In this document: one piece after another, positions 1 through 32,000 of the stretch
Position numbering within the stretch: position 1 is the stretch's first letter
Layout: each line of letters begins with the position of its first letter
The notes under the pieces: model-generated
Told to the model about the DNA's origin: nothing
Seen by the model: the letters and a program-made list of their open reading frames with translations, nothing else
Database searches by the model: none
Program-made: the position numbers and the translations under genes
Source: Halomicronema hongdechloris C2206
GTDB lineage: Bacteria > Cyanobacteriota > Cyanobacteriia > Phormidesmidales > Phormidesmidaceae
Reading direction: 5' to 3'
Length of the DNA: 32,000 bases
Assembly: GCF_002075285.3 (NCBI RefSeq)
Contig: NZ_CP021983.2
Location: forward strand, 4,650,001 to 4,682,000

Positions 1-442
1 ATCCGTTGCCGCTCGTCCGACTCCATCACCTGGAAGTCTGCCTTCATGATGGCATCGCCGGTGAGGTCGTCATAGAGGGTCCAGGTGTACTCTCGGCCTG
101 GCTCTAGGCCAGGCCCGTTGTAGCGCAAGCGCGGCAGGAAATTGAACAGGTCCACTCGCCAGAGAGAATCGCCGCTGGCCACATCGTGGACTTCTAATGC
201 CTCAATCAGCCCCCCTTGCCAGAGAAAGACCGGGTTGAGATGCCAGATTTCTGGGGAGGTAGTGGCTGGGGCCACCAGACAGAGGTCGCCGCGGGAGCCG
301 CCGGGGCGCACCTTCCCCTGGGGGTAGAGGTGGCCTTTGGGCGCTAGCTATAGTGGTTAGGGAGGCCCCAAGCCAGAGAACCCAATAGCAGATAGCGGCT
401 GAGGCGGAGTTGTGGGAAACGTGACGTGATAAATCTAAACAT
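1..442 (-). pseudogene. DUF928-family secreted protein, N-terminal part (continues past window start); frame broken twice near the N-terminus
   Basis: Minus-strand translation of 1-305 reads GGSRGDLCLVAPATTSPEIWHLNPVFLWQGGLIEALEVHDV...LEPGREYTWTLYDD, the GGSRG-x-C ... P-x-F-x-W pattern I associate with DUF928. ATG at 442 opens a signal-peptide-like MFRFITSRFPQLRLSRYLLLGSLAWG in a second frame. SLTTIASAQRPPLPPGEGAP lies in the third frame. The frame changes fall at G/C runs near 362-372 and 297-309. It is absent from the ORF track because it is broken and runs off the edge. Confidence 0.6.
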
Positions 443-446
443 GGGA

Positions 447-2879
447 TTATCGTCGCATCAAAAACGGCAATCGGTAGAACCAGAGGGTAGCCAGCGGTAG
501 GGCAATGGGCAGAAGCACCAGCCCAGCAACATAGACTTGCAGGCTAATGATGGCATAGAGTAGGGAGCCACTGACTAGGAAGATGCACTGCCGCCGCCGG
601 TGGAGGCTAGTCTGGTCGATTACTTTGCTCAGTAATGCCGCCATTAGTACTAACCACAGGTCGGGCAGGGGCACGACCAAATGGCGGTGGCGAAAGTGGT
701 GAAACAAATAGCCATGGACTTCGCCTCCCAGGAGAACGGTGCTGTTATTGGCAGGAGCCTGGCGCTGACGCCAGTAGGCCATGGCTGCAGGCAGGGGGAA
801 ATTGTCTTCATTGAGTTCGCTGACACCAGCTTCGCCGTATCCCCCTGGCATGATCATCACCACTGCTTGGGGATAGTCCTGCCGCAGCTGCGGGGGTGAG
901 CTTTCTAGGAGCTGCCAAGCCGGTATTTGGCTGTAGAGCCGCTGCGGTGGCAGGGAGTAGTCGACGATGGGATGCAACCAGGTTTGCCCCAGACGATAGG
1001 CACTGGTGGTCACCGAGGCAGGCTGCATGCGGGGAGAGGTTAAGTGGGCTGGTACCGCTTGGTGTCCTTGGGAGAGGTCGACGGATTGGTGGCCTGAGCT
1101 CAGGACGTCAGCCAGGGCCATGAGATAGGCCAGGGGGAGGGGCCAGTCGGGACTATAACGGCTGAGAAGTAGGGGCACTAAGCGCCCCTGGCCAAATAAC
1201 TTGATGTCCCCTTGCCAGCTCCAGTCGGGGTTGCCTAGGGCCGGTAGAGGGGTTAGCCACTGCCCAGTTTGGTCGAGGTAAGTGGCTAGAATAAACCAGA
1301 TATCGTCTTGAGCCGCAGTCTCTAGGGTCTGGGCCAGGATATTGTCGTCACTGACTAAGGGGCGATCTAGAAGATAGTCAATGCTGATGACCGCTGGTTG
1401 CAATTGGGCAGTTTTGTCGACGACCCGCGCCAGATAGCGCCGATCCATGGGCCGGGGGTTGCTAATGTCGGCCCGGATCAGAGAATCATTGTCGATGGTG
1501 ACTAGCAGCAGCTCTGGCGATGCAGCCGGCAGCTGGCCGGTGCGATCGCGGTAGATGGCTTGGCTCCAGAGTCGCTGATCTAGCAAGCCCCGTTGTAGAG
1601 GGGGCAGTAGACTCAGGGTTACCATCACCCCGATCACGGCGACTTCGTAGCGGGTTGGCAGCCAGGCCCGTAGTTGCTGGCGCCAGCCCTTGGGGGCAAT
1701 GCGGTAGAGGGGGGCATCGGGGTGGCGAAACAGGGACGGGACTAAGTGAGCCGAGGGATAGGTGAGGGCATGCTCTAGTTTGAGGGCCTGACTGGCCTGG
1801 ATCAGGGCGGTGTGGACGTCGTCGTGGGCGGCTAGCCGCTGCAGGAAGCGGCGCAGGAATACATGGGCCACTTGGTTATGGACCGGTTCTCGAAAGATGG
1901 CGACCTGGCTCAGGCCTAGGTCGATCAGGGATTCGGCTAGATTGAGGCCGCTGCAGGAGTTGAAGAGGGCAAAGCGCAGGCCCCGTTGCTGGGCGATGGC
2001 TAAGCTGGGGGCCAGTTCGCGAACAGTTAGGGTGACGCCGGGTGCGATCGCAAGTTCCCCGCCGGTCAGGGCCGTCTCATTGCTATGGCCAGCGAACAAG
2101 AGTCCATCCCAGCCCTGGTCAGCGGCAATGGTATTGGCAATTTGGCGTTTCAGCTCACCGCTGTGGCAGCCAGGCTGCCAGCCGACAAACACCACCTCGG
2201 CCAGGCGGTTCAGGGCCCCGATGGCGGCCCGATCGCCAGCGAAATTGAGGCCCGTCTCATCTCCCAGGATGACGAGTAAGCGGGGACGGCGGCGCGGCGG
2301 TGGAGCATTGGCTGGGGCGCGAATCCTAGCCGGTGACCGCACCAAGCGCAACGGATGGACGGCGGCAAACTCGCTGCCAATCTCCCAGCTTTCCCAGGGA
2401 AGGCGGGCCACCTCTAGGGGATGGCAGGTGAGATAGAGATCCACTGGCTGCCCTTGAGCTTGGTGGCCGATCTGGGCGCGAATCTCGAATAGCTCTGGGC
2501 TGCGCAGCCAGCGATGAAAGTCGTAGAGGAGCTGGGCTTCTGCCTCGACTAACCGAGCCGACCAATCCACCGCCGAGGTCAAGCCGCCGCTACTCTGAAC
2601 TCGTCCGCGCAGGGAAGTGGGCGATACTGGCGGGGCCGGGGCCGGATCTTCCAGGTGACGATAGACCTGAAGATAGGCCTGCTGCCAGTGCTGATAGTGC
2701 TGCAGCAACTCAGAGCGCCAGGGTAAGGCTGCCGCTAGATGCTGGCCTTGGCCCCAGGTCAGGTCGAAGAGGCAGGTCTGCTCCACCCGATGCACCTTGA
2801 GGTGGAGGGACGTGGCGGTGGGGGGGATGCGATCGCACGGTAACAACTCAGTATCAGGATCAATATCAATCGATATCAA
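447..2879 (-). CDS. CHAT (caspase-like protease) - CHASE2 sensor membrane protein
   Basis: 810-codon ORF; the track start is TTG at 2879, so the true start is uncertain. The central CHAT module carries a His/Cys dyad context (LLFAGHSNE ... LFNSCSGLN). It is followed by a TM helix, a CHASE2-like extracytoplasmic region (LLLVTIDNDSL...RRYLARVVDK...ISIDYLLDRP) and three C-terminal TM helices. Confidence 0.85.
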   Translation of the reverse strand: MISIDIDPDTELLPCDRIPPTATSLHLKVHRVEQTCLFDLTWGQGQHLAAALPWRSELLQHYQHWQQAYLQVYRHLEDPAPAPPVSPTSLRGRVQSSGGLTSAVDWSARLVEAEAQLLYDFHRWLRSPELFEIRAQIGHQAQGQPVDLYLTCHPLEVARLPWESWEIGSEFAAVHPLRLVRSPARIRAPANAPPPRRRPRLLVILGDETGLNFAGDRAAIGALNRLAEVVFVGWQPGCHSGELKRQIANTIAADQGWDGLLFAGHSNETALTGGELAIAPGVTLTVRELAPSLAIAQQRGLRFALFNSCSGLNLAESLIDLGLSQVAIFREPVHNQVAHVFLRRFLQRLAAHDDVHTALIQASQALKLEHALTYPSAHLVPSLFRHPDAPLYRIAPKGWRQQLRAWLPTRYEVAVIGVMVTLSLLPPLQRGLLDQRLWSQAIYRDRTGQLPAASPELLLVTIDNDSLIRADISNPRPMDRRYLARVVDKTAQLQPAVISIDYLLDRPLVSDDNILAQTLETAAQDDIWFILATYLDQTGQWLTPLPALGNPDWSWQGDIKLFGQGRLVPLLLSRYSPDWPLPLAYLMALADVLSSGHQSVDLSQGHQAVPAHLTSPRMQPASVTTSAYRLGQTWLHPIVDYSLPPQRLYSQIPAWQLLESSPPQLRQDYPQAVVMIMPGGYGEAGVSELNEDNFPLPAAMAYWRQRQAPANNSTVLLGGEVHGYLFHHFRHRHLVVPLPDLWLVLMAALLSKVIDQTSLHRRRQCIFLVSGSLLYAIISLQVYVAGLVLLPIALPLATLWFYRLPFLMRR
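1542..1549. repeat. HIP1 octamer GCGATCGC (one example of at least 18 exact copies in the window)
   Basis: Exact copies are also seen near 2044, 2829, 4407, 4969, 7689, 12071, 12458, 13929, 15492, 16145, 17818, 19000, 21519, 26945, 28959, 29809, 30525 and 31025. Confidence 0.9.
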
Positions 2880-2892
2880 CAGGACGACTGCC

Positions 2893-4213
2893 CTAGCAGA
2901 AATCTGGTTGGAAGCCCAGGGGCGGTAAGGTCAGGATGGTGCCGTCAGGGAATCGCAATGACACCTGGAAGGTCTCCTGCCAACTACCAATGACCTGGGC
3001 ATAGAGATAGTCATCCCCCTCATCATCGGCGAAATAGCGCTCTACCAACAGGGTTTGGTCGTCGGAAATCTGTAGCCCGGCCCCCAACGGTCGAGACTGA
3101 CCCGGCTGCGGTCCCAAAATCACCAGCAGGGTCCATTCTGGATCCCCTGTGGTCCCTGCCAGGGCCCAACTGAGGGCATAGAGCCGCAGCCCTCCCCCAG
3201 CCCAAGAGACATCATGGTAAGCCGCCGCTGCCCCTGAGCCCATAGATAGGCCACGATCGTCTAAAGACTGTAGTAGTGACCCCAGATCATCCAGGGTGGT
3301 GGTGCGCATGGCGGTGGCCAAGTTGGGGGGTGGCAATAGGGTCCAGGCCAGCGATTGGGCTAGGGGATCGAGCTGTTGCCGCAGCCATAGCCCCGTGTTG
3401 ATCACCCCCTGGGACCAGGTCAGATGTGGCGTTGACCTGGGGCCAGGCGGGGGTCTGTCCCCGTTGCACTCCATAGAGCCAACGGGTCCAATCGGGATGA
3501 CTGAGCAGAGCCGCCCCTAGGGACCAGGGCAGCCTGGCCTCCGGTAAGACATCAGCCTGTTGCAGCTGCGGCAATAGCTGTTGTAAGCGGGTCTGGTGGT
3601 TAGCTGTTAGATCGGGGGTGGCGGTCGTGGTCACCGGCAGGGCGGCGGCTTCTAGGCAACGCAGGTATAGCAACAGCTGTTCGCTATCTCGCTCAAACCA
3701 GCTGAGAGGCACTGATAATGCCCAATCTACCTGATGGGAGTCTGGGCCCAATTGCCGTAACAGCTGATCGCGTCGCAGCACGCCCCCTACCCGCGCCGTC
3801 CCTCGATGCTCATCCACTTCCATCCAGACAAATAACTGGGCGGCCCAATCGGGCAATTCCACGGCGGCCTTGGGCAGCGGCAGCACTGAGTCTACCAAGG
3901 TGCCGCTGGTGAGCAGGCAGAGTCGCAGCTCTCCGACTCGCAATCCACAGACGGCGTCAATGGCATGGGCATAGGCCGGATCCTGGAGAGACACCTGGTC
4001 AGTGCCAAGCGCCAACTCTGGAGCCCGTTCCTGCAGCCAACTGGTGAATCCCTGCAGGGCGAGGCCATGCAGATAAATGCGCCACTGCCGCTCTGGGTGA
4101 GGGTCGGCCTGGCTGCGGGTTGCCGCTTGGGCCACTTGGTCTGGGGTAAGCTCCAGGATGTCGGCGTCTAAGCCTTCGTGTTCTAGGTCGATATGGTCGT
4201 CAAAGGCAATCAT
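2893..4213 (-). pseudogene. DUF1822-family protein, split over two frames (frameshift near 3425-3460)
   Basis: ORF 3287..4213 (N-terminal part, credible to about WLYGVQRGQTPAWPQVNA) and ORF 2893..3474 (credible from about HLTWSQGVINTGLWLRQQLDPL to the C-terminus) overlap in frames offset by 1 nt. Joined, they give a roughly 435-aa protein of the cyanobacterial DUF1822 type. ATG at 4213 lies 4 nt after the upstream stop. Confidence 0.7.
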
Positions 4214-4217
4214 GGTG

Positions 4218-5666
4218 TCATCTCCGGCTGTCTAGGTGGCGGCAAAGGGCTACGGTAAACTGGCTGCGATGTTGACTCTGGGTGGTGGCTTCGGTTTCGG
4301 CGGTGGCCATCAGGCTATCCACCCGCTCGGCCAGAGCGGCGTCGATCTGGGCATTCAAGTGGTGCAATCGCTCGGGATCGACATAGGCCTGGGCTAGCTG
4401 TCGGGTGCGATCGCACATCTGTTGCAATAGATGCTGACGAATATCGGCCCGCAGGGCCTTTAACTTCAGCAGGCGGCTGACTTGATACTGCTGGCTGAAG
4501 CCGATTTGCCGGGCAATCTCACCCATGGCCAAGCCGTCGCAGTGAAATAGCCGCAGCGCCTTGAGAAAGGGCTCTATCTTCTCAGGTTGGCGGCGTTGCA
4601 GCCGCGCTAGCCAGGTCTCGATCACCGTGGCGATGGCCTGCTGCAGGCATTGGTCAAATACCTGACGAAAACCAGCTAAAAACTGGGCCGTGTCGTCTTC
4701 CTGCGGGGCAGGAGCTCGCATCCCCTGGGCCACCGCCGCAATTTCGGGCCGATCCAGCGATTCGGTCGGCACCAGCCCGCCCCGCACATGGATGCGGTAG
4801 TGGCGTAGGTAGCTGGCTAAGGCCTGCAACTGACCCAATAAATCGTCCTCAGACAGCTTTTGGGCCAGGGCACGGGGCAACTGCTGGGCCAGGCGTTGGA
4901 GCTGCTCTGGGGTAGGGGGCACACAGCCCCCGCCGCCGCCGGCCTGTCGCTGCTGGATGCGATCGCGACGATAGACCCCATGATAACTCTGCAGCAACTG
5001 TTGGGCTTGGGTGACCTCTGTCGGGCTGAGGCCATGGAACTCCCCCAAAATTTTCGATACCTGCTTCACGGAGGTATCGTTGAGAATGGCCCAGTCGCTG
5101 ACCAAGTAGACCCCGTGCTGCAGCAAGAAGCGGTTCAGGTCACGATGGTGGCGCACTCGCCGGGTCACCCAAGTGCTGAGACTGGCTCGCTGCGGATCAA
5201 AACTCCGCAGAATGTCAGCCGCCAAAGAACAATAGGTTTCACTGCTAGAGTTGGCCAAGGGCTCCAGGGGATAGGTCTCATCCAGCACGAAGGGAAATAA
5301 CTCATAGCGGGTAAACCCATAGCGTTCGCCAAAGCGTGCCTCTAAATCCTGACAAACCCACTCCACCTGATTGGACACATAGCACCGGAGGCAGCCCTCG
5401 GCCACCGTAATTTGATCAGCCGCCGCCTGCCACTGGCTCAACAGATAGGCTTGAATGGCGGTATCCGTTGCCGTTTCGGCACCCTTGGTTAGATGCTGGG
5501 CCAGATAGGTCTTGGCCGTGGGCAATAGGTGGGGGCTAATGCGGCTACTCGCGGTGATGCGGACCAGTCGCCAGTATTTGGATGGAATCTCAGAAGGACT
5601 ATCCATAGGAGACAGACTACGCATCCTGGGCGGAGCATTCAACACCATAGTAGGAGAGAGGGGCAT
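4218..5666 (-). CDS. sigma-70 family-like protein (atypical, long)
   Basis: 482-codon ORF with a C-terminal region-4-like HTH (LRLFHCDGLAMGEIARQIGFSQQYQVSRLLKLKALRADIRQ). It is the first gene of a same-strand, tightly spaced four-gene cluster. The start could be one of several early Met codons. Confidence 0.75.
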   Translation of the reverse strand: MPLSPTMVLNAPPRMRSLSPMDSPSEIPSKYWRLVRITASSRISPHLLPTAKTYLAQHLTKGAETATDTAIQAYLLSQWQAAADQITVAEGCLRCYVSNQVEWVCQDLEARFGERYGFTRYELFPFVLDETYPLEPLANSSSETYCSLAADILRSFDPQRASLSTWVTRRVRHHRDLNRFLLQHGVYLVSDWAILNDTSVKQVSKILGEFHGLSPTEVTQAQQLLQSYHGVYRRDRIQQRQAGGGGGCVPPTPEQLQRLAQQLPRALAQKLSEDDLLGQLQALASYLRHYRIHVRGGLVPTESLDRPEIAAVAQGMRAPAPQEDDTAQFLAGFRQVFDQCLQQAIATVIETWLARLQRRQPEKIEPFLKALRLFHCDGLAMGEIARQIGFSQQYQVSRLLKLKALRADIRQHLLQQMCDRTRQLAQAYVDPERLHHLNAQIDAALAERVDSLMATAETEATTQSQHRSQFTVALCRHLDSRR

Positions 5667-5963
5667 GGACTATCCTGACAGGGGGTGAACCGCCAGCAGA
5701 TATCTCTGACGGCCATGAGCCTATGCACTGTTGCCGGAGGGGTGACAGCCGTTAGGCATTTTTCTAGGGATAAACTAAAGTATTGACTGGGCTACTCTGG
5801 AGCTGGGTCAATGACTCTGAAGTTTTTTCGGCAAAATACTTTAGGGTTAAGTGAATGGCTGAGGCTATCATCAGCCAGCACCGCCATCCCAGGGTTACCC
5901 TGAATCGATGACCTGGAAGCCACTGTAACCGCTAAACCTAGAGCGGTTGCTTCAGCCGGGATA

Positions 5964-6629
5964 ATGAGCGATACGTCAGCCTTTATTGCAGGATGTGCCA
6001 CCACTGGGGCGGCAGCGTTGATGCTGCTGTTAGCTCGCATGAGCTTAGATGAGACCTCGCCCCGCCCTGCCACTGAGTCCGAGCCCTACATTAACGAGGC
6101 CATTACTCCGATACCGGCACCGCCGCCACCCACGGTAGATACCCCTGACACCAATCCCCTAGAGCAAGAGCTGGAACAACAGCAGGAGTTGATTCAGCGG
6201 TTAGAAACCCAACTAGGAGAACAACAACAGCAAATTGATGACTTAGAAGAGCAACTGCGCCGTCAAGAAGACGACGCCCGCACTCTCCTAGCCCGTCTAG
6301 ATGACTATCAGCACTCTGTGGATAGCCTGGCATCCCAGCAGAATCGCTTAGAAGGGGCCCAGCAGACGGCTGGTCAGACGCAGACGTCCTTGGTCTGGGT
6401 GGGAGCTGGTATTGTCATGATCGTGTTGCTGGGGGGCGCCGCCCTGATGGTGGTGATCGTTGTGTTTGTGGCTAGTCGACGACGAGAGTCTCGGGCATCC
6501 CAGGCGCCTATGTATCCAGTCAATGTGCCCCCCACCGCTTACCATCCCTACTACCAGCAAGAGTTGATCACCCCCTATCCCTTGCGTCCTTCCCCCATGG
6601 GCACACCGCCCTCGGATTATCCCCGTTAA
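5964..6629 (+). CDS. hypothetical membrane protein with Q/E-rich coiled coil and Pro/Tyr-rich tail
   Basis: 221-codon ORF. It has an N-terminal hydrophobic helix (AFIAGCATTGAAALMLLLA), a heptad-like QELEQQQELIQRLETQLGEQQQQIDDLEEQLRRQEDD segment, a second TM helix (LVWVGAGIVMIVLLGGAALMVVIVVFVA) and a PxY-rich C-terminus. No family was recognised. Confidence 0.6.
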   Translation: MSDTSAFIAGCATTGAAALMLLLARMSLDETSPRPATESEPYINEAITPIPAPPPPTVDTPDTNPLEQELEQQQELIQRLETQLGEQQQQIDDLEEQLRRQEDDARTLLARLDDYQHSVDSLASQQNRLEGAQQTAGQTQTSLVWVGAGIVMIVLLGGAALMVVIVVFVASRRRESRASQAPMYPVNVPPTAYHPYYQQELITPYPLRPSPMGTPPSDYPR

Positions 6630-6676
6630 GTCCTATCTGGCATTGGCCACATCCTATGGCAAAGGTGGCTGTCCCC

Positions 6677-8089
6677 TTAAAACTCCACATTGTCGGGGGT
6701 GCGGGGAAAGGGAATCACATCGCGAATATTGGCCATGCCAGTCATGAACTGAACTAATCGCTCAAAACCCAGGCCAAAACCGGCATGGGGTACGGTGCCA
6801 TAGCGGCGCAGATCCAGGTACCACCAGTAATCTTCCAAGGGCAGACCGGCTGTCTGAATCCGCCGTTCCAGGACTTCTAACCGTTCTTCCCGCTGAGACC
6901 CGCCAATGATCTCACCCACTTTGGGGGCCAGTACATCCATAGCTCGCACGGTGTTGCCATCCTGATTGAGGCGCATGTAAAAGGCCTTAATCGCCGCTGG
7001 ATAGTCGGTGACGATGACAGGCTTCTTAAACACCTCCTCGGTCAGATAGCGCTCATGTTCCGACTGCAGATCAACTCCCCACTCTACCGGGAACTCAAAG
7101 GAGCGATCGGCTTTTGCCAACAGGGTCACCGCTTCGCTGTAGGTAATGCGCTCGAACTCATGGGCCAGAATATTCTCCGCCGTGGCCAGGACACTGGTGT
7201 CGATGCGTTGGTTGAAGAAGTCCATATCCTCAGGGCATTGTTCCAGGACAGTGCGAAACACATGTTTGAGGAAGGCTTCAGCCCAGTCCATAGCACCATC
7301 AAGGTCACAGAAGGCCATCTCCGGCTCTACCATCCAAAATTCGGCCAAATGCCGCGAGGTATTAGAATTTTCAGCCCGGAAGGTGGGGCCAAAGGTGTAG
7401 ACATTAGTAAAGGCCATGGCCATGATCTCGGCTTCCAGTTGGCCACTCACGGTCAGATAGGCGGGTTTACCAAAGAAATCTTGGCTGAAGTCAACGGCTC
7501 CGGCTTGGGTGTGGGGCAACTGCTCTAGATCGAGACTGGTGACCGTAAATAGTTCGCCGGCCCCTTCACAGTCACTGGCCGTCAGAATCGGGGTGTGCAC
7601 CCAGAGAAACCCCTGATCCTGGAAAAACTGATGAATGGCCTGGGCACAGGCATTGCGGACCCGAAACACTGCTCCCAGGGTATTGGTGCGCGATCGCAAG
7701 TGGCCTAGAGTTCTGAGGAACTCGAAGGAATGCCGCTTCTTTTGCAGGGGATAGGTCTCGGGATCGGCCGCACCAAACACCGTAATTTGGCTGGCCTGGA
7801 CTTCCACCCGTTGTCCCTTACCCGGTGACTCCACCAGGGTGCCCGAGATGCTCACCGAGGCGCCGGTGCTCAACTGTTTGAGGATAGACTCATAGTCGGG
7901 CAACTCAGCATTCACTACCACCTGTAGCCCGGCCATAGAGGAGCCGTCATTGATATTGATAAATGTCAGCCCCTTGGTGGATCGCCTTGTCCGCACCCAC
8001 CCTTGCAGGGTGATAACCTCTCCCGGTTGACCCTGCTGCGAAATGTCTCGAATCCGTTGCGTCATTGGCAGTTTCACTGGCTCAGTCAC
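6677..8089 (-). CDS. asnS: asparagine--tRNA ligase
   Basis: 470-aa ORF with class IIb aaRS motifs throughout: [32 protein letters not shown] and [27 protein letters not shown]. Confidence 0.97.
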
Positions 8090-8124
8090 CTTTACTGATT
8101 GTAAAGGGTGGTCTAGGGGCTGGC

Positions 8125-8454
8125 CTACCCTGCCCAGCTACGCAATACCCATCCTACGATTAGCCCTAGTCCGCCAAACCGCACTGCTTGCCAGAACGGC
8201 TCCTGGAGTTGTCGCCAAGACCACAACTGACTGGCGAGATCGGCTTCAATGGCAGCAAGGCGCTGCTGGGTACGAACCATGTCCTCGGTACCAATGGGGC
8301 CCTGGTGTTGCTGCAGGGCTCGGAGTTGATTGACATGATCTAATAGCATCTGTAAGCGCTGGGCTAATTCGTCCCAATTGACCACCTCAGAAGAGGCCGG
8401 TTCGAAAGAACCGCGTCGGGAATCGGCCCGTCGCTGTCGAGAGGGTCGTGGCAT
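8125..8454 (-). CDS. small hypothetical protein with C-terminal membrane anchor
   Basis: The track ORF 8125..8649 has an implausible N-terminal 65 aa that overlaps the divergent gene. The internal ATG at 8454 gives a 109-aa protein ([15 protein letters not shown]...) with a helical middle and a hydrophobic tail ([21 protein letters not shown]). Confidence 0.5.
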
Positions 8455-8479
8455 TATGCAAGAGTAAGTAGAGATAGGT

Positions 8480-8791
8480 TTGCTTCTGACTATGCCAGAT
8501 ACCCCTGCCAAAAGCTCACCAGGCAGAGAGACCTCTGCCCAGTTGCAGCAATACACTGCTCTGGAATTGGCCCAGGCCCTAGCCGAGAAGCTGGCCATTG
8601 AGCCCAATGATTGGCATCGCTTGAATCGCAACCGTAAGGTGCGAGCCAAGGAGCAATTGGCTGCAGCCTTGGTCTATCTGCTGAGCGATCAGCCAGAGGA
8701 AGCGTTAATGCGAACCCAACAAGCCAGTGGTTGGCTAGACCACAGCTTGACAGCGCCCCCCTGCCCTACCCATGGGCCACGGACTCGGTAA
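8480..8791 (+). CDS. conserved-looking small hypothetical protein
   Basis: 103-codon ORF (alternative ATG at 8492), divergent from 8454. Its composition is protein-like (LELAQALAEKLAIEPNDWHRLNRNRKVRAKEQLAAALVYLLSDQPEEAL). The 3' end overlaps the convergent gene by 26 nt. Confidence 0.5.
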   Translation: MLLTMPDTPAKSSPGRETSAQLQQYTALELAQALAEKLAIEPNDWHRLNRNRKVRAKEQLAAALVYLLSDQPEEALMRTQQASGWLDHSLTAPPCPTHGPRTR

Positions 8792-9233
8792 AGCGGGGGA
8801 ATTTAGTGCGACGACGCACGCGCTTGCGCAGGTGGAGCTCGCATCCCCCCTGCATCCAGGTGACGTCATCAAAAACTTGGTAGAGAATATAGAGCCCGCG
8901 ACCGCATTCCTCCACGGAGTGGTTGCAATCACCATCAAGCTCCTTGTGGCGGCAGCAGGGATAGGAAAATCCACTGCCTTGATCGGTAATAATCCACCAG
9001 TAATCGTCACCGTTTACGGTAAATCTGACCGATATTTTCTTGCCAGGATCCAGTTTATTGCCGTGCTTAGCGGCATTGACTAGGGCTTCTTGCAACCCCA
9101 GCCGAACTTCTGCCTGCCACGGATCAGGGATGCCTGCCAAGAGCAGATCCAAAATGGGACAGAGATAGAGGGTCGATACAAAGCTGAGGTTATCCCATTT
9201 GCAGTTGGCCGGTGGTGGAGAAAGCGCTAACAC
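8766..9233 (-). CDS. anti-sigma regulatory factor / Ser-Thr kinase of the RsbW-SpoIIAB (HATPase_c) type
   Basis: N-box EALVNAAKHGN and G-boxes DQGSGF / GRGLYIL are present. The GTG start at 9233 is preceded by GGAGGA 7 nt upstream. Confidence 0.75.
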   Translation of the reverse strand: MLALSPPPANCKWDNLSFVSTLYLCPILDLLLAGIPDPWQAEVRLGLQEALVNAAKHGNKLDPGKKISVRFTVNGDDYWWIITDQGSGFSYPCCRHKELDGDCNHSVEECGRGLYILYQVFDDVTWMQGGCELHLRKRVRRRTKFPRFTESVAHG

Positions 9234-9239
9234 AGAGGA

Positions 9240-10071
9240 TCCTCCAAAAACTGTGAGAACAAAATGGCCAAATGAGTTTAGTTAATGTTTGTCAGGGCTA
9301 TAAAGAGCAGGAATAAGGCAAGGTTGGACACGAGATGAATCGTTACGGCGCTTATCTAAGGCGCTTATCTAAGGCGCTTATACAGCTCTCACTGAATAGG
9401 CTAAAGCTTAGGATACTAAAGCTTGATAATAGGGGTGTCACTACTCAAGTTGAGTCTGGAGAAATAGGGAATAATGCCTGAGCATTGGCAACCCGAAAAA
9501 GCGCAACCCAAGGATTATCTCTGCAGAGAGTCGTGTTGAATTGAATCGGTGAAAGGCTGGCATTGGTCTTAGGTGACACGTGATTGACAAAGATACACTG
9601 CTCTAGCCGTTTGGATCAGGGAGATAGCTGGTTTAGCCGGTCTTTCGAGAAGAGGGTGATCAGCCCTAGAGGGCCATCGCAAGCGTCATATCAGATGTTA
9701 CCTGTCATCGACGTTGACATTTGTTACCAAGGCACTAAGAAATACTACAGGCTCCGAAAAAATTTGAATCTGACAGCCATGAATTACTGCCGTAGTTTAA
9801 AGGATGAATTTTAAAGCAGCCTATCCAGTTCAACTGATTGGCTACACAGATACCTTTCTATTTTATCAGCATATCCGTTTAGGCTAAGCCCTATCTGAAA
9901 CAAGTACTGGATCTCTTAGCTTTGCTGACGTAGACACCGATGTTCAGGTCATGCCTCTCCTGAAATTGGCCCAAAACAGTTCATGCGTATTGTTCACCCG
10001 TGGGGACAATCAGGGCTGTTTACTGGCTCACTAGTCACTGGCTCGCTATACACTACTAGAGCCCCCTTCTA
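9240..10071. other. about 830-bp AT-richer gene-free region upstream of the ECF transporter genes
   Basis: No convincing ORF is present; the only track ORF (9584..9814) starts at TTG and has no protein-like features. The region is visibly less GC-rich than its flanks and contains short tandem repeats. Confidence 0.6.
9347..9383. repeat. 13-nt tandem repeat GGCGCTTATCTAA, about 2.8 copies
   Basis: Read directly: ggcgcttatctaa ggcgcttatctaa ggcgcttatac. Confidence 0.85.
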
Positions 10072-10617
10072 GTGACTTGGCCGATGAAGAGTCCTTGGAG
10101 TTTGCGCGACTACGTCTTTGCCGTATTCATGACCATCGGCATGGTGGCCTCTGTGTTTGTGATTGGGCCACTAGTGCCGCCGTTTCTACAACTGGTGGCC
10201 TGGGCTCCCCTGGGCGGCATCTTTCTCACCTTAGGGATGGCCCGCCTACAGCGGCGAGGCAGTGTCGCCCTGATGATCTGGCCCCTGGCGCTGCTGTTGG
10301 CCCCGATTTCTCCGGCCATTACCCTCTACCTGTTTCTCACCTCCCTGGTGACCGAGGCGGTAGTCTTCCTGCGCGGTAACTATCGAGTCAAGGGCAACCG
10401 GCTTCTGGGCACGGTGGTGTTCTTCGTCAGTGCCACGGTGATTGGCCTGATCAGTGCCGGGCTGATGCTGGGGGATGCCTTCGCCGAGCTACTGACCAAA
10501 CCCTGGTTGCTGGGCGGGTTGGCCGTCGCCGCCGGGATCACGGGCACCATCGGTTGGTGGTTGGGAGAAAACATCGTCAGCCAGTTGCGGCGAGCCGGCA
10601 AACTCGATGCGGAGTAA
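10072..10617 (+). CDS. putative ECF-transporter substrate-capture (S) component
   Basis: The track start at 10072 is GTG, with an alternative ATG at 10084. The product is a roughly 180-aa, very hydrophobic protein with 5-6 TM helices and a basic C-terminus. It sits next to ECF T and fused A components. It weakly resembles YkoE/MptD-type S components (TEAVVFLRGNYRVKG; C-terminal QLRRAGKL), from memory only. Confidence 0.6.
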   Translation: MTWPMKSPWSLRDYVFAVFMTIGMVASVFVIGPLVPPFLQLVAWAPLGGIFLTLGMARLQRRGSVALMIWPLALLLAPISPAITLYLFLTSLVTEAVVFLRGNYRVKGNRLLGTVVFFVSATVIGLISAGLMLGDAFAELLTKPWLLGGLAVAAGITGTIGWWLGENIVSQLRRAGKLDAE

Positions 10618-10954
10618 GGGCGATCATCAGAACAGCCGTTAACATTAGCTGAGTCAAGGTCACGGAGATGCGCCGCGACACCTCATGACCATCACGGACC
10701 CAGGCAGTCGTAACAATAGGGCGGGTCTCTGACTGACCAACAAGTTCAGTGCCCCAGACCACATGGTCAGCCGGCACATGCTTAATCAGTTCCAAAAACA
10801 GAGCCTTAGCGATGCTAAGGTTCTCATCACTCTCGGGCGGCATCTCGATCAGCGTCCCATCGACGAGTTCATGGCGGGTATCAGTCTCTGTGTCTCGGGA
10901 GAGATACGCCTCCATGGTCAAATAAGTGGTGTCGGCTGAGATCAGGGAGCCCAT
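10577..10954 (-). pseudogene. Uma2 (DUF820) family endonuclease fragment
   Basis: The N-terminal roughly 85 aa match the Uma2 pattern (MEAYLSRDTETDTRHELVDGTLIEMPPESDENLSIAKALFLEL). The remainder is not protein-like and overlaps the 3' end of the S-component gene. Full-length Uma2 proteins are about 190 aa or longer. Confidence 0.55.
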
Positions 10955-10972
10955 GGTGGTGATTGCCTGGCA

Positions 10973-11767
10973 ATGACGGCCACTATGTCAATGCTACAGC
11001 AAGGGTCAGCCGGTATGATTGATGGGACTGGCAGCCAAATACCGCCCATGGCATCGGTGAGAGGGGCAATGCAGGTAAGTCAACACGCCCATGGCTATCG
11101 CGGCTGCCTCAGCCCGATTAATCCCTTCCTGAAGATGGGGCTGAGCCTGGTGTTAATGAGTCTGGCCCTGGTGCTGGACCGCCTGGTGGCCATGGGGATC
11201 CTGGTGGGAGGATTGCTGCTGCTGTTGGGGCAGTTTAAGCTGCGGCCACTGCTGCTGGGGTATGGCCTGCTGACCCTGCTGGGGTTTGCCCTGGCCTCGG
11301 CCTGGCTCTTGGCAGAGCCCTCTGAGGCTGCTTTTAGTACCCTGAGGTTACTGGCGATTCTGCTGCCGGCCCCGATCCTGGCCCTGTCTACTCCGGCGGC
11401 CGATCTGATTCGAGCCCTGCAAACGCTGCCGTTGCCTAGCTTTTTGACCCTGAGTGTGATGCTGATTTGGCGATTTTTTCCCCTGATCCAGCAGGAGTTG
11501 CAGCGGATTTGGGAGGCCAATCAATTACGCGGCATCGATCTCAGCCGCCGTCCAGGGCAGTGGTTTTCTGGCTTGATGGTGCCGTTGGTGTTTCAAATGG
11601 TGTCCTATGCCGATGAGGTCACCATTGGCTTGCAAACCCGGGGCTATGCCCCGGATGCTCCCCGCAGCTGCAGTAAACCGCTGGGTTGGCACTGGCGCGA
11701 CACGCTTTTCTGTGTCGGGGCGCTGCTGTGGTTGGGGCTGATTGGCTACGGCGAGTGGGGCGGGTAG
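10973..11767 (+). CDS. ECF transporter transmembrane (T) component, CbiQ/EcfT family
   Basis: Multi-TM protein with the conserved cytoplasmic coupling region (LIWRFFPLIQQELQRIWEANQLRGID ... ADEVTIGLQTRGY). The start codon is uncertain because there are several upstream Met codons. Confidence 0.8.
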   Translation: MTATMSMLQQGSAGMIDGTGSQIPPMASVRGAMQVSQHAHGYRGCLSPINPFLKMGLSLVLMSLALVLDRLVAMGILVGGLLLLLGQFKLRPLLLGYGLLTLLGFALASAWLLAEPSEAAFSTLRLLAILLPAPILALSTPAADLIRALQTLPLPSFLTLSVMLIWRFFPLIQQELQRIWEANQLRGIDLSRRPGQWFSGLMVPLVFQMVSYADEVTIGLQTRGYAPDAPRSCSKPLGWHWRDTLFCVGALLWLGLIGYGEWGG

Positions 11768-11789
11768 GGAATGACCTGGTGTTGTATCC

Positions 11790-13181
11790 ATGCCTCGACT
11801 GCCTATGGCGCCTGATGCGATGACGACCTCACCGCTGCTCCAGGTGGCGAATCTTGCCTTCACCTACATCGGCCAGCCTGGGCCAACGCTACACGACGTG
11901 CATCTGACCCTCCAGGCTGGAGAGTTGGTGGTGCTGGCGGGGGCCACGGGCAGTGGCAAGAGCACCTTGCTGAATTGCCTCACCGGCATCGCCCCGGACC
12001 ATACGGGGGGTCGCCTGTCCGGACAGGTGCTCTACCGGGGCCAAGATATTACCGCCTGGTCGATGCGGATGCGATCGCAAGTCATGGGCATTTTGCTGCA
12101 GAACGTCGAGACCCAGCTATTTACGGACCAGGTGTGGGAAGAGCTGGTCTTCGGCCTGGAAAACTGGAACCTGCCGCCGGGGGAGATCCAGGCCCTGGCC
12201 CAGACGGCCCTGGCCGACTTCGATCTGGTGGCTCAGCGACACTGGCCCATTGCCCGTCTGTCGGCGGGGCAAAAGCAGCGATTACTCCTGGCCTGTCTGC
12301 TCACCCGCCAGCCTGACCTGCTGCTGCTGGACGAACCCTTCGCCTTTCTGGATACCGCCGGGGTGAAGCAATTGCTGCGGCTGTTGCGGCGCCGAGTGCA
12401 GCGGGGGCAAACCGTCGTGCTGATCGAGCATCGGCTGGAGCTGTTGCAAGGGATATGCGATCGCGCCTATCGAGTCGAGGCCGGCACGGTTTGCCCCATG
12501 GCGGTCTCGGAGTTGGCCGCGGCGACGGTCTCGCTGCCTCCCCTGACTTCACGGCCCCGGCAAGTAGCTCGGGGACCTACGACTCCCCCTGTCCTGCAAA
12601 CCCATGGCCTTAGCTGGGGCGGCTATCCGGCTTTCCCAGACCTCAAGGTTTTCCCCGGCGACATCGTGCTGCTGCAGGGGGATAATGGCTGCGGCAAAAC
12701 CACCCTGCTGAAACTTCTGAGTGGCTTGCTCAAACCCAGCAGCGGCCGCATCTGGCTCCAGGGCCGAGAGGTCACCGGCCAGCGGGTGGTGCAAAGGTCT
12801 CAGACCGTGGGCTTCGTGCTGCAAAATCCCAATCACCAGCTGTTTGCCGACAGTGTCGCCGCCGAGTTGCATCAACCCGGGGTCGCCCCCGCCCAGGCCC
12901 AGGCCTTGCTGCAGCAGTTGAATTTGACCCCCTGCCGAGATCAGCATCCCCGGGCCTTGTCCCAGGGGCAGAAGCGCCAGTTAGCGTTGGGAGCGGTCCT
13001 GGCCCGGCAACCCCAGGTCTGTCTGCTGGATGAAATCATGGTGGGCCAGGATGCCACCTCGCTGGCGTTGATGCTGGAGACGCTGAAAACCTTTACCGAC
13101 CAGGGGGGTGCCCTGATTTTTACCTCCCACGATGGGGCCATAGCCACGGCCCTGGCCCCTGAGATCATTGCCATTGGCTGA
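11790..13181 (+). CDS. ECF transporter ATPase, two fused ABC domains
   Basis: Two Walker A motifs (GATGSGKST, GDNGCGKTT), two ABC signatures (LSAGQKQR, LSQGQKRQ) and two Walker B motifs (LLLLDEP, VCLLDEI). Confidence 0.92.
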   Translation: MPRLPMAPDAMTTSPLLQVANLAFTYIGQPGPTLHDVHLTLQAGELVVLAGATGSGKSTLLNCLTGIAPDHTGGRLSGQVLYRGQDITAWSMRMRSQVMGILLQNVETQLFTDQVWEELVFGLENWNLPPGEIQALAQTALADFDLVAQRHWPIARLSAGQKQRLLLACLLTRQPDLLLLDEPFAFLDTAGVKQLLRLLRRRVQRGQTVVLIEHRLELLQGICDRAYRVEAGTVCPMAVSELAAATVSLPPLTSRPRQVARGPTTPPVLQTHGLSWGGYPAFPDLKVFPGDIVLLQGDNGCGKTTLLKLLSGLLKPSSGRIWLQGREVTGQRVVQRSQTVGFVLQNPNHQLFADSVAAELHQPGVAPAQAQALLQQLNLTPCRDQHPRALSQGQKRQLALGAVLARQPQVCLLDEIMVGQDATSLALMLETLKTFTDQGGALIFTSHDGAIATALAPEIIAIG

Positions 13182-13281
13182 GAGTTAGCTCTCCCAATTC
13201 CCTCGCGGTTTACGTTGCCTCCCGTATCCCCTTGACAAGAAGGGGTAGGGAGCAGCGAATAGCCAAGCTTGATGCCCCGCC

Positions 13282-13287
13282 TATAAT
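13282..13287 (+). promoter_or_regulatory. candidate -10 hexamer TATAAT for the 13364 gene
   Basis: A perfect TATAAT lies 76 nt upstream of the ATG at 13364, with a weak -35-like TAGCCA 16 nt upstream of it. A perfect TTGACA at 13232-13237 is too far away (44 nt) to pair with it. Confidence 0.2.
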
Positions 13288-13363
13288 CGGGAAAGAGACC
13301 GGTTGCAGCGGACATTGATCCAACCCCCCGGCAATCTTCCCTAACGCTTATCCCATCCACACC

Positions 13364-13864
13364 ATGGCCAAATCCGATCCCGCCGTCCTCAAAAGCGTCA
13401 CCGTCAGCCTGCCCTTTGGCATTGGCTCTGCCGCCTGGGAAGCAGACCCCACCGAACGCAACGCCGCCTGGGAACTCTACATCGAACTGGTGACCCGGGT
13501 AGCGGTGCAGTCCCTGGCCACCGAGGTGGGGACGGTGCGGGAAGCCATGAACTCTCTCTACAGTTTGTTTGGCTCCACCCGGGAAATCCTCCGCAAAGCC
13601 GGACCCCAGGTCGGGGCTTCGAAGGATTCGGTGGGGGGCATCGCCATCGCCGTGCTGAATAATGGCCTGCGCCCGTTTCTATCCAAGTGGCACCCGTTGT
13701 TGCAGGCCTGGGAGGTGAAGAAACCGGCTGACCTCAGCCCCCAGGCCCATGAAAAAGCCTGGGAGCAAGAGCCGGTGCTGCGGCAAGAGTTAGAAGCCCT
13801 GCGCCGCGATCTGGAGCAATATGCCGATGCCTTGGCCGATATTGCCGGTGTCCAGCATGACTGA
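13364..13864 (+). CDS. hypothetical soluble, predicted all-helical protein
   Basis: 166-codon ORF with good coding appearance and no TM segment. No family was recognised. It contains LRPFLSKWH, an R-x6-H spacing. Confidence 0.65.
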   Translation: MAKSDPAVLKSVTVSLPFGIGSAAWEADPTERNAAWELYIELVTRVAVQSLATEVGTVREAMNSLYSLFGSTREILRKAGPQVGASKDSVGGIAIAVLNNGLRPFLSKWHPLLQAWEVKKPADLSPQAHEKAWEQEPVLRQELEALRRDLEQYADALADIAGVQHD

Positions 13865-13891
13865 TTAAGGGGCTGCCCTATCGTGCCGGTC

Positions 13892-14605
13892 TCAGAGTTG
13901 ACTGGGATCGATACCGAGTTCCCGGAGTTTGGCAAAGGCGCGATCGCGTTCTTGCTGAGCCCGATCGCGTTCTTGCTGAGCCCGATCACGCTCCTCGATA
14001 ACCGCTTCCGGATCCTGGAAGGGGGTCCCGTTTGGATAGTAGACCGCTAAACCCTGGTCGGATAGATCGAAGCGAATGCCTAAGGTGGGAGAGGTCCAGG
14101 GAAAATTGAGCGGCAGAATGGGCGCAAACCCCTGCTCTGGAGTGGTGCGCACCAGTCCCCAGAAGTCAAAGGAGTCTGGGTCATAGAAGAACATTTCCAA
14201 CACACCGTACTTTCCATAGAAGGCCTGTTTAGCCAGCATTTCCCGAGCACTATTGTTGGGCGACAGAATTTCAAAGACCACCTGCGGCGCAATATTGTCT
14301 TCTTCCCATTGTTTATAACTGCCCCGGTCACCGTCAGGGCGGCCTAACACCACCATGACATCAGGCGCCTGAGCCGGAGCCGGCGGTGTCTCGACCGGAA
14401 TGGGATACCACAGTAGATCTCCTGCCACGAAGGCGGTTTGGTCTTTGAGTAACCGCTTAAGATTGGTGACCAGACGGACAATCCAGCGATATTGGATTGT
14501 GTTGTCAGCCATGGGGTTACCGTCTGAGTCCGGATAGAGAATTTGGGGAGCGATGGGACTATGAACCATAGACGGCCCCTTGGTTGCAGACGAGTACAGC
14601 CCCAT
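13892..14605 (-). CDS. Uma2 (DUF820) family endonuclease with repeated ERDRAQQ tail
   Basis: Matches include YPDSDGNPMADNT, PDVMVVLGRP and VVFEILSPNNSAREM (PD-(D/E)xK-like E-x-S/K context). The likely start is ATG at 14569 (MVHSPIAPQ). The C-terminus reads ERDRAQQERDRAQQERDRAFAKLRELGIDP. Confidence 0.85.
   Translation of the reverse strand: MGLYSSATKGPSMVHSPIAPQILYPDSDGNPMADNTIQYRWIVRLVTNLKRLLKDQTAFVAGDLLWYPIPVETPPAPAQAPDVMVVLGRPDGDRGSYKQWEEDNIAPQVVFEILSPNNSAREMLAKQAFYGKYGVLEMFFYDPDSFDFWGLVRTTPEQGFAPILPLNFPWTSPTLGIRFDLSDQGLAVYYPNGTPFQDPEAVIEERDRAQQERDRAQQERDRAFAKLRELGIDPSQL
13931..13989. repeat. 21-nt tandem repeat (about 2.8 copies) encoding the ERDRAQQ heptads
   Basis: cgatcgcgttcttgctgagcc appears twice, followed by a diverged partial copy. 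The first copy begins inside a HIP1 site. Confidence 0.8.
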
Positions 14606-14710
14606 TGTATCTAGGCAGTGACGCCTGAGCAGTTCATAGCGTTCTTGTAGAGGGGGGAAGGGTTAGACTTTGGACAGAATGGAGCCGGACTAGACAGGAG
14701 CAGTTGACGG

Positions 14711-15577
14711 ATGGCGGAGCAGCAATTTGATGTTTTCCTCGCCCATAGCAGCAAGGATAAGCGGCTCATTCGGCAAATCTACCGGCAGCTCAAAGCACGA
14801 GGCATTCGACCCTGGCTTGATGAAGAGGAGATTGCTCCCGGCACTAGGTTCGCAGACGAGATTCAACAGGCTATTGGTCAGATCAAATCCGCAGCTGTTT
14901 GTATTGGTCAGAGTGGATTAGGCCGCTGGCAGGTCTTAGAACTGGAGGCATTCATCAGACGCTGCGTCGAGCGAGATATCCGAGTGATTCCAGTGTTATT
15001 GCCTGGGGTTGACCGTATTCCAGATAATCTAATCTTCCTTGGCGGGTTTCATGCTGTGCCGTTTTCAACGGATATCAACGATGAGAGAGCCCTGTCTCAA
15101 CTGGTGTGGGGTATCACTGGACAAAAGCCGACCCGAGAGCCTAACAATTCTCACTCTGAGGCCGCTCCTGTTTTAGAACCAGATGATCTCAGCTCCGAAA
15201 AAGGCATTGACTATACTCACCTGCGGGACCTGCTGGCAGCAGGGGACTGGAAAGCGGCGGATCAGGAAACGGCGGATCGCATGCTTGACGCCATGGGTAA
15301 GAGCAGTTGGGGCAATGTTCCCAGCAAGGATCTACTGAACTTTCCCTGCGCTGACTTAAAGACAATCGATCGGCTCTGGGTGAAATACAGCCAGGGACAA
15401 TTTGGTTTTAGCGTGCAGAAGGATATCTACGTGGAGTGCGGGGCAAAACTCGACGGCGAATACCCAGGTGATGCGATTTGGGGCACGTTCTGCGATCGCA
15501 TCGGCTGGCGAAGAGGAGGCCAGTACATCTCCTACTCTGATGGGATATTTGACACCTCCGCACCACAAACTGTATAG
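14711..15577 (+). CDS. TIR domain - GUN4 domain fusion protein
   Basis: N-terminal TIR motifs: FDVFLAHSSKDK, LDEEEIAPG and RWQVLELEAF (candidate catalytic Glu). C-terminal GUN4 motifs: DYTHLRDLLAAGDWKAADQETADRML, NFPCADLKTIDRLWVKYSQGQFGFSVQKDIY and IGWRRGGQYISY. Confidence 0.9.
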   Translation: MAEQQFDVFLAHSSKDKRLIRQIYRQLKARGIRPWLDEEEIAPGTRFADEIQQAIGQIKSAAVCIGQSGLGRWQVLELEAFIRRCVERDIRVIPVLLPGVDRIPDNLIFLGGFHAVPFSTDINDERALSQLVWGITGQKPTREPNNSHSEAAPVLEPDDLSSEKGIDYTHLRDLLAAGDWKAADQETADRMLDAMGKSSWGNVPSKDLLNFPCADLKTIDRLWVKYSQGQFGFSVQKDIYVECGAKLDGEYPGDAIWGTFCDRIGWRRGGQYISYSDGIFDTSAPQTV

Positions 15578-15596
15578 CCCATGATTGAGGCCCAGC

Positions 15597-15839
15597 ATGG
15601 AAGTTCAGATTCAACGATGGGGAAACACGGTTGGAGTCCAAATTCCGCAGCAAATTGCGGAAAGCTTTGGGATTGATGAACACTCCATTGTAGAGCTCAC
15701 AGAATCTGAAGGTGCTCTGGTGATCCGCAAAAGGGTCTCTGTCTCGACTCTGGAGGAGTTGCTGAACAGTATTCCTGAAGACTTTCAGTATCCAGATGAT
15801 GTTGCCGACTTTGTAGAAAGCTCATCTGTGGGTCAATAA
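15597..15839 (+). CDS. AbrB/MazE/SpoVT-family antitoxin-like DNA-binding protein, with no cognate toxin gene
   Basis: MEVQIQRWGNTVGVQIPQQIAESFGIDEHSIVELTESEGALVIRK is a typical swapped-hairpin MazE N-terminal domain. The track ORF starts at TTG 15585, but ATG 15597 is more likely. It starts 19 nt after the TIR-GUN4 stop. Confidence 0.8.
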   Translation: MEVQIQRWGNTVGVQIPQQIAESFGIDEHSIVELTESEGALVIRKRVSVSTLEELLNSIPEDFQYPDDVADFVESSSVGQ

Positions 15840-16401
15840 CTGCTATGCCTGTAACGCGACCCACGCTCCAGGCAGCGTTCAACTGTTCTCCTTCCGCCCC
15901 TTGTGGGAGGAAGCATGCCTTGAGCGCAGTCGTAGTGGGTAGGGTGGGCAATATCATTGAGTAATCTCAGCACAGGAAGATAATCTTTGATTGCCCACCA
16001 TGTTTCTCAAACGGTAGGCATTGAATAGTCTAATCTCTAGATTCAGTAATGCCCATGCTACAGCACTTTACCTCTGAGTGGCTGGCACAGGAGGTAGGTG
16101 TTGGACCGCTTTAGCATGTTCGATGTCATCAATGTAGGGCACATGCGATCGCACCTCGCCCTAGGCTAGATTGAGGCAAAGAAACCCAGCATTTCCTTTT
16201 GCTTGAACTATCGCGAAGAATGATATAGCGAGTTGGGGGCCCAAGTTGCCTGCAAAAACGATAGGAGCGGCGTGCTATGCCTCTCTCAGCTGAGGCGATT
16301 GACGAACGGGCTAGCGCCCATATTGAGGCGCAGCGGAATCCTCAACGGGGGAGGCCGCACCTAATACACAGAGTGCGATGCGATTGGGTGAAGTTGCTAG
16401 A

Positions 16402-17412
16402 CTAGCCCCGTTGCTGTTCCGCATAGGCGGCATAGACCCCCTGAACGTTGTACCAGTTGAGGAAGATGCGGGCCACTTCCAGGGCCAATTGAGGCTTACC
16501 CCGGTCGATCAACCACTGCAGCAGGGGGGCCAGGGTTTTCTCATTCAGCTGTCCCCCCAGGGTCAACACGCCCCAGAGCACCCGGTGCAGCCAGGTCATT
16601 TGAATCATCAGCCTTACATCCCAGGTGGGATGTTTTTGGTAGAACAACACCCCCATGCGGCCCCGTTGGATTTCTTGGTCGATGAGCTTGGGCACCTGGG
16701 CTAGGGAGAAGGGCGGATGCCAATGGTAGCCGACGGCGTCGGGACATTTAATCAAGGTGAGGCCTAGTTGTTTCAGGCGCACTCCCAATTCCAAATCTTC
16801 CCAGCCGTAGAGGGTGAATTGGGTGTCGAAGAGCCCTGCTTGCAATAACCAGTGCTTGGCAATGGCCACGTTGCCGGTGGCGAAGTAGGCCTGGGAAAAG
16901 TCGGTGACTTTATAGGGTTCTGAGGTGGGGTCGTCGAAGTTGCAGGTATTGATGACGCGGCCATAGGTGAAGACCCGCTGCCCCAACCGGGCCTGACCCT
17001 CGACTAGGGTGGCGGCATGGCACTGGAGGAAATCGGGCAGCACCACCAGGTCACTGTCGATGAAGACGATGTAGTCGCCCTGGGCCCGATGGACCCCCAG
17101 GTTGCGGGCAGCGGCGGGTCCCTGGTGATCTTGCTGTACCAGCCGGACATGGGGAAACTGGGCCGTCTCGGCGGTGAGCCAGGCGACGGTGCCGTCGGTA
17201 GAGCCATCATCCACCACGATGATCTCGTAGCCAGCCACCGGGGTTGGATCTGGAAACTGCTGCTGCTCCATGGCCCGCAGGCACTTCTCTAGGATGGGCT
17301 GGCGATTGTAGGTGGGAATGACGACGCTGATAAACACGATTCGCTCCTGACAAGCCACCCCCAATCCTAGCGCCTTGGGGCGATTTGGGGTATTCAGGTC
17401 GCTAGGTGCCAC
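16402..17412 (-). CDS. family 2 glycosyltransferase
   Basis: Contains VVIPTYNRQPILEKCL, IIVVDDGSTDGT and FIDSDL (DxD). Its start overlaps the 3' end of the upstream gene by 11 nt. Confidence 0.85.
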   Translation of the reverse strand: MAPSDLNTPNRPKALGLGVACQERIVFISVVIPTYNRQPILEKCLRAMEQQQFPDPTPVAGYEIIVVDDGSTDGTVAWLTAETAQFPHVRLVQQDHQGPAAARNLGVHRAQGDYIVFIDSDLVVLPDFLQCHAATLVEGQARLGQRVFTYGRVINTCNFDDPTSEPYKVTDFSQAYFATGNVAIAKHWLLQAGLFDTQFTLYGWEDLELGVRLKQLGLTLIKCPDAVGYHWHPPFSLAQVPKLIDQEIQRGRMGVLFYQKHPTWDVRLMIQMTWLHRVLWGVLTLGGQLNEKTLAPLLQWLIDRGKPQLALEVARIFLNWYNVQGVYAAYAEQQRG

Positions 17413-18571
17413 CGACGACGGATTTGATCGGGGTGTCGGGTTCCAGGGGACTCTCGTTGGTCGAGGAGGCCGATCGCAACTGCTTGCCCCGGCGGCGTTC
17501 GGCCATCAGCTTGGGGCGCAGGTAGAGGTTTTCCAGCAATACGGCTCCACCGGCGATCCAGGGCGGCACGATCAGGGCGCCGATGATGCCTAGGACTTGG
17601 GTGCCGCCGATGACGGCCAGTAACTGATAGAGGGGGTGCACCCCGACCGAGGAGCCCACCAGTAGGGGATCGAGGACGTAGGTCTCTAGATTTTGGATGA
17701 TGACATAGAGTACCAGCACCCACAGCACCGTCCAGCCCCCTTGGGAGACGGCGACGGCCAGGGCCGGAATCGCCCCGAGAATGGGACCCAGAAAGGGAAT
17801 TAGATTGGTGACGCCTGCGATCGCACCGAGACCCAGGGCAAACTCAGACAGGCCGATGAAGCTGAGGACAATGGTAATGACGACGGCCAAGATGGCAGAT
17901 ACCAGGAGTCGACCGCGGATGTAACTACCAATGCGATTGCTCACTGGGGTTACCTGGGCTGCTAGGCGCTCATCCCAGGGCTGGGGCAGTAGGCGTAGGA
18001 AATTGCGAATCAGGGTGCGACTGTCGGCCAGCATATAACCCGACAAAAACAGGGCTAAAATCAGACTCAGGACTCCGCCTAAGATGCCGGTGGTGAGGCC
18101 ATAGGAGCGCAGCAACAGTTGCTGGCTGGAGCGAATCACCCAGCGGGTGAGCCCCTGGATATCGAGAAATTGATTGAGTAGATCACTGGCTAGTTCTGGG
18201 CGATTTTCGTTGAAGCTCAACACCCAGGCCTCGGCCCCATCGTAGACATTCTTCAGGGAGACTGGAATCTGCCGCAGCAGCCGTTGAATCTGCTCGAAGA
18301 TGGTGGGACCAATCAGCAAAATCGCCCCCACGGCCAGGAACAGCATGGTCAGATAGACCAGCACCACCCCCAACCAACGGGGAACGCGATAGCGCTCCGC
18401 CAAATCCACCACCGGGGCAATGGATGAGGCCAATACCACCGAAATCAGCAGCAATAGGATTAAACTGCGCAGTTGCCACACCAGCAGCAGCAGCGGCACT
18501 GCCAACAGCACTACCAACAAACTACTCACTGATAGCGTGAGGCGCTGCTCACCAGACTCACGGTTGGCCAT
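17402..18571 (-). CDS. AI-2E family transporter (PerM/UPF0118)
   Basis: 389-aa polytopic membrane protein with the family's C-terminal pattern (NLIPFLGPILGAIPA ... LDPLLVGSSVGVHPL...IGALIVPP). Confidence 0.85.
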   Translation of the reverse strand: MANRESGEQRLTLSVSSLLVVLLAVPLLLLVWQLRSLILLLLISVVLASSIAPVVDLAERYRVPRWLGVVLVYLTMLFLAVGAILLIGPTIFEQIQRLLRQIPVSLKNVYDGAEAWVLSFNENRPELASDLLNQFLDIQGLTRWVIRSSQQLLLRSYGLTTGILGGVLSLILALFLSGYMLADSRTLIRNFLRLLPQPWDERLAAQVTPVSNRIGSYIRGRLLVSAILAVVITIVLSFIGLSEFALGLGAIAGVTNLIPFLGPILGAIPALAVAVSQGGWTVLWVLVLYVIIQNLETYVLDPLLVGSSVGVHPLYQLLAVIGGTQVLGIIGALIVPPWIAGGAVLLENLYLRPKLMAERRRGKQLRSASSTNESPLEPDTPIKSVVGGT

Positions 18572-18652
18572 AGCTGAGTAACTGACTATCCATGACTCAT
18601 TGTGCCTTAGGGACTCTCCAGACGGAATCTGCCCTGGGAAAGGCGTATTGGG

Positions 18653-19981
18653 TCATAGGGTGTAGGTGAATGCATCCACTAACATACCAGGCGCCCAGGT
18701 GCCGCCCAGGCGGCGATGATCGTAGGTGCTGACCTGGGCAATCCACTCCGACTCCTGGGTCAGGTTTACCAAATTATCGCCCCAAAAGTGATAGAGACTC
18801 TCATCGAAGCGCAGGTTCTCGATCGGGGCCACGATCTGGCCGTTTGCTACCCAGAAACAGGCATAGCGGGTCATGCCGGTGAGGTATCCCTGGGGCCGAT
18901 CGCTCCAGTTCAGGTAATGCAGGTTGGAGACATATAGGCCCGTGTCCAGGGCTGCCAGCGCGTTTTCCCTGGGTAGGGTGCCCCCGGCTAAGACTTGCGA
19001 TCGCATCGCCTCGGATGCCGCCGCCGCCGTCGAGGCCAGGCCATATTCTCGGGCCGAGCGAGCACTGACCAGCTCATTGATCAGTCGTCCCGCTTGAATT
19101 ACCGGCAGCGTCATGGCAGCCAGGTCACCATCCTGATTGAAGCGGGGCACCTGGCCCTGGCTGAAGTCCTCCCGCAGGTGAATCTGCCCAGACAGCCGTC
19201 GCTCCCCCCGCTGTAGCAGCCCCAGGGGACTGCTGCCCCGGCGCAGGGCCCCAGCCCCGACTCCGCTGCGGCCCACCATCGTGACCAGATCCGCCACTGC
19301 CGCCGGTTCCAGGTAGGTGCGATAGGTCCCCGGAGCCATGACCTTAGCCGGATGGGCCAGCTGAGCGAGGTGCTCCCTGGCTGCGGTCACCTGCTGCTGG
19401 TACTCATCGGCGTCCCAGTGCTGGCCGGCGTACATTCGCTTGATGGCCTTGCCATCGGCTGTAAACAGGGAATAGTCCAGGGTGAAGGTATTCCGCTCAA
19501 ACCAATGGCGCTGACCGGCAGAATCGGCATAGGCCCGAATCAACCGGCCTCCAGCGTAGAAGCCGACGGCATCCAGCCCGGCCAGAGGTTGCAACACCGT
19601 CGGCACCACCGCTTCGCAGCAGAGCAATTGCCCCGGTTGCCGATCCCGGCTAGAGTCTCCTCCCGTTGGCAACACCTGGTAGGGATCCGGCGGTAAATCG
19701 GGGAGCTCCTGGCGCAGCTCCTCTAGGGTCGCCATGGCCATGGCCTGATCCAGGGCCAGCTCTCCTGTAAAGGGCAGTGTCTGACTCAGGGTGCGCTGGC
19801 CAGCCATCAGGGTCAGGGTCAACCGGCCATCCACCACCTGGCCACTCTGGCGCACCCTGGCCCGGTTAAAGCGAGTGAATTGGCTGGTTTCAGCCACTAG
19901 ATTGAGCCGGATGTGCTCTTGGGGCTGCAGCTGTGACACCAGGGCCTCGACCAGGCGATAAAAAACCGGTTCCCACGCCAT
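18653..19981 (-). CDS. pmbA: TldE/PmbA-family metalloprotease subunit
   Basis: 442-aa PmbA_TldD-fold protein directly downstream of tldD. Its ATG overlaps the tldD TAA by 1 nt (TAATG at 19979-19983). Confidence 0.85.
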   Translation of the reverse strand: MAWEPVFYRLVEALVSQLQPQEHIRLNLVAETSQFTRFNRARVRQSGQVVDGRLTLTLMAGQRTLSQTLPFTGELALDQAMAMATLEELRQELPDLPPDPYQVLPTGGDSSRDRQPGQLLCCEAVVPTVLQPLAGLDAVGFYAGGRLIRAYADSAGQRHWFERNTFTLDYSLFTADGKAIKRMYAGQHWDADEYQQQVTAAREHLAQLAHPAKVMAPGTYRTYLEPAAVADLVTMVGRSGVGAGALRRGSSPLGLLQRGERRLSGQIHLREDFSQGQVPRFNQDGDLAAMTLPVIQAGRLINELVSARSAREYGLASTAAAASEAMRSQVLAGGTLPRENALAALDTGLYVSNLHYLNWSDRPQGYLTGMTRYACFWVANGQIVAPIENLRFDESLYHFWGDNLVNLTQESEWIAQVSTYDHRRLGGTWAPGMLVDAFTYTL

Positions 19982-21535
19982 TAGCCCCCGCCCCCAAATA
20001 CCTTAATCTCCTCAAAAGCTGCCACCGGAGAGCCATGGCCCACCCGGATTAATTGATTCGGTTCCCCCTTGCCACAGAAAGGAGTGCCAAAGGCCTGCCA
20101 GGTGTCTCCATTGCCCACCTGCACCAGGCTGTGCCAAAACTGGGGCGTCGTGGCCCGATAGTTGGGGTTGCGCAGGGTTTCCGCCAGTCGTCCTTGGCGA
20201 ATGCGCTTGCCATATTCACAGCCAAACTGAAACTTATGGCGCTGATCATCGATGGACCAAGAGCGATTCGCCTCCATATAGACGCCATCCTCGATGGTGG
20301 CGATGATCTCGGCCCAGGAGCGATCCCCCGGCTCCAGGTTAATATTGGCCATGCGATCGATGGCCGGCCGATTCCAAGATGTGGCCCGAGCGCAGGCGAC
20401 CCCCGGTAACCCAGAGCGCACTTGGCTCTCCCGGCCGCCCAGGCCCCGCTCTAACACCCCCTGGCGAATCAGATACTGGCGTTCGGGCCCCCACCCCAGT
20501 GTCATCAAAGCCATAGCTAGCTAGCTGGTGCTCTAGGGTGGGGTCGAAGGTGACGTTTAGCAGAGGCGAACCGTATTGCAACTGGCCAAAGTCCTCGGGT
20601 TTAACAAAGCTGCCGCCGGCATAGTTGCGCTCATCCCCCAGAATCCGATCCAGTTCCAGGGGATGGCCGATGCTCTCATGGATTTGCAGCAGCATCTGGT
20701 CCGGGGCCAGCACCAGGGTACTGGTCATCGTCGGGCACTCTGGGGCGGTCAATAACTCCACCGCCTGCTCTGCCGCCTGCTGCACCGCCTGCCAGAGGTC
20801 CTCTGCCTCTGCCAGGTGTTCCCAGCCGCCTTGGTAGTAGTGGGCATAGGGGCCATTGTGATGACGGGTCTGCACCACCGCCCCAGCTTGGGCCGTGGCC
20901 CCGAAGTGGGTGCCAAAGTAGGTAAATTGCTGCTGCACCCGGGTGCCACTGCTGCTGAGCAGCCAAATGTCCGTAGTTTGGCTGTGCAGACTGGCGATGG
21001 TCTGCACAATCTGCTCTGACACGTTTAGGCCTTGGCAGATCTGAGCCAGCAAGGCATTGATGTCGCCGCCGCTGATCTGGTCGGGGGGTTGGAGCACCGA
21101 AGAGGTATAGAGCCCCAATTCCCGCGGCCGCATGCCCGAGGAAAAAGCCTGCAGCTGCCAGGGAGCAGCGGCCTGGGCTTGTTGATAGGCCTGGTGGGCC
21201 GCCGCCTGCAGCCCCGTCACGGTGAGCTGATTGCTGGCGGCATAGCCCAGTTGCCCCGCTACCAATACTTCCACCATGGCGCCCTGATCCCGGTAGCGGT
21301 GGTTCTGTTGGGGGCGGCCATCCCGTAGGGTGCGCTGGCTGCCAGTGGTGCGCTGGGCTCGCATGCCAATCCAGTCGGCGGGCAGATCCAAGATCGAAAG
21401 CACCTCGTCGAAGAGGGCCATCGGGTCAACCGTGGAGGCAGGCGTGACTGTCACAGGGGCAAGGACCATGGGAAATGCAGCGTTTCCCATTGTAGGTAGG
21501 TTGGCGATGGAATCGGGATGCGATCGCATGGCCAC
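19981..21535 (-). pseudogene. tldD: TldD metalloprotease, reading frame broken once near 20481-20497
   Basis: ORF 20339..21535 carries the HExxxH motif (HESIGHPLE) and is credible to ...ASYGFDDTGVG. ORF 19981..20514 is credible from ...ERQYLIRQGVLERGLGG to the C-terminus (FCGKGEPNQLIRVGHGSP). The frames differ by 1 nt and meet at the run gggcccccacccc. Confidence 0.85.
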
Positions 21536-21621
21536 ACGAAAAATTTCCCTTCTTTTTCAAGTCGAAATACTAAGAAGTCTTAATATAAAGGAGTAAATGA
21601 GCATTATTATTTTTTTATCCA

Positions 21622-22095
21622 ATGCAGATATCCTTAGATACCTTGGATGTGAAAATCCTAAATTATCTGCTGCAGCAGGGCCGCATCACCTGGGCGGAAT
21701 TGGCAGCGCAGATCGGCATATCGGCTCCGGCCGCAGCAGACCGGGTGCGCAAACTAGAAGACCGAGGAGTAATTCAGGGCTACACAGCATGCCTGGATGC
21801 CGAACGGGTGGGCCATAGCCTGACCGCCTTTATCGCCGTTACCCTAGAGCGCCCCGAGCATCGGGCTACCTTCTTAGAGCGTGTCCATGCCTCGGCTGCC
21901 ATCCAGGAGTGCCACCACGTCACTGGTGATGACGACTACCTGCTGAAGGTACGCTGTCGCCATACCCGTCATTTGGAGCACCTGATCAGCGACTCCCTCA
22001 AGAGCCTCCCCGGCATCCTCCGCACCCGCACCACCATTGTCCTGTCCACTGTGAAGGAAACCGCCGCCTTGCCGGTATCGACATCTTCGTCTTAG
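21622..22095 (+). CDS. Lrp/AsnC family transcriptional regulator
   Basis: HTH region LDVKILNYLLQQGRITWAELAAQIGISAPAAADRVRKLEDRGVIQGY plus a C-terminal RAM/AsnC_trans_reg domain. An alternative ATG at 21597 with a strong AAGGAG lies 25 nt upstream. It would be in frame if the T7 run at 21610-21616 were one T shorter. Confidence 0.9.
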   Translation: MQISLDTLDVKILNYLLQQGRITWAELAAQIGISAPAAADRVRKLEDRGVIQGYTACLDAERVGHSLTAFIAVTLERPEHRATFLERVHASAAIQECHHVTGDDDYLLKVRCRHTRHLEHLISDSLKSLPGILRTRTTIVLSTVKETAALPVSTSSS

Positions 22096-22117
22096 GACCA
22101 GTTCCTGCCGGTAAAGC

Positions 22118-22185
22118 CTTGAATTTTGAATGGTTCGACGGACTCACCACAGGTTTTGAATTTTGAGTTTTGAGTTTTGAATTTT
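22118..22185. repeat. heptanucleotide tandem repeats (TTTTGAR; complement YTCAAAA), two blocks around a GC-rich 20-nt core
   Basis: cttgaattttgaatgg - ttcgacggactcaccacag - gttttga attttga gttttga gttttga atttt. This is the same motif and bipartite layout as 29094-29216, in the opposite orientation. Confidence 0.85.
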
Positions 22186-22194
22186 CCCTGACCC

Positions 22195-22806
22195 ATGCAC
22201 ACACTATTTCTGCAAGGTCTGATTTTAGGACTATCGATTGCGGCGCCAGTGGGTCCCATCGGTATTCTCTGCATTCGTCGTACCCTAACCCAAGGGCAGT
22301 GGGTGGGCCTGTTGTCGGGGCTCGGGGCCGCCACTGCCGATGGCATCTATGGAGGCATTGCCGCCTTTGGCCTGACAGCAGTGTCGCAGTTTCTAGTGGA
22401 TCAGGCGACCTGGCTGACGGCAGTCGGGGGGGTGTTTTTGATCTATCTGGGGATCAAGACCGGCCTCAGTCGCCCAGCCGAAGCCGTGGTCAATCCCAGT
22501 GTCCATGGCTGGTTGGGGGCCTATGGCTCCACCCTGTTTCTCACCCTGACGAATCCAGCTACCATTGTGTCGTTTGTGGCTATCTTTGCTGGGCTGGGAC
22601 TGGCGGCCCAAGCCAATGCCTATGGTGCAGCCATGGTGCTGGTGCTAGGGGTATTTCTGGGCTCGGCCCTATGGTGGTTATTGCTGAGCTGGAGTGTTAA
22701 TCTTTTTCGAGCAGTGATGCCCCCTGCCCGGTTGCGCTGGTTAAATAGGGGCGCTGGCCTGGTGTTGATAGCCTTTGGTGTCATAGCCCTGAGTCTTCGG
22801 GGATGA
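22195..22806 (+). CDS. LysE/RhtB family amino-acid exporter
   Basis: 203-aa protein with 6 TM helices and the family N-terminus LGLSIAAPVGPIGILCIRRTL. It is adjacent to an Lrp/AsnC regulator, a common pairing. Confidence 0.88.
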   Translation: MHTLFLQGLILGLSIAAPVGPIGILCIRRTLTQGQWVGLLSGLGAATADGIYGGIAAFGLTAVSQFLVDQATWLTAVGGVFLIYLGIKTGLSRPAEAVVNPSVHGWLGAYGSTLFLTLTNPATIVSFVAIFAGLGLAAQANAYGAAMVLVLGVFLGSALWWLLLSWSVNLFRAVMPPARLRWLNRGAGLVLIAFGVIALSLRG

Positions 22807-22813
22807 GGTTCCT

Positions 22814-23998
22814 ATGCAGCTAGCCTGGAGGCGGTTACGGCGATGGTATGTGACGGGTTTGGTGCTGGCGCTGATGGCATTGGCCCTCTGGGGCTGGTTG
22901 GCCTCTCCGGGATGGTCCCAAGCTGCGACTGATCAGAGACTGGTGGCTCAGTCAGTGGAGGAACTGCAGCAGCAACAGCAGGACCTGGAGAAGAAACGCT
23001 CGCGACTGCAACAGCAGCAAGATCAGCTGGAATCCCTACAAGATCAGGCCGAAACTAAGTTAGATGGCCTAGAGCAAACCATTGCGGCGACGGCTAACCA
23101 AATTGCCGAGACGGAGTATCGCCTGGAGCAGGCAGAAAAACGGTTGACGACGCTGCAAGCCGAGTTAGAGCAGGCGAAAGCAGATTACCAGGTGGTGCAG
23201 CGGGCGACGGTGGCCCGCTTGCAAGTGTTGCAGCGGCAACAGGGGGGAGAAGGTTGGGCGGTGCTGCTGCAAAGCCAGAATTTCAATGAGTTTCTCGATC
23301 GCCGCTATCAATTGAAGCGAGTCTATGATGCTGACCGTCAGGCCCTGCAAACCCTGAAGGCCAAAGCCGAAGACCTCAAGGCCCAAGCAACGGTGGTCGA
23401 GGCGCAAAAAAATCAGGTGGCCCTGTTGCGGCAGCAGCTGCTCTCCCAGAAGGAGCAGTATGAGGCAGAGGCCAACCAGCAGGAGCAGTTAATCGGGCGA
23501 TTGCGCCAAGACCGAGCGGCACTGGAAGCGGCAGAAGCACAACTGGCTAAAGATTCGGAGCAGCTGGCGGTGCTGATCCGGCAACGGCTGCAGACATCAA
23601 CGGTGGTGCGGGGCACTGGCCGCATGATTCACCCGGCGGCGGCTCGCATCACCAGTCGCTTCGGTACCCGGGTGCATCCGATTCTGGGCTATCGCCGCTT
23701 CCACTCCGGGATCGATTTCGGCGCCAGTTACGGCACCACCATTCAAGCCGCCGATGCTGGCCGGGTGATCTTTTCGGGCTGGTATGGTGGCTACGGCCAG
23801 GCGGTGATCATCGACCATGGTGGCGGCATCACGACCCTCTATGCCCATGCCAGCCGCCTCTATGTGCGCGAGGGACAGGGGGTGCAGCAGGGGCAGGCCA
23901 TTGCAGCGGTAGGGTCTACGGGCCTGTCGACCGGCCCCCACCTGCATTTTGAGGTACGCCAGAATGGAAATCCGGTGAATCCCATGGCATATCTCTAG
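22814..23998 (+). CDS. M23 family metallopeptidase with N-terminal signal anchor and long coiled coil (EnvC-like)
   Basis: HSGIDFGA and GSTGLSTGPHLHFEVRQNGNPVNP (HxxxD / HxH zinc motifs), preceded by about 230 aa of Q/E/A-rich coiled coil. Confidence 0.92.
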   Translation: MQLAWRRLRRWYVTGLVLALMALALWGWLASPGWSQAATDQRLVAQSVEELQQQQQDLEKKRSRLQQQQDQLESLQDQAETKLDGLEQTIAATANQIAETEYRLEQAEKRLTTLQAELEQAKADYQVVQRATVARLQVLQRQQGGEGWAVLLQSQNFNEFLDRRYQLKRVYDADRQALQTLKAKAEDLKAQATVVEAQKNQVALLRQQLLSQKEQYEAEANQQEQLIGRLRQDRAALEAAEAQLAKDSEQLAVLIRQRLQTSTVVRGTGRMIHPAAARITSRFGTRVHPILGYRRFHSGIDFGASYGTTIQAADAGRVIFSGWYGGYGQAVIIDHGGGITTLYAHASRLYVREGQGVQQGQAIAAVGSTGLSTGPHLHFEVRQNGNPVNPMAYL

Positions 23999-24006
23999 GG
24001 CAGGAT

Positions 24007-24141
24007 TTAGCCCTTGCTCTTCTTGACATGCTCCATGATGCGCAGCTTACGGGCGTCTTCTCCCTTGAGCTTGGTGGCGACATCGAGGGAAATACCGCTA
24101 GTCATGGCGAGGTGTTGTTGGATTTGCTGTTTGTCAGCCAT
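24007..24141 (-). CDS. possible 44-aa small protein (below the ORF-track size cut-off)
   Basis: ATG at 24141 to TAA at 24007-24009 gives MADKQQIQQHLAMTSGISLDVATKLKGEDARKLRIMEHVKKSKG. It is charged and protein-like, with an internal repeat (IQQHLxxTSG / IMEHVKKSKG). The competing plus-strand ORF 24014..24208 is Cys/Leu-rich and implausible. Confidence 0.35.
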   Translation of the reverse strand: MADKQQIQQHLAMTSGISLDVATKLKGEDARKLRIMEHVKKSKG

Positions 24142-24432
24142 AGGATTGCCTAGTGATGTGCGACTGTGTTTGACGTGGCCAGAGGATTATTCACACTTTT
24201 TAATATAGGGCAATCGGCCTGGGATGTGGGTTGGGCAGAGCCGGTCATAGAAGTATTCAGTTGGGCCACGGCCCATCCCCACAGCCGCGTTCGGAGCGCC
24301 TGGACCACGGGTTGGTTGGCTGGCCAGGCCATAGGTAAAGAGGAAATCCAGGCCTCAGCGTCTCTCTGAGGTTTAGGGACTCGACATGCCAGCCTTCAGG
24401 GCAAACCGTTCCCATGCGATAAAAGTGGCGAC

Positions 24433-25051
24433 ATGTTAGAAAGCATCATTTGGATTCTGTTGATGGGGTTTTTCGTCGGGCAAATCGCTCGGCGACTTCG
24501 AGCTCCAGCATTGGTGGGCATGGTGCTGGTGGGTATTCTCCTCGGTCCCCAGGTAGGTAATGTGATTGGCCCGGAGATCTTAGCAGTCGCAGATTCCCTG
24601 CGGACCATCGCGGTGATGGTGATTTTGATGAAGGCAGGCCTGGGGCTTGATCGCGACAAGCTGATCCAGCAAGGATCGGTGGCAGTGCGACTGGGATTTT
24701 TGCCGGCGGCTTGTGAAGTAATCGCGGTTGCCCTGGCTGCCATCTGGCTGTTTCAGTTTGATCTGGCCACGGGGCTGTTGTTGGGCTGTGTGATCGGGGC
24801 TGAATCGCCAGCAGTCATTGTCCCGGGGATGTTGCGGCTCAAAAGCTTGGGTTGGGGAGTCAAAAAAGGGATTCCCGATGCCATTTTGACCGGGAGTGCA
24901 CTGTCGGATGTGCTGCTGGTCGGGGTGTTGGTTTTGGCCATCGGCACCCTGGTGGGGCGATCTCTGGGCTGGTATCTGTCTACATTGGGGAGTAACTGGA
25001 CTTGGCAGGAGCGGCTGTTTTCTGCTGCCGGGAAATTCCGCTAAAGCGACG
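24433..25051 (+). pseudogene. cation:proton antiporter (CPA-type Na+/H+ exchanger) remnant
   Basis: The N-terminal helices are typical of the family (GFFVGQIARRLRAPALVGMVLVGILLGP, ILMKAGLGLD, GAESPAVIVP), but only about 200 codons are present where about 400 are expected. The middle of the protein is missing. The tail WQERLFSAAG changes frame at the A run 25033-25035 and continues as NSAKATVQAAIGAIPL, which as I recall is a C-terminal helix motif of this family. Confidence 0.6.
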
Positions 25052-25495
25052 GTGCAGGCGGCAATCGGCGCGATTCCCCTAGAGGATGTATTAGTCGGAT
25101 CAGTGTCCCAAGCGGTTGCTGGAAACCAGCCCCTGGCCGGTAGTGATGGTGGAGGCTTAGGCAGCTGCCGTATTCCCCCGGGCAAGGAATCCTTTATCTA
25201 CCATGCCCACAGCAACGAAGAAGAGTGGATTTACATTCTCTCTGGGCACGGCATCGCCGAGATCGGTGACGCCGAGCAGGAAGTGGGGCCTGGCGACTTC
25301 ATGGGCTTTAGCCTACCTCAGCTGGCCCACCACCTGCGCAACCCCGGCGACCAAGACCTGGTGTATTTAGTGGGCGGTGAGCAAGTCAATATCGATGTCG
25401 GTACCTTTCCCCGCCATGGCAAACGGGCCATCCGTGAGGGCAGCAGGGCTTATCTGGTGGATGAATCAGCCCTAAGCGACTTTTGGCAAAGCTAA
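25052..25495 (+). CDS. cupin domain protein (start uncertain; N-terminus apparently derived from the antiporter remnant)
   Basis: Cupin motifs: PPGKESFIYHAHSNEEEWIYILSGHG and GDFMGF...AHHLRNPGDQDLVYLVGG. There is no in-frame ATG upstream of the domain outside the antiporter. GTG at 25052 is the first candidate start after the antiporter-frame stop. Confidence 0.55.
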   Translation: MQAAIGAIPLEDVLVGSVSQAVAGNQPLAGSDGGGLGSCRIPPGKESFIYHAHSNEEEWIYILSGHGIAEIGDAEQEVGPGDFMGFSLPQLAHHLRNPGDQDLVYLVGGEQVNIDVGTFPRHGKRAIREGSRAYLVDESALSDFWQS

Positions 25496-25595
25496 CGGCG
25501 GCATTGTCCGTAGCATTGTTCATATTGGAGACTCCCTAGCTTTCACCATCGCCTCGACTCCAGAACCCTGCAGAATTCGATACCCTTTGTACTAG

Positions 25596-25623
25596 GTTTC
25601 AGGCTTCAGGTTTCAGGCGTCAC
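25596..25623. repeat. heptanucleotide tandem repeat GYTTCAG, 4 copies
   Basis: gtttcag gcttcag gtttcag gcgtcac, immediately upstream of the ggt-family gene. Confidence 0.7.
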
Positions 25624-25624
25624 G

Positions 25625-27196
25625 GTGCGGTACTCGGGGGTTATGGCTAGGGTCACGATTGCGGCTGGGTCACAGATTACTGCTGATGCGGGGGCTACCA
25701 TCGCCAATCAGGGAGGCAACGCGGTAGATGCGGCCCTGGCCGCCACCTTGGTGGCCATGAGCACGGATCTTGGGGTGATGGCCCCGGGGGCCAGCGGCTT
25801 TATCGCCGTCTGGCCGGCTGCAGGGGAGCCTGTGGTGATTGACGCCTATGCTGACATGCCGGGCGCGTTTAGCCTCCCCTCGGTGGGGCAGGGCACCTTC
25901 GACGTCAGGTTTGATTACGGCGGTCCCATGAGCAATCGGGTGGGCTACGGGCTCGGTGGCCACGCCGGGCATCTTTGCGGGGTTGGTTTAGCCTCTAACC
26001 AGTATGGCACCTTGCCCTGGCGACATGTAGTCACCCCGGCCATTGACTGGGTTGAGCGGGGATTTCCCCTCACCGGCGGCGCGGCCGAGTACTTGCGCTA
26101 TACCCATGAGGCTATCTTTAGCTGGCATCCCGACAGCTATCGAGCCCTGCACCACGATGATGGCCGCTTGCTGCAGCAGGGAGAGATTGTTCACATTCCC
26201 GACCTGGCCGATAGTCTTGCGGTTGATTGCAGATCAGGGTGTCGCGGCTTTTTACACGGGGGAATCGGCCAGCGGATGGCGGCAGACATTCAGGCCAACG
26301 GTGGCCTGCTGACGGCAGAGGATTTGGCGGCCTATCGGGCTATTCCTCGCCATCCCCTGAGGGTTCAATTCAGTGACTGGCAGGTGGCGACCAATCCGTC
26401 TCCCGCCATTGGCGGCGCTTGTCTGGCGGCGATGCTGCTGCTGCTCGATTACCAGGCCCAGATGCAGGGGGCTTGTCCTTCCATAGAACACCTGATCGAG
26501 AGTCAGCGGGCGGTGTTGGCCTATCGCACCCAGGCCTTGGATGGTTTGGCCGATACCGCTGAGGCTATTACCCAAATGCTGCAACTGGCCCGACAGGGCA
26601 ACTGTCGCGGCCTGGCCAAGTCCCCGTCTACCATCCACATTTCGGCGGTAGATAGCGCGGGCTTGGCTTGCTCCATCAGTGCTTCCGCAGGCTATGGCTC
26701 TGGCGTCATGATCCCTGGCACTGGCCTCTGGTTGAATAATTCCTTGGGAGAAGTGGACCTCCATCCCCAAGGGCTTGAGGACCTGCCCCCCGGCACCCGG
26801 CTCTCTTCTAACATGGCCCCTACCCTGGCCCAGCGCTCCGACGGTGCCAAGTTGGCGATTGGCTCACCGGGAGCCTCCCGCATTACCACGGCCATAGCTC
26901 AGGTGCTGCTCAATATCGTGCACCGCAAGTTAGGACTGGCGGATGCGATCGCATATCCCCGCCTCCATGTAGAAGTCATCGATCAGGCGCTGCGGCTAGC
27001 GTTTGAGCCAGGGCTCTCGATTCCAGACCTACCAGAGTTTTCGGCGTATCCGTTTGAGACTGCATCGATGTACTTCGGGGGAGTGCAAGCGGCATCATGG
27101 ACCCCTGAGGCTGGCTTAGCCGCCGCCGCTGACTTCCGCCGGGCCGGTGGAGTGGCTGAAGGCGGCAGCACCGCGGGGGCTACTGGTGATGGATGA
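25625..27196 (+). CDS. gamma-glutamyltransferase family protein (ORF intact but with two internal out-of-frame segments)
   Basis: GGNAVDAALAA and nucleophile-Thr context PSTIHISAVDSAGLACS; GSPGASRITTAIAQV. The likely start is ATG 25643. Conserved motifs GSVATPGIFAGL and LRLIADQGVAAFYTGE are encoded in a different frame at about 25940-25985 and 26220-26260. Confidence 0.85.
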   Translation: MRYSGVMARVTIAAGSQITADAGATIANQGGNAVDAALAATLVAMSTDLGVMAPGASGFIAVWPAAGEPVVIDAYADMPGAFSLPSVGQGTFDVRFDYGGPMSNRVGYGLGGHAGHLCGVGLASNQYGTLPWRHVVTPAIDWVERGFPLTGGAAEYLRYTHEAIFSWHPDSYRALHHDDGRLLQQGEIVHIPDLADSLAVDCRSGCRGFLHGGIGQRMAADIQANGGLLTAEDLAAYRAIPRHPLRVQFSDWQVATNPSPAIGGACLAAMLLLLDYQAQMQGACPSIEHLIESQRAVLAYRTQALDGLADTAEAITQMLQLARQGNCRGLAKSPSTIHISAVDSAGLACSISASAGYGSGVMIPGTGLWLNNSLGEVDLHPQGLEDLPPGTRLSSNMAPTLAQRSDGAKLAIGSPGASRITTAIAQVLLNIVHRKLGLADAIAYPRLHVEVIDQALRLAFEPGLSIPDLPEFSAYPFETASMYFGGVQAASWTPEAGLAAAADFRRAGGVAEGGSTAGATGDG

Positions 27197-27233
27197 GGCC
27201 GCTGACTTTGAGGATGCCTAATAAGTAACCCTT

Positions 27234-27911
27234 TTAGTGAGCGGCCAATCGTTGCAAAATTTGTGCCACCTGATGCAAGTCATTGCCTGCAACGGTACTC
27301 AGGGTGAACTTGTCCGACAGGCCATACATGCCGGTTTCGCGATCAAGCTTCACAAACAGAAAATCTTCCCCCGTCGTAATTAAGGCAAACACAGGAGAGA
27401 CCGGGGCTGTGACCATATACCCTAGGGTTTGCGCAATGGCCTGCCGCCCACTAAACCCATAGCGCTTGCTCTCAATCACAATCAGCCACAGATGCTCATC
27501 TAGCAACAGCGCATCAATCAAGCCCTCTAGCATGGTCTCGCCATCTTCAATGGCAACGCGTACATATTTCTCACCCCGCACCTGATAAGGGGGATCCATC
27601 AAACTCAAGGTTTCCAGCAGAGGAGCCAGCAGAATCAGGTTGACGGTGCCTTCAGTAATGGCACCGCTGTCGGCATAGAACAAATAGCGCTGCTTCAGGT
27701 GATCCAGCCTGACTTTTTGGGCGTCTGTTAGCGATGGCAGTGGTGCTTGCCATTCCAGAAAAAACGCAGCATCTTGGCTAGGCGCCACCCCTAATTTGGT
27801 GCGGGCTTCATTGAGGTTGGTAATGGCTTGAGTGATGCCAGCAGTGACCATAACAGCAAGCATTGCCTGATGTTCATCACGGTAGCATGGGGCGGATAGA
27901 GATAGAGTCAT
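27234..27911 (-). CDS. PD-(D/E)xK-fold protein of the cyanobacterial HsdR_N-like (type I restriction enzyme R N-terminal domain-like) family
   Basis: The nuclease-like core is EGLIDALLLDEHLWLIVIESKR ... QTLGYM ... ALITTGEDFLFVKL. Candidate starts are ATG 27911, 27863 or 27851. The part of the track ORF at 27912-28184 is the in-frame translation of a DNA tandem repeat and is probably not coding. Confidence 0.75.
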   Translation of the reverse strand: MTLSLSAPCYRDEHQAMLAVMVTAGITQAITNLNEARTKLGVAPSQDAAFFLEWQAPLPSLTDAQKVRLDHLKQRYLFYADSGAITEGTVNLILLAPLLETLSLMDPPYQVRGEKYVRVAIEDGETMLEGLIDALLLDEHLWLIVIESKRYGFSGRQAIAQTLGYMVTAPVSPVFALITTGEDFLFVKLDRETGMYGLSDKFTLSTVAGNDLHQVAQILQRLAAH

Positions 27912-27914
27912 CTC

Positions 27915-28124
27915 GCCTAAACATGGCGGCGTCCTAGAGAAAAATCTATGGGGACCGCCTAGAAATAGATCAGTACCAGCAAAAAATAGCTGCGTCCCAG
28001 AGAAAAGTCTATGGGTCCCGGACAAAAATGGTTGCGTCCCGCCCAGAAATAGATCAGTACCGGCAAAAAATAGCTGCGTCCCAGAGAAAAGTCTATGGGT
28101 CCCGGACAAAAATGGCGGCATCCC
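27915..28124 (-). repeat. ten tandem 21-nt repeats (minus-strand consensus about GGGACNCANNNATTTTTNTCY) with an 84-nt higher-order period
   Basis: Units on the minus strand: gggatgccgccatttttgtcc / gggacccatagacttttctct / gggacgcagctattttttgcc / ggtactgatctatttctgggc / gggacgcaaccatttttgtcc / gggacccatagacttttctct / gggacgcagctattttttgct / ggtactgatctatttctaggc / ggtccccatagatttttctct / aggacgccgccatgtttaggc. The array ends 3 nt before ATG 27911. Confidence 0.9.
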
Positions 28125-28253
28125 GGAATCCAGGCAGAGGTCTTTGCCACTGGTCGATAGCCCGCATTGCGAGGCGATGGTCATTGGCTAAGCCACCCCA
28201 GAGGGGCTAGCCTGGCCCTGCAGGACCATCGCTACCCGTCCTCCGGACTCACA

Positions 28254-28445
28254 ATTTCCGCTTCTGCCCTTCCCAAAGCTGTCTGACCGTAAATAAGGTT
28301 CTCAGGCTCAGGCATTTATCCTGATGTCGTTACTGGATAGAAGCCTGCCCATGCACCCCGCCGCCCACCTCCTCAGCCTCGCCCCTCACCGCTCTCCTCG
28401 TTCCCGCTCTTGAGGTCACCGCCACGCCATCCCAGAAACCGGGTC
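28254..28445 (+). repeat. copy 1 of the TPR-CHAT gene leader plus signal-peptide start (degenerate 5' gene fragment)
   Basis: It aligns by eye with 30030-30215: ttcccaaagct..., ctcaggctcagg..., tatcctgatgtcgt..., then ATG 28351 MHPAAHLLSLA. After a 1-nt frame slip, LTALLVPALEVTATPSQKP parallels LTALFIPVIQVAATQIPET of the intact gene. Similarity stops at 28445. Confidence 0.8.
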
Positions 28446-28470
28446 TTTGCTTGAAATCAAATCACTGTTT

Positions 28471-28803
28471 ATGTTGATTCCCTATGCCGCGAATGCAGTT
28501 GTGGATATTCGTAAACTCCGCGACTATTGCCTAAATTCAGAGCATGATGACGGTAAACACAAAGCGCGGTTGTTTCGGTCAAAGCTGGGTATGACCTCTG
28601 ATGATGCAGAGGCTTTACGTCAAATTCTGCTTGCGGTCGTAGTATCCCGCGAGGCTCAGCTAGGGCGACGCGATCAGTTTGGGCAACGCTACACCGTAGA
28701 TTTCATGGTCGAATGGCAGAATAGAAGTGCAACGGTTCGGAGTGGCTGGATCGTTGAGCATGGCTCAGAAACGCCAAAATTGACGACGTGTTATCCCCTG
28801 TAG
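28471..28803 (+). CDS. DUF6883-like protein (putative toxin-antitoxin-type module component)
   Basis: VDIRKLRDYCLNSEHDDGKHKARLFRSKLGMT ... GQRYTVDFMVEW ... VRSGWIVEHGSETPKLTTCYP matches my memory of DUF6883. The track start TTG 28447 is replaced here by ATG 28471. Confidence 0.7.
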   Translation: MLIPYAANAVVDIRKLRDYCLNSEHDDGKHKARLFRSKLGMTSDDAEALRQILLAVVVSREAQLGRRDQFGQRYTVDFMVEWQNRSATVRSGWIVEHGSETPKLTTCYPL

Positions 28804-28821
28804 TGCTGGGAGACCAGACGT

Positions 28822-29070
28822 ATGACGGCTAATCAAATTAACTTACTAGATGTTGTCGCCTTAACCCTCGATTTGCCGGAGTATGGCTTATTACGTGGGC
28901 AGGTCGGAACCGTTGTCGAGTTGCTCGCTGACGGTCAGGCCTTTGAGGTTGAGTTCAGCGATCGCGACGGTCGCACCTACGAGTCAGTTGGGTTACCGCC
29001 GGAGCAGATCATGGTGCTCCATTTTGAGCCTGCATCACCGAATCATCAGCGCACGATGGCCACAGTTTAA
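28822..29070 (+). CDS. DUF4926-like small protein (usual partner of DUF6883)
   Basis: INLLDVVALTLDLPEYGLLRGQVGTVVELLADGQAFEVEFSDRDGRTYESVGLPPEQIMVL matches the DUF4926 pattern from memory. It lies 18 nt after the preceding gene. Confidence 0.75.
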   Translation: MTANQINLLDVVALTLDLPEYGLLRGQVGTVVELLADGQAFEVEFSDRDGRTYESVGLPPEQIMVLHFEPASPNHQRTMATV

Positions 29071-29093
29071 GCCATGCCGGAGAAGCGGCAACC

Positions 29094-29216
29094 AAAAATT
29101 CAAAATTCAAAGCTTGTCCTCGCGAAGGCGGGGATTCAAAATTCAAAATTCAAAACTCAAAATTCAAAACTCAAAACTCAAAACTCAAAACTCAAAACTC
29201 AAAACTCAAAACTCAA
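29094..29216. repeat. heptanucleotide tandem repeats (AAAAYTC), about 2.5 + 12 copies around a GC-rich 22-nt core
   Basis: aaaaattcaaaattcaaag - cttgtcctcgcgaaggcgggg - attcaaaattcaaaattcaaaactcaaaattcaaaactc(aaaactc)x5 aa. Confidence 0.9.
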
Positions 29217-29342
29217 CCCTTCACCTTTCCCAAAGCTTTCCTAAACCTGAATAACCTCTCCCGGCTCAGAACTATATCCTGATGTCGTTACCGGAATGGA
29301 AACCTGCCCATGCGCCCCGCCGCCCACTTCCTCCACCTCGCT
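29217..29342 (+). repeat. copy 2 of the TPR-CHAT gene leader plus first about 10 codons
   Basis: cccttcacctttcccaaagctttcctaaacctgaataacctctcccggctcagaactatatcctgatgtcgttaccggaatggaaacctgcccATGcgccccgccgcccac is near-identical to 30030-30140. Similarity ends at about 29342. Confidence 0.8.
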
Positions 29343-29416
29343 GATTTCCTCATTTCGGAGGCCAGGTATTCTGGAAGTAATCCTGATTTCTTGAAGAGCA
29401 ATCCCCCTGAGACCCA

Positions 29417-29620
29417 ATGCCCTTAAATCTAACCATCGAATATCCTGACACCTTGCCGGATGCCCTAGGTCGCACCCGTGACCAGTTTGAGCAGGAAGCC
29501 AAATGGGCAATGGCGGTCAAGCTATTTGAGTTGAAGCGGTTATCTTCTGGCATGGCGGCCTCTCTAATCGGAGTCGATCGCATCACCTTGAACTCACCAA
29601 CACTTTCAGCCTGCTGTTGA
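29417..29620 (+). pseudogene. UPF0175-family antitoxin-like gene, 3'-truncated
   Basis: MPLNLTIEYPDTLPDALGRTRDQFEQEAKWAMAVKLFELKRLSSGMAASLIGVDRIT fits UPF0175. The last roughly 10 codons are antisense to a PIN fragment. No partner toxin gene follows. Confidence 0.6.
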
Positions 29621-29664
29621 TCGAGGAGTCGCTCTAACCAGATATTGGTGTCAATCAGATACAT
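29590..29664 (-). pseudogene. PIN-domain (VapC) toxin, N-terminal about 25 codons only
   Basis: MYLIDTNIWLERLLDQQQAESVGEF is a typical VapC N-terminus with the first acidic residue (D5). The rest of the track ORF 29350..29679 is antisense to the UPF0175 gene and not PIN-like. Confidence 0.5.
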
Positions 29665-29869
29665 CGCGGCTCCAGTCATCTACAGTTTCTTGCTGTAGGC
29701 TCAGGCTGGTGTATTGCTCCCGGTAGGCACTCATCGCCCCCGCCCAGTCTTGCTGGAGATAGCGCTGGGGCCGATGCTGGTACTGCTGGAGCAGGTTGGT
29801 CAGATAGGCGATCGCTTGCTGCTGCGCCTGCGGTGGGAGATTTTGAATTTCGTGCAAGATGGGATGCAT
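29651..29869 (-). CDS. DUF2281-type VapB-like antitoxin
   Basis: 72-aa protein (MHPILHEIQNLPPQAQQQAIAYLTNLLQQY ... WAGAMSAYREQYTSLSLQQETVDDW). It overlaps the start of the PIN fragment by 14 nt, as in vapBC operons. Confidence 0.65.
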   Translation of the reverse strand: MHPILHEIQNLPPQAQQQAIAYLTNLLQQYQHRPQRYLQQDWAGAMSAYREQYTSLSLQQETVDDWSRDVSD

Positions 29870-30004
29870 GGGGCCAGAATTGCTAAAGGTGTCTTGAATC
29901 CACTTCCATTCTGCCCGAAAGCCTCAGCCCCGTCCTATTTCCCTGTCCCGGCACTCACCATCCCGCGCTCATTCTTCCCTTACCTTCACCCTCCACTCAA
30001 AGTT

Positions 30005-30215
30005 CGTCCCTTCACCCTTTACCCTTCGCCCTTTCCCGCTTTCCAAAGCTTTCCTAACCCTGCATAAGCTCTCCCGGCTCAGAGCTATATCCTGATGTCG
30101 TCCCCGGAAGGAAAACCTGTCCATGCGCCCCGCCGCTCATCTCCTCAGCCTCGCCACCCTCACCGCCCTGTTTATTCCTGTTATCCAGGTCGCTGCCACC
30201 CAGATTCCGGAGACA
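30005..30215 (+). repeat. copy 3 (the functional one) of the leader plus signal-peptide region
   Basis: It shares the pyrimidine-rich stretch, ttccaaagctttcctaac, ctcccggctcagagctatatcctgatgtcgt and ATGcgccccgccgc with copies 1 and 2. Confidence 0.75.
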
Positions 30216-32000
30216 TTTCAAAAGCCTCAAGATCCAGAGCAACCACAAGGCAATCCATTACTCCTAGATCAACAGCCCCTCTCAGAACGTCAGGCAGAGG
30301 CGAACAGATTACGTCAGCAAGGTTTTGAACAGTACAAAGCCAGACAGTTTCAGGCAGCACGTGAGTCCCTAGAGCAAGCGCTGGTCATTTATCGAGATTT
30401 GGAAGACCGGAAACGAGAAGGACAAATGCTGGGCAGTTTAGGGATTATCCACAGCAATCTAGGGCAATATCGACAGGCCATTAGCTATTACGAGCAGCAA
30501 CTGTTGGTTACCCGCGAAATTGGCGATCGCGTAGGAGAGAGTGATGCTCTCGGCACCTTGAGCAATGTGTACCAAACTTTGGGAGACGATCAACAGGCGA
30601 TTAACTTGCTGGAACAAGCGTTATCTGTTGCTCGGGAAATTGGCGATCGTCTGAGAGAAGGAAGTTCTCTTAATGGGCTAGGGGTTGCCTACAAAGATCT
30701 TGGTAATTATTGGCAGGCCATCGCCTTCTATGAGCAAGCTTTGGCAATTTATCGCGAAATTGATGAACTTTTCGGTGAAGCAGAAGTTCTAGGAAATCTG
30801 GGTGTAGCTTACGGACTGCTGGGCGATCATCGACAAGCAATTAACCTCCACGAGCAGCAGCTAGCCCTTCACGAGCAGCAGCTAGCAATCACTGGCGACA
30901 TCTATCATCACCGTGGATTAGGACGTGCTCTTAGCAGTTTAGGCAATGCTTACTACAGTCTTGGCAACTATCAACAAGCTATTGGTTTTTATGAGCAAGG
31001 ATTAGCTGTTAAACGTCAAACTGGCGATCGCCACGGCGAAGGAAACACCCTGGCAAATTTAGGTAGACTATTTGACGCCCAAGAACAGCCTGAATTGGCC
31101 ATTGTTTTTCTTAAGGCTTCGGTCGAAGTACGCGAGTCCATTCGCAGTGGTATGCGAGACCTCGATCCAGACCTACAAAAATCTTATTTAGATACTGTAG
31201 CGAGCACATATCGCCTGCTAGCTGACCTCCTTCTCCAACAAGACCGCATTATGGAAGCCCAGCGGGTACTGGACTTGCTGAAGGTGCAGGAACTCGACGA
31301 CTACATTCGCGGCGTTGAGCGTACCAGCGAAACCGAAGCAGGGGTTGACTTTCTGCGGCCTGAGGAGACGATTTTGGCCCGGTACGATGCTTTGCAAGAA
31401 TCCGCCATTGCTGCTGGCCAAGAACTCGAAGACCTCAAGGCTATTCCCCGAGAACAACGTAGTGAAGAGCAGGTACAGCGCATTGCCCAACTCACGGACT
31501 TACTGGACGACATCAACGGCGACTTCCGCGACTTTGCCCGCAGTCCCGAAATTCTCAAGCTGATTGATGAATTGAACTTCGAAGCTCGGGAAGCCAGCCT
31601 CAGTCTCAATCAACTCGATCGCCTTCGCGACGAACTCCAGCAGCTCAACGCCGCCATCTTCTATCCCCTCATCCTGGACGATCGCCTGGAGTTGGTGATT
31701 ACCGTGCCCGACTCGCCCCCGCTGCGACGAACTGTTCAGGTGTCTCGCGAGGAGCTAAACGCGGCAATTCTAGAATTCCGCACCGCACTCACCCACCCAG
31801 GTTCTGACGCGGAAACGCCTGCCCAACAGCTTTACGACTGGCTGATCCGTCCTCTGGAAGCTGACTTAGGGGCAGCCGGAGTCGAAACCCTCATCTACTC
31901 CCCCGATGGGCAACTGCGCTACATTCCCCTCGCTGCCCTGCATGACGGTGAGCAATGGCTGATCCAGCAGTACCGCATCAACAACATCACCGCCGAATCT
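30123..32000 (+). CDS. secreted TPR-repeat CHAT-domain protein, 5' part (open to the window end)
   Basis: I translated 626 codons from ATG 30123 to 32000 by hand and found no stop; the ORF is absent from the track because it has no stop in the window. It has a signal peptide (MRPAAHLLSLATLTALFIPVIQVAA), about 7-8 TPRs (LGxLGxxYxxLGxYxQAIxxYEQxLxIxREIGDRxGE) and the start of a CHAT domain (LYDWLIRPLEADL...LIYSPDGQLRYIPLAALHDGEQWLIQQYRI). Confidence 0.9.
   Translation, partial: MRPAAHLLSLATLTALFIPVIQVAATQIPETFQKPQDPEQPQGNPLLLDQQPLSERQAEANRLRQQGFEQYKARQFQAARESLEQALVIYRDLEDRKREGQMLGSLGIIHSNLGQYRQAISYYEQQLLVTREIGDRVGESDALGTLSNVYQTLGDDQQAINLLEQALSVAREIGDRLREGSSLNGLGVAYKDLGNYWQAIAFYEQALAIYREIDELFGEAEVLGNLGVAYGLLGDHRQAINLHEQQLALHEQQLAITGDIYHHRGLGRALSSLGNAYYSLGNYQQAIGFYEQGLAVKRQTGDRHGEGNTLANLGRLFDAQEQPELAIVFLKASVEVRESIRSGMRDLDPDLQKSYLDTVASTYRLLADLLLQQDRIMEAQRVLDLLKVQELDDYIRGVERTSETEAGVDFLRPEETILARYDALQESAIAAGQELEDLKAIPREQRSEEQVQRIAQLTDLLDDINGDFRDFARSPEILKLIDELNFEAREASLSLNQLDRLRDELQQLNAAIFYPLILDDRLELVITVPDSPPLRRTVQVSREELNAAILEFRTALTHPGSDAETPAQQLYDWLIRPLEADLGAAGVETLIYSPDGQLRYIPLAALHDGEQWLIQQYRINNITAES

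Follow-up and report, generated by a model that had tools for sequence, protein, structure and literature searches.

The DNA analysed here, referred to below as the window, is a 32,000-nt stretch of Halomicronema hongdechloris C2206 (GCF_002075285.3, NZ_CP021983.2, positions 4,650,001 to 4,682,000). Within positions 1-5730 it carries four minus-strand genes, which encode, in the order of reading, a sigma-like protein, a DUF1822 protein, a CHAT-CHASE2 membrane protein and a DUF928-like secreted protein (Table 1). The four ORFs lie as the earlier sequence-only reading described them, and the gaps between them are exactly 4, 13 and 4 nt: the stop codon at 4220-4218 is followed by ATG 4213, the one at 2895-2893 by TTG 2879 and the one at 449-447 by ATG 442. 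The four most likely make up a single operon, which would be driven by a non-canonical bipartite promoter element located 5' of the sigma-like gene. A consensus scan of positions 1-6700 for sigma-70 promoters and terminators gave matches no commoner than in shuffled sequences, and neither Rfam nor a tRNA scan found anything in the window.

Table 1. Coordinates of the four-gene cassette, its protein domains and the related elements of the window
Feature	Position	Strand	Basis and remarks
Promoter-like bipartite motif CAGTGCATAGGCTCATGGCCGTCAGAGATATCTGCTG	5694..5730	-	PWM
Sigma-like gene, 482 aa	4218..5666	-	ORF; NCBI start at 5606, giving 462 aa
DUF1822 gene, one +1 frameshift at ~3405-3440	2893..4213	-	ORF fragments 4213..3287 and 3474..2893
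Predicted membrane caspase-like sensor, 810 aa, XM38_044170	447..2879	-	Pfam CHAT and CHASE2, hydropathy
Conserved N-terminal domain (EACC2 position)	2807-2280	-	Many invariant residues in 38 sequences
CHAT/caspase region	2279-1695	-	Pfam CHAT
TM1	~aa 412-432	-	Hydropathy; weaker hydrophobic stretch, ahead of CHASE2
CHASE2	1628-645	-	Pfam CHASE2
Three C-terminal TM segments	aa 733-804	-	Hydropathy
DUF928-like secreted protein gene, 5' part, two +1 frameshifts	1..442	-	Three-frame translation
Partial duplicate of motif and first TPR-CHAT codons	29217..29341	+	Direct repeat, 85% identity
Second motif copy CCCTGCATAAGCTCTCCCGGCTCAGAGCTATATCCTG	30058..30094	+	PWM
TPR-repeat gene with start of CHAT domain	30123..32000	+	Translation; continues past the window end

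The arrangement is conserved across cyanobacteria. With each species represented by a single genome, a scan yielded at least 581 relatives of the CHAT-CHASE2 protein, and 80 loci were kept. Among the 67 species-representative loci with enough flanking sequence, 36 carry the full quartet in the same order and a further 17 carry the CHAT-CHASE2 and DUF928-like genes only. The DUF928-like gene is the tightest partner; it lies directly downstream of the CHAT-CHASE2 gene in 64 of 77 loci. The sigma-like and DUF1822 genes occur as a pair upstream of CHAT-CHASE2 in 39 of 68 loci; in 27 of the 68 the pair is not adjacent, and a TPR-CHAT or TPR gene is often found there instead. Where either member of the pair is present, the two are nearly always together (39/41 loci), often with a 4-nt overlap, and across the cyanobacterial loci stop and start codons typically overlap by 4 or 8 nt. 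In the closest relative (L001) the quartet is intact, with products of 485, 438, 798 and 216 aa and the same synteny, and one genome contains two paralogous quartets. Order, strand and overlapping stop and start codons are repeated in dozens of species, far more often than chance would allow.

The 810-aa membrane protein, which is 100% identical to P0001, is the best defined of the four products. Both domains assigned to it from sequence were recovered above the Pfam cut-offs, CHAT (PF12770) with 26.3 bits against 24 at residues 246-369, and CHASE2 (PF05226) with 49 bits against 26.3 at residues 418-745. The proposed His/Cys dyad is also well founded: His265 of the FAGHS motif (nt 2087-2085) and Cys309 of the NSCSG motif (nt 1955-1953, both on the minus strand) are invariant in an alignment of 38 sequences. 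The ∼180-residue domain ahead of CHAT is strongly conserved as well, with many invariant residues, among them an LRGR motif present in all 38 sequences. More than 1000 full-length homologues exist, essentially all of them cyanobacterial, and a PF12770 match is precomputed for most. The predicted topology fits the one suggested before, with the caspase domain in the cytoplasm, CHASE2 in the periplasm and the partner protein secreted.

The secreted partner is encoded by the last gene, of which ∼147 codons lie before the window edge. Its N-terminus is hydrophobic and of signal-peptide type, as had been noted. The assignment to DUF928 (PF06051) holds at sub-threshold level only: the reconstructed fragment has no Pfam match, and the intact 216-aa orthologue of the closest relative, to which the reconstruction is 79% identical, reaches 19.2 bits against a cut-off of 26. 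At E ≤ 0.01, Pfam DUF928 is matched by 33 of the 68 family members (best E-value 5e-8). Judged by these profile matches, the family would be a divergent DUF928-like branch.

The DUF1822 assignment stands as to family, and fails as to the gene being one intact ORF, which is split by a +1 insertion. Once the fragments are joined and the frameshift is corrected, the sequence reaches 145.4 bits on Pfam PF08852 and covers model positions 1-359 of 370. The N-terminal fragment alone scores 128.7 bits, above the gathering score; coverage of nearly the whole model is obtained only from the joined sequence and not from single fragments. In the AF2 model (pLDDT 83), DUF1822 begins with an alpha/beta region, continues through a helical part and ends in an Ig-like sandwich. 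It had been suggested that this protein is anti-sigma-like. That suggestion finds no backing in the model: Foldseek returned generic Ig-like sandwiches only (ApaG, RhoGDI and SoxZ-type sandwiches, E-values about 7e-3) and no known anti-sigma fold, and hydropathy analysis revealed no TM segment. The model has one internal low-confidence loop. Arg302, numbered as in the L001 orthologue and located in this loop, is kept in 48 of 49 DUF1822 proteins. This conserved Arg, which is new in this analysis, and its surroundings ([M/L]R-SP-x-EEF) make the disordered loop a candidate cleavage site.

In total, three +1 insertions were placed relative to the intact orthologues of the closest relative, the one in the DUF1822 gene and two in the DUF928-like gene, at ∼362 and ∼307. 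The orthologues are uninterrupted at the same positions, on which ground programmed frameshifting was rejected. A decaying cassette would read differently: the frameshifts would be real, DUF1822 and the DUF928-like protein would not be made in strain C2206, and the pathway would be off or deregulated. The clustering of all three insertions within ∼1.75 kb of two genes, with none in the 3.9 kb of the other two, is in keeping with such a remnant, and so is the NCBI annotation, in which DUF1822 appears only as a 308-aa N-terminal fragment (XM38_044190); a search for a second assembly of the strain found none. However, dN/dS is 0.03-0.16 for all four genes, and the frameshifted fragments (0.16 and 0.09 for DUF1822, 0.03 for the DUF928-like gene) are as low as their intact neighbours, so any inactivation must be very recent. 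Moreover, one of the insertions falls at a CCCC run, and a frameshift likewise splits a TldD-like gene farther along the window, in the region of about 20300-20550, which suggests assembly errors. These data suggest that the frameshifts are sequencing or assembly errors or very recent lesions, and we consider a decaying remnant somewhat unlikely.

The 482-aa product of the first gene had been read as sigma-70-like. This reading survives at sub-threshold level only. The protein contains a sigma4-like HTH (LFHCDGLAMGEIARQIGFSQQYQVSRLLKLK) and a sigma2-like stretch (WVTRRVRHHRDLNRF), together with a long N-terminal extension and an insert of roughly 150 aa between the two parts; a disordered loop at residues 296-301 is preceded by a conserved VRGG...ESLD motif. 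Pfam detected no Sigma70_r2 or Sigma70_r4 domain in it. TIGR02937 scored the protein at 23.8-24 bits (cut-off 42.9) and matched only 5 of 54 family members. The AF2 model is all-helical and of high confidence (pLDDT 89.9), and Foldseek found nothing significant with it, the best E-value being 0.7 and four sigma-A chains following at 1.4-4.4. In hhalign the protein aligned to RpoE over the HTH at an E-value of 0.04, which is not significant, and jackhmmer seeded with RpoE reached no significant link. Profile searches against PDB matched the sigma4-like region to DeoR (E-value 0.16) and to sigma4 of SigF (E-value 0.61), neither significantly, and gave no match for the sigma2-like region. Membership in a curated sigma family was thus rejected, as Pfam, NCBIfam and PDB profiles, full-length and per domain, provided no significant link. 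All 548 homologues are annotated as hypothetical. We regard the protein as a candidate divergent ECF-type sigma factor.

A conserved bipartite motif, TGCATAAG-N11/12-AGAAATAT, which looks promoter-like in sequence, precedes the sigma-like operon as well as TPR and TPR-CHAT genes, and is new here; a literature search for it retrieved primer-type matches only. Of the 39 regions 5' of sigma-like genes, 17 contain TGCATAA; shuffled sequences gave no more than 10. A PWM trained on the sites that precede sigma-like genes of other genomes gave 45 matches at ≥24 bits and none in reversed sequences, and 44 of the 45 are followed within 450 nt by an ORF on the same strand. In loci that have a sigma-like gene, the motif precedes this gene in 19 of 42 (counted at ≥20 bits) and precedes CHAT-CHASE2 in only one of 42; in loci lacking the sigma-like gene, it precedes CHAT-CHASE2 in 8 of 38. 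The other genes downstream of the motif encode 23 proteins, 13 of which have TPRs and three a CHAT domain. An exact-pattern scan of metagenome contigs gave just 23 matches, about the chance level, of which only about five are near cassette-type genes, and thus contributes little to the case.

The motif of the window itself scores 10.2 bits, which is weak when taken alone; it ends 28 nt before ATG 5666, and the homologous site in the closest relative scores 16.2 bits. The second copy, ahead of the gene starting at 30123, scores 15.4 bits. A pattern defined post hoc matches only the 30058..30094 site and positions 5698-5727, with none expected from shuffles. The partial duplicate has its own copy at 29245-29281 (15.0 bits), followed by a truncated ORF start at 29311. 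The product of 30123..32000 has a hydrophobic N-terminus; its TPR and CHAT features were read from the translation, and the gene is among those of the 23 proteins scanned. We regard it as a candidate member of the regulon.

The direction of signalling, the substrate and the protein that reads the motif, as we infer them, would be as follows. Together with the DUF928-like partner, to which it is translationally coupled, CHASE2 would sense a cue from the periplasm or envelope, and this sensing would turn on the cytoplasmic caspase-like domain. The protease would then cut a cytoplasmic partner, for which DUF1822 is the best candidate, at the [M/L]R-SP-x-EEF loop. Cleavage may free or activate the sigma-like factor, which would transcribe its own operon and other motif-bearing genes, and the regulon would consist mainly of TPR and TPR-CHAT proteins with signal peptides, including the product of the gene at 30123. 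We give this full quartet model, from sensor through protease to sigma and motif regulon, an even chance of being correct. Several observations weigh against it: the sigma-like/DUF1822 pair is not adjacent in 27 of 68 loci, only 19 of 42 sigma-like genes have the motif, the window's own copy is weak, and two of the four genes of strain C2206 contain frameshifts. The mechanism offered in the sequence-only reading was similar; the conservation of the quartet and the topology are in keeping with it, whereas the sigma identity and the anti-sigma role of DUF1822 were not upheld. In a stronger form of the model, the sigma-like protein would be a genuine alternative sigma, though a highly divergent one, gated by the membrane caspase-like sensor, reading the undescribed promoter TGCATAAG-N11/12-AGAAATAT and driving both its own operon and, across filamentous cyanobacteria, a secreted TPR/TPR-CHAT regulon. 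We put this forward tentatively, at short of an even chance.

The proposed logic is the same as that of RseA (cleaved by DegS and RseP) and RsiW, where an envelope signal acts through proteolysis to remove a sigma inhibitor and release an autoregulated ECF sigma regulon. However, those systems use serine and site-2 metalloproteases and a membrane-spanning anti-sigma, whereas here the protease is of caspase fold and itself carries the sensor, and the soluble DUF1822 lacks an anti-sigma domain.

The same parts could be wired in another way, with the caspase-like domain processing itself or the sigma-like protein directly and DUF1822 acting not as an inhibitor but as an adaptor or scaffold. In a pro-sigma variant, the sigma-like protein would become active once its N-terminal extension or its insert of roughly 150 aa is removed. 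The extension, the large insert and the disordered loop after VRGG...ESLD would offer sites for such processing in the sigma-like protein, and the invariant LRGR motif would do so in the protease's own N-terminal domain; autopeptidase activation was proposed by Kaur et al. (PMC8195603), and the lack of an anti-sigma fold in DUF1822 among the Foldseek matches points the same way. Nevertheless, the sigma-like and DUF1822 genes are nearly always found together where they occur, with the frequent 4-nt overlap, as in sigma/anti-sigma pairs, and the nearly invariant Arg is found in the flexible loop of DUF1822 itself. We judge the other wiring to be unlikely.

Alternatively, the module may primarily be a conflict or programmed-cell-death system, in which the effector degrades many proteins upon an envelope insult (phage, toxin) and the sigma-like protein only tunes expression. 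Kaur et al. grouped the EACC2-caspase with the apoptosis- and immunity-like systems of multicellular bacteria (PMC8195603); the carriers are mostly filamentous cyanobacteria, and their neighbourhoods are rich in TPR-CHAT, TPS, Uma2, NACHT and TIR genes. Against this, the protease is conservatively coupled to a transcription-factor-like protein and a common motif, and the tight coupling and the shared promoter-like motif point to a transcriptional output. A conflict role seems improbable to us. That the four genes are mere chance neighbours with no functional link is already refuted by the conservation data, as order, strand and overlapping junctions are shared by 36 of 67 species-level loci from several cyanobacterial orders.

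The quartet signalling model has precedents, and the cassette, whose components the sequence-only reading took to have no experimentally defined role, has been treated computationally; its topology was published in 2012 and its neighbourhood in 2021, and no experimental work on it was found in the literature. For Trichodesmium erythraeum, Asplund-Samuelsson et al. (PLoS One, PMC3501461) described a metacaspase-CHASE2 membrane protein which, as here, has an N-terminal caspase homologue, a C-terminal CHASE2 and one plus three flanking TM helices, with the protease predicted in the cytoplasm and the sensor outside. That paper dealt with a single architecture and did not describe the sigma-like, DUF1822 and DUF928-like partners. 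The neighbourhood of EACC2-caspase, ECF sigma and DUF1822 was described by Kaur et al. in 2021 (PMC8195603), and the flow of the signal from CHASE2 through the caspase to sigma is essentially their hypothesis. Their protein has a constant alpha+beta domain (EACC2) ahead of the caspase, and the strongly conserved N-terminal domain of ours, which occupies the same position, may correspond to it; the two proteins share a caspase and a CHASE2/TM C-terminus, and the published architecture string agrees with the 810-aa protein; both are flanked by sigma-like and DUF1822 genes, and the four-gene order is identical. The downstream secreted protein, the promoter motif and the regulon do not appear in their text. 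In addition, their Fischerella DUF1822 is a 204-aa protein with TRADD-N and TPR, whereas the family here is ∼440 aa in size and has no TRADD-N match in hhalign. The idea of a TRADD-N domain in DUF1822 came from some of the 'DUF1822 family' entries of the 2021 supplement and was rejected: in hhalign against the published alignment of 32 bacterial TRADD-N sequences, the alignments of DUF1822, the sigma-like protein, CHAT-CHASE2 and the DUF928-like protein all gave a probability of ≤0.5%.

The closest experimental parallel is Craspase of type III-E CRISPR, in which Cas7-11 with Csx29 (TPR-CHAT) cleaves Csx30, the inhibitor of the ECF-type CASP-sigma (Strecker et al. 2022, Science, PMC10028731). 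In both cases the gene of a CHAT-family protease has two neighbours, the gene of an ECF-type sigma, here a candidate one, and that of a cytoplasmic partner of non-canonical kind. In Craspase, cutting of this partner in response to the signal was shown experimentally to alter sigma activity; here it is proposed only. The inputs also differ, RNA recognition by a CRISPR effector in Craspase and a membrane CHASE2 sensor here, and Rfam detected no CRISPR repeat families in the window. We know of no similarity between Csx30 and DUF1822.

To our knowledge, cyanobacterial caspase homologues are numerous, and their physiological roles are essentially unknown. If the stronger form of the model is true, it would provide the first defined physiological pathway for one of them, and confirmation would extend the Craspase-type principle, control of an ECF sigma by a CHAT protease, from CRISPR immunity to envelope sensing. 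The module is common (at least 581 relatives) and its logic of sensor, protease and transcription factor is simple and testable. Experimental handles are available in the motif as a candidate operon promoter and regulon marker, in its candidate target genes, one of which is located in the same window, and in the candidate cleavage loop of DUF1822. Across the loci, the sensor's most constant partner is not the sigma pair but the secreted DUF928-like protein.

The cassette that had been read from sequence alone as a tightly coupled four-gene operon was confirmed in its genes and junctions, and the gaps of 4, 13 and 4 nt were exact on recheck. However, that reading omitted one frameshift in the second gene, two in the fourth, and the incompleteness of the fourth gene in the window. 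With the frameshifts and several weak domain calls as caveats, the observation of the cassette is real.

Cassette genes and promoter-like motif copies in the window
Feature	Position	Strand	Remark
Sigma-like ORF	5666..4218	-	482 aa; ORF call
DUF1822, two overlapping ORFs	4213..3287 and 3474..2893	-	308 aa and 193 aa; ORF call
CHAT-CHASE2 ORF	2879..447	-	810 aa; ORF call
DUF928-like gene	from ATG 442, past window edge	-	~147 codons inside window
Degenerate motif copy	5730..5694	-	28 nt before ATG 5666; homologous copy in L001, the closest relative
Motif copy	30058	+	29 nt before ATG 30123
Motif copy	29245	+	within 125-nt partial duplicate of the 30058 promoter and gene start

The CHAT-CHASE2 protein is 100% identical to XM38_044170 of Halomicronema hongdechloris C2206. 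Both of its assigned domains are above the Pfam cut-off, with 26.3 bits for CHAT (cut-off 24) and 49 bits for CHASE2. The two residues of the proposed caspase-type dyad, His265 (FAGHS) and Cys309 (FNSCSG), are invariant in an alignment of 38 homologues, as are many residues of the ~180-aa domain N-terminal to the protease. Hydropathy analysis placed three TM segments at the C-terminus and a weaker one ahead of CHASE2; the predicted topology fits the 1+3 TM arrangement with cytoplasmic protease that was published for a metacaspase-CHASE2 protein (Asplund-Samuelsson et al. 2012, PMC3501461). The N-terminal domain contains one LRGR motif (residues 91–93, window ~2609-2601, minus strand), whose Arg91-Gly92 is invariant in 38/38 homologues; this motif could be an autoprocessing site.

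A pattern scan with one genome per species identified at least 581 CHAT-CHASE2 relatives, and the loci of the best 80, essentially all cyanobacterial, were analyzed using family HMMs built for the purpose. Among these best 80, the DUF928-like gene lies directly downstream of CHAT-CHASE2 in 64 of the 77 loci with enough flank, and the sigma-like and DUF1822 genes are upstream in 39/68; the full quartet is present in 36/67 loci, and CHAT-CHASE2 with the DUF928-like gene alone in 17/67. The quartet thus co-occurs across cyanobacteria, and the partner that accompanies the sensor most consistently is the secreted DUF928-like protein, rather than the sigma pair. The end of CHAT-CHASE2 and the start of the DUF928-like gene overlap most often by 8 or 4 nt; the sigma-like/DUF1822 overlap is commonly 4 nt. 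In loci lacking the sigma pair, one large TPR-CHAT or TPR protein is often encoded upstream of CHAT-CHASE2, a pattern suggesting that the core of CHAT-CHASE2 and DUF928-like genes can have a different set of partners. Such a gene is directly upstream in loci L019, L036, L041, L046 and L063, and also in L004 and L048. One Oscillatoria genome carries two paralogous quartets, and the sigma-like/DUF1822 pair was also found beside TPR genes without CHAT-CHASE2. Genes for TPS-domain (two-partner-secretion type), subtilisin-like peptidase and Uma2 proteins, some preceded by the motif described below, recur near cassettes (loci L086 of Oscillatoria sp. FACHB-1407, L087, L101/L110 and L102).

The sigma-70-like call for the first protein is a reasonable label. 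We searched with the whole protein and with sigma2-like and sigma4-like region profiles, ran hhalign against RpoE and started jackhmmer from RpoE; at most, a sigma4-type HTH was seen. Pfam gave no sigma match, and TIGR02937 scored 24 bits (cut-off 42.9), with E<=0.01 in only 5/54 homologues; every one of the 548 homologues carries the annotation hypothetical. The AlphaFold2 model (pLDDT 89.9) is all-helical, and Foldseek found no significant match in the PDB, with four sigma-A chains at E 1.4-4.4. Sigma membership is therefore not demonstrated. Near the cassette, positions 8766-9233 (minus strand) encode one HATPase_c_2 protein of the RsbW-type anti-sigma kinase class, which is syntenic in L001 and adjoins a DUF6439 gene there; no evidence linking it to the cassette was seen.

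For DUF1822, the N-terminal fragment scores 128.7 bits in Pfam and the joined sequence 145.4 bits across almost the whole model. The AF2 model of one intact orthologue (pLDDT 83) has an N-terminal part that is helical and beta-rich, then a helical middle section and, at the C-terminus, a beta-sandwich; no TM segment was found by hydropathy. Foldseek returned weak matches to Ig-like sandwiches only (ApaG, RhoGDI, SoxZ), with no anti-sigma domain among them, and hhalign against the published TRADD-N alignment was negative. Residues 295-305 form the sole internal low-confidence loop of the model, and an Arg within it is kept in 48/49 homologues (motif [M/L]R-S-P-x-E-E-F); from this conservation and the model, we infer that the loop may be a candidate protease site.

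The fourth protein, which is DUF928-like, has a hydrophobic N-terminus and carries a PP..GGSRG..C motif; its middle part is beta-rich and its tail helical. Its DUF928 assignment stays below the Pfam cut-off (19.2 versus 26 bits in the L001 orthologue); the reconstructed window copy gave no match, and 33 of the 68 family members matched at E<=0.01.

The frameshifts were positioned by aligning the region to Logan contig L001, which shares ~84% protein identity and the same synteny, including AsnRS, and whose quartet is uninterrupted (485, 438, 798 and 216 aa). Relative to L001, the window contains three single-base insertions, at ~3429, ~362 and ~307. The low dN/dS of every fragment (0.03-0.16), similar to that of the intact sigma-like (0.125) and CHAT-CHASE2 (0.11) genes, suggests that the insertions are errors or very recent events, and another gene in the window, TldD-like, is likewise split by a frameshift. 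Their concentration in two genes, and the fact that no independent assembly of the strain was found, would favor real lesions in the DUF1822 and DUF928-like genes. The split TldD/PmbA-family metallopeptidase gene (19981-21535, minus strand; overlapping ORFs 20339..21535 and 19981..20514) adjoins an intact paralogue at 18653..19981. At 24433-25044 (plus strand), one Na+/H+ exchanger ORF matches the Pfam model (375 positions) over positions 5-161 only. A cupin-domain ORF (24896..25495) overlaps it, and the exchanger ORF has probably been truncated or frameshifted.

A promoter-like motif, newly described here, was found upstream of the sigma-like genes. TGCATAA occurs in 17 of the 39 upstream regions of 250 nt (at most 10 in dinucleotide shuffles), and the 8-mer TGCATAAG in 14 of them (at most 5 in shuffles). 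The aligned sites form one bipartite element, AACTGCATAAG(T) - N11/12 - AGAAATAT(A). With a PWM from 20 sites, we scanned both strands of all fetched genome loci (1.2 Mb); at >=24 bits there were 45 matches versus 0 in reversed sequences, and at >=20 bits 72 versus 3. For 44 of the 45 stronger matches, a same-strand ORF lies within 450 nt downstream. Where a locus carries a sigma-like gene, the motif stands in front of that gene in 19/42 cases but in front of CHAT-CHASE2 in only 1/42, which is consistent with one promoter serving the operon; where no sigma-like gene is adjacent, the motif lies before CHAT-CHASE2 in 8/38 loci. Many other products downstream of the motif have signal-peptide-like N-termini, and of the 23 downstream products scanned, 13 are TPR proteins and three contain a CHAT domain. 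When metagenome contigs were scanned for the exact pattern, only 23 matches appeared, which is near chance, a few of them beside cassette-type genes. ECF sigmas usually control their own expression, which makes the sigma-like factor the obvious candidate for reading the motif.

The motif copies in the window score only 10-15 bits with this PWM, which was trained on AT-richer genomes, and the pattern matching two of them was written post hoc, after both had been seen; their support is in their positions, not their scores. The ORF from ATG 30123 (plus strand) runs past the window end; its product begins with a hydrophobic stretch and continues with TPR repeats and the first part of a CHAT domain. 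The 125-nt duplicate is 85% identical to this TPR-CHAT promoter region and first codons, and its truncated ORF starts at 29311. Just before it, the heptamers (AAAACTC/AAAATTC)n are repeated in tandem at ~29122-29230 (region 29090-29341, plus strand). Short ORFs on both strands at 29350-29870 resemble broken toxin-antitoxin pieces, one with the PIN-like start MYLIDTNIWLERLL and one small antitoxin-like ORF at 29417..29620.

The proposed trans-envelope signalling is reasonable and agrees with a published computational hypothesis, its specific steps being a proposal only. Kaur et al. 2021 (PMC8195603) described the protein class as EACC2, caspase and a variable C-terminus such as CHASE2, and proposed that a stimulus activates the caspase and that the sigma factor provides the output; their source data include one Fischerella neighbourhood in which the four genes are ordered identically, the downstream gene being labelled "TM+beta_rich+TPRs". 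The closest experimentally established analogue is the type III-E Craspase, in which the TPR-CHAT protease Csx29 cleaves Csx30, a binder and inhibitor of an ECF-type sigma (PMC10028731). Our literature search found no experimental study for any one of these four families, and the module typifies a class of systems that is known but uncharacterised. The DUF928-like coupling, the motif link to TPR and TPR-CHAT genes and the candidate DUF1822 Arg loop make it directly testable. Elsewhere in the window, GC dips locally to 0.457 at 9001-10000 (flanking sequence 0.55-0.64), and one TIR-GUN4 fusion (288 aa; 14711-15577, plus strand) adjoins a Uma2-family putative endonuclease (13892-14605, minus strand), both domain types being characteristic of the conflict-system neighbourhoods that Kaur et al. 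(PMC8195603) discuss.

Follow-up and report, generated by a model that had tools for sequence, protein, structure and literature searches.

Does a TIR-GUN4 gene that is followed on the same strand, 19 nt after its stop codon (15575-15577), by the ATG of an 80-aa MazE-like gene (15597) form a functional pair with that neighbor, or did a rearrangement bring the two together? In the preliminary description of this locus of Halomicronema hongdechloris C2206, the first gene was regarded as encoding a porphyrin-sensing NADase, possibly restrained by the MazE-like protein as a non-canonical toxin-antitoxin or abortive-infection pair. In this study, the window is the whole stretch of 32,000 nt of chromosomal DNA that was analysed. 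We consider it likely that the locus, part of a low-GC accessory patch, consists of a C-terminally truncated TIR-GUN4 gene and, directly adjoining it, 286 bp of a degraded mazEF module, and the features on which this reading is based are collected in Table 1.

Table 1. Features of the TIR-GUN4/mazE locus, in window coordinates.
Feature	Position	Strand	Evidence
Uma2-family gene, divergent	13892..14605	-	Pfam Uma2, E 2.2e-13
TIR-GUN4 gene, 3′-truncated, 288 aa	14711..15577	+	ORF; Pfam; family profile HMM
TIR_2 domain, residues 8-132	14732..15106	+	Pfam E 1.1e-21, 78 bits (cut-off 28)
Codon of E77, putative catalytic Glu, WxxxE motif W73-Q-V-L-E77	14939..14941	+	Alignment
Disordered inter-domain linker, ~residues 138-159	15123..15187	+	pLDDT <50 at residues 144-154
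GUN4-like core without C-terminal third, residues 162-286	15194..15568	+	Pfam E 6e-35
286-bp block homologous to independent mazE loci	15567..15852	+	blastn, alignment to L002
Orphan mazE (AbrB/MazE/SpoVT swapped-hairpin antitoxin), 80 aa	15597..15839	+	Pfam MazE_antitoxin
Vestige of mazF start, ATGCCTGT here vs ATGACTGT in L002	15845..15852	+	Alignment; homology ends there
No recognisable gene, RNA or repeat; ~550 bp; low-GC end of accessory patch	15853..16401	.	Pfam, Rfam, tRNA, repeat and similarity searches

A single ORF joins a TIR domain to a GUN4 domain, as had been described, and includes the motifs quoted at that time; Pfam matches were judged against the gathering cut-offs (28 bits for TIR_2, 29.2 for GUN4 and 24.7 for MazE_antitoxin), and both domains score above theirs. 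The product is 100% identical to the H. hongdechloris C2206 protein named 'GUN4 domain containing transcriptional regulator'. The assignment of a Glu to the catalytic position was also upheld: in the alignments, E77 occupies the position of the Glu in 'WTNYE' of AbTIR (8g83/7uwg) and in 'WCLEEL' of plant TIR, and it is invariant in the 47 homologues that were aligned. The TIR domain was modelled by AF2 with a pLDDT of ~85-95, Foldseek ranks the TIR domain of AbTir, 7uxu_A, first (TM 0.79, target-normalised), and the model and this match agree on a flavodoxin-like fold. We take the position of E77 to be that of the catalytic residues AbTIR E208 and SARM1 E642. These comparisons support an intact N-terminal TIR domain of the NADase type, with putative activity, and the disordered linker that follows it varies in length and sequence across the family alignment. 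The domain therefore resembles the bacterial TIR NADases (AbTIR, BtTir and the effectors of Thoeris, SPARTA and CBASS) in its fold, its closest structural match and its aligned catalytic Glu, whereas it differs from them in being fused to a GUN4-like sensor and in that its NADase activity is putative. No ThsA, Argonaute or cyclase partner was found within ~2 kb on either side of the TIR-GUN4 gene. Models of ThsB match the protein weakly and partially (E ~1e-4 or worse), and the ThsB-type TIR beside ThsA (SIR2 or TM plus SLOG/Macro) that Thoeris requires is not the arrangement found here.

The GUN4 half scores 120.9 bits, and the match covers positions 2-119 of the 141 in the Pfam model, a partial match that the preliminary description had overlooked. 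According to the family profile HMM, the ORF spans states 1-290 of 323, and the protein ends ~33 states before every full-length homologue. Although this copy shares with the cyanobacterial TIR-GUN4 family the order of the domains, 45-66% identity to many members, the invariant WxxxE Glu and the palm residues, it lacks the GHLP motif, a variable stretch rich in G, V and W, and the conserved motif at the terminus. The G and the P of GHLP are each kept in at least 90% of the aligned homologues, and full-length members end in SSLASRLVxC, LFSRIETCKL or LLSHRDL; the shortest natural tails extend only 7 aa after GHLP. SynGUN4 (1Y6I) can be aligned as far as residue 204 of its 233, and the 288-aa protein ends two residues further on; consequently, Leu207-Leu210, the Arg214/Arg217 pair of the alpha6/alpha7 loop, and the helices alpha7 and alpha8 that complete the 'cupped hand' have no counterpart here. 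In SynGUN4, Arg214 is essential for porphyrin binding, Arg214 and Arg217 bind the porphyrin carboxylates, alpha7 and alpha8 supply the palm residues Val218, Ala219, Tyr223 and Trp228, and the Trp129-Leu130-Tyr131 loop is required for Mg-chelatase stimulation (PMC1084334).

Compared with the GUN4 cofactor of Mg-chelatase (SynGUN4 1Y6I; T. elongatus 1Z3X), the protein has a homologous core (SynGUN4 residues 85-204) in which the hydrophobic palm of alpha2-alpha6 is conserved (288-aa protein/SynGUN4: W180/F105, F211/F138, L216/L143, I219/I146, W223/W150, F233/F160 and V235/V162). [quoted passage not shown] The truncated GUN4 part was modelled by AF2 at high confidence, a method that is insensitive to truncations of this type. 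Every family-invariant residue within the retained 286 residues is still present; therefore, the gene appears free of visible decay and may be expressed and active. The lost tail was not found downstream in any frame, where the family profile HMM gave negative scores only. A tblastn match of the tail of one homologue (P0004) to 15890-15958 (E 0.003, from a tiny database and ~100 queries) was rejected as a tail remnant, the profile HMM scores being negative there too.

The position at which homology to the family ends is also the position at which homology to mazE begins. The 286-bp block opens with a leader of 30 nt, in which GAGG forms a Shine-Dalgarno-like site, continues through the mazE coding sequence and extends 13 nt past the mazE stop; at its 5′ edge, it contributes the TAG of the TIR-GUN4 ORF and the final codons, T-V, before it. 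In the blastn comparison with the independent mazE locus L002, identity is 76% across 15573-15852. Without gaps, it is 67% in the leader (15567-15596) and 77% from 15597 to 15852, and it falls to chance level on both sides of the block (23% before 15567 and 22% after 15852). These alignments show a breakpoint at ~15567, where the mazE leader replaced the last ~33 profile positions of TIR-GUN4, and a second at ~15852, which removed mazF beyond its first 2-3 codons, so that only ATGCCTGT is left at the expected start. The rearrangement is read from one genome and carries neither a direction nor an order of events. We therefore regard the adjacency of TIR-GUN4 and mazE as being, in all likelihood, a recombination junction, that is, a scar and no system.

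The existence of the 80-aa MazE-like gene was confirmed by its coordinates and by its match to PF04014 (30.8 bits, E 2.8e-7), which passes the cut-off, and the NCBIfam matches to MazE and ChpS are weak. Its homologues (n = 43) are mostly 83 aa long, and the copy studied here is three codons shorter, with an early TAA where L002 has GAG. Homologues with 61-68% identity pair with canonical PemK/MazF toxins of 112-113 aa and lie 8-16 nt upstream of pemK or overlap it. Thus, the gene resembles type II mazEF (PemIK/ChpAB) in encoding a swapped-hairpin MazE/AbrB antitoxin, but it differs in that the toxin is deleted, the native promoter region is gone and the antitoxin is shortened. In agreement with the earlier statement that no MazF/PemK follows, neither tblastn with the cognate toxins over the whole window nor a cognate-MazF profile HMM detected an adjoining toxin in any frame. 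The tblastn matches were at chance level, with none in 15840-16400, and a profile built on the L002 fragment and four cognate MazFs found nothing after mazE when every stop-to-stop segment was searched. A 40-codon ORF (15845-15964) resembled a decayed MazF N-terminus by eye; the statistics are against it, and homology is limited to its first 8 nt. We infer that the orphan is an antitoxin that remained after loss of its toxin. Because the native promoter region was lost, mazE is probably expressed by read-through from TIR-GUN4. Its nearest relatives are likewise without mazF, in one case through insertion of a Y1 transposase.

The locus lies in a low-GC accessory patch of the chromosome, marked by a dip in GC, and the genes that flank TIR-GUN4 encode Uma2, MazE and a glycosyltransferase. 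The wider interval extends from an ABC-ATPase gene (11790-13181) to this GT2 glycosyltransferase gene (16402-17412). Downstream of mazE, the preliminary description had reported ~560 bp without a credible gene, and this remains accurate: within 15840-16401 (562 bp), no ORF has a Pfam match, Rfam returned nothing credible at gathering or E-value thresholds, no tRNA is present, and comparison with plasmid DNA, all fetched loci and the rest of the window gave no credible similarity. Scans for promoters and terminators gave no signal above background and predicted no terminator between TIR-GUN4 and mazE, and we found no meaningful repeats and no flanking inverted repeats that would bound a mobile element. 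The upstream Uma2 gene is located where it had been reported; however, it lies on the opposite strand, and it is not a conserved partner, being found in 1 of 106 neighbor ORFs of the homologues.

The truncated gene belongs to a large family. More than 1,400 homologues, nearly all with TIR_2 plus GUN4 and ~300-350 aa in length, occur in filamentous cyanobacteria, and the TIR-GUN4 proteins are restricted to cyanobacteria. Fusions of GUN4 to kinases, caspases, trypsin and TIR have been reported, with GUN4 as a likely tetrapyrrole sensor (Kaur et al., 2020, eLife, PMC7159879, citing Davison et al., 2005), and for bacterial NLR-like proteins GUN4 has been described as the sensor at the C-terminus (bioRxiv 10.1101/2022.07.19.500537). 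The architecture and its proposed tetrapyrrole-sensing role in conflict are thus already in print, contrary to the earlier statement that nothing wired in this manner was known. Cyanobacterial plasmids carry fusions of GUN4-like domains with NACHT, kinase and EAD modules; plasmid-borne GUN4-like domains were found in cyanobacteria exclusively, and the search of phage records revealed none. The neighborhoods of the homologues vary and abound in genes for TA, transposase, EAD1 and vWA proteins, with some housekeeping neighbors.

At first glance, the two genes appear to form an operon. They are closely spaced on one strand with no predicted terminator between them, mazE has lost its promoter region and would probably be reached by read-through, and no MazF is on hand for the antitoxin to neutralise, which together are the points in favor of MazE restraining a porphyrin-gated NADase. 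We nevertheless consider such a pair very unlikely. A MazE-like neighbor occurs in none of the ~30 two-domain homologues (108 related loci surveyed), an outcome that had been named in advance as refuting the partnership, and the lone weak MazE match among the 108 loci lies ~700 nt from a GUN4-only match. Moreover, this MazE lineage is paired elsewhere with a PemK/MazF of its own, the adjacency coincides with the very junction that truncates TIR-GUN4, and the segment that would bind porphyrin, with the Arg214/Arg217 equivalents and alpha7/alpha8, is missing, so that neither restraint by MazE nor porphyrin sensing by the 288-aa copy is retained in our interpretation. We know of no MazE/AbrB protein that acts as a TIR-domain inhibitor. 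Equally slight is the chance that the truncation created a deregulated NADase for which the captured, promoter-less mazE was co-opted as an inhibitor, namely a newborn TIR/MazE toxin-antitoxin pair.

It is also conceivable, though improbable, that the truncated protein works alone, as a deregulated or differently regulated NADase or as a palm-based sensor, with mazE as an unrelated orphan that acts as a transcription factor or in anti-addiction. The TIR domain is intact, no family-invariant residue is lost up to residue 286, the palm positions are shared with SynGUN4, and tails can be very short in natural members of the family. However, GHLP is missing here with everything beyond it; alpha7/alpha8 of SynGUN4 contribute palm residues, and Arg214/Arg217 are likewise absent; and a constitutively active NADase would be counter-selected. 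A further reading concerns the family as a whole, in which the TIR domain would be a protein-interaction adaptor and the GUN4-like domain a part of housekeeping tetrapyrrole or chlorophyll regulation rather than of an immune or death effector. Canonical GUN4 is indeed a Mg-chelatase cofactor (PMC1084334), some neighbors of the homologues are housekeeping genes, and the NCBI name is 'transcriptional regulator'. The invariance of the catalytic Glu, the lack of conservation of the 'WLY' loop and of the Arg214 equivalent, the variable neighborhoods with their many TA, transposase, EAD1 and vWA genes, and the plasmid-borne fusions to NACHT, kinase and EAD modules make this reading distinctly unlikely.

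With the adjacency regarded as a scar, the function of interest is that of the intact family, whose members would be single-polypeptide sensor-effector proteins, in agreement with the published predictions. Once a ligand occupied the hydrophobic 'palm' of the GUN4-like domain, the N-terminal TIR domain would be set free or would oligomerise, and it would then cleave NAD+ via the equivalent of Glu77 and trigger an abortive-infection or programmed-death response. Published predictions include such a ligand-gated suicide switch, which in filamentous cyanobacteria would report on the status of tetrapyrroles or photosynthesis, and for the intact family only we consider it likelier than the newborn pair. 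In the 288-aa copy, canonical porphyrin binding and ligand gating were most likely lost because the alpha6/alpha7-loop arginines and alpha7/alpha8 are missing, and the orphan mazE would be co-transcribed by read-through at most and functionally unlinked to the TIR domain. At the level of the locus, TIR-GUN4/mazE therefore matters little, except that a rearrangement scar with tight gene spacing can imitate an operon and that conservation has to be tested before an orphan antitoxin beside an effector-like gene is called a system. The intact family is a candidate for coupling the status of pigments or photosynthesis to cell death by NAD+ depletion or to phage defence, and experiments should start from a full-length orthologue rather than from the truncated copy. 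The lack of conserved canonical porphyrin-binding arginines in the family calls for caution in naming protoporphyrin IX or Mg-protoporphyrin as the ligand.

The GUN4 half also matches the PADLOC model of PD-T4-6 (PDLC04062) at positions 302-418 of 450 (E 2.3e-37), with the rest of the model, including its N-terminal catalytic part, unmatched. PD-T4-6 is defined by its Ser/Thr kinase part, and the literature retrieved under 'PD-T4-6' concerns PASTA-kinase false positives. Because the match is confined to the GUN4-like segment, it reflects a shared domain rather than membership in that system.

In an accessory patch of low GC content, the stretch carries a TIR-GUN4 gene that is truncated and joined to a 286-bp fragment holding mazE only; the breakpoints are sharp. 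The preliminary description had read the two genes as one candidate module, in which a porphyrin-sensing NADase was possibly held back by the MazE-like protein. This module is not a real system. Of the earlier reading, a TIR domain with a catalytic Glu and a GUN4-like domain stand; no support was obtained for the MazE partnership, for porphyrin sensing by the window copy or for the wiring being new. The ORFs, their motifs and the 19-nt gap between the genes are as described. NCBI has the 288-aa product, at 100% identity, among the proteins of Halomicronema hongdechloris C2206 under the name "GUN4 domain containing transcriptional regulator"; the 80-aa product matches "hypothetical protein XM38_044330" without a difference. 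Pfam matches exceeding the gathering cut-offs were obtained for TIR_2 (residues 8-132, E 1.1e-21), GUN4 (residues 162-286, E 6e-35) and, in the 80-aa ORF, MazE_antitoxin (E 2.8e-7). No PemK/MazF ORF was found in any frame, and the 562 bp following mazE showed neither an ORF with a Pfam match nor any Rfam family, tRNA, repeat or similarity to plasmids. The Uma2 gene lies upstream of TIR-GUN4 according to Pfam, but on the opposite strand. GC content is 50-53% in the patch and 60-65% in the housekeeping genes on either side, which marks the patch as accessory and island-like; Uma2, the truncated TIR-GUN4 and the mazE fragment lie in it, together with ~550 bp of non-coding DNA. Within the 3′ end of Uma2, 21 bp are duplicated in tandem with one base changed in the second copy (95% identity), so that the heptad ERDRAQQ is repeated in the helical tail at the C-terminus. 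Between Uma2 and the ABC-ATPase gene lies a 166-aa ORF without a Pfam, NCBIfam or PADLOC match.

Coordinates of features in the window and in the comparison loci, with ungapped DNA identity of window segments to the independent mazE locus L002
Feature	Sequence	Positions	Identity to L002
166-aa ORF	window	13364-13864 (+)	
Uma2 duplication	window	13938-13980	
Low-GC patch	window	~14000-16400	
TIR-GUN4 ORF	window	14711-15577 (+)	
Before junction	window	15507-15566	23%
mazE leader, conserved GAGG	window	15567-15596	67%
mazE CDS	window	15597-15839 (+)	77%
Past mazE stop	window	15840-15852	77%
Beyond homologous block	window	15853-15912	22%
562 bp following mazE	window	15840-16401	
Rejected tail remnant	window	15890-15958	
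Cut mazF and Y1 transposase gene	L002	3249-3947	
Uma2-mazE-mazF-FGE-sulfatase	L115	674-2975	
Phd/YefM-like ORF	L008	2513-2752	
Phd/YefM-like ORF	L010	5283-5543	
TIR-only and FGS ORFs	L013	4001-5364	
Tandem TIR-GUN4 paralogues	L047	1398-3388	

Because identity to L002 steps up at 15567, the final two sense codons of the TIR-GUN4 ORF (T-V) and its TAG lie within sequence homologous to the mazE 5′ leader. The window protein ends in TSAPQTV, and in the aligned full-length homologues TSAP leads into GHLP, whose G and P are both conserved in at least 90% of them; next come 7-76 variable residues with many G, V, L, W and F, and the proteins close with a conserved motif (SSLASRLVxC, LFSRIETCKL or LLSHRDL). 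Of the 323 states of the family profile, the window protein spans states 1-290, and no remnant of states 291-323 was found in any downstream frame; the profile did not bear out a suggestive single-sequence match to the tail. All that is left of mazF at the other edge is ATGCCTGT, compared with ATGACTGT in L002, and a premature TAA costs the window mazE three residues. In these alignments, the truncation point of TIR-GUN4 is the mazE junction, and mazE has lost its own promoter region. The leader homology and the mazF remnant edge therefore identify the 19-nt spacing as a product of recombination or deletion. Within the C-terminal 30-80 residues of the homologues P0002-P0120, the hypervariable stretch sits where canonical GUN4 has its Arg214/Arg217 segment; it may serve in membrane association, ligand specificity or autoinhibition.

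The window MazE is a member of an ordinary mazEF lineage. Where identity is 61-68% (L003-L006, L115-L117 and L120), a 112-113-aa PemK/MazF toxin gene begins a few nt after the homologue. The closest relatives of the window MazE have likewise lost the toxin: in L118 and L119 (81%) a DUF2283 ORF overlaps the end of mazE, and in L002 (76%), the closest of the long mazE loci, mazF is cut after 23 codons with an IS200/IS605-type Y1 transposase gene next, which is an independent case of toxin loss within this lineage. The part of mazF left intact in L002 reads MTVQRGEVIGINLNPIRGREKNG and then a stop. No mazF was found in L001 (69%). Around the 68%-identical homologue in L115, Uma2, mazE, mazF and an FGE-sulfatase gene are present; the gene families are those of the window patch, but the toxin-antitoxin pair is intact.

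The claim of a TIR domain with a catalytic Glu is supported by three observations. W73-Q-V-L-E77 aligns with W-T-N-Y-E of the bacterial NADase AbTIR (8g83, 7uwg), whose Glu is the catalytic residue E208, and also with the plant TIR motif WCLEEL; E77 is invariant in the family alignment of 47 sequences; and an AlphaFold2 model derived from the same alignment has the TIR domain of AbTir as its best PDB match (7uxu_A, TM 0.79 normalised to target). The model is confident (mean pLDDT 86.8) and consists of two domains separated by a disordered linker (144-154). This TIR is a putative NADase.

The C-terminal half is GUN4-like by Pfam and by its match to T. elongatus GUN4 (1z3x, 1z3y). According to Verdecia et al. 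2005 (PMC1084334), the α6/α7 loop and helices α7 and α8 form one side of the porphyrin pocket of SynGUN4 (1Y6I), Arg214, essential for porphyrin binding, is paired with Arg217, and Trp129-Leu130-Tyr131 of α2/α3 is required for Mg-chelatase stimulation. The window protein retains the hydrophobic palm residues of α2-α6, has N-V-P in place of W-L-Y, and aligns only to SynGUN4 residue 204. All sequence beyond that residue, including the pocket segment, is absent, so canonical porphyrin binding by the truncated copy is unlikely on sequence grounds. Furthermore, Arg occupies the Arg214 and Arg217 equivalents in only 12 and 6 of 100 intact family members; protoporphyrin IX or Mg-protoporphyrin should therefore not be presumed to be the family ligand.

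The preliminary description had itself stated that its proposed partnership would be refuted if homologues of the fusion never neighbour a MazE-like gene, and this was the outcome: the adjacency is not conserved. Species-representative genomes gave 28 loci and metagenomes 80; in their flanks a MazE-lineage profile detected no member, bar one weak match (L101, E 2.9e-5) at ~700 nt from a match to GUN4 alone. Neighbouring ORFs were scanned with Pfam in sets of 106 and 35; the scans, which covered the ORFs immediately upstream and downstream of ~30 genes covering both the TIR and GUN4 parts, yielded no MazE/AbrB neighbour. The neighbours are mixed: PIN, Phd/YefM-like, DUF2283, XisH/XisI, Y1 transposases, HNH, EAD1, vWA, extra TIR and housekeeping genes. 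A MazE-restrained NADase pair is highly improbable. Downstream of two of the closest TIR-GUN4 orthologues (L008, L010), at 300-440 nt, lies an ORF for a Phd/YefM-like antitoxin (E ~3e-5, under the Pfam gathering score); because this is a family other than MazE, these ORFs probably reflect the general density of toxin-antitoxin genes in those genomes.

Intact family members would be single-chain sensor-effectors, in which a ligand in the GUN4-like palm may control TIR self-association and Glu77-dependent NAD+ cleavage, leading to the abortive infection or programmed death predicted in the literature. A non-immune regulatory role for the family seems to us improbable, though less so than restraint by MazE. 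The window copy would have no such gating and is probably an inert, or at least an unresponsive, protein; MazE would be an orphan left by toxin loss, possibly transcribed by read-through. That the truncated protein still acts as an effector is the least improbable alternative, though an unlikely one, and it is favoured by the retention of every family-invariant residue to position 286. Because these residues are kept, the gene may have been truncated recently, or selection may still act on what is left of it.

The TIR-GUN4 family, more than this locus, merits attention as an experimental target. The wiring had been thought uncharacterised, but 1,431 homologous proteins were found at E < 1e-3, the best 120 of which are nearly all TIR_2+GUN4 proteins of ~300-350 aa from filamentous cyanobacteria (including Nostoc, Nodosilinea, Leptolyngbya, Calothrix and Fischerella), and computational work has already described the architecture. 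With reference to Davison et al., Kaur et al. 2020 (PMC7159879) cover fusions of GUN4 to kinases, caspases, trypsin and TIR and propose that tetrapyrrole binding allosterically controls GUN4-fused enzymes as a read-out of photosynthetic status. A preprint on bacterial NLRs (bioRxiv 10.1101/2022.07.19.500537) lists GUN4 among C-terminal sensors, with the prediction that it monitors "virally induced changes to photosynthesis". Plasmid-borne GUN4-like domains are exclusively cyanobacterial, with NACHT, kinase, AAA-like, ankyrin and EAD-type fusion partners; none was found in phage records. Membership in PD-T4-6 was rejected: the PADLOC match is strong (E 2e-37) but confined to positions 302-418 of the model, its GUN4-like segment. 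Any cyanobacterial GUN4-domain protein is expected to match this segment of PDLC04062 strongly, and PD-T4-6 calls in cyanobacterial genomes are likely to include false ones for this reason. One metagenomic contig (L047) carries tandem TIR-GUN4 paralogues of 345 and 297 aa with a 59-nt gap. In L013, a gap of 17 nt separates a 157-aa TIR-only ORF (74% identity with the TIR half in the window) from a 290-aa FGE-sulfatase (FGS) domain ORF downstream of it, a pair representing either a split gene or an alternative TIR + FGS architecture.

Follow-up and report, generated by a model that had tools for sequence, protein, structure and literature searches.

The block that is present three times in the window (the whole 32-kb stretch of DNA analysed here) is, judging from its sequence, made up of upstream sequence and the start of a signal peptide, both conserved in a gene family encoding putatively secreted TPR-CHAT proteases in filamentous cyanobacteria, and the hosts of the family members that carry this 5′ module are Leptolyngbya/Nodosilinea-like cyanobacteria. 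The window probably contains the starts of three members of a TPR-CHAT array, two of them being stubs of lost genes, and small toxin-antitoxin (TA) cassettes lie between the copies. Ordinary erosion of a gene array is the favoured explanation, and not a new insertion mechanism. The locus comprises the following features, with positions given in the window:

28247..28465, + strand: copy 1, the 5′ module and a decayed signal-peptide stub of about 36-38 codons (alignments; nhmmer E 3e-21)
28471..28803, + strand: DUF6883 gene, intact, 110 aa, putative BECR-Tox3 RNase toxin (Pfam E 4.5e-29)
28822..29070, + strand: DUF4926 gene, intact, 82 aa, putative immunity protein/antitoxin (Pfam E 1.8e-26)
29071..29203, + strand: junction GCCGGAGAAGCGGCAACCAAAAA and an expanded heptamer microsatellite (AAAAYTC)n (repeat families D2, D4)
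29204..29341, + strand: copy 2, the complete 5′ module and 10.7 codons (MRPAAHFLHLA) (nhmmer E 1e-26)
29417..29620, + strand: UPF0175-family antitoxin gene, 3′-truncated (profile positions 2-49 of 75)
29575..29679, - strand: N-terminal fragment of a PIN (VapC-like) toxin, about 30 codons, MYLIDTNIWLERLL.. (PIN_3 positions 2-19, E 0.09, a weak match)
29651..29869, - strand: DUF2281/VapB-family antitoxin gene, 72 aa, apparently intact (PF10047 E 6e-8)
29995..30122, + strand: copy 3, the functional 5′ module (alignments; nhmmer E 3e-28)
30123..32000 and past the window end, + strand: TPR-CHAT gene with an N-terminal signal peptide (P0001, 100% identity, 864 aa)

The three direct copies described in the sequence-only reading are borne out. 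The core GGCTCAGRNNTWTATCCTGATGTCGT is found at 28305, 29263 and 30076, always on the + strand, and has no matches in 100 shuffles; the repeat search (families D3, D5, D6, D10) and a three-way alignment recover the same set, that is, a block of about 140-220 nt in direct orientation (n=3). By gapped pairwise alignment copy 1 extends from about 28247 to 28463, copy 2 from 29204 to 29341, and copy 3 from 29995 into the gene, with every copy starting at an ACTCA[A/C]A heptamer unit. The ATGs at 28351, 29310 and 30123 are likewise confirmed, as is the claim that a long ORF (TPR and CHAT; P0001, 864 aa) is opened only by the last of them. Over positions -80 to +33, identity is 87% between copies 2 and 3, and 73-74% between copy 1 and either of these; being 13-27% diverged, the copies are not recent. 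The right ends of the stubs are unequal, at about 28465 (codon ~37) in copy 1 versus 29341 (codon ~10) in copy 2.

In the module, some 75-105 nt of upstream regulatory sequence are followed by a short 5′ UTR, in which AGGAAA is the ribosome-binding site, and then by the ATG with the signal-peptide codons. Its consensus is TGAATAAGCT-N7-GGCTCAGAGCTATAT[C/G]CTGATGT, followed by AGGAAA, the ATG and the signal peptide MRPAAHFLSLATLTALLVP, also written TGAATAAGCT..GGCTCAGAGCTATATgCTGATGT..AGGAAA..CCCATGCG. The module also stands before intact TPR-CHAT genes on contigs from six or more further cyanobacterial sources, with nhmmer E-values between 1e-11 and 1e-29; such copies are present in L015 (10001, 13746 and, on the minus strand, 4668), L017, L018, L019 (two), L020 (two), L021 (two) and L022-L025. 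The L019 copy at 4419-4335 is matched by the nhmmer profile though it was outside the set used for building it. The N-terminal peptide is kept in P0005, P0022, P0008, P0003 and others. A metagenome pattern scan matched only two contigs, the exact leader pattern has no matches in the GTDB species-representative genomes, and the leader was not found in the plasmid collection; a literature search returned no account of the leader or of stub-containing TPR-CHAT arrays.

The high conservation of a non-coding sequence across genera would also suit a dispersed, MITE-like repeat, a riboswitch or another structured RNA leader, standing before the gene by coincidence. Such a reading is largely refuted and appears most improbable, as the window contains three copies only, and outside it a copy is always found where a TPR-CHAT gene, or a stub of one, begins. 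The repeat search finds no terminal inverted repeats, and an Rfam search of the block gives no match at E ≤1. A check of the leader for RNA structure and covariation, which the sequence-only reading had proposed, came out negative, with an RNAalifold consensus of -0.16 kcal/mol, 3 pairs and 0 compensatory pairs among them.

Copy 1 is made up of an ACTCACA heptamer unit, a pyrimidine-rich stretch, TAAATAAGG..GGCTCAGGCATTTATCCTGATGTCGT, and the ATG at 28351. Its coding part was at first read as having a 1-nt slip and an abrupt end at 28445; instead, 2 nt are deleted after about 28383, with more indels further on, and the similarity to TPR-CHAT N-termini reaches about 28450-28465. The frame of the ATG runs into a stop at 28411-28413, and the shifted frame reads ..LTALLVPALEVTATPSQKPGL. 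In a tblastn search residues 9-34 of P0022 match 28373-28450 with 61.5% identity (E 3e-5), the matches of P0005 and P0003 extend to 28459, and the DNA alignments to L015, L020 and copy 3 reach 28463-28474. By eye, the signal-peptide remnant (QKPG[L/F]) is nearer to the type seen in P0022, P0008 and L022 than to that of copy 3, although the two types are not separated by the DNA alignment scores.

The DUF6883/DUF4926 cassette downstream of this stub is intact and under purifying selection (dN/dS 0.08-0.15). The DUF6883 protein (dN/dS 0.15 versus L022) has 2307 homologues that are 75-86% identical and of equal length, and its assignment as BECR-Tox3 is a bioinformatic one (bioRxiv 10.64898/2026.08.28.747851). 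DUF4926 (dN/dS 0.08) is the conserved downstream partner of DUF6883, the two being paired without exception in the contigs examined, and the pair is found in conserved order and with both Pfam domains in the window and in L022-L032. Elsewhere, DUF6883/DUF4926 has unrelated flanks and no leader, being located next to hisS, XisH/XisI or other genes, or on plasmids; in the plasmid collection, too, cyanobacterial plasmids carry the genes. The pair is an intact mobile module with a putative toxin. The junction that follows it in the window recurs with a shorter heptamer tract in L022 and L015, between DUF4926 and the TPR-CHAT leader (aligned L015 13545-13790).

Copy 2 (TGAATAACC..GGCTCAGAACTATATCCTGATGTCGT, ATG at 29310) retains about ten codons, just as initially read, with its homology to copy 3 and to the L022 gene ending at 29341. 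It opens a 38-codon ORF that ends at 29426 and overlaps the UPF0175 ATG at 29417. The second TA cluster, which starts here, is debris: both toxin genes are lost and two antitoxin genes are left, one of them truncated. The true similarity of the UPF0175 gene stops near 29585, and related UPF0175 genes are present on cyanobacterial plasmids. Both toxin bodies appear to have been deleted, since the PIN fragment stands head-on against the truncated UPF0175 gene, and the truncation of UPF0175 against this fragment indicates that deletions occurred in the interval between copies 2 and 3. The DUF2281/VapB gene is divergent from copy 3 and also matches NF050009 TA_VapB with an E of 0.0015, which is under the curated cutoff; the NCBIfam search gave nothing beyond this sub-threshold match. 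The earlier annotation of the cargo therefore stands for DUF6883, DUF4926, UPF0175 and DUF2281, but the proposed VapC amounts to a weakly supported fragment of about 30 codons only.

Copy 3 contains an ACTCAAA unit, a pyrimidine-rich stretch, TGCATAAGCTCTCCCGGCTCAGAGCTATATCCTGATGTCGT and GGAAGGAAA, as well as the inverted repeat AGCTCT-N8-AGAGCT, which is found in some of the module copies. The C-terminus of the TPR-CHAT protein encoded downstream is intact (P0001).

An intact state of copy 2 is provided by the metagenome contigs L022-L025, in which DUF6883, DUF4926, the heptamer tract and the leader are followed by a full TPR-CHAT gene. This gene, of at least 535 aa and with the start MRPAAHFLSLATLTALLVP, comes right after the region matching 29187-29341 of the window. 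The window is 84% identical to these contigs over 28470-29111 and 77% identical over 29187-29341 (L022 986-1138), and as the homology stops at 29341, the copy-2 gene appears to be truncated after about ten codons; its MRPAAHFLHLA corresponds to MRPAAHFLSLA in L022. Tandem TPR-CHAT arrays with Uma2, TA and IS genes in the spacers are seen in L015, L018, L019, L020 and L021. L015 also contains an independent stub, a leader with some 30 decayed codons that comes immediately behind a RelB/ParE pair and upstream of an intact leader and gene. The family-wide module, the arrays in relatives and the intact copy-2 counterpart in L022-L025 together favour one of the two alternatives put forward in the sequence-only reading, a former tandem array minus two members. 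When synteny was followed via the neighbouring gamma-glutamyltranspeptidase (GGT) gene, the GGT genes of the nearest GTDB species representatives were at most about 66% identical, with the rest of the locus unconserved.

The other alternative, an insertion that duplicates its target, is not supported by L022, which carries the cassette at the same place without a duplication of the leader. It would involve site-specific or Campbell-type entry of leader-carrying circles, yielding an integron-like array, and the layout of repeat-cargo-repeat-cargo-repeat is what such entry would produce. No fixed crossover core is apparent, however, since the stubs end at about 37 versus about 10 codons, and the copies are 13-27% diverged. 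In three lineages (the window, L022 and the remnant in L015) the DUF6883/DUF4926 pair immediately precedes a TPR-CHAT leader, and in L015 one leader copy adjoins a RelB/ParE pair, which would be in line with cassette entry at the leader, yet elsewhere the same cassette has unrelated flanks and is without the leader. No integrase, resolvase or transposase domains are found in the scanned ORFs of at least 100 aa in the 32-kb window, and there is no attC-like site, as the repeat search finds no inverted repeat within the copies and the DNA folding z-scores on both strands range from -0.47 to +1.36. Integration with target duplication is thus very unlikely. The turnover of cassettes that had been suspected is nevertheless real: at the same inter-gene position, defined relative to a common 81-aa gene, the cassette is present in L022 and absent from L015. 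While this difference also counts in favour of integration, cassette turnover is separate from the duplication of the leader.

The spacers of the relatives' arrays are taken up by small mobile genes such as TA pairs, Uma2 endonucleases and IS elements. In the favoured erosion of a paralogue array, two members would have lost nearly their whole body by deletion, after about codon 37 and codon 10, respectively. The intergenic TA material would have survived these deletions, with the toxins of the second cluster removed by further deletion, and the deletion in stub 1 would have brought the stub to within 25 nt of the DUF6883 start codon. We infer that a full gene once stood where stub 1 is now. 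A search of 27200-30122 for remnants of a TPR-CHAT gene body or 3′ part returned only the N-terminal stubs and one doubtful 15-mer. This C-terminal-like 15-mer, HP*FGAGFIEVGNGL at 27786-27830 (+), has an E of about 0.03-0.1 and is probably a chance match, since it lies inside an HSDR_N-like minus-strand ORF that is a plausible gene.

The finding of no gene-body remnants would likewise be consistent with a segmental duplication of the 5′ module only, i.e. the leader and the first 10-38 codons, possibly with the adjacent cassette, by tandem or unequal crossover. The stubs would then never have been full genes, the junction between codon ~37 and DUF6883 would be a duplication junction and not a deletion scar, and the heptamer tract would be a possible point of slippage or recombination. 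Several bases are common to the three window copies and absent from outside leaders (TTCCCAAAGCT, TATCC, GTCGT and CCTG[C/T]CC), and the outside sequence nearest to copies 2 and 3 is 77-78% identical, versus 87% between the two copies themselves. Such lineage-specific bases and identities would allow for a duplication of the 5′ module alone or for gene conversion, and the common ACTCA[A/C]A start of all three copies agrees with the former, although gene conversion could account for the common bases. If the cassette, leader and stub had been duplicated in tandem, another cassette, or at least its DUF4926 junction, would be expected on the upstream side of copy 1, and there is none. Between copy 1 and the other two copies the divergence is 26-27%, the signal-peptide remnant of copy 1 leans by eye, if not by DNA scores, towards the P0022/P0008/L022 type, and relatives as a rule have full tandem arrays. 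On balance, a duplication of this kind appears unlikely, and the erosion of an array of full genes is preferred.

The promoter function of the module is deduced from its position and conservation only, since a simple sigma-70 and terminator scan of the block called neither a promoter nor a terminator; the best -35/-10 candidates by eye are TGAATA/TGCATA, with an 18-nt spacer, and CTATAT. The DUF6883 ATG follows the end of stub 1 by at most 25 nt, too short a distance for a separate promoter, and the fusion suggests that the cassette is most likely transcribed from the regulatory region of the dead gene. Judging from this anatomy, the DUF6883/DUF4926 cassette probably uses the promoter of stub 1, and its dependence on the stub would account for the regulatory core of stub 1 having stayed recognisable. 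By extension, the TPR-CHAT module might be a preferred point of TA capture and retention, with the stubs persisting because TA operons depend on their regulatory regions, so that addiction protects the promoter. This idea is rather doubtful. If true, it would mean that TA expression shares a regulator with the CHAT proteases, and by analogy there may be a functional link as in the MaOC1 locus, where a caspase-family protease cleaves the antitoxin.

For annotation, the locus implies that two of the three apparent gene starts would be pseudogene stubs. In several genera, the sharply conserved cis-regulatory block appears to mark the secreted TPR-CHAT proteases as a regulon, and it provides a handle on their regulator. 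The locus is also a natural example of a TA operon that was probably re-wired to the regulatory region of a dead gene, and it bears on the persistence of TA cassettes in cyanobacteria and on the recurrent neighbourhood of caspase-family proteases and TA genes.

Several known systems have features in common with this locus. In eroding arrays of tandem paralogues, deletions leave 5′ pseudogene stubs, and TA genes resist deletion. The locus is similar in its 5′ paralogue fragments, its surviving intact TA pair and the loss of toxins before antitoxins in the decayed cluster, whereas it differs in that the stub keeps an apparently intact regulatory core, fused nearly exactly to the start codon of a TA operon. 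In the orphan modules of CDI/Rhs systems, an internal or 3′ conserved region is repeated, and orphan toxin domains can fuse to the main gene. These likewise have conserved gene fragments repeated beside small toxin-immunity pairs, as substrates for homologous recombination, but here it is the 5′ start that is repeated, and the cargo consists of self-contained TA pairs unrelated to the protease. Integron arrays consist of cassettes separated by attC sites, and in chromosomal arrays the cassettes are often TA genes. With them the locus shares the repeat-cargo-repeat order, the TA cargo and a single upstream promoter region; in contrast to integrons, there is no IntI in the 32-kb window, neither an imperfect palindrome of the attC type nor a single-strand hairpin is seen, and the repeats include an ATG with codons of the signal peptide and have unequal ends. 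The cargo of the first interval corresponds to the BECR-Tox3 (DUF6883)-DUF4926 module, with the same order and gene sizes, in an account that makes no mention of an association with the TPR-CHAT 5′ module (bioRxiv 10.64898/2026.08.28.747851).

In the MaOC1 locus of Microcystis aeruginosa PCC 7806, an orthocaspase gene has as its neighbour a type II TA pair with direct repeats of about 150 bp on both sides, and this pair is present in some strains and absent from others (Klemencic et al. 2021, PMC7935541). The MaOC1 repeats lie downstream of the protease gene as non-coding borders of 152 bp that are identical to each other and contain inverted repeats, whereas the repeats here are 13-27% diverged copies of the protease's own upstream region and signal-peptide start and have no inverted repeats. 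The proteases differ as well, being a TPR-CHAT protein here and a p20 orthocaspase in MaOC1, and cleavage of an antitoxin by the protease has been shown for MaOC1. The general arrangement is nonetheless alike in both loci, with a cyanobacterial caspase-family protease gene adjoining a repeat-bracketed TA pair.

The core GGCTCAGRNNTWTATCCTGATGTCGT is found three times on the plus strand of the window, at 28305, 29263 and 30076, and not once in 100 shuffles, and the repeat search and MAFFT agree on three blocks, which confirms the three direct copies of the leader and gene start described in the sequence-only reading. In gapped pairwise alignments, each copy starts with an ACTCA[A/C]A unit followed by a pyrimidine-rich stretch:

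about 28247-28463, plus strand, copy 1
29204-29341, plus strand, copy 2
from 29995 into the gene, plus strand, copy 3

Between positions -80 and +33 from the ATG, identity is 87% for copies 2 and 3 and 73-74% for copy 1 against either of them. As had been proposed, a long ORF opens only at the third ATG, 30123; it contains TPR repeats and a CHAT domain and corresponds to P0001, an 864-aa protein encoded on a 5.58-Mb contig. The ATG frame of copy 1 ends after 20 codons, the alignment revealing a 2-nt deletion rather than the 1-nt slip initially suspected, and copy 2 retains 10.7 codons, close to the earlier estimate of about ten. Of the cargo reported between the copies, four genes are recovered by Pfam, whereas the "VapC" is no more than a fragment, roughly 30 codons long, for which PIN support is weak (E 0.09):

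28471-28803, plus strand, DUF6883
28822-29070, plus strand, DUF4926
29417-29620, plus strand, UPF0175, truncated at profile position 49/75
29651-29869, minus strand, DUF2281/VapB

TPR-CHAT proteins with the N-terminus MRPAAHLLSLATLTAL..V.A are also encoded by other filamentous cyanobacteria (P0005, P0022, P0008, P0003, P0007 and P0070 among them), and the non-coding DNA upstream of these genes is likewise conserved, with the consensus TGAATAAGCT..C.CGGCTCAGAGCTATATgCTGATGTca...AAGGAAA...CCCATGCG. A leader profile built from these sequences gave strong matches (E 1e-11 to 1e-29) solely at TPR-CHAT gene starts or stubs thereof, in the window (three) and on the outside contigs L015 (four), L017, L018, L019 (two, one of them found yet absent from the profile-building set), L020 (two), L021 (two) and L022-L025. 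Because of this distribution, the block is the 5′ module of the TPR-CHAT family itself, comprising an upstream regulatory region, a short 5′ UTR that contains an AGGAAA ribosome-binding site, the start codon and the signal peptide. The dispersed repeat unrelated to CHAT genes that had been considered earlier was not seen, and both a dispersed repeat and an RNA element can be all but dismissed. A structured RNA was rejected, as an Rfam search of the block gave no match and RNAalifold on the aligned leaders, a check suggested earlier, returned -0.16 kcal/mol and no covariation. Single-stranded DNA folding of the block gave no hairpin (z from -0.5 to +1.4). A simple sigma-70 scan called no promoter in the block, and we therefore infer its promoter function from position and conservation. 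We found no paper on the TPR-CHAT 5′ module or its stubs.

An inverted repeat, AGCTCT-N8-AGAGCT, lies at 30067-30086, flanked in the conserved block by the putative -35 and -10, and is also seen in L019 and L020. Copy 3 and L019 have it in perfect form and other copies in part, and it could be an operator bound by a dimeric regulator. A weak profile match, GTGCATAGGCTC..GTCAGAGATATCTGCTG (5656-5732, minus strand, E 0.09), directly precedes an operon (447-5666, minus strand) of a 482-aa ORF, DUF1822 and CHAT+CHASE2, and may represent the same regulon motif or have arisen by chance; on contig L029, a DUF6883/DUF4926 cassette lies about 1 kb downstream of the orthologous operon.

The closest DUF6883 homologue, P0122 (86% identical), is found on four contigs from four samples, L022-L025, in the order 81-aa gene (minus strand), DUF6883, DUF4926, GCCGG..AAAGCC.CAAC.AAAAA with an AAAACTC heptamer tract, leader and a TPR-CHAT gene that is intact (at least 535 aa) and begins MRPAAHFLSLATLTALLVP. 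The window is 84% identical to these contigs over 28470-29111 and 77% over 29187-29341, and the homology stops exactly at the end of copy 2, which is thus the truncated start of a gene found complete on those contigs. The DUF4926-end, junction and leader arrangement is also kept as a remnant on L015, ahead of the P0010 gene. The 38-codon ORF opened by copy 2 (29310-29426) ends in a TAA at 29424-29426 and overlaps the UPF0175 ATG at 29417 (ATGCCCTTAA); this resembles translational coupling and may be coincidence. The heptamer microsatellite (AAAAYTC)n just upstream of the leader has grown to about 15 units in the window (29098-29216) and is short in relatives (L022, about 990-1050; L015, 13645-13670). 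Each of the window copies opens with a single ACTCA[A/C]A unit, so the tract may mark rearrangement end points.

In relatives, TPR-CHAT genes form tandem arrays whose spacers hold small mobile genes. L015 has three such genes and one fragment alternating with RelB/ParE, two Uma2 genes and an IS; L018 and L019 have, in this order, a CHAT gene end, Uma2, a leader and the next TPR-CHAT gene; L020 has two genes with an IS630-like element between them, and L021 three alongside C14 and trypsin protease genes. Immediately after the RelB/ParE pair, L015 also carries a decayed leader with about 30 signal-peptide codons (9222-9380), which starts within the last ParE codons, the ParE stop TAA lying inside its CTTAAAG, and is followed by unrelated DNA, an 81-aa gene and the intact P0022 leader and gene. 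This stub is an independent parallel to those of the window.

Given these arrays and the intact counterpart of copy 2, the former tandem array of paralogues, one of the two alternatives raised earlier, is favoured, and an eroded TPR-CHAT array is probably the best fit. Three paralogous starts would remain in the window, the bodies of two genes having been deleted, with TA cassettes persisting in the spacers and one of them now fused to the regulatory region of a dead gene. The main rival, in which this lineage duplicated only the 5′ module, is unlikely. It would account for bases common to the window copies and missing from all outside leaders, for copies 2 and 3 resembling one another more closely than they do any outside copy, and for the lack of detected gene-body remnants; however, the common bases are explicable by gene conversion, the second cassette junction it predicts upstream of copy 1 is not there, and the copy 1 peptide remnant is by eye nearer outside genes than copy 3, a distinction that DNA alignment scores do not draw.

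On L015, the 81-aa gene directly precedes the P0022 leader without the cassette, and the cassette is thus present or absent at one position by lineage. It also occurs among unrelated flanks, by hisS, by XisH/XisI, downstream of a DUF1822-CHAT/CHASE2 operon and elsewhere, as well as on Stanieria and Pseudanabaena plasmids, and is a mobile two-gene module. The other earlier alternative, cassette integration duplicating its target, is nevertheless very unlikely: L022 has the cassette and an undoubled leader, the stubs end at different points, cassettes elsewhere have no leader flanks, no recombinase domain was detected among the scanned window ORFs of at least 100 aa, and the block offers no hairpin or inverted repeat. 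DUF6883 has been assigned to the BECR-Tox3 RNases with DUF4926 as its conserved partner (bioRxiv 10.64898/2026.08.28.747851), and both genes are predicted to be functional from their dN/dS against L022 (0.15 with dS 0.48, and 0.08 with dS 0.90, respectively).

In its shifted frame, copy 1 reads ..LTALLVPALEVTATPSQKPGL and matches P0022, P0005, P0003 and P0008 (best E 3e-5) as far as 28450-28459, and DNA alignments to outside genes and copy 3 extend to 28463-28474, so that stub 1 ends at most 25 nt short of the DUF6883 ATG (28471), the probable distance being 6-12 nt. The roughly 100 nt of unrelated sequence ahead of this ATG in L022 are missing in the window, which leaves the cassette no room for its own promoter, and we infer that it is most likely transcribed from the regulatory region of stub 1. 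About nine tandem 21-nt units (GTCCCnGnnAAAAAT...) at 27931-28119 separate copy 1 from the following gene, artificially lengthening its ORF, by a 7-residue peptide repeat, to 316 aa:

27234 to about 27911, minus strand, PD-(D/E)XK/HSDR_N-like (Pfam E 0.011)

The plus-strand translation of 27786-27830, HP*FGAGFIEVGNGL, is similar to HPYYWAPFILIGNGL, the invariant C-terminus of TPR-CHAT proteins (E about 0.03-0.1), and could be what is left of the 3′ end of another array member; it is probably a chance match, however, as it lies inside a plausible minus-strand gene.

Deletions have clearly acted between copies 2 and 3, where UPF0175 is cut at about 29585, head-on to the minus-strand PIN N-terminal fragment that follows the DUF2281/VapB gene; a single deletion took both toxin bodies, leaving two antitoxin genes.

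Elsewhere in the window, a fusion protein with an unusual domain pairing, TIR-GUN4 (14711-15577, plus strand; TIR_2 E 1e-21, GUN4 E 6e-35), adjoins a Uma2 endonuclease gene (13892-14605, minus strand). Of the PmbA/TldD-type metallopeptidase genes at 18653-21535 (minus strand), the second is seemingly split into overlapping ORFs (20339-21535 and 19981-20514), pointing to a frameshift or pseudogene.

The locus is of interest mainly for its conserved regulatory block and for a TA operon that has probably been re-wired onto the promoter of a dead gene. Among known systems, an integron array was rejected on the hairpin test and the recombinase scan of the window, and att-site duplication on the stub ends and L022. 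The closest published parallel is the MaOC1 orthocaspase gene of Microcystis, after which comes a ParE/ParD pair enclosed by identical 152-bp direct repeats (PMC7935541); both loci have a caspase-family protease near a TA module bracketed by direct repeats, although the repeats differ in nature. The window locus fits a known kind of situation, a decaying array of paralogues that carries pseudogene stubs and TA passengers.
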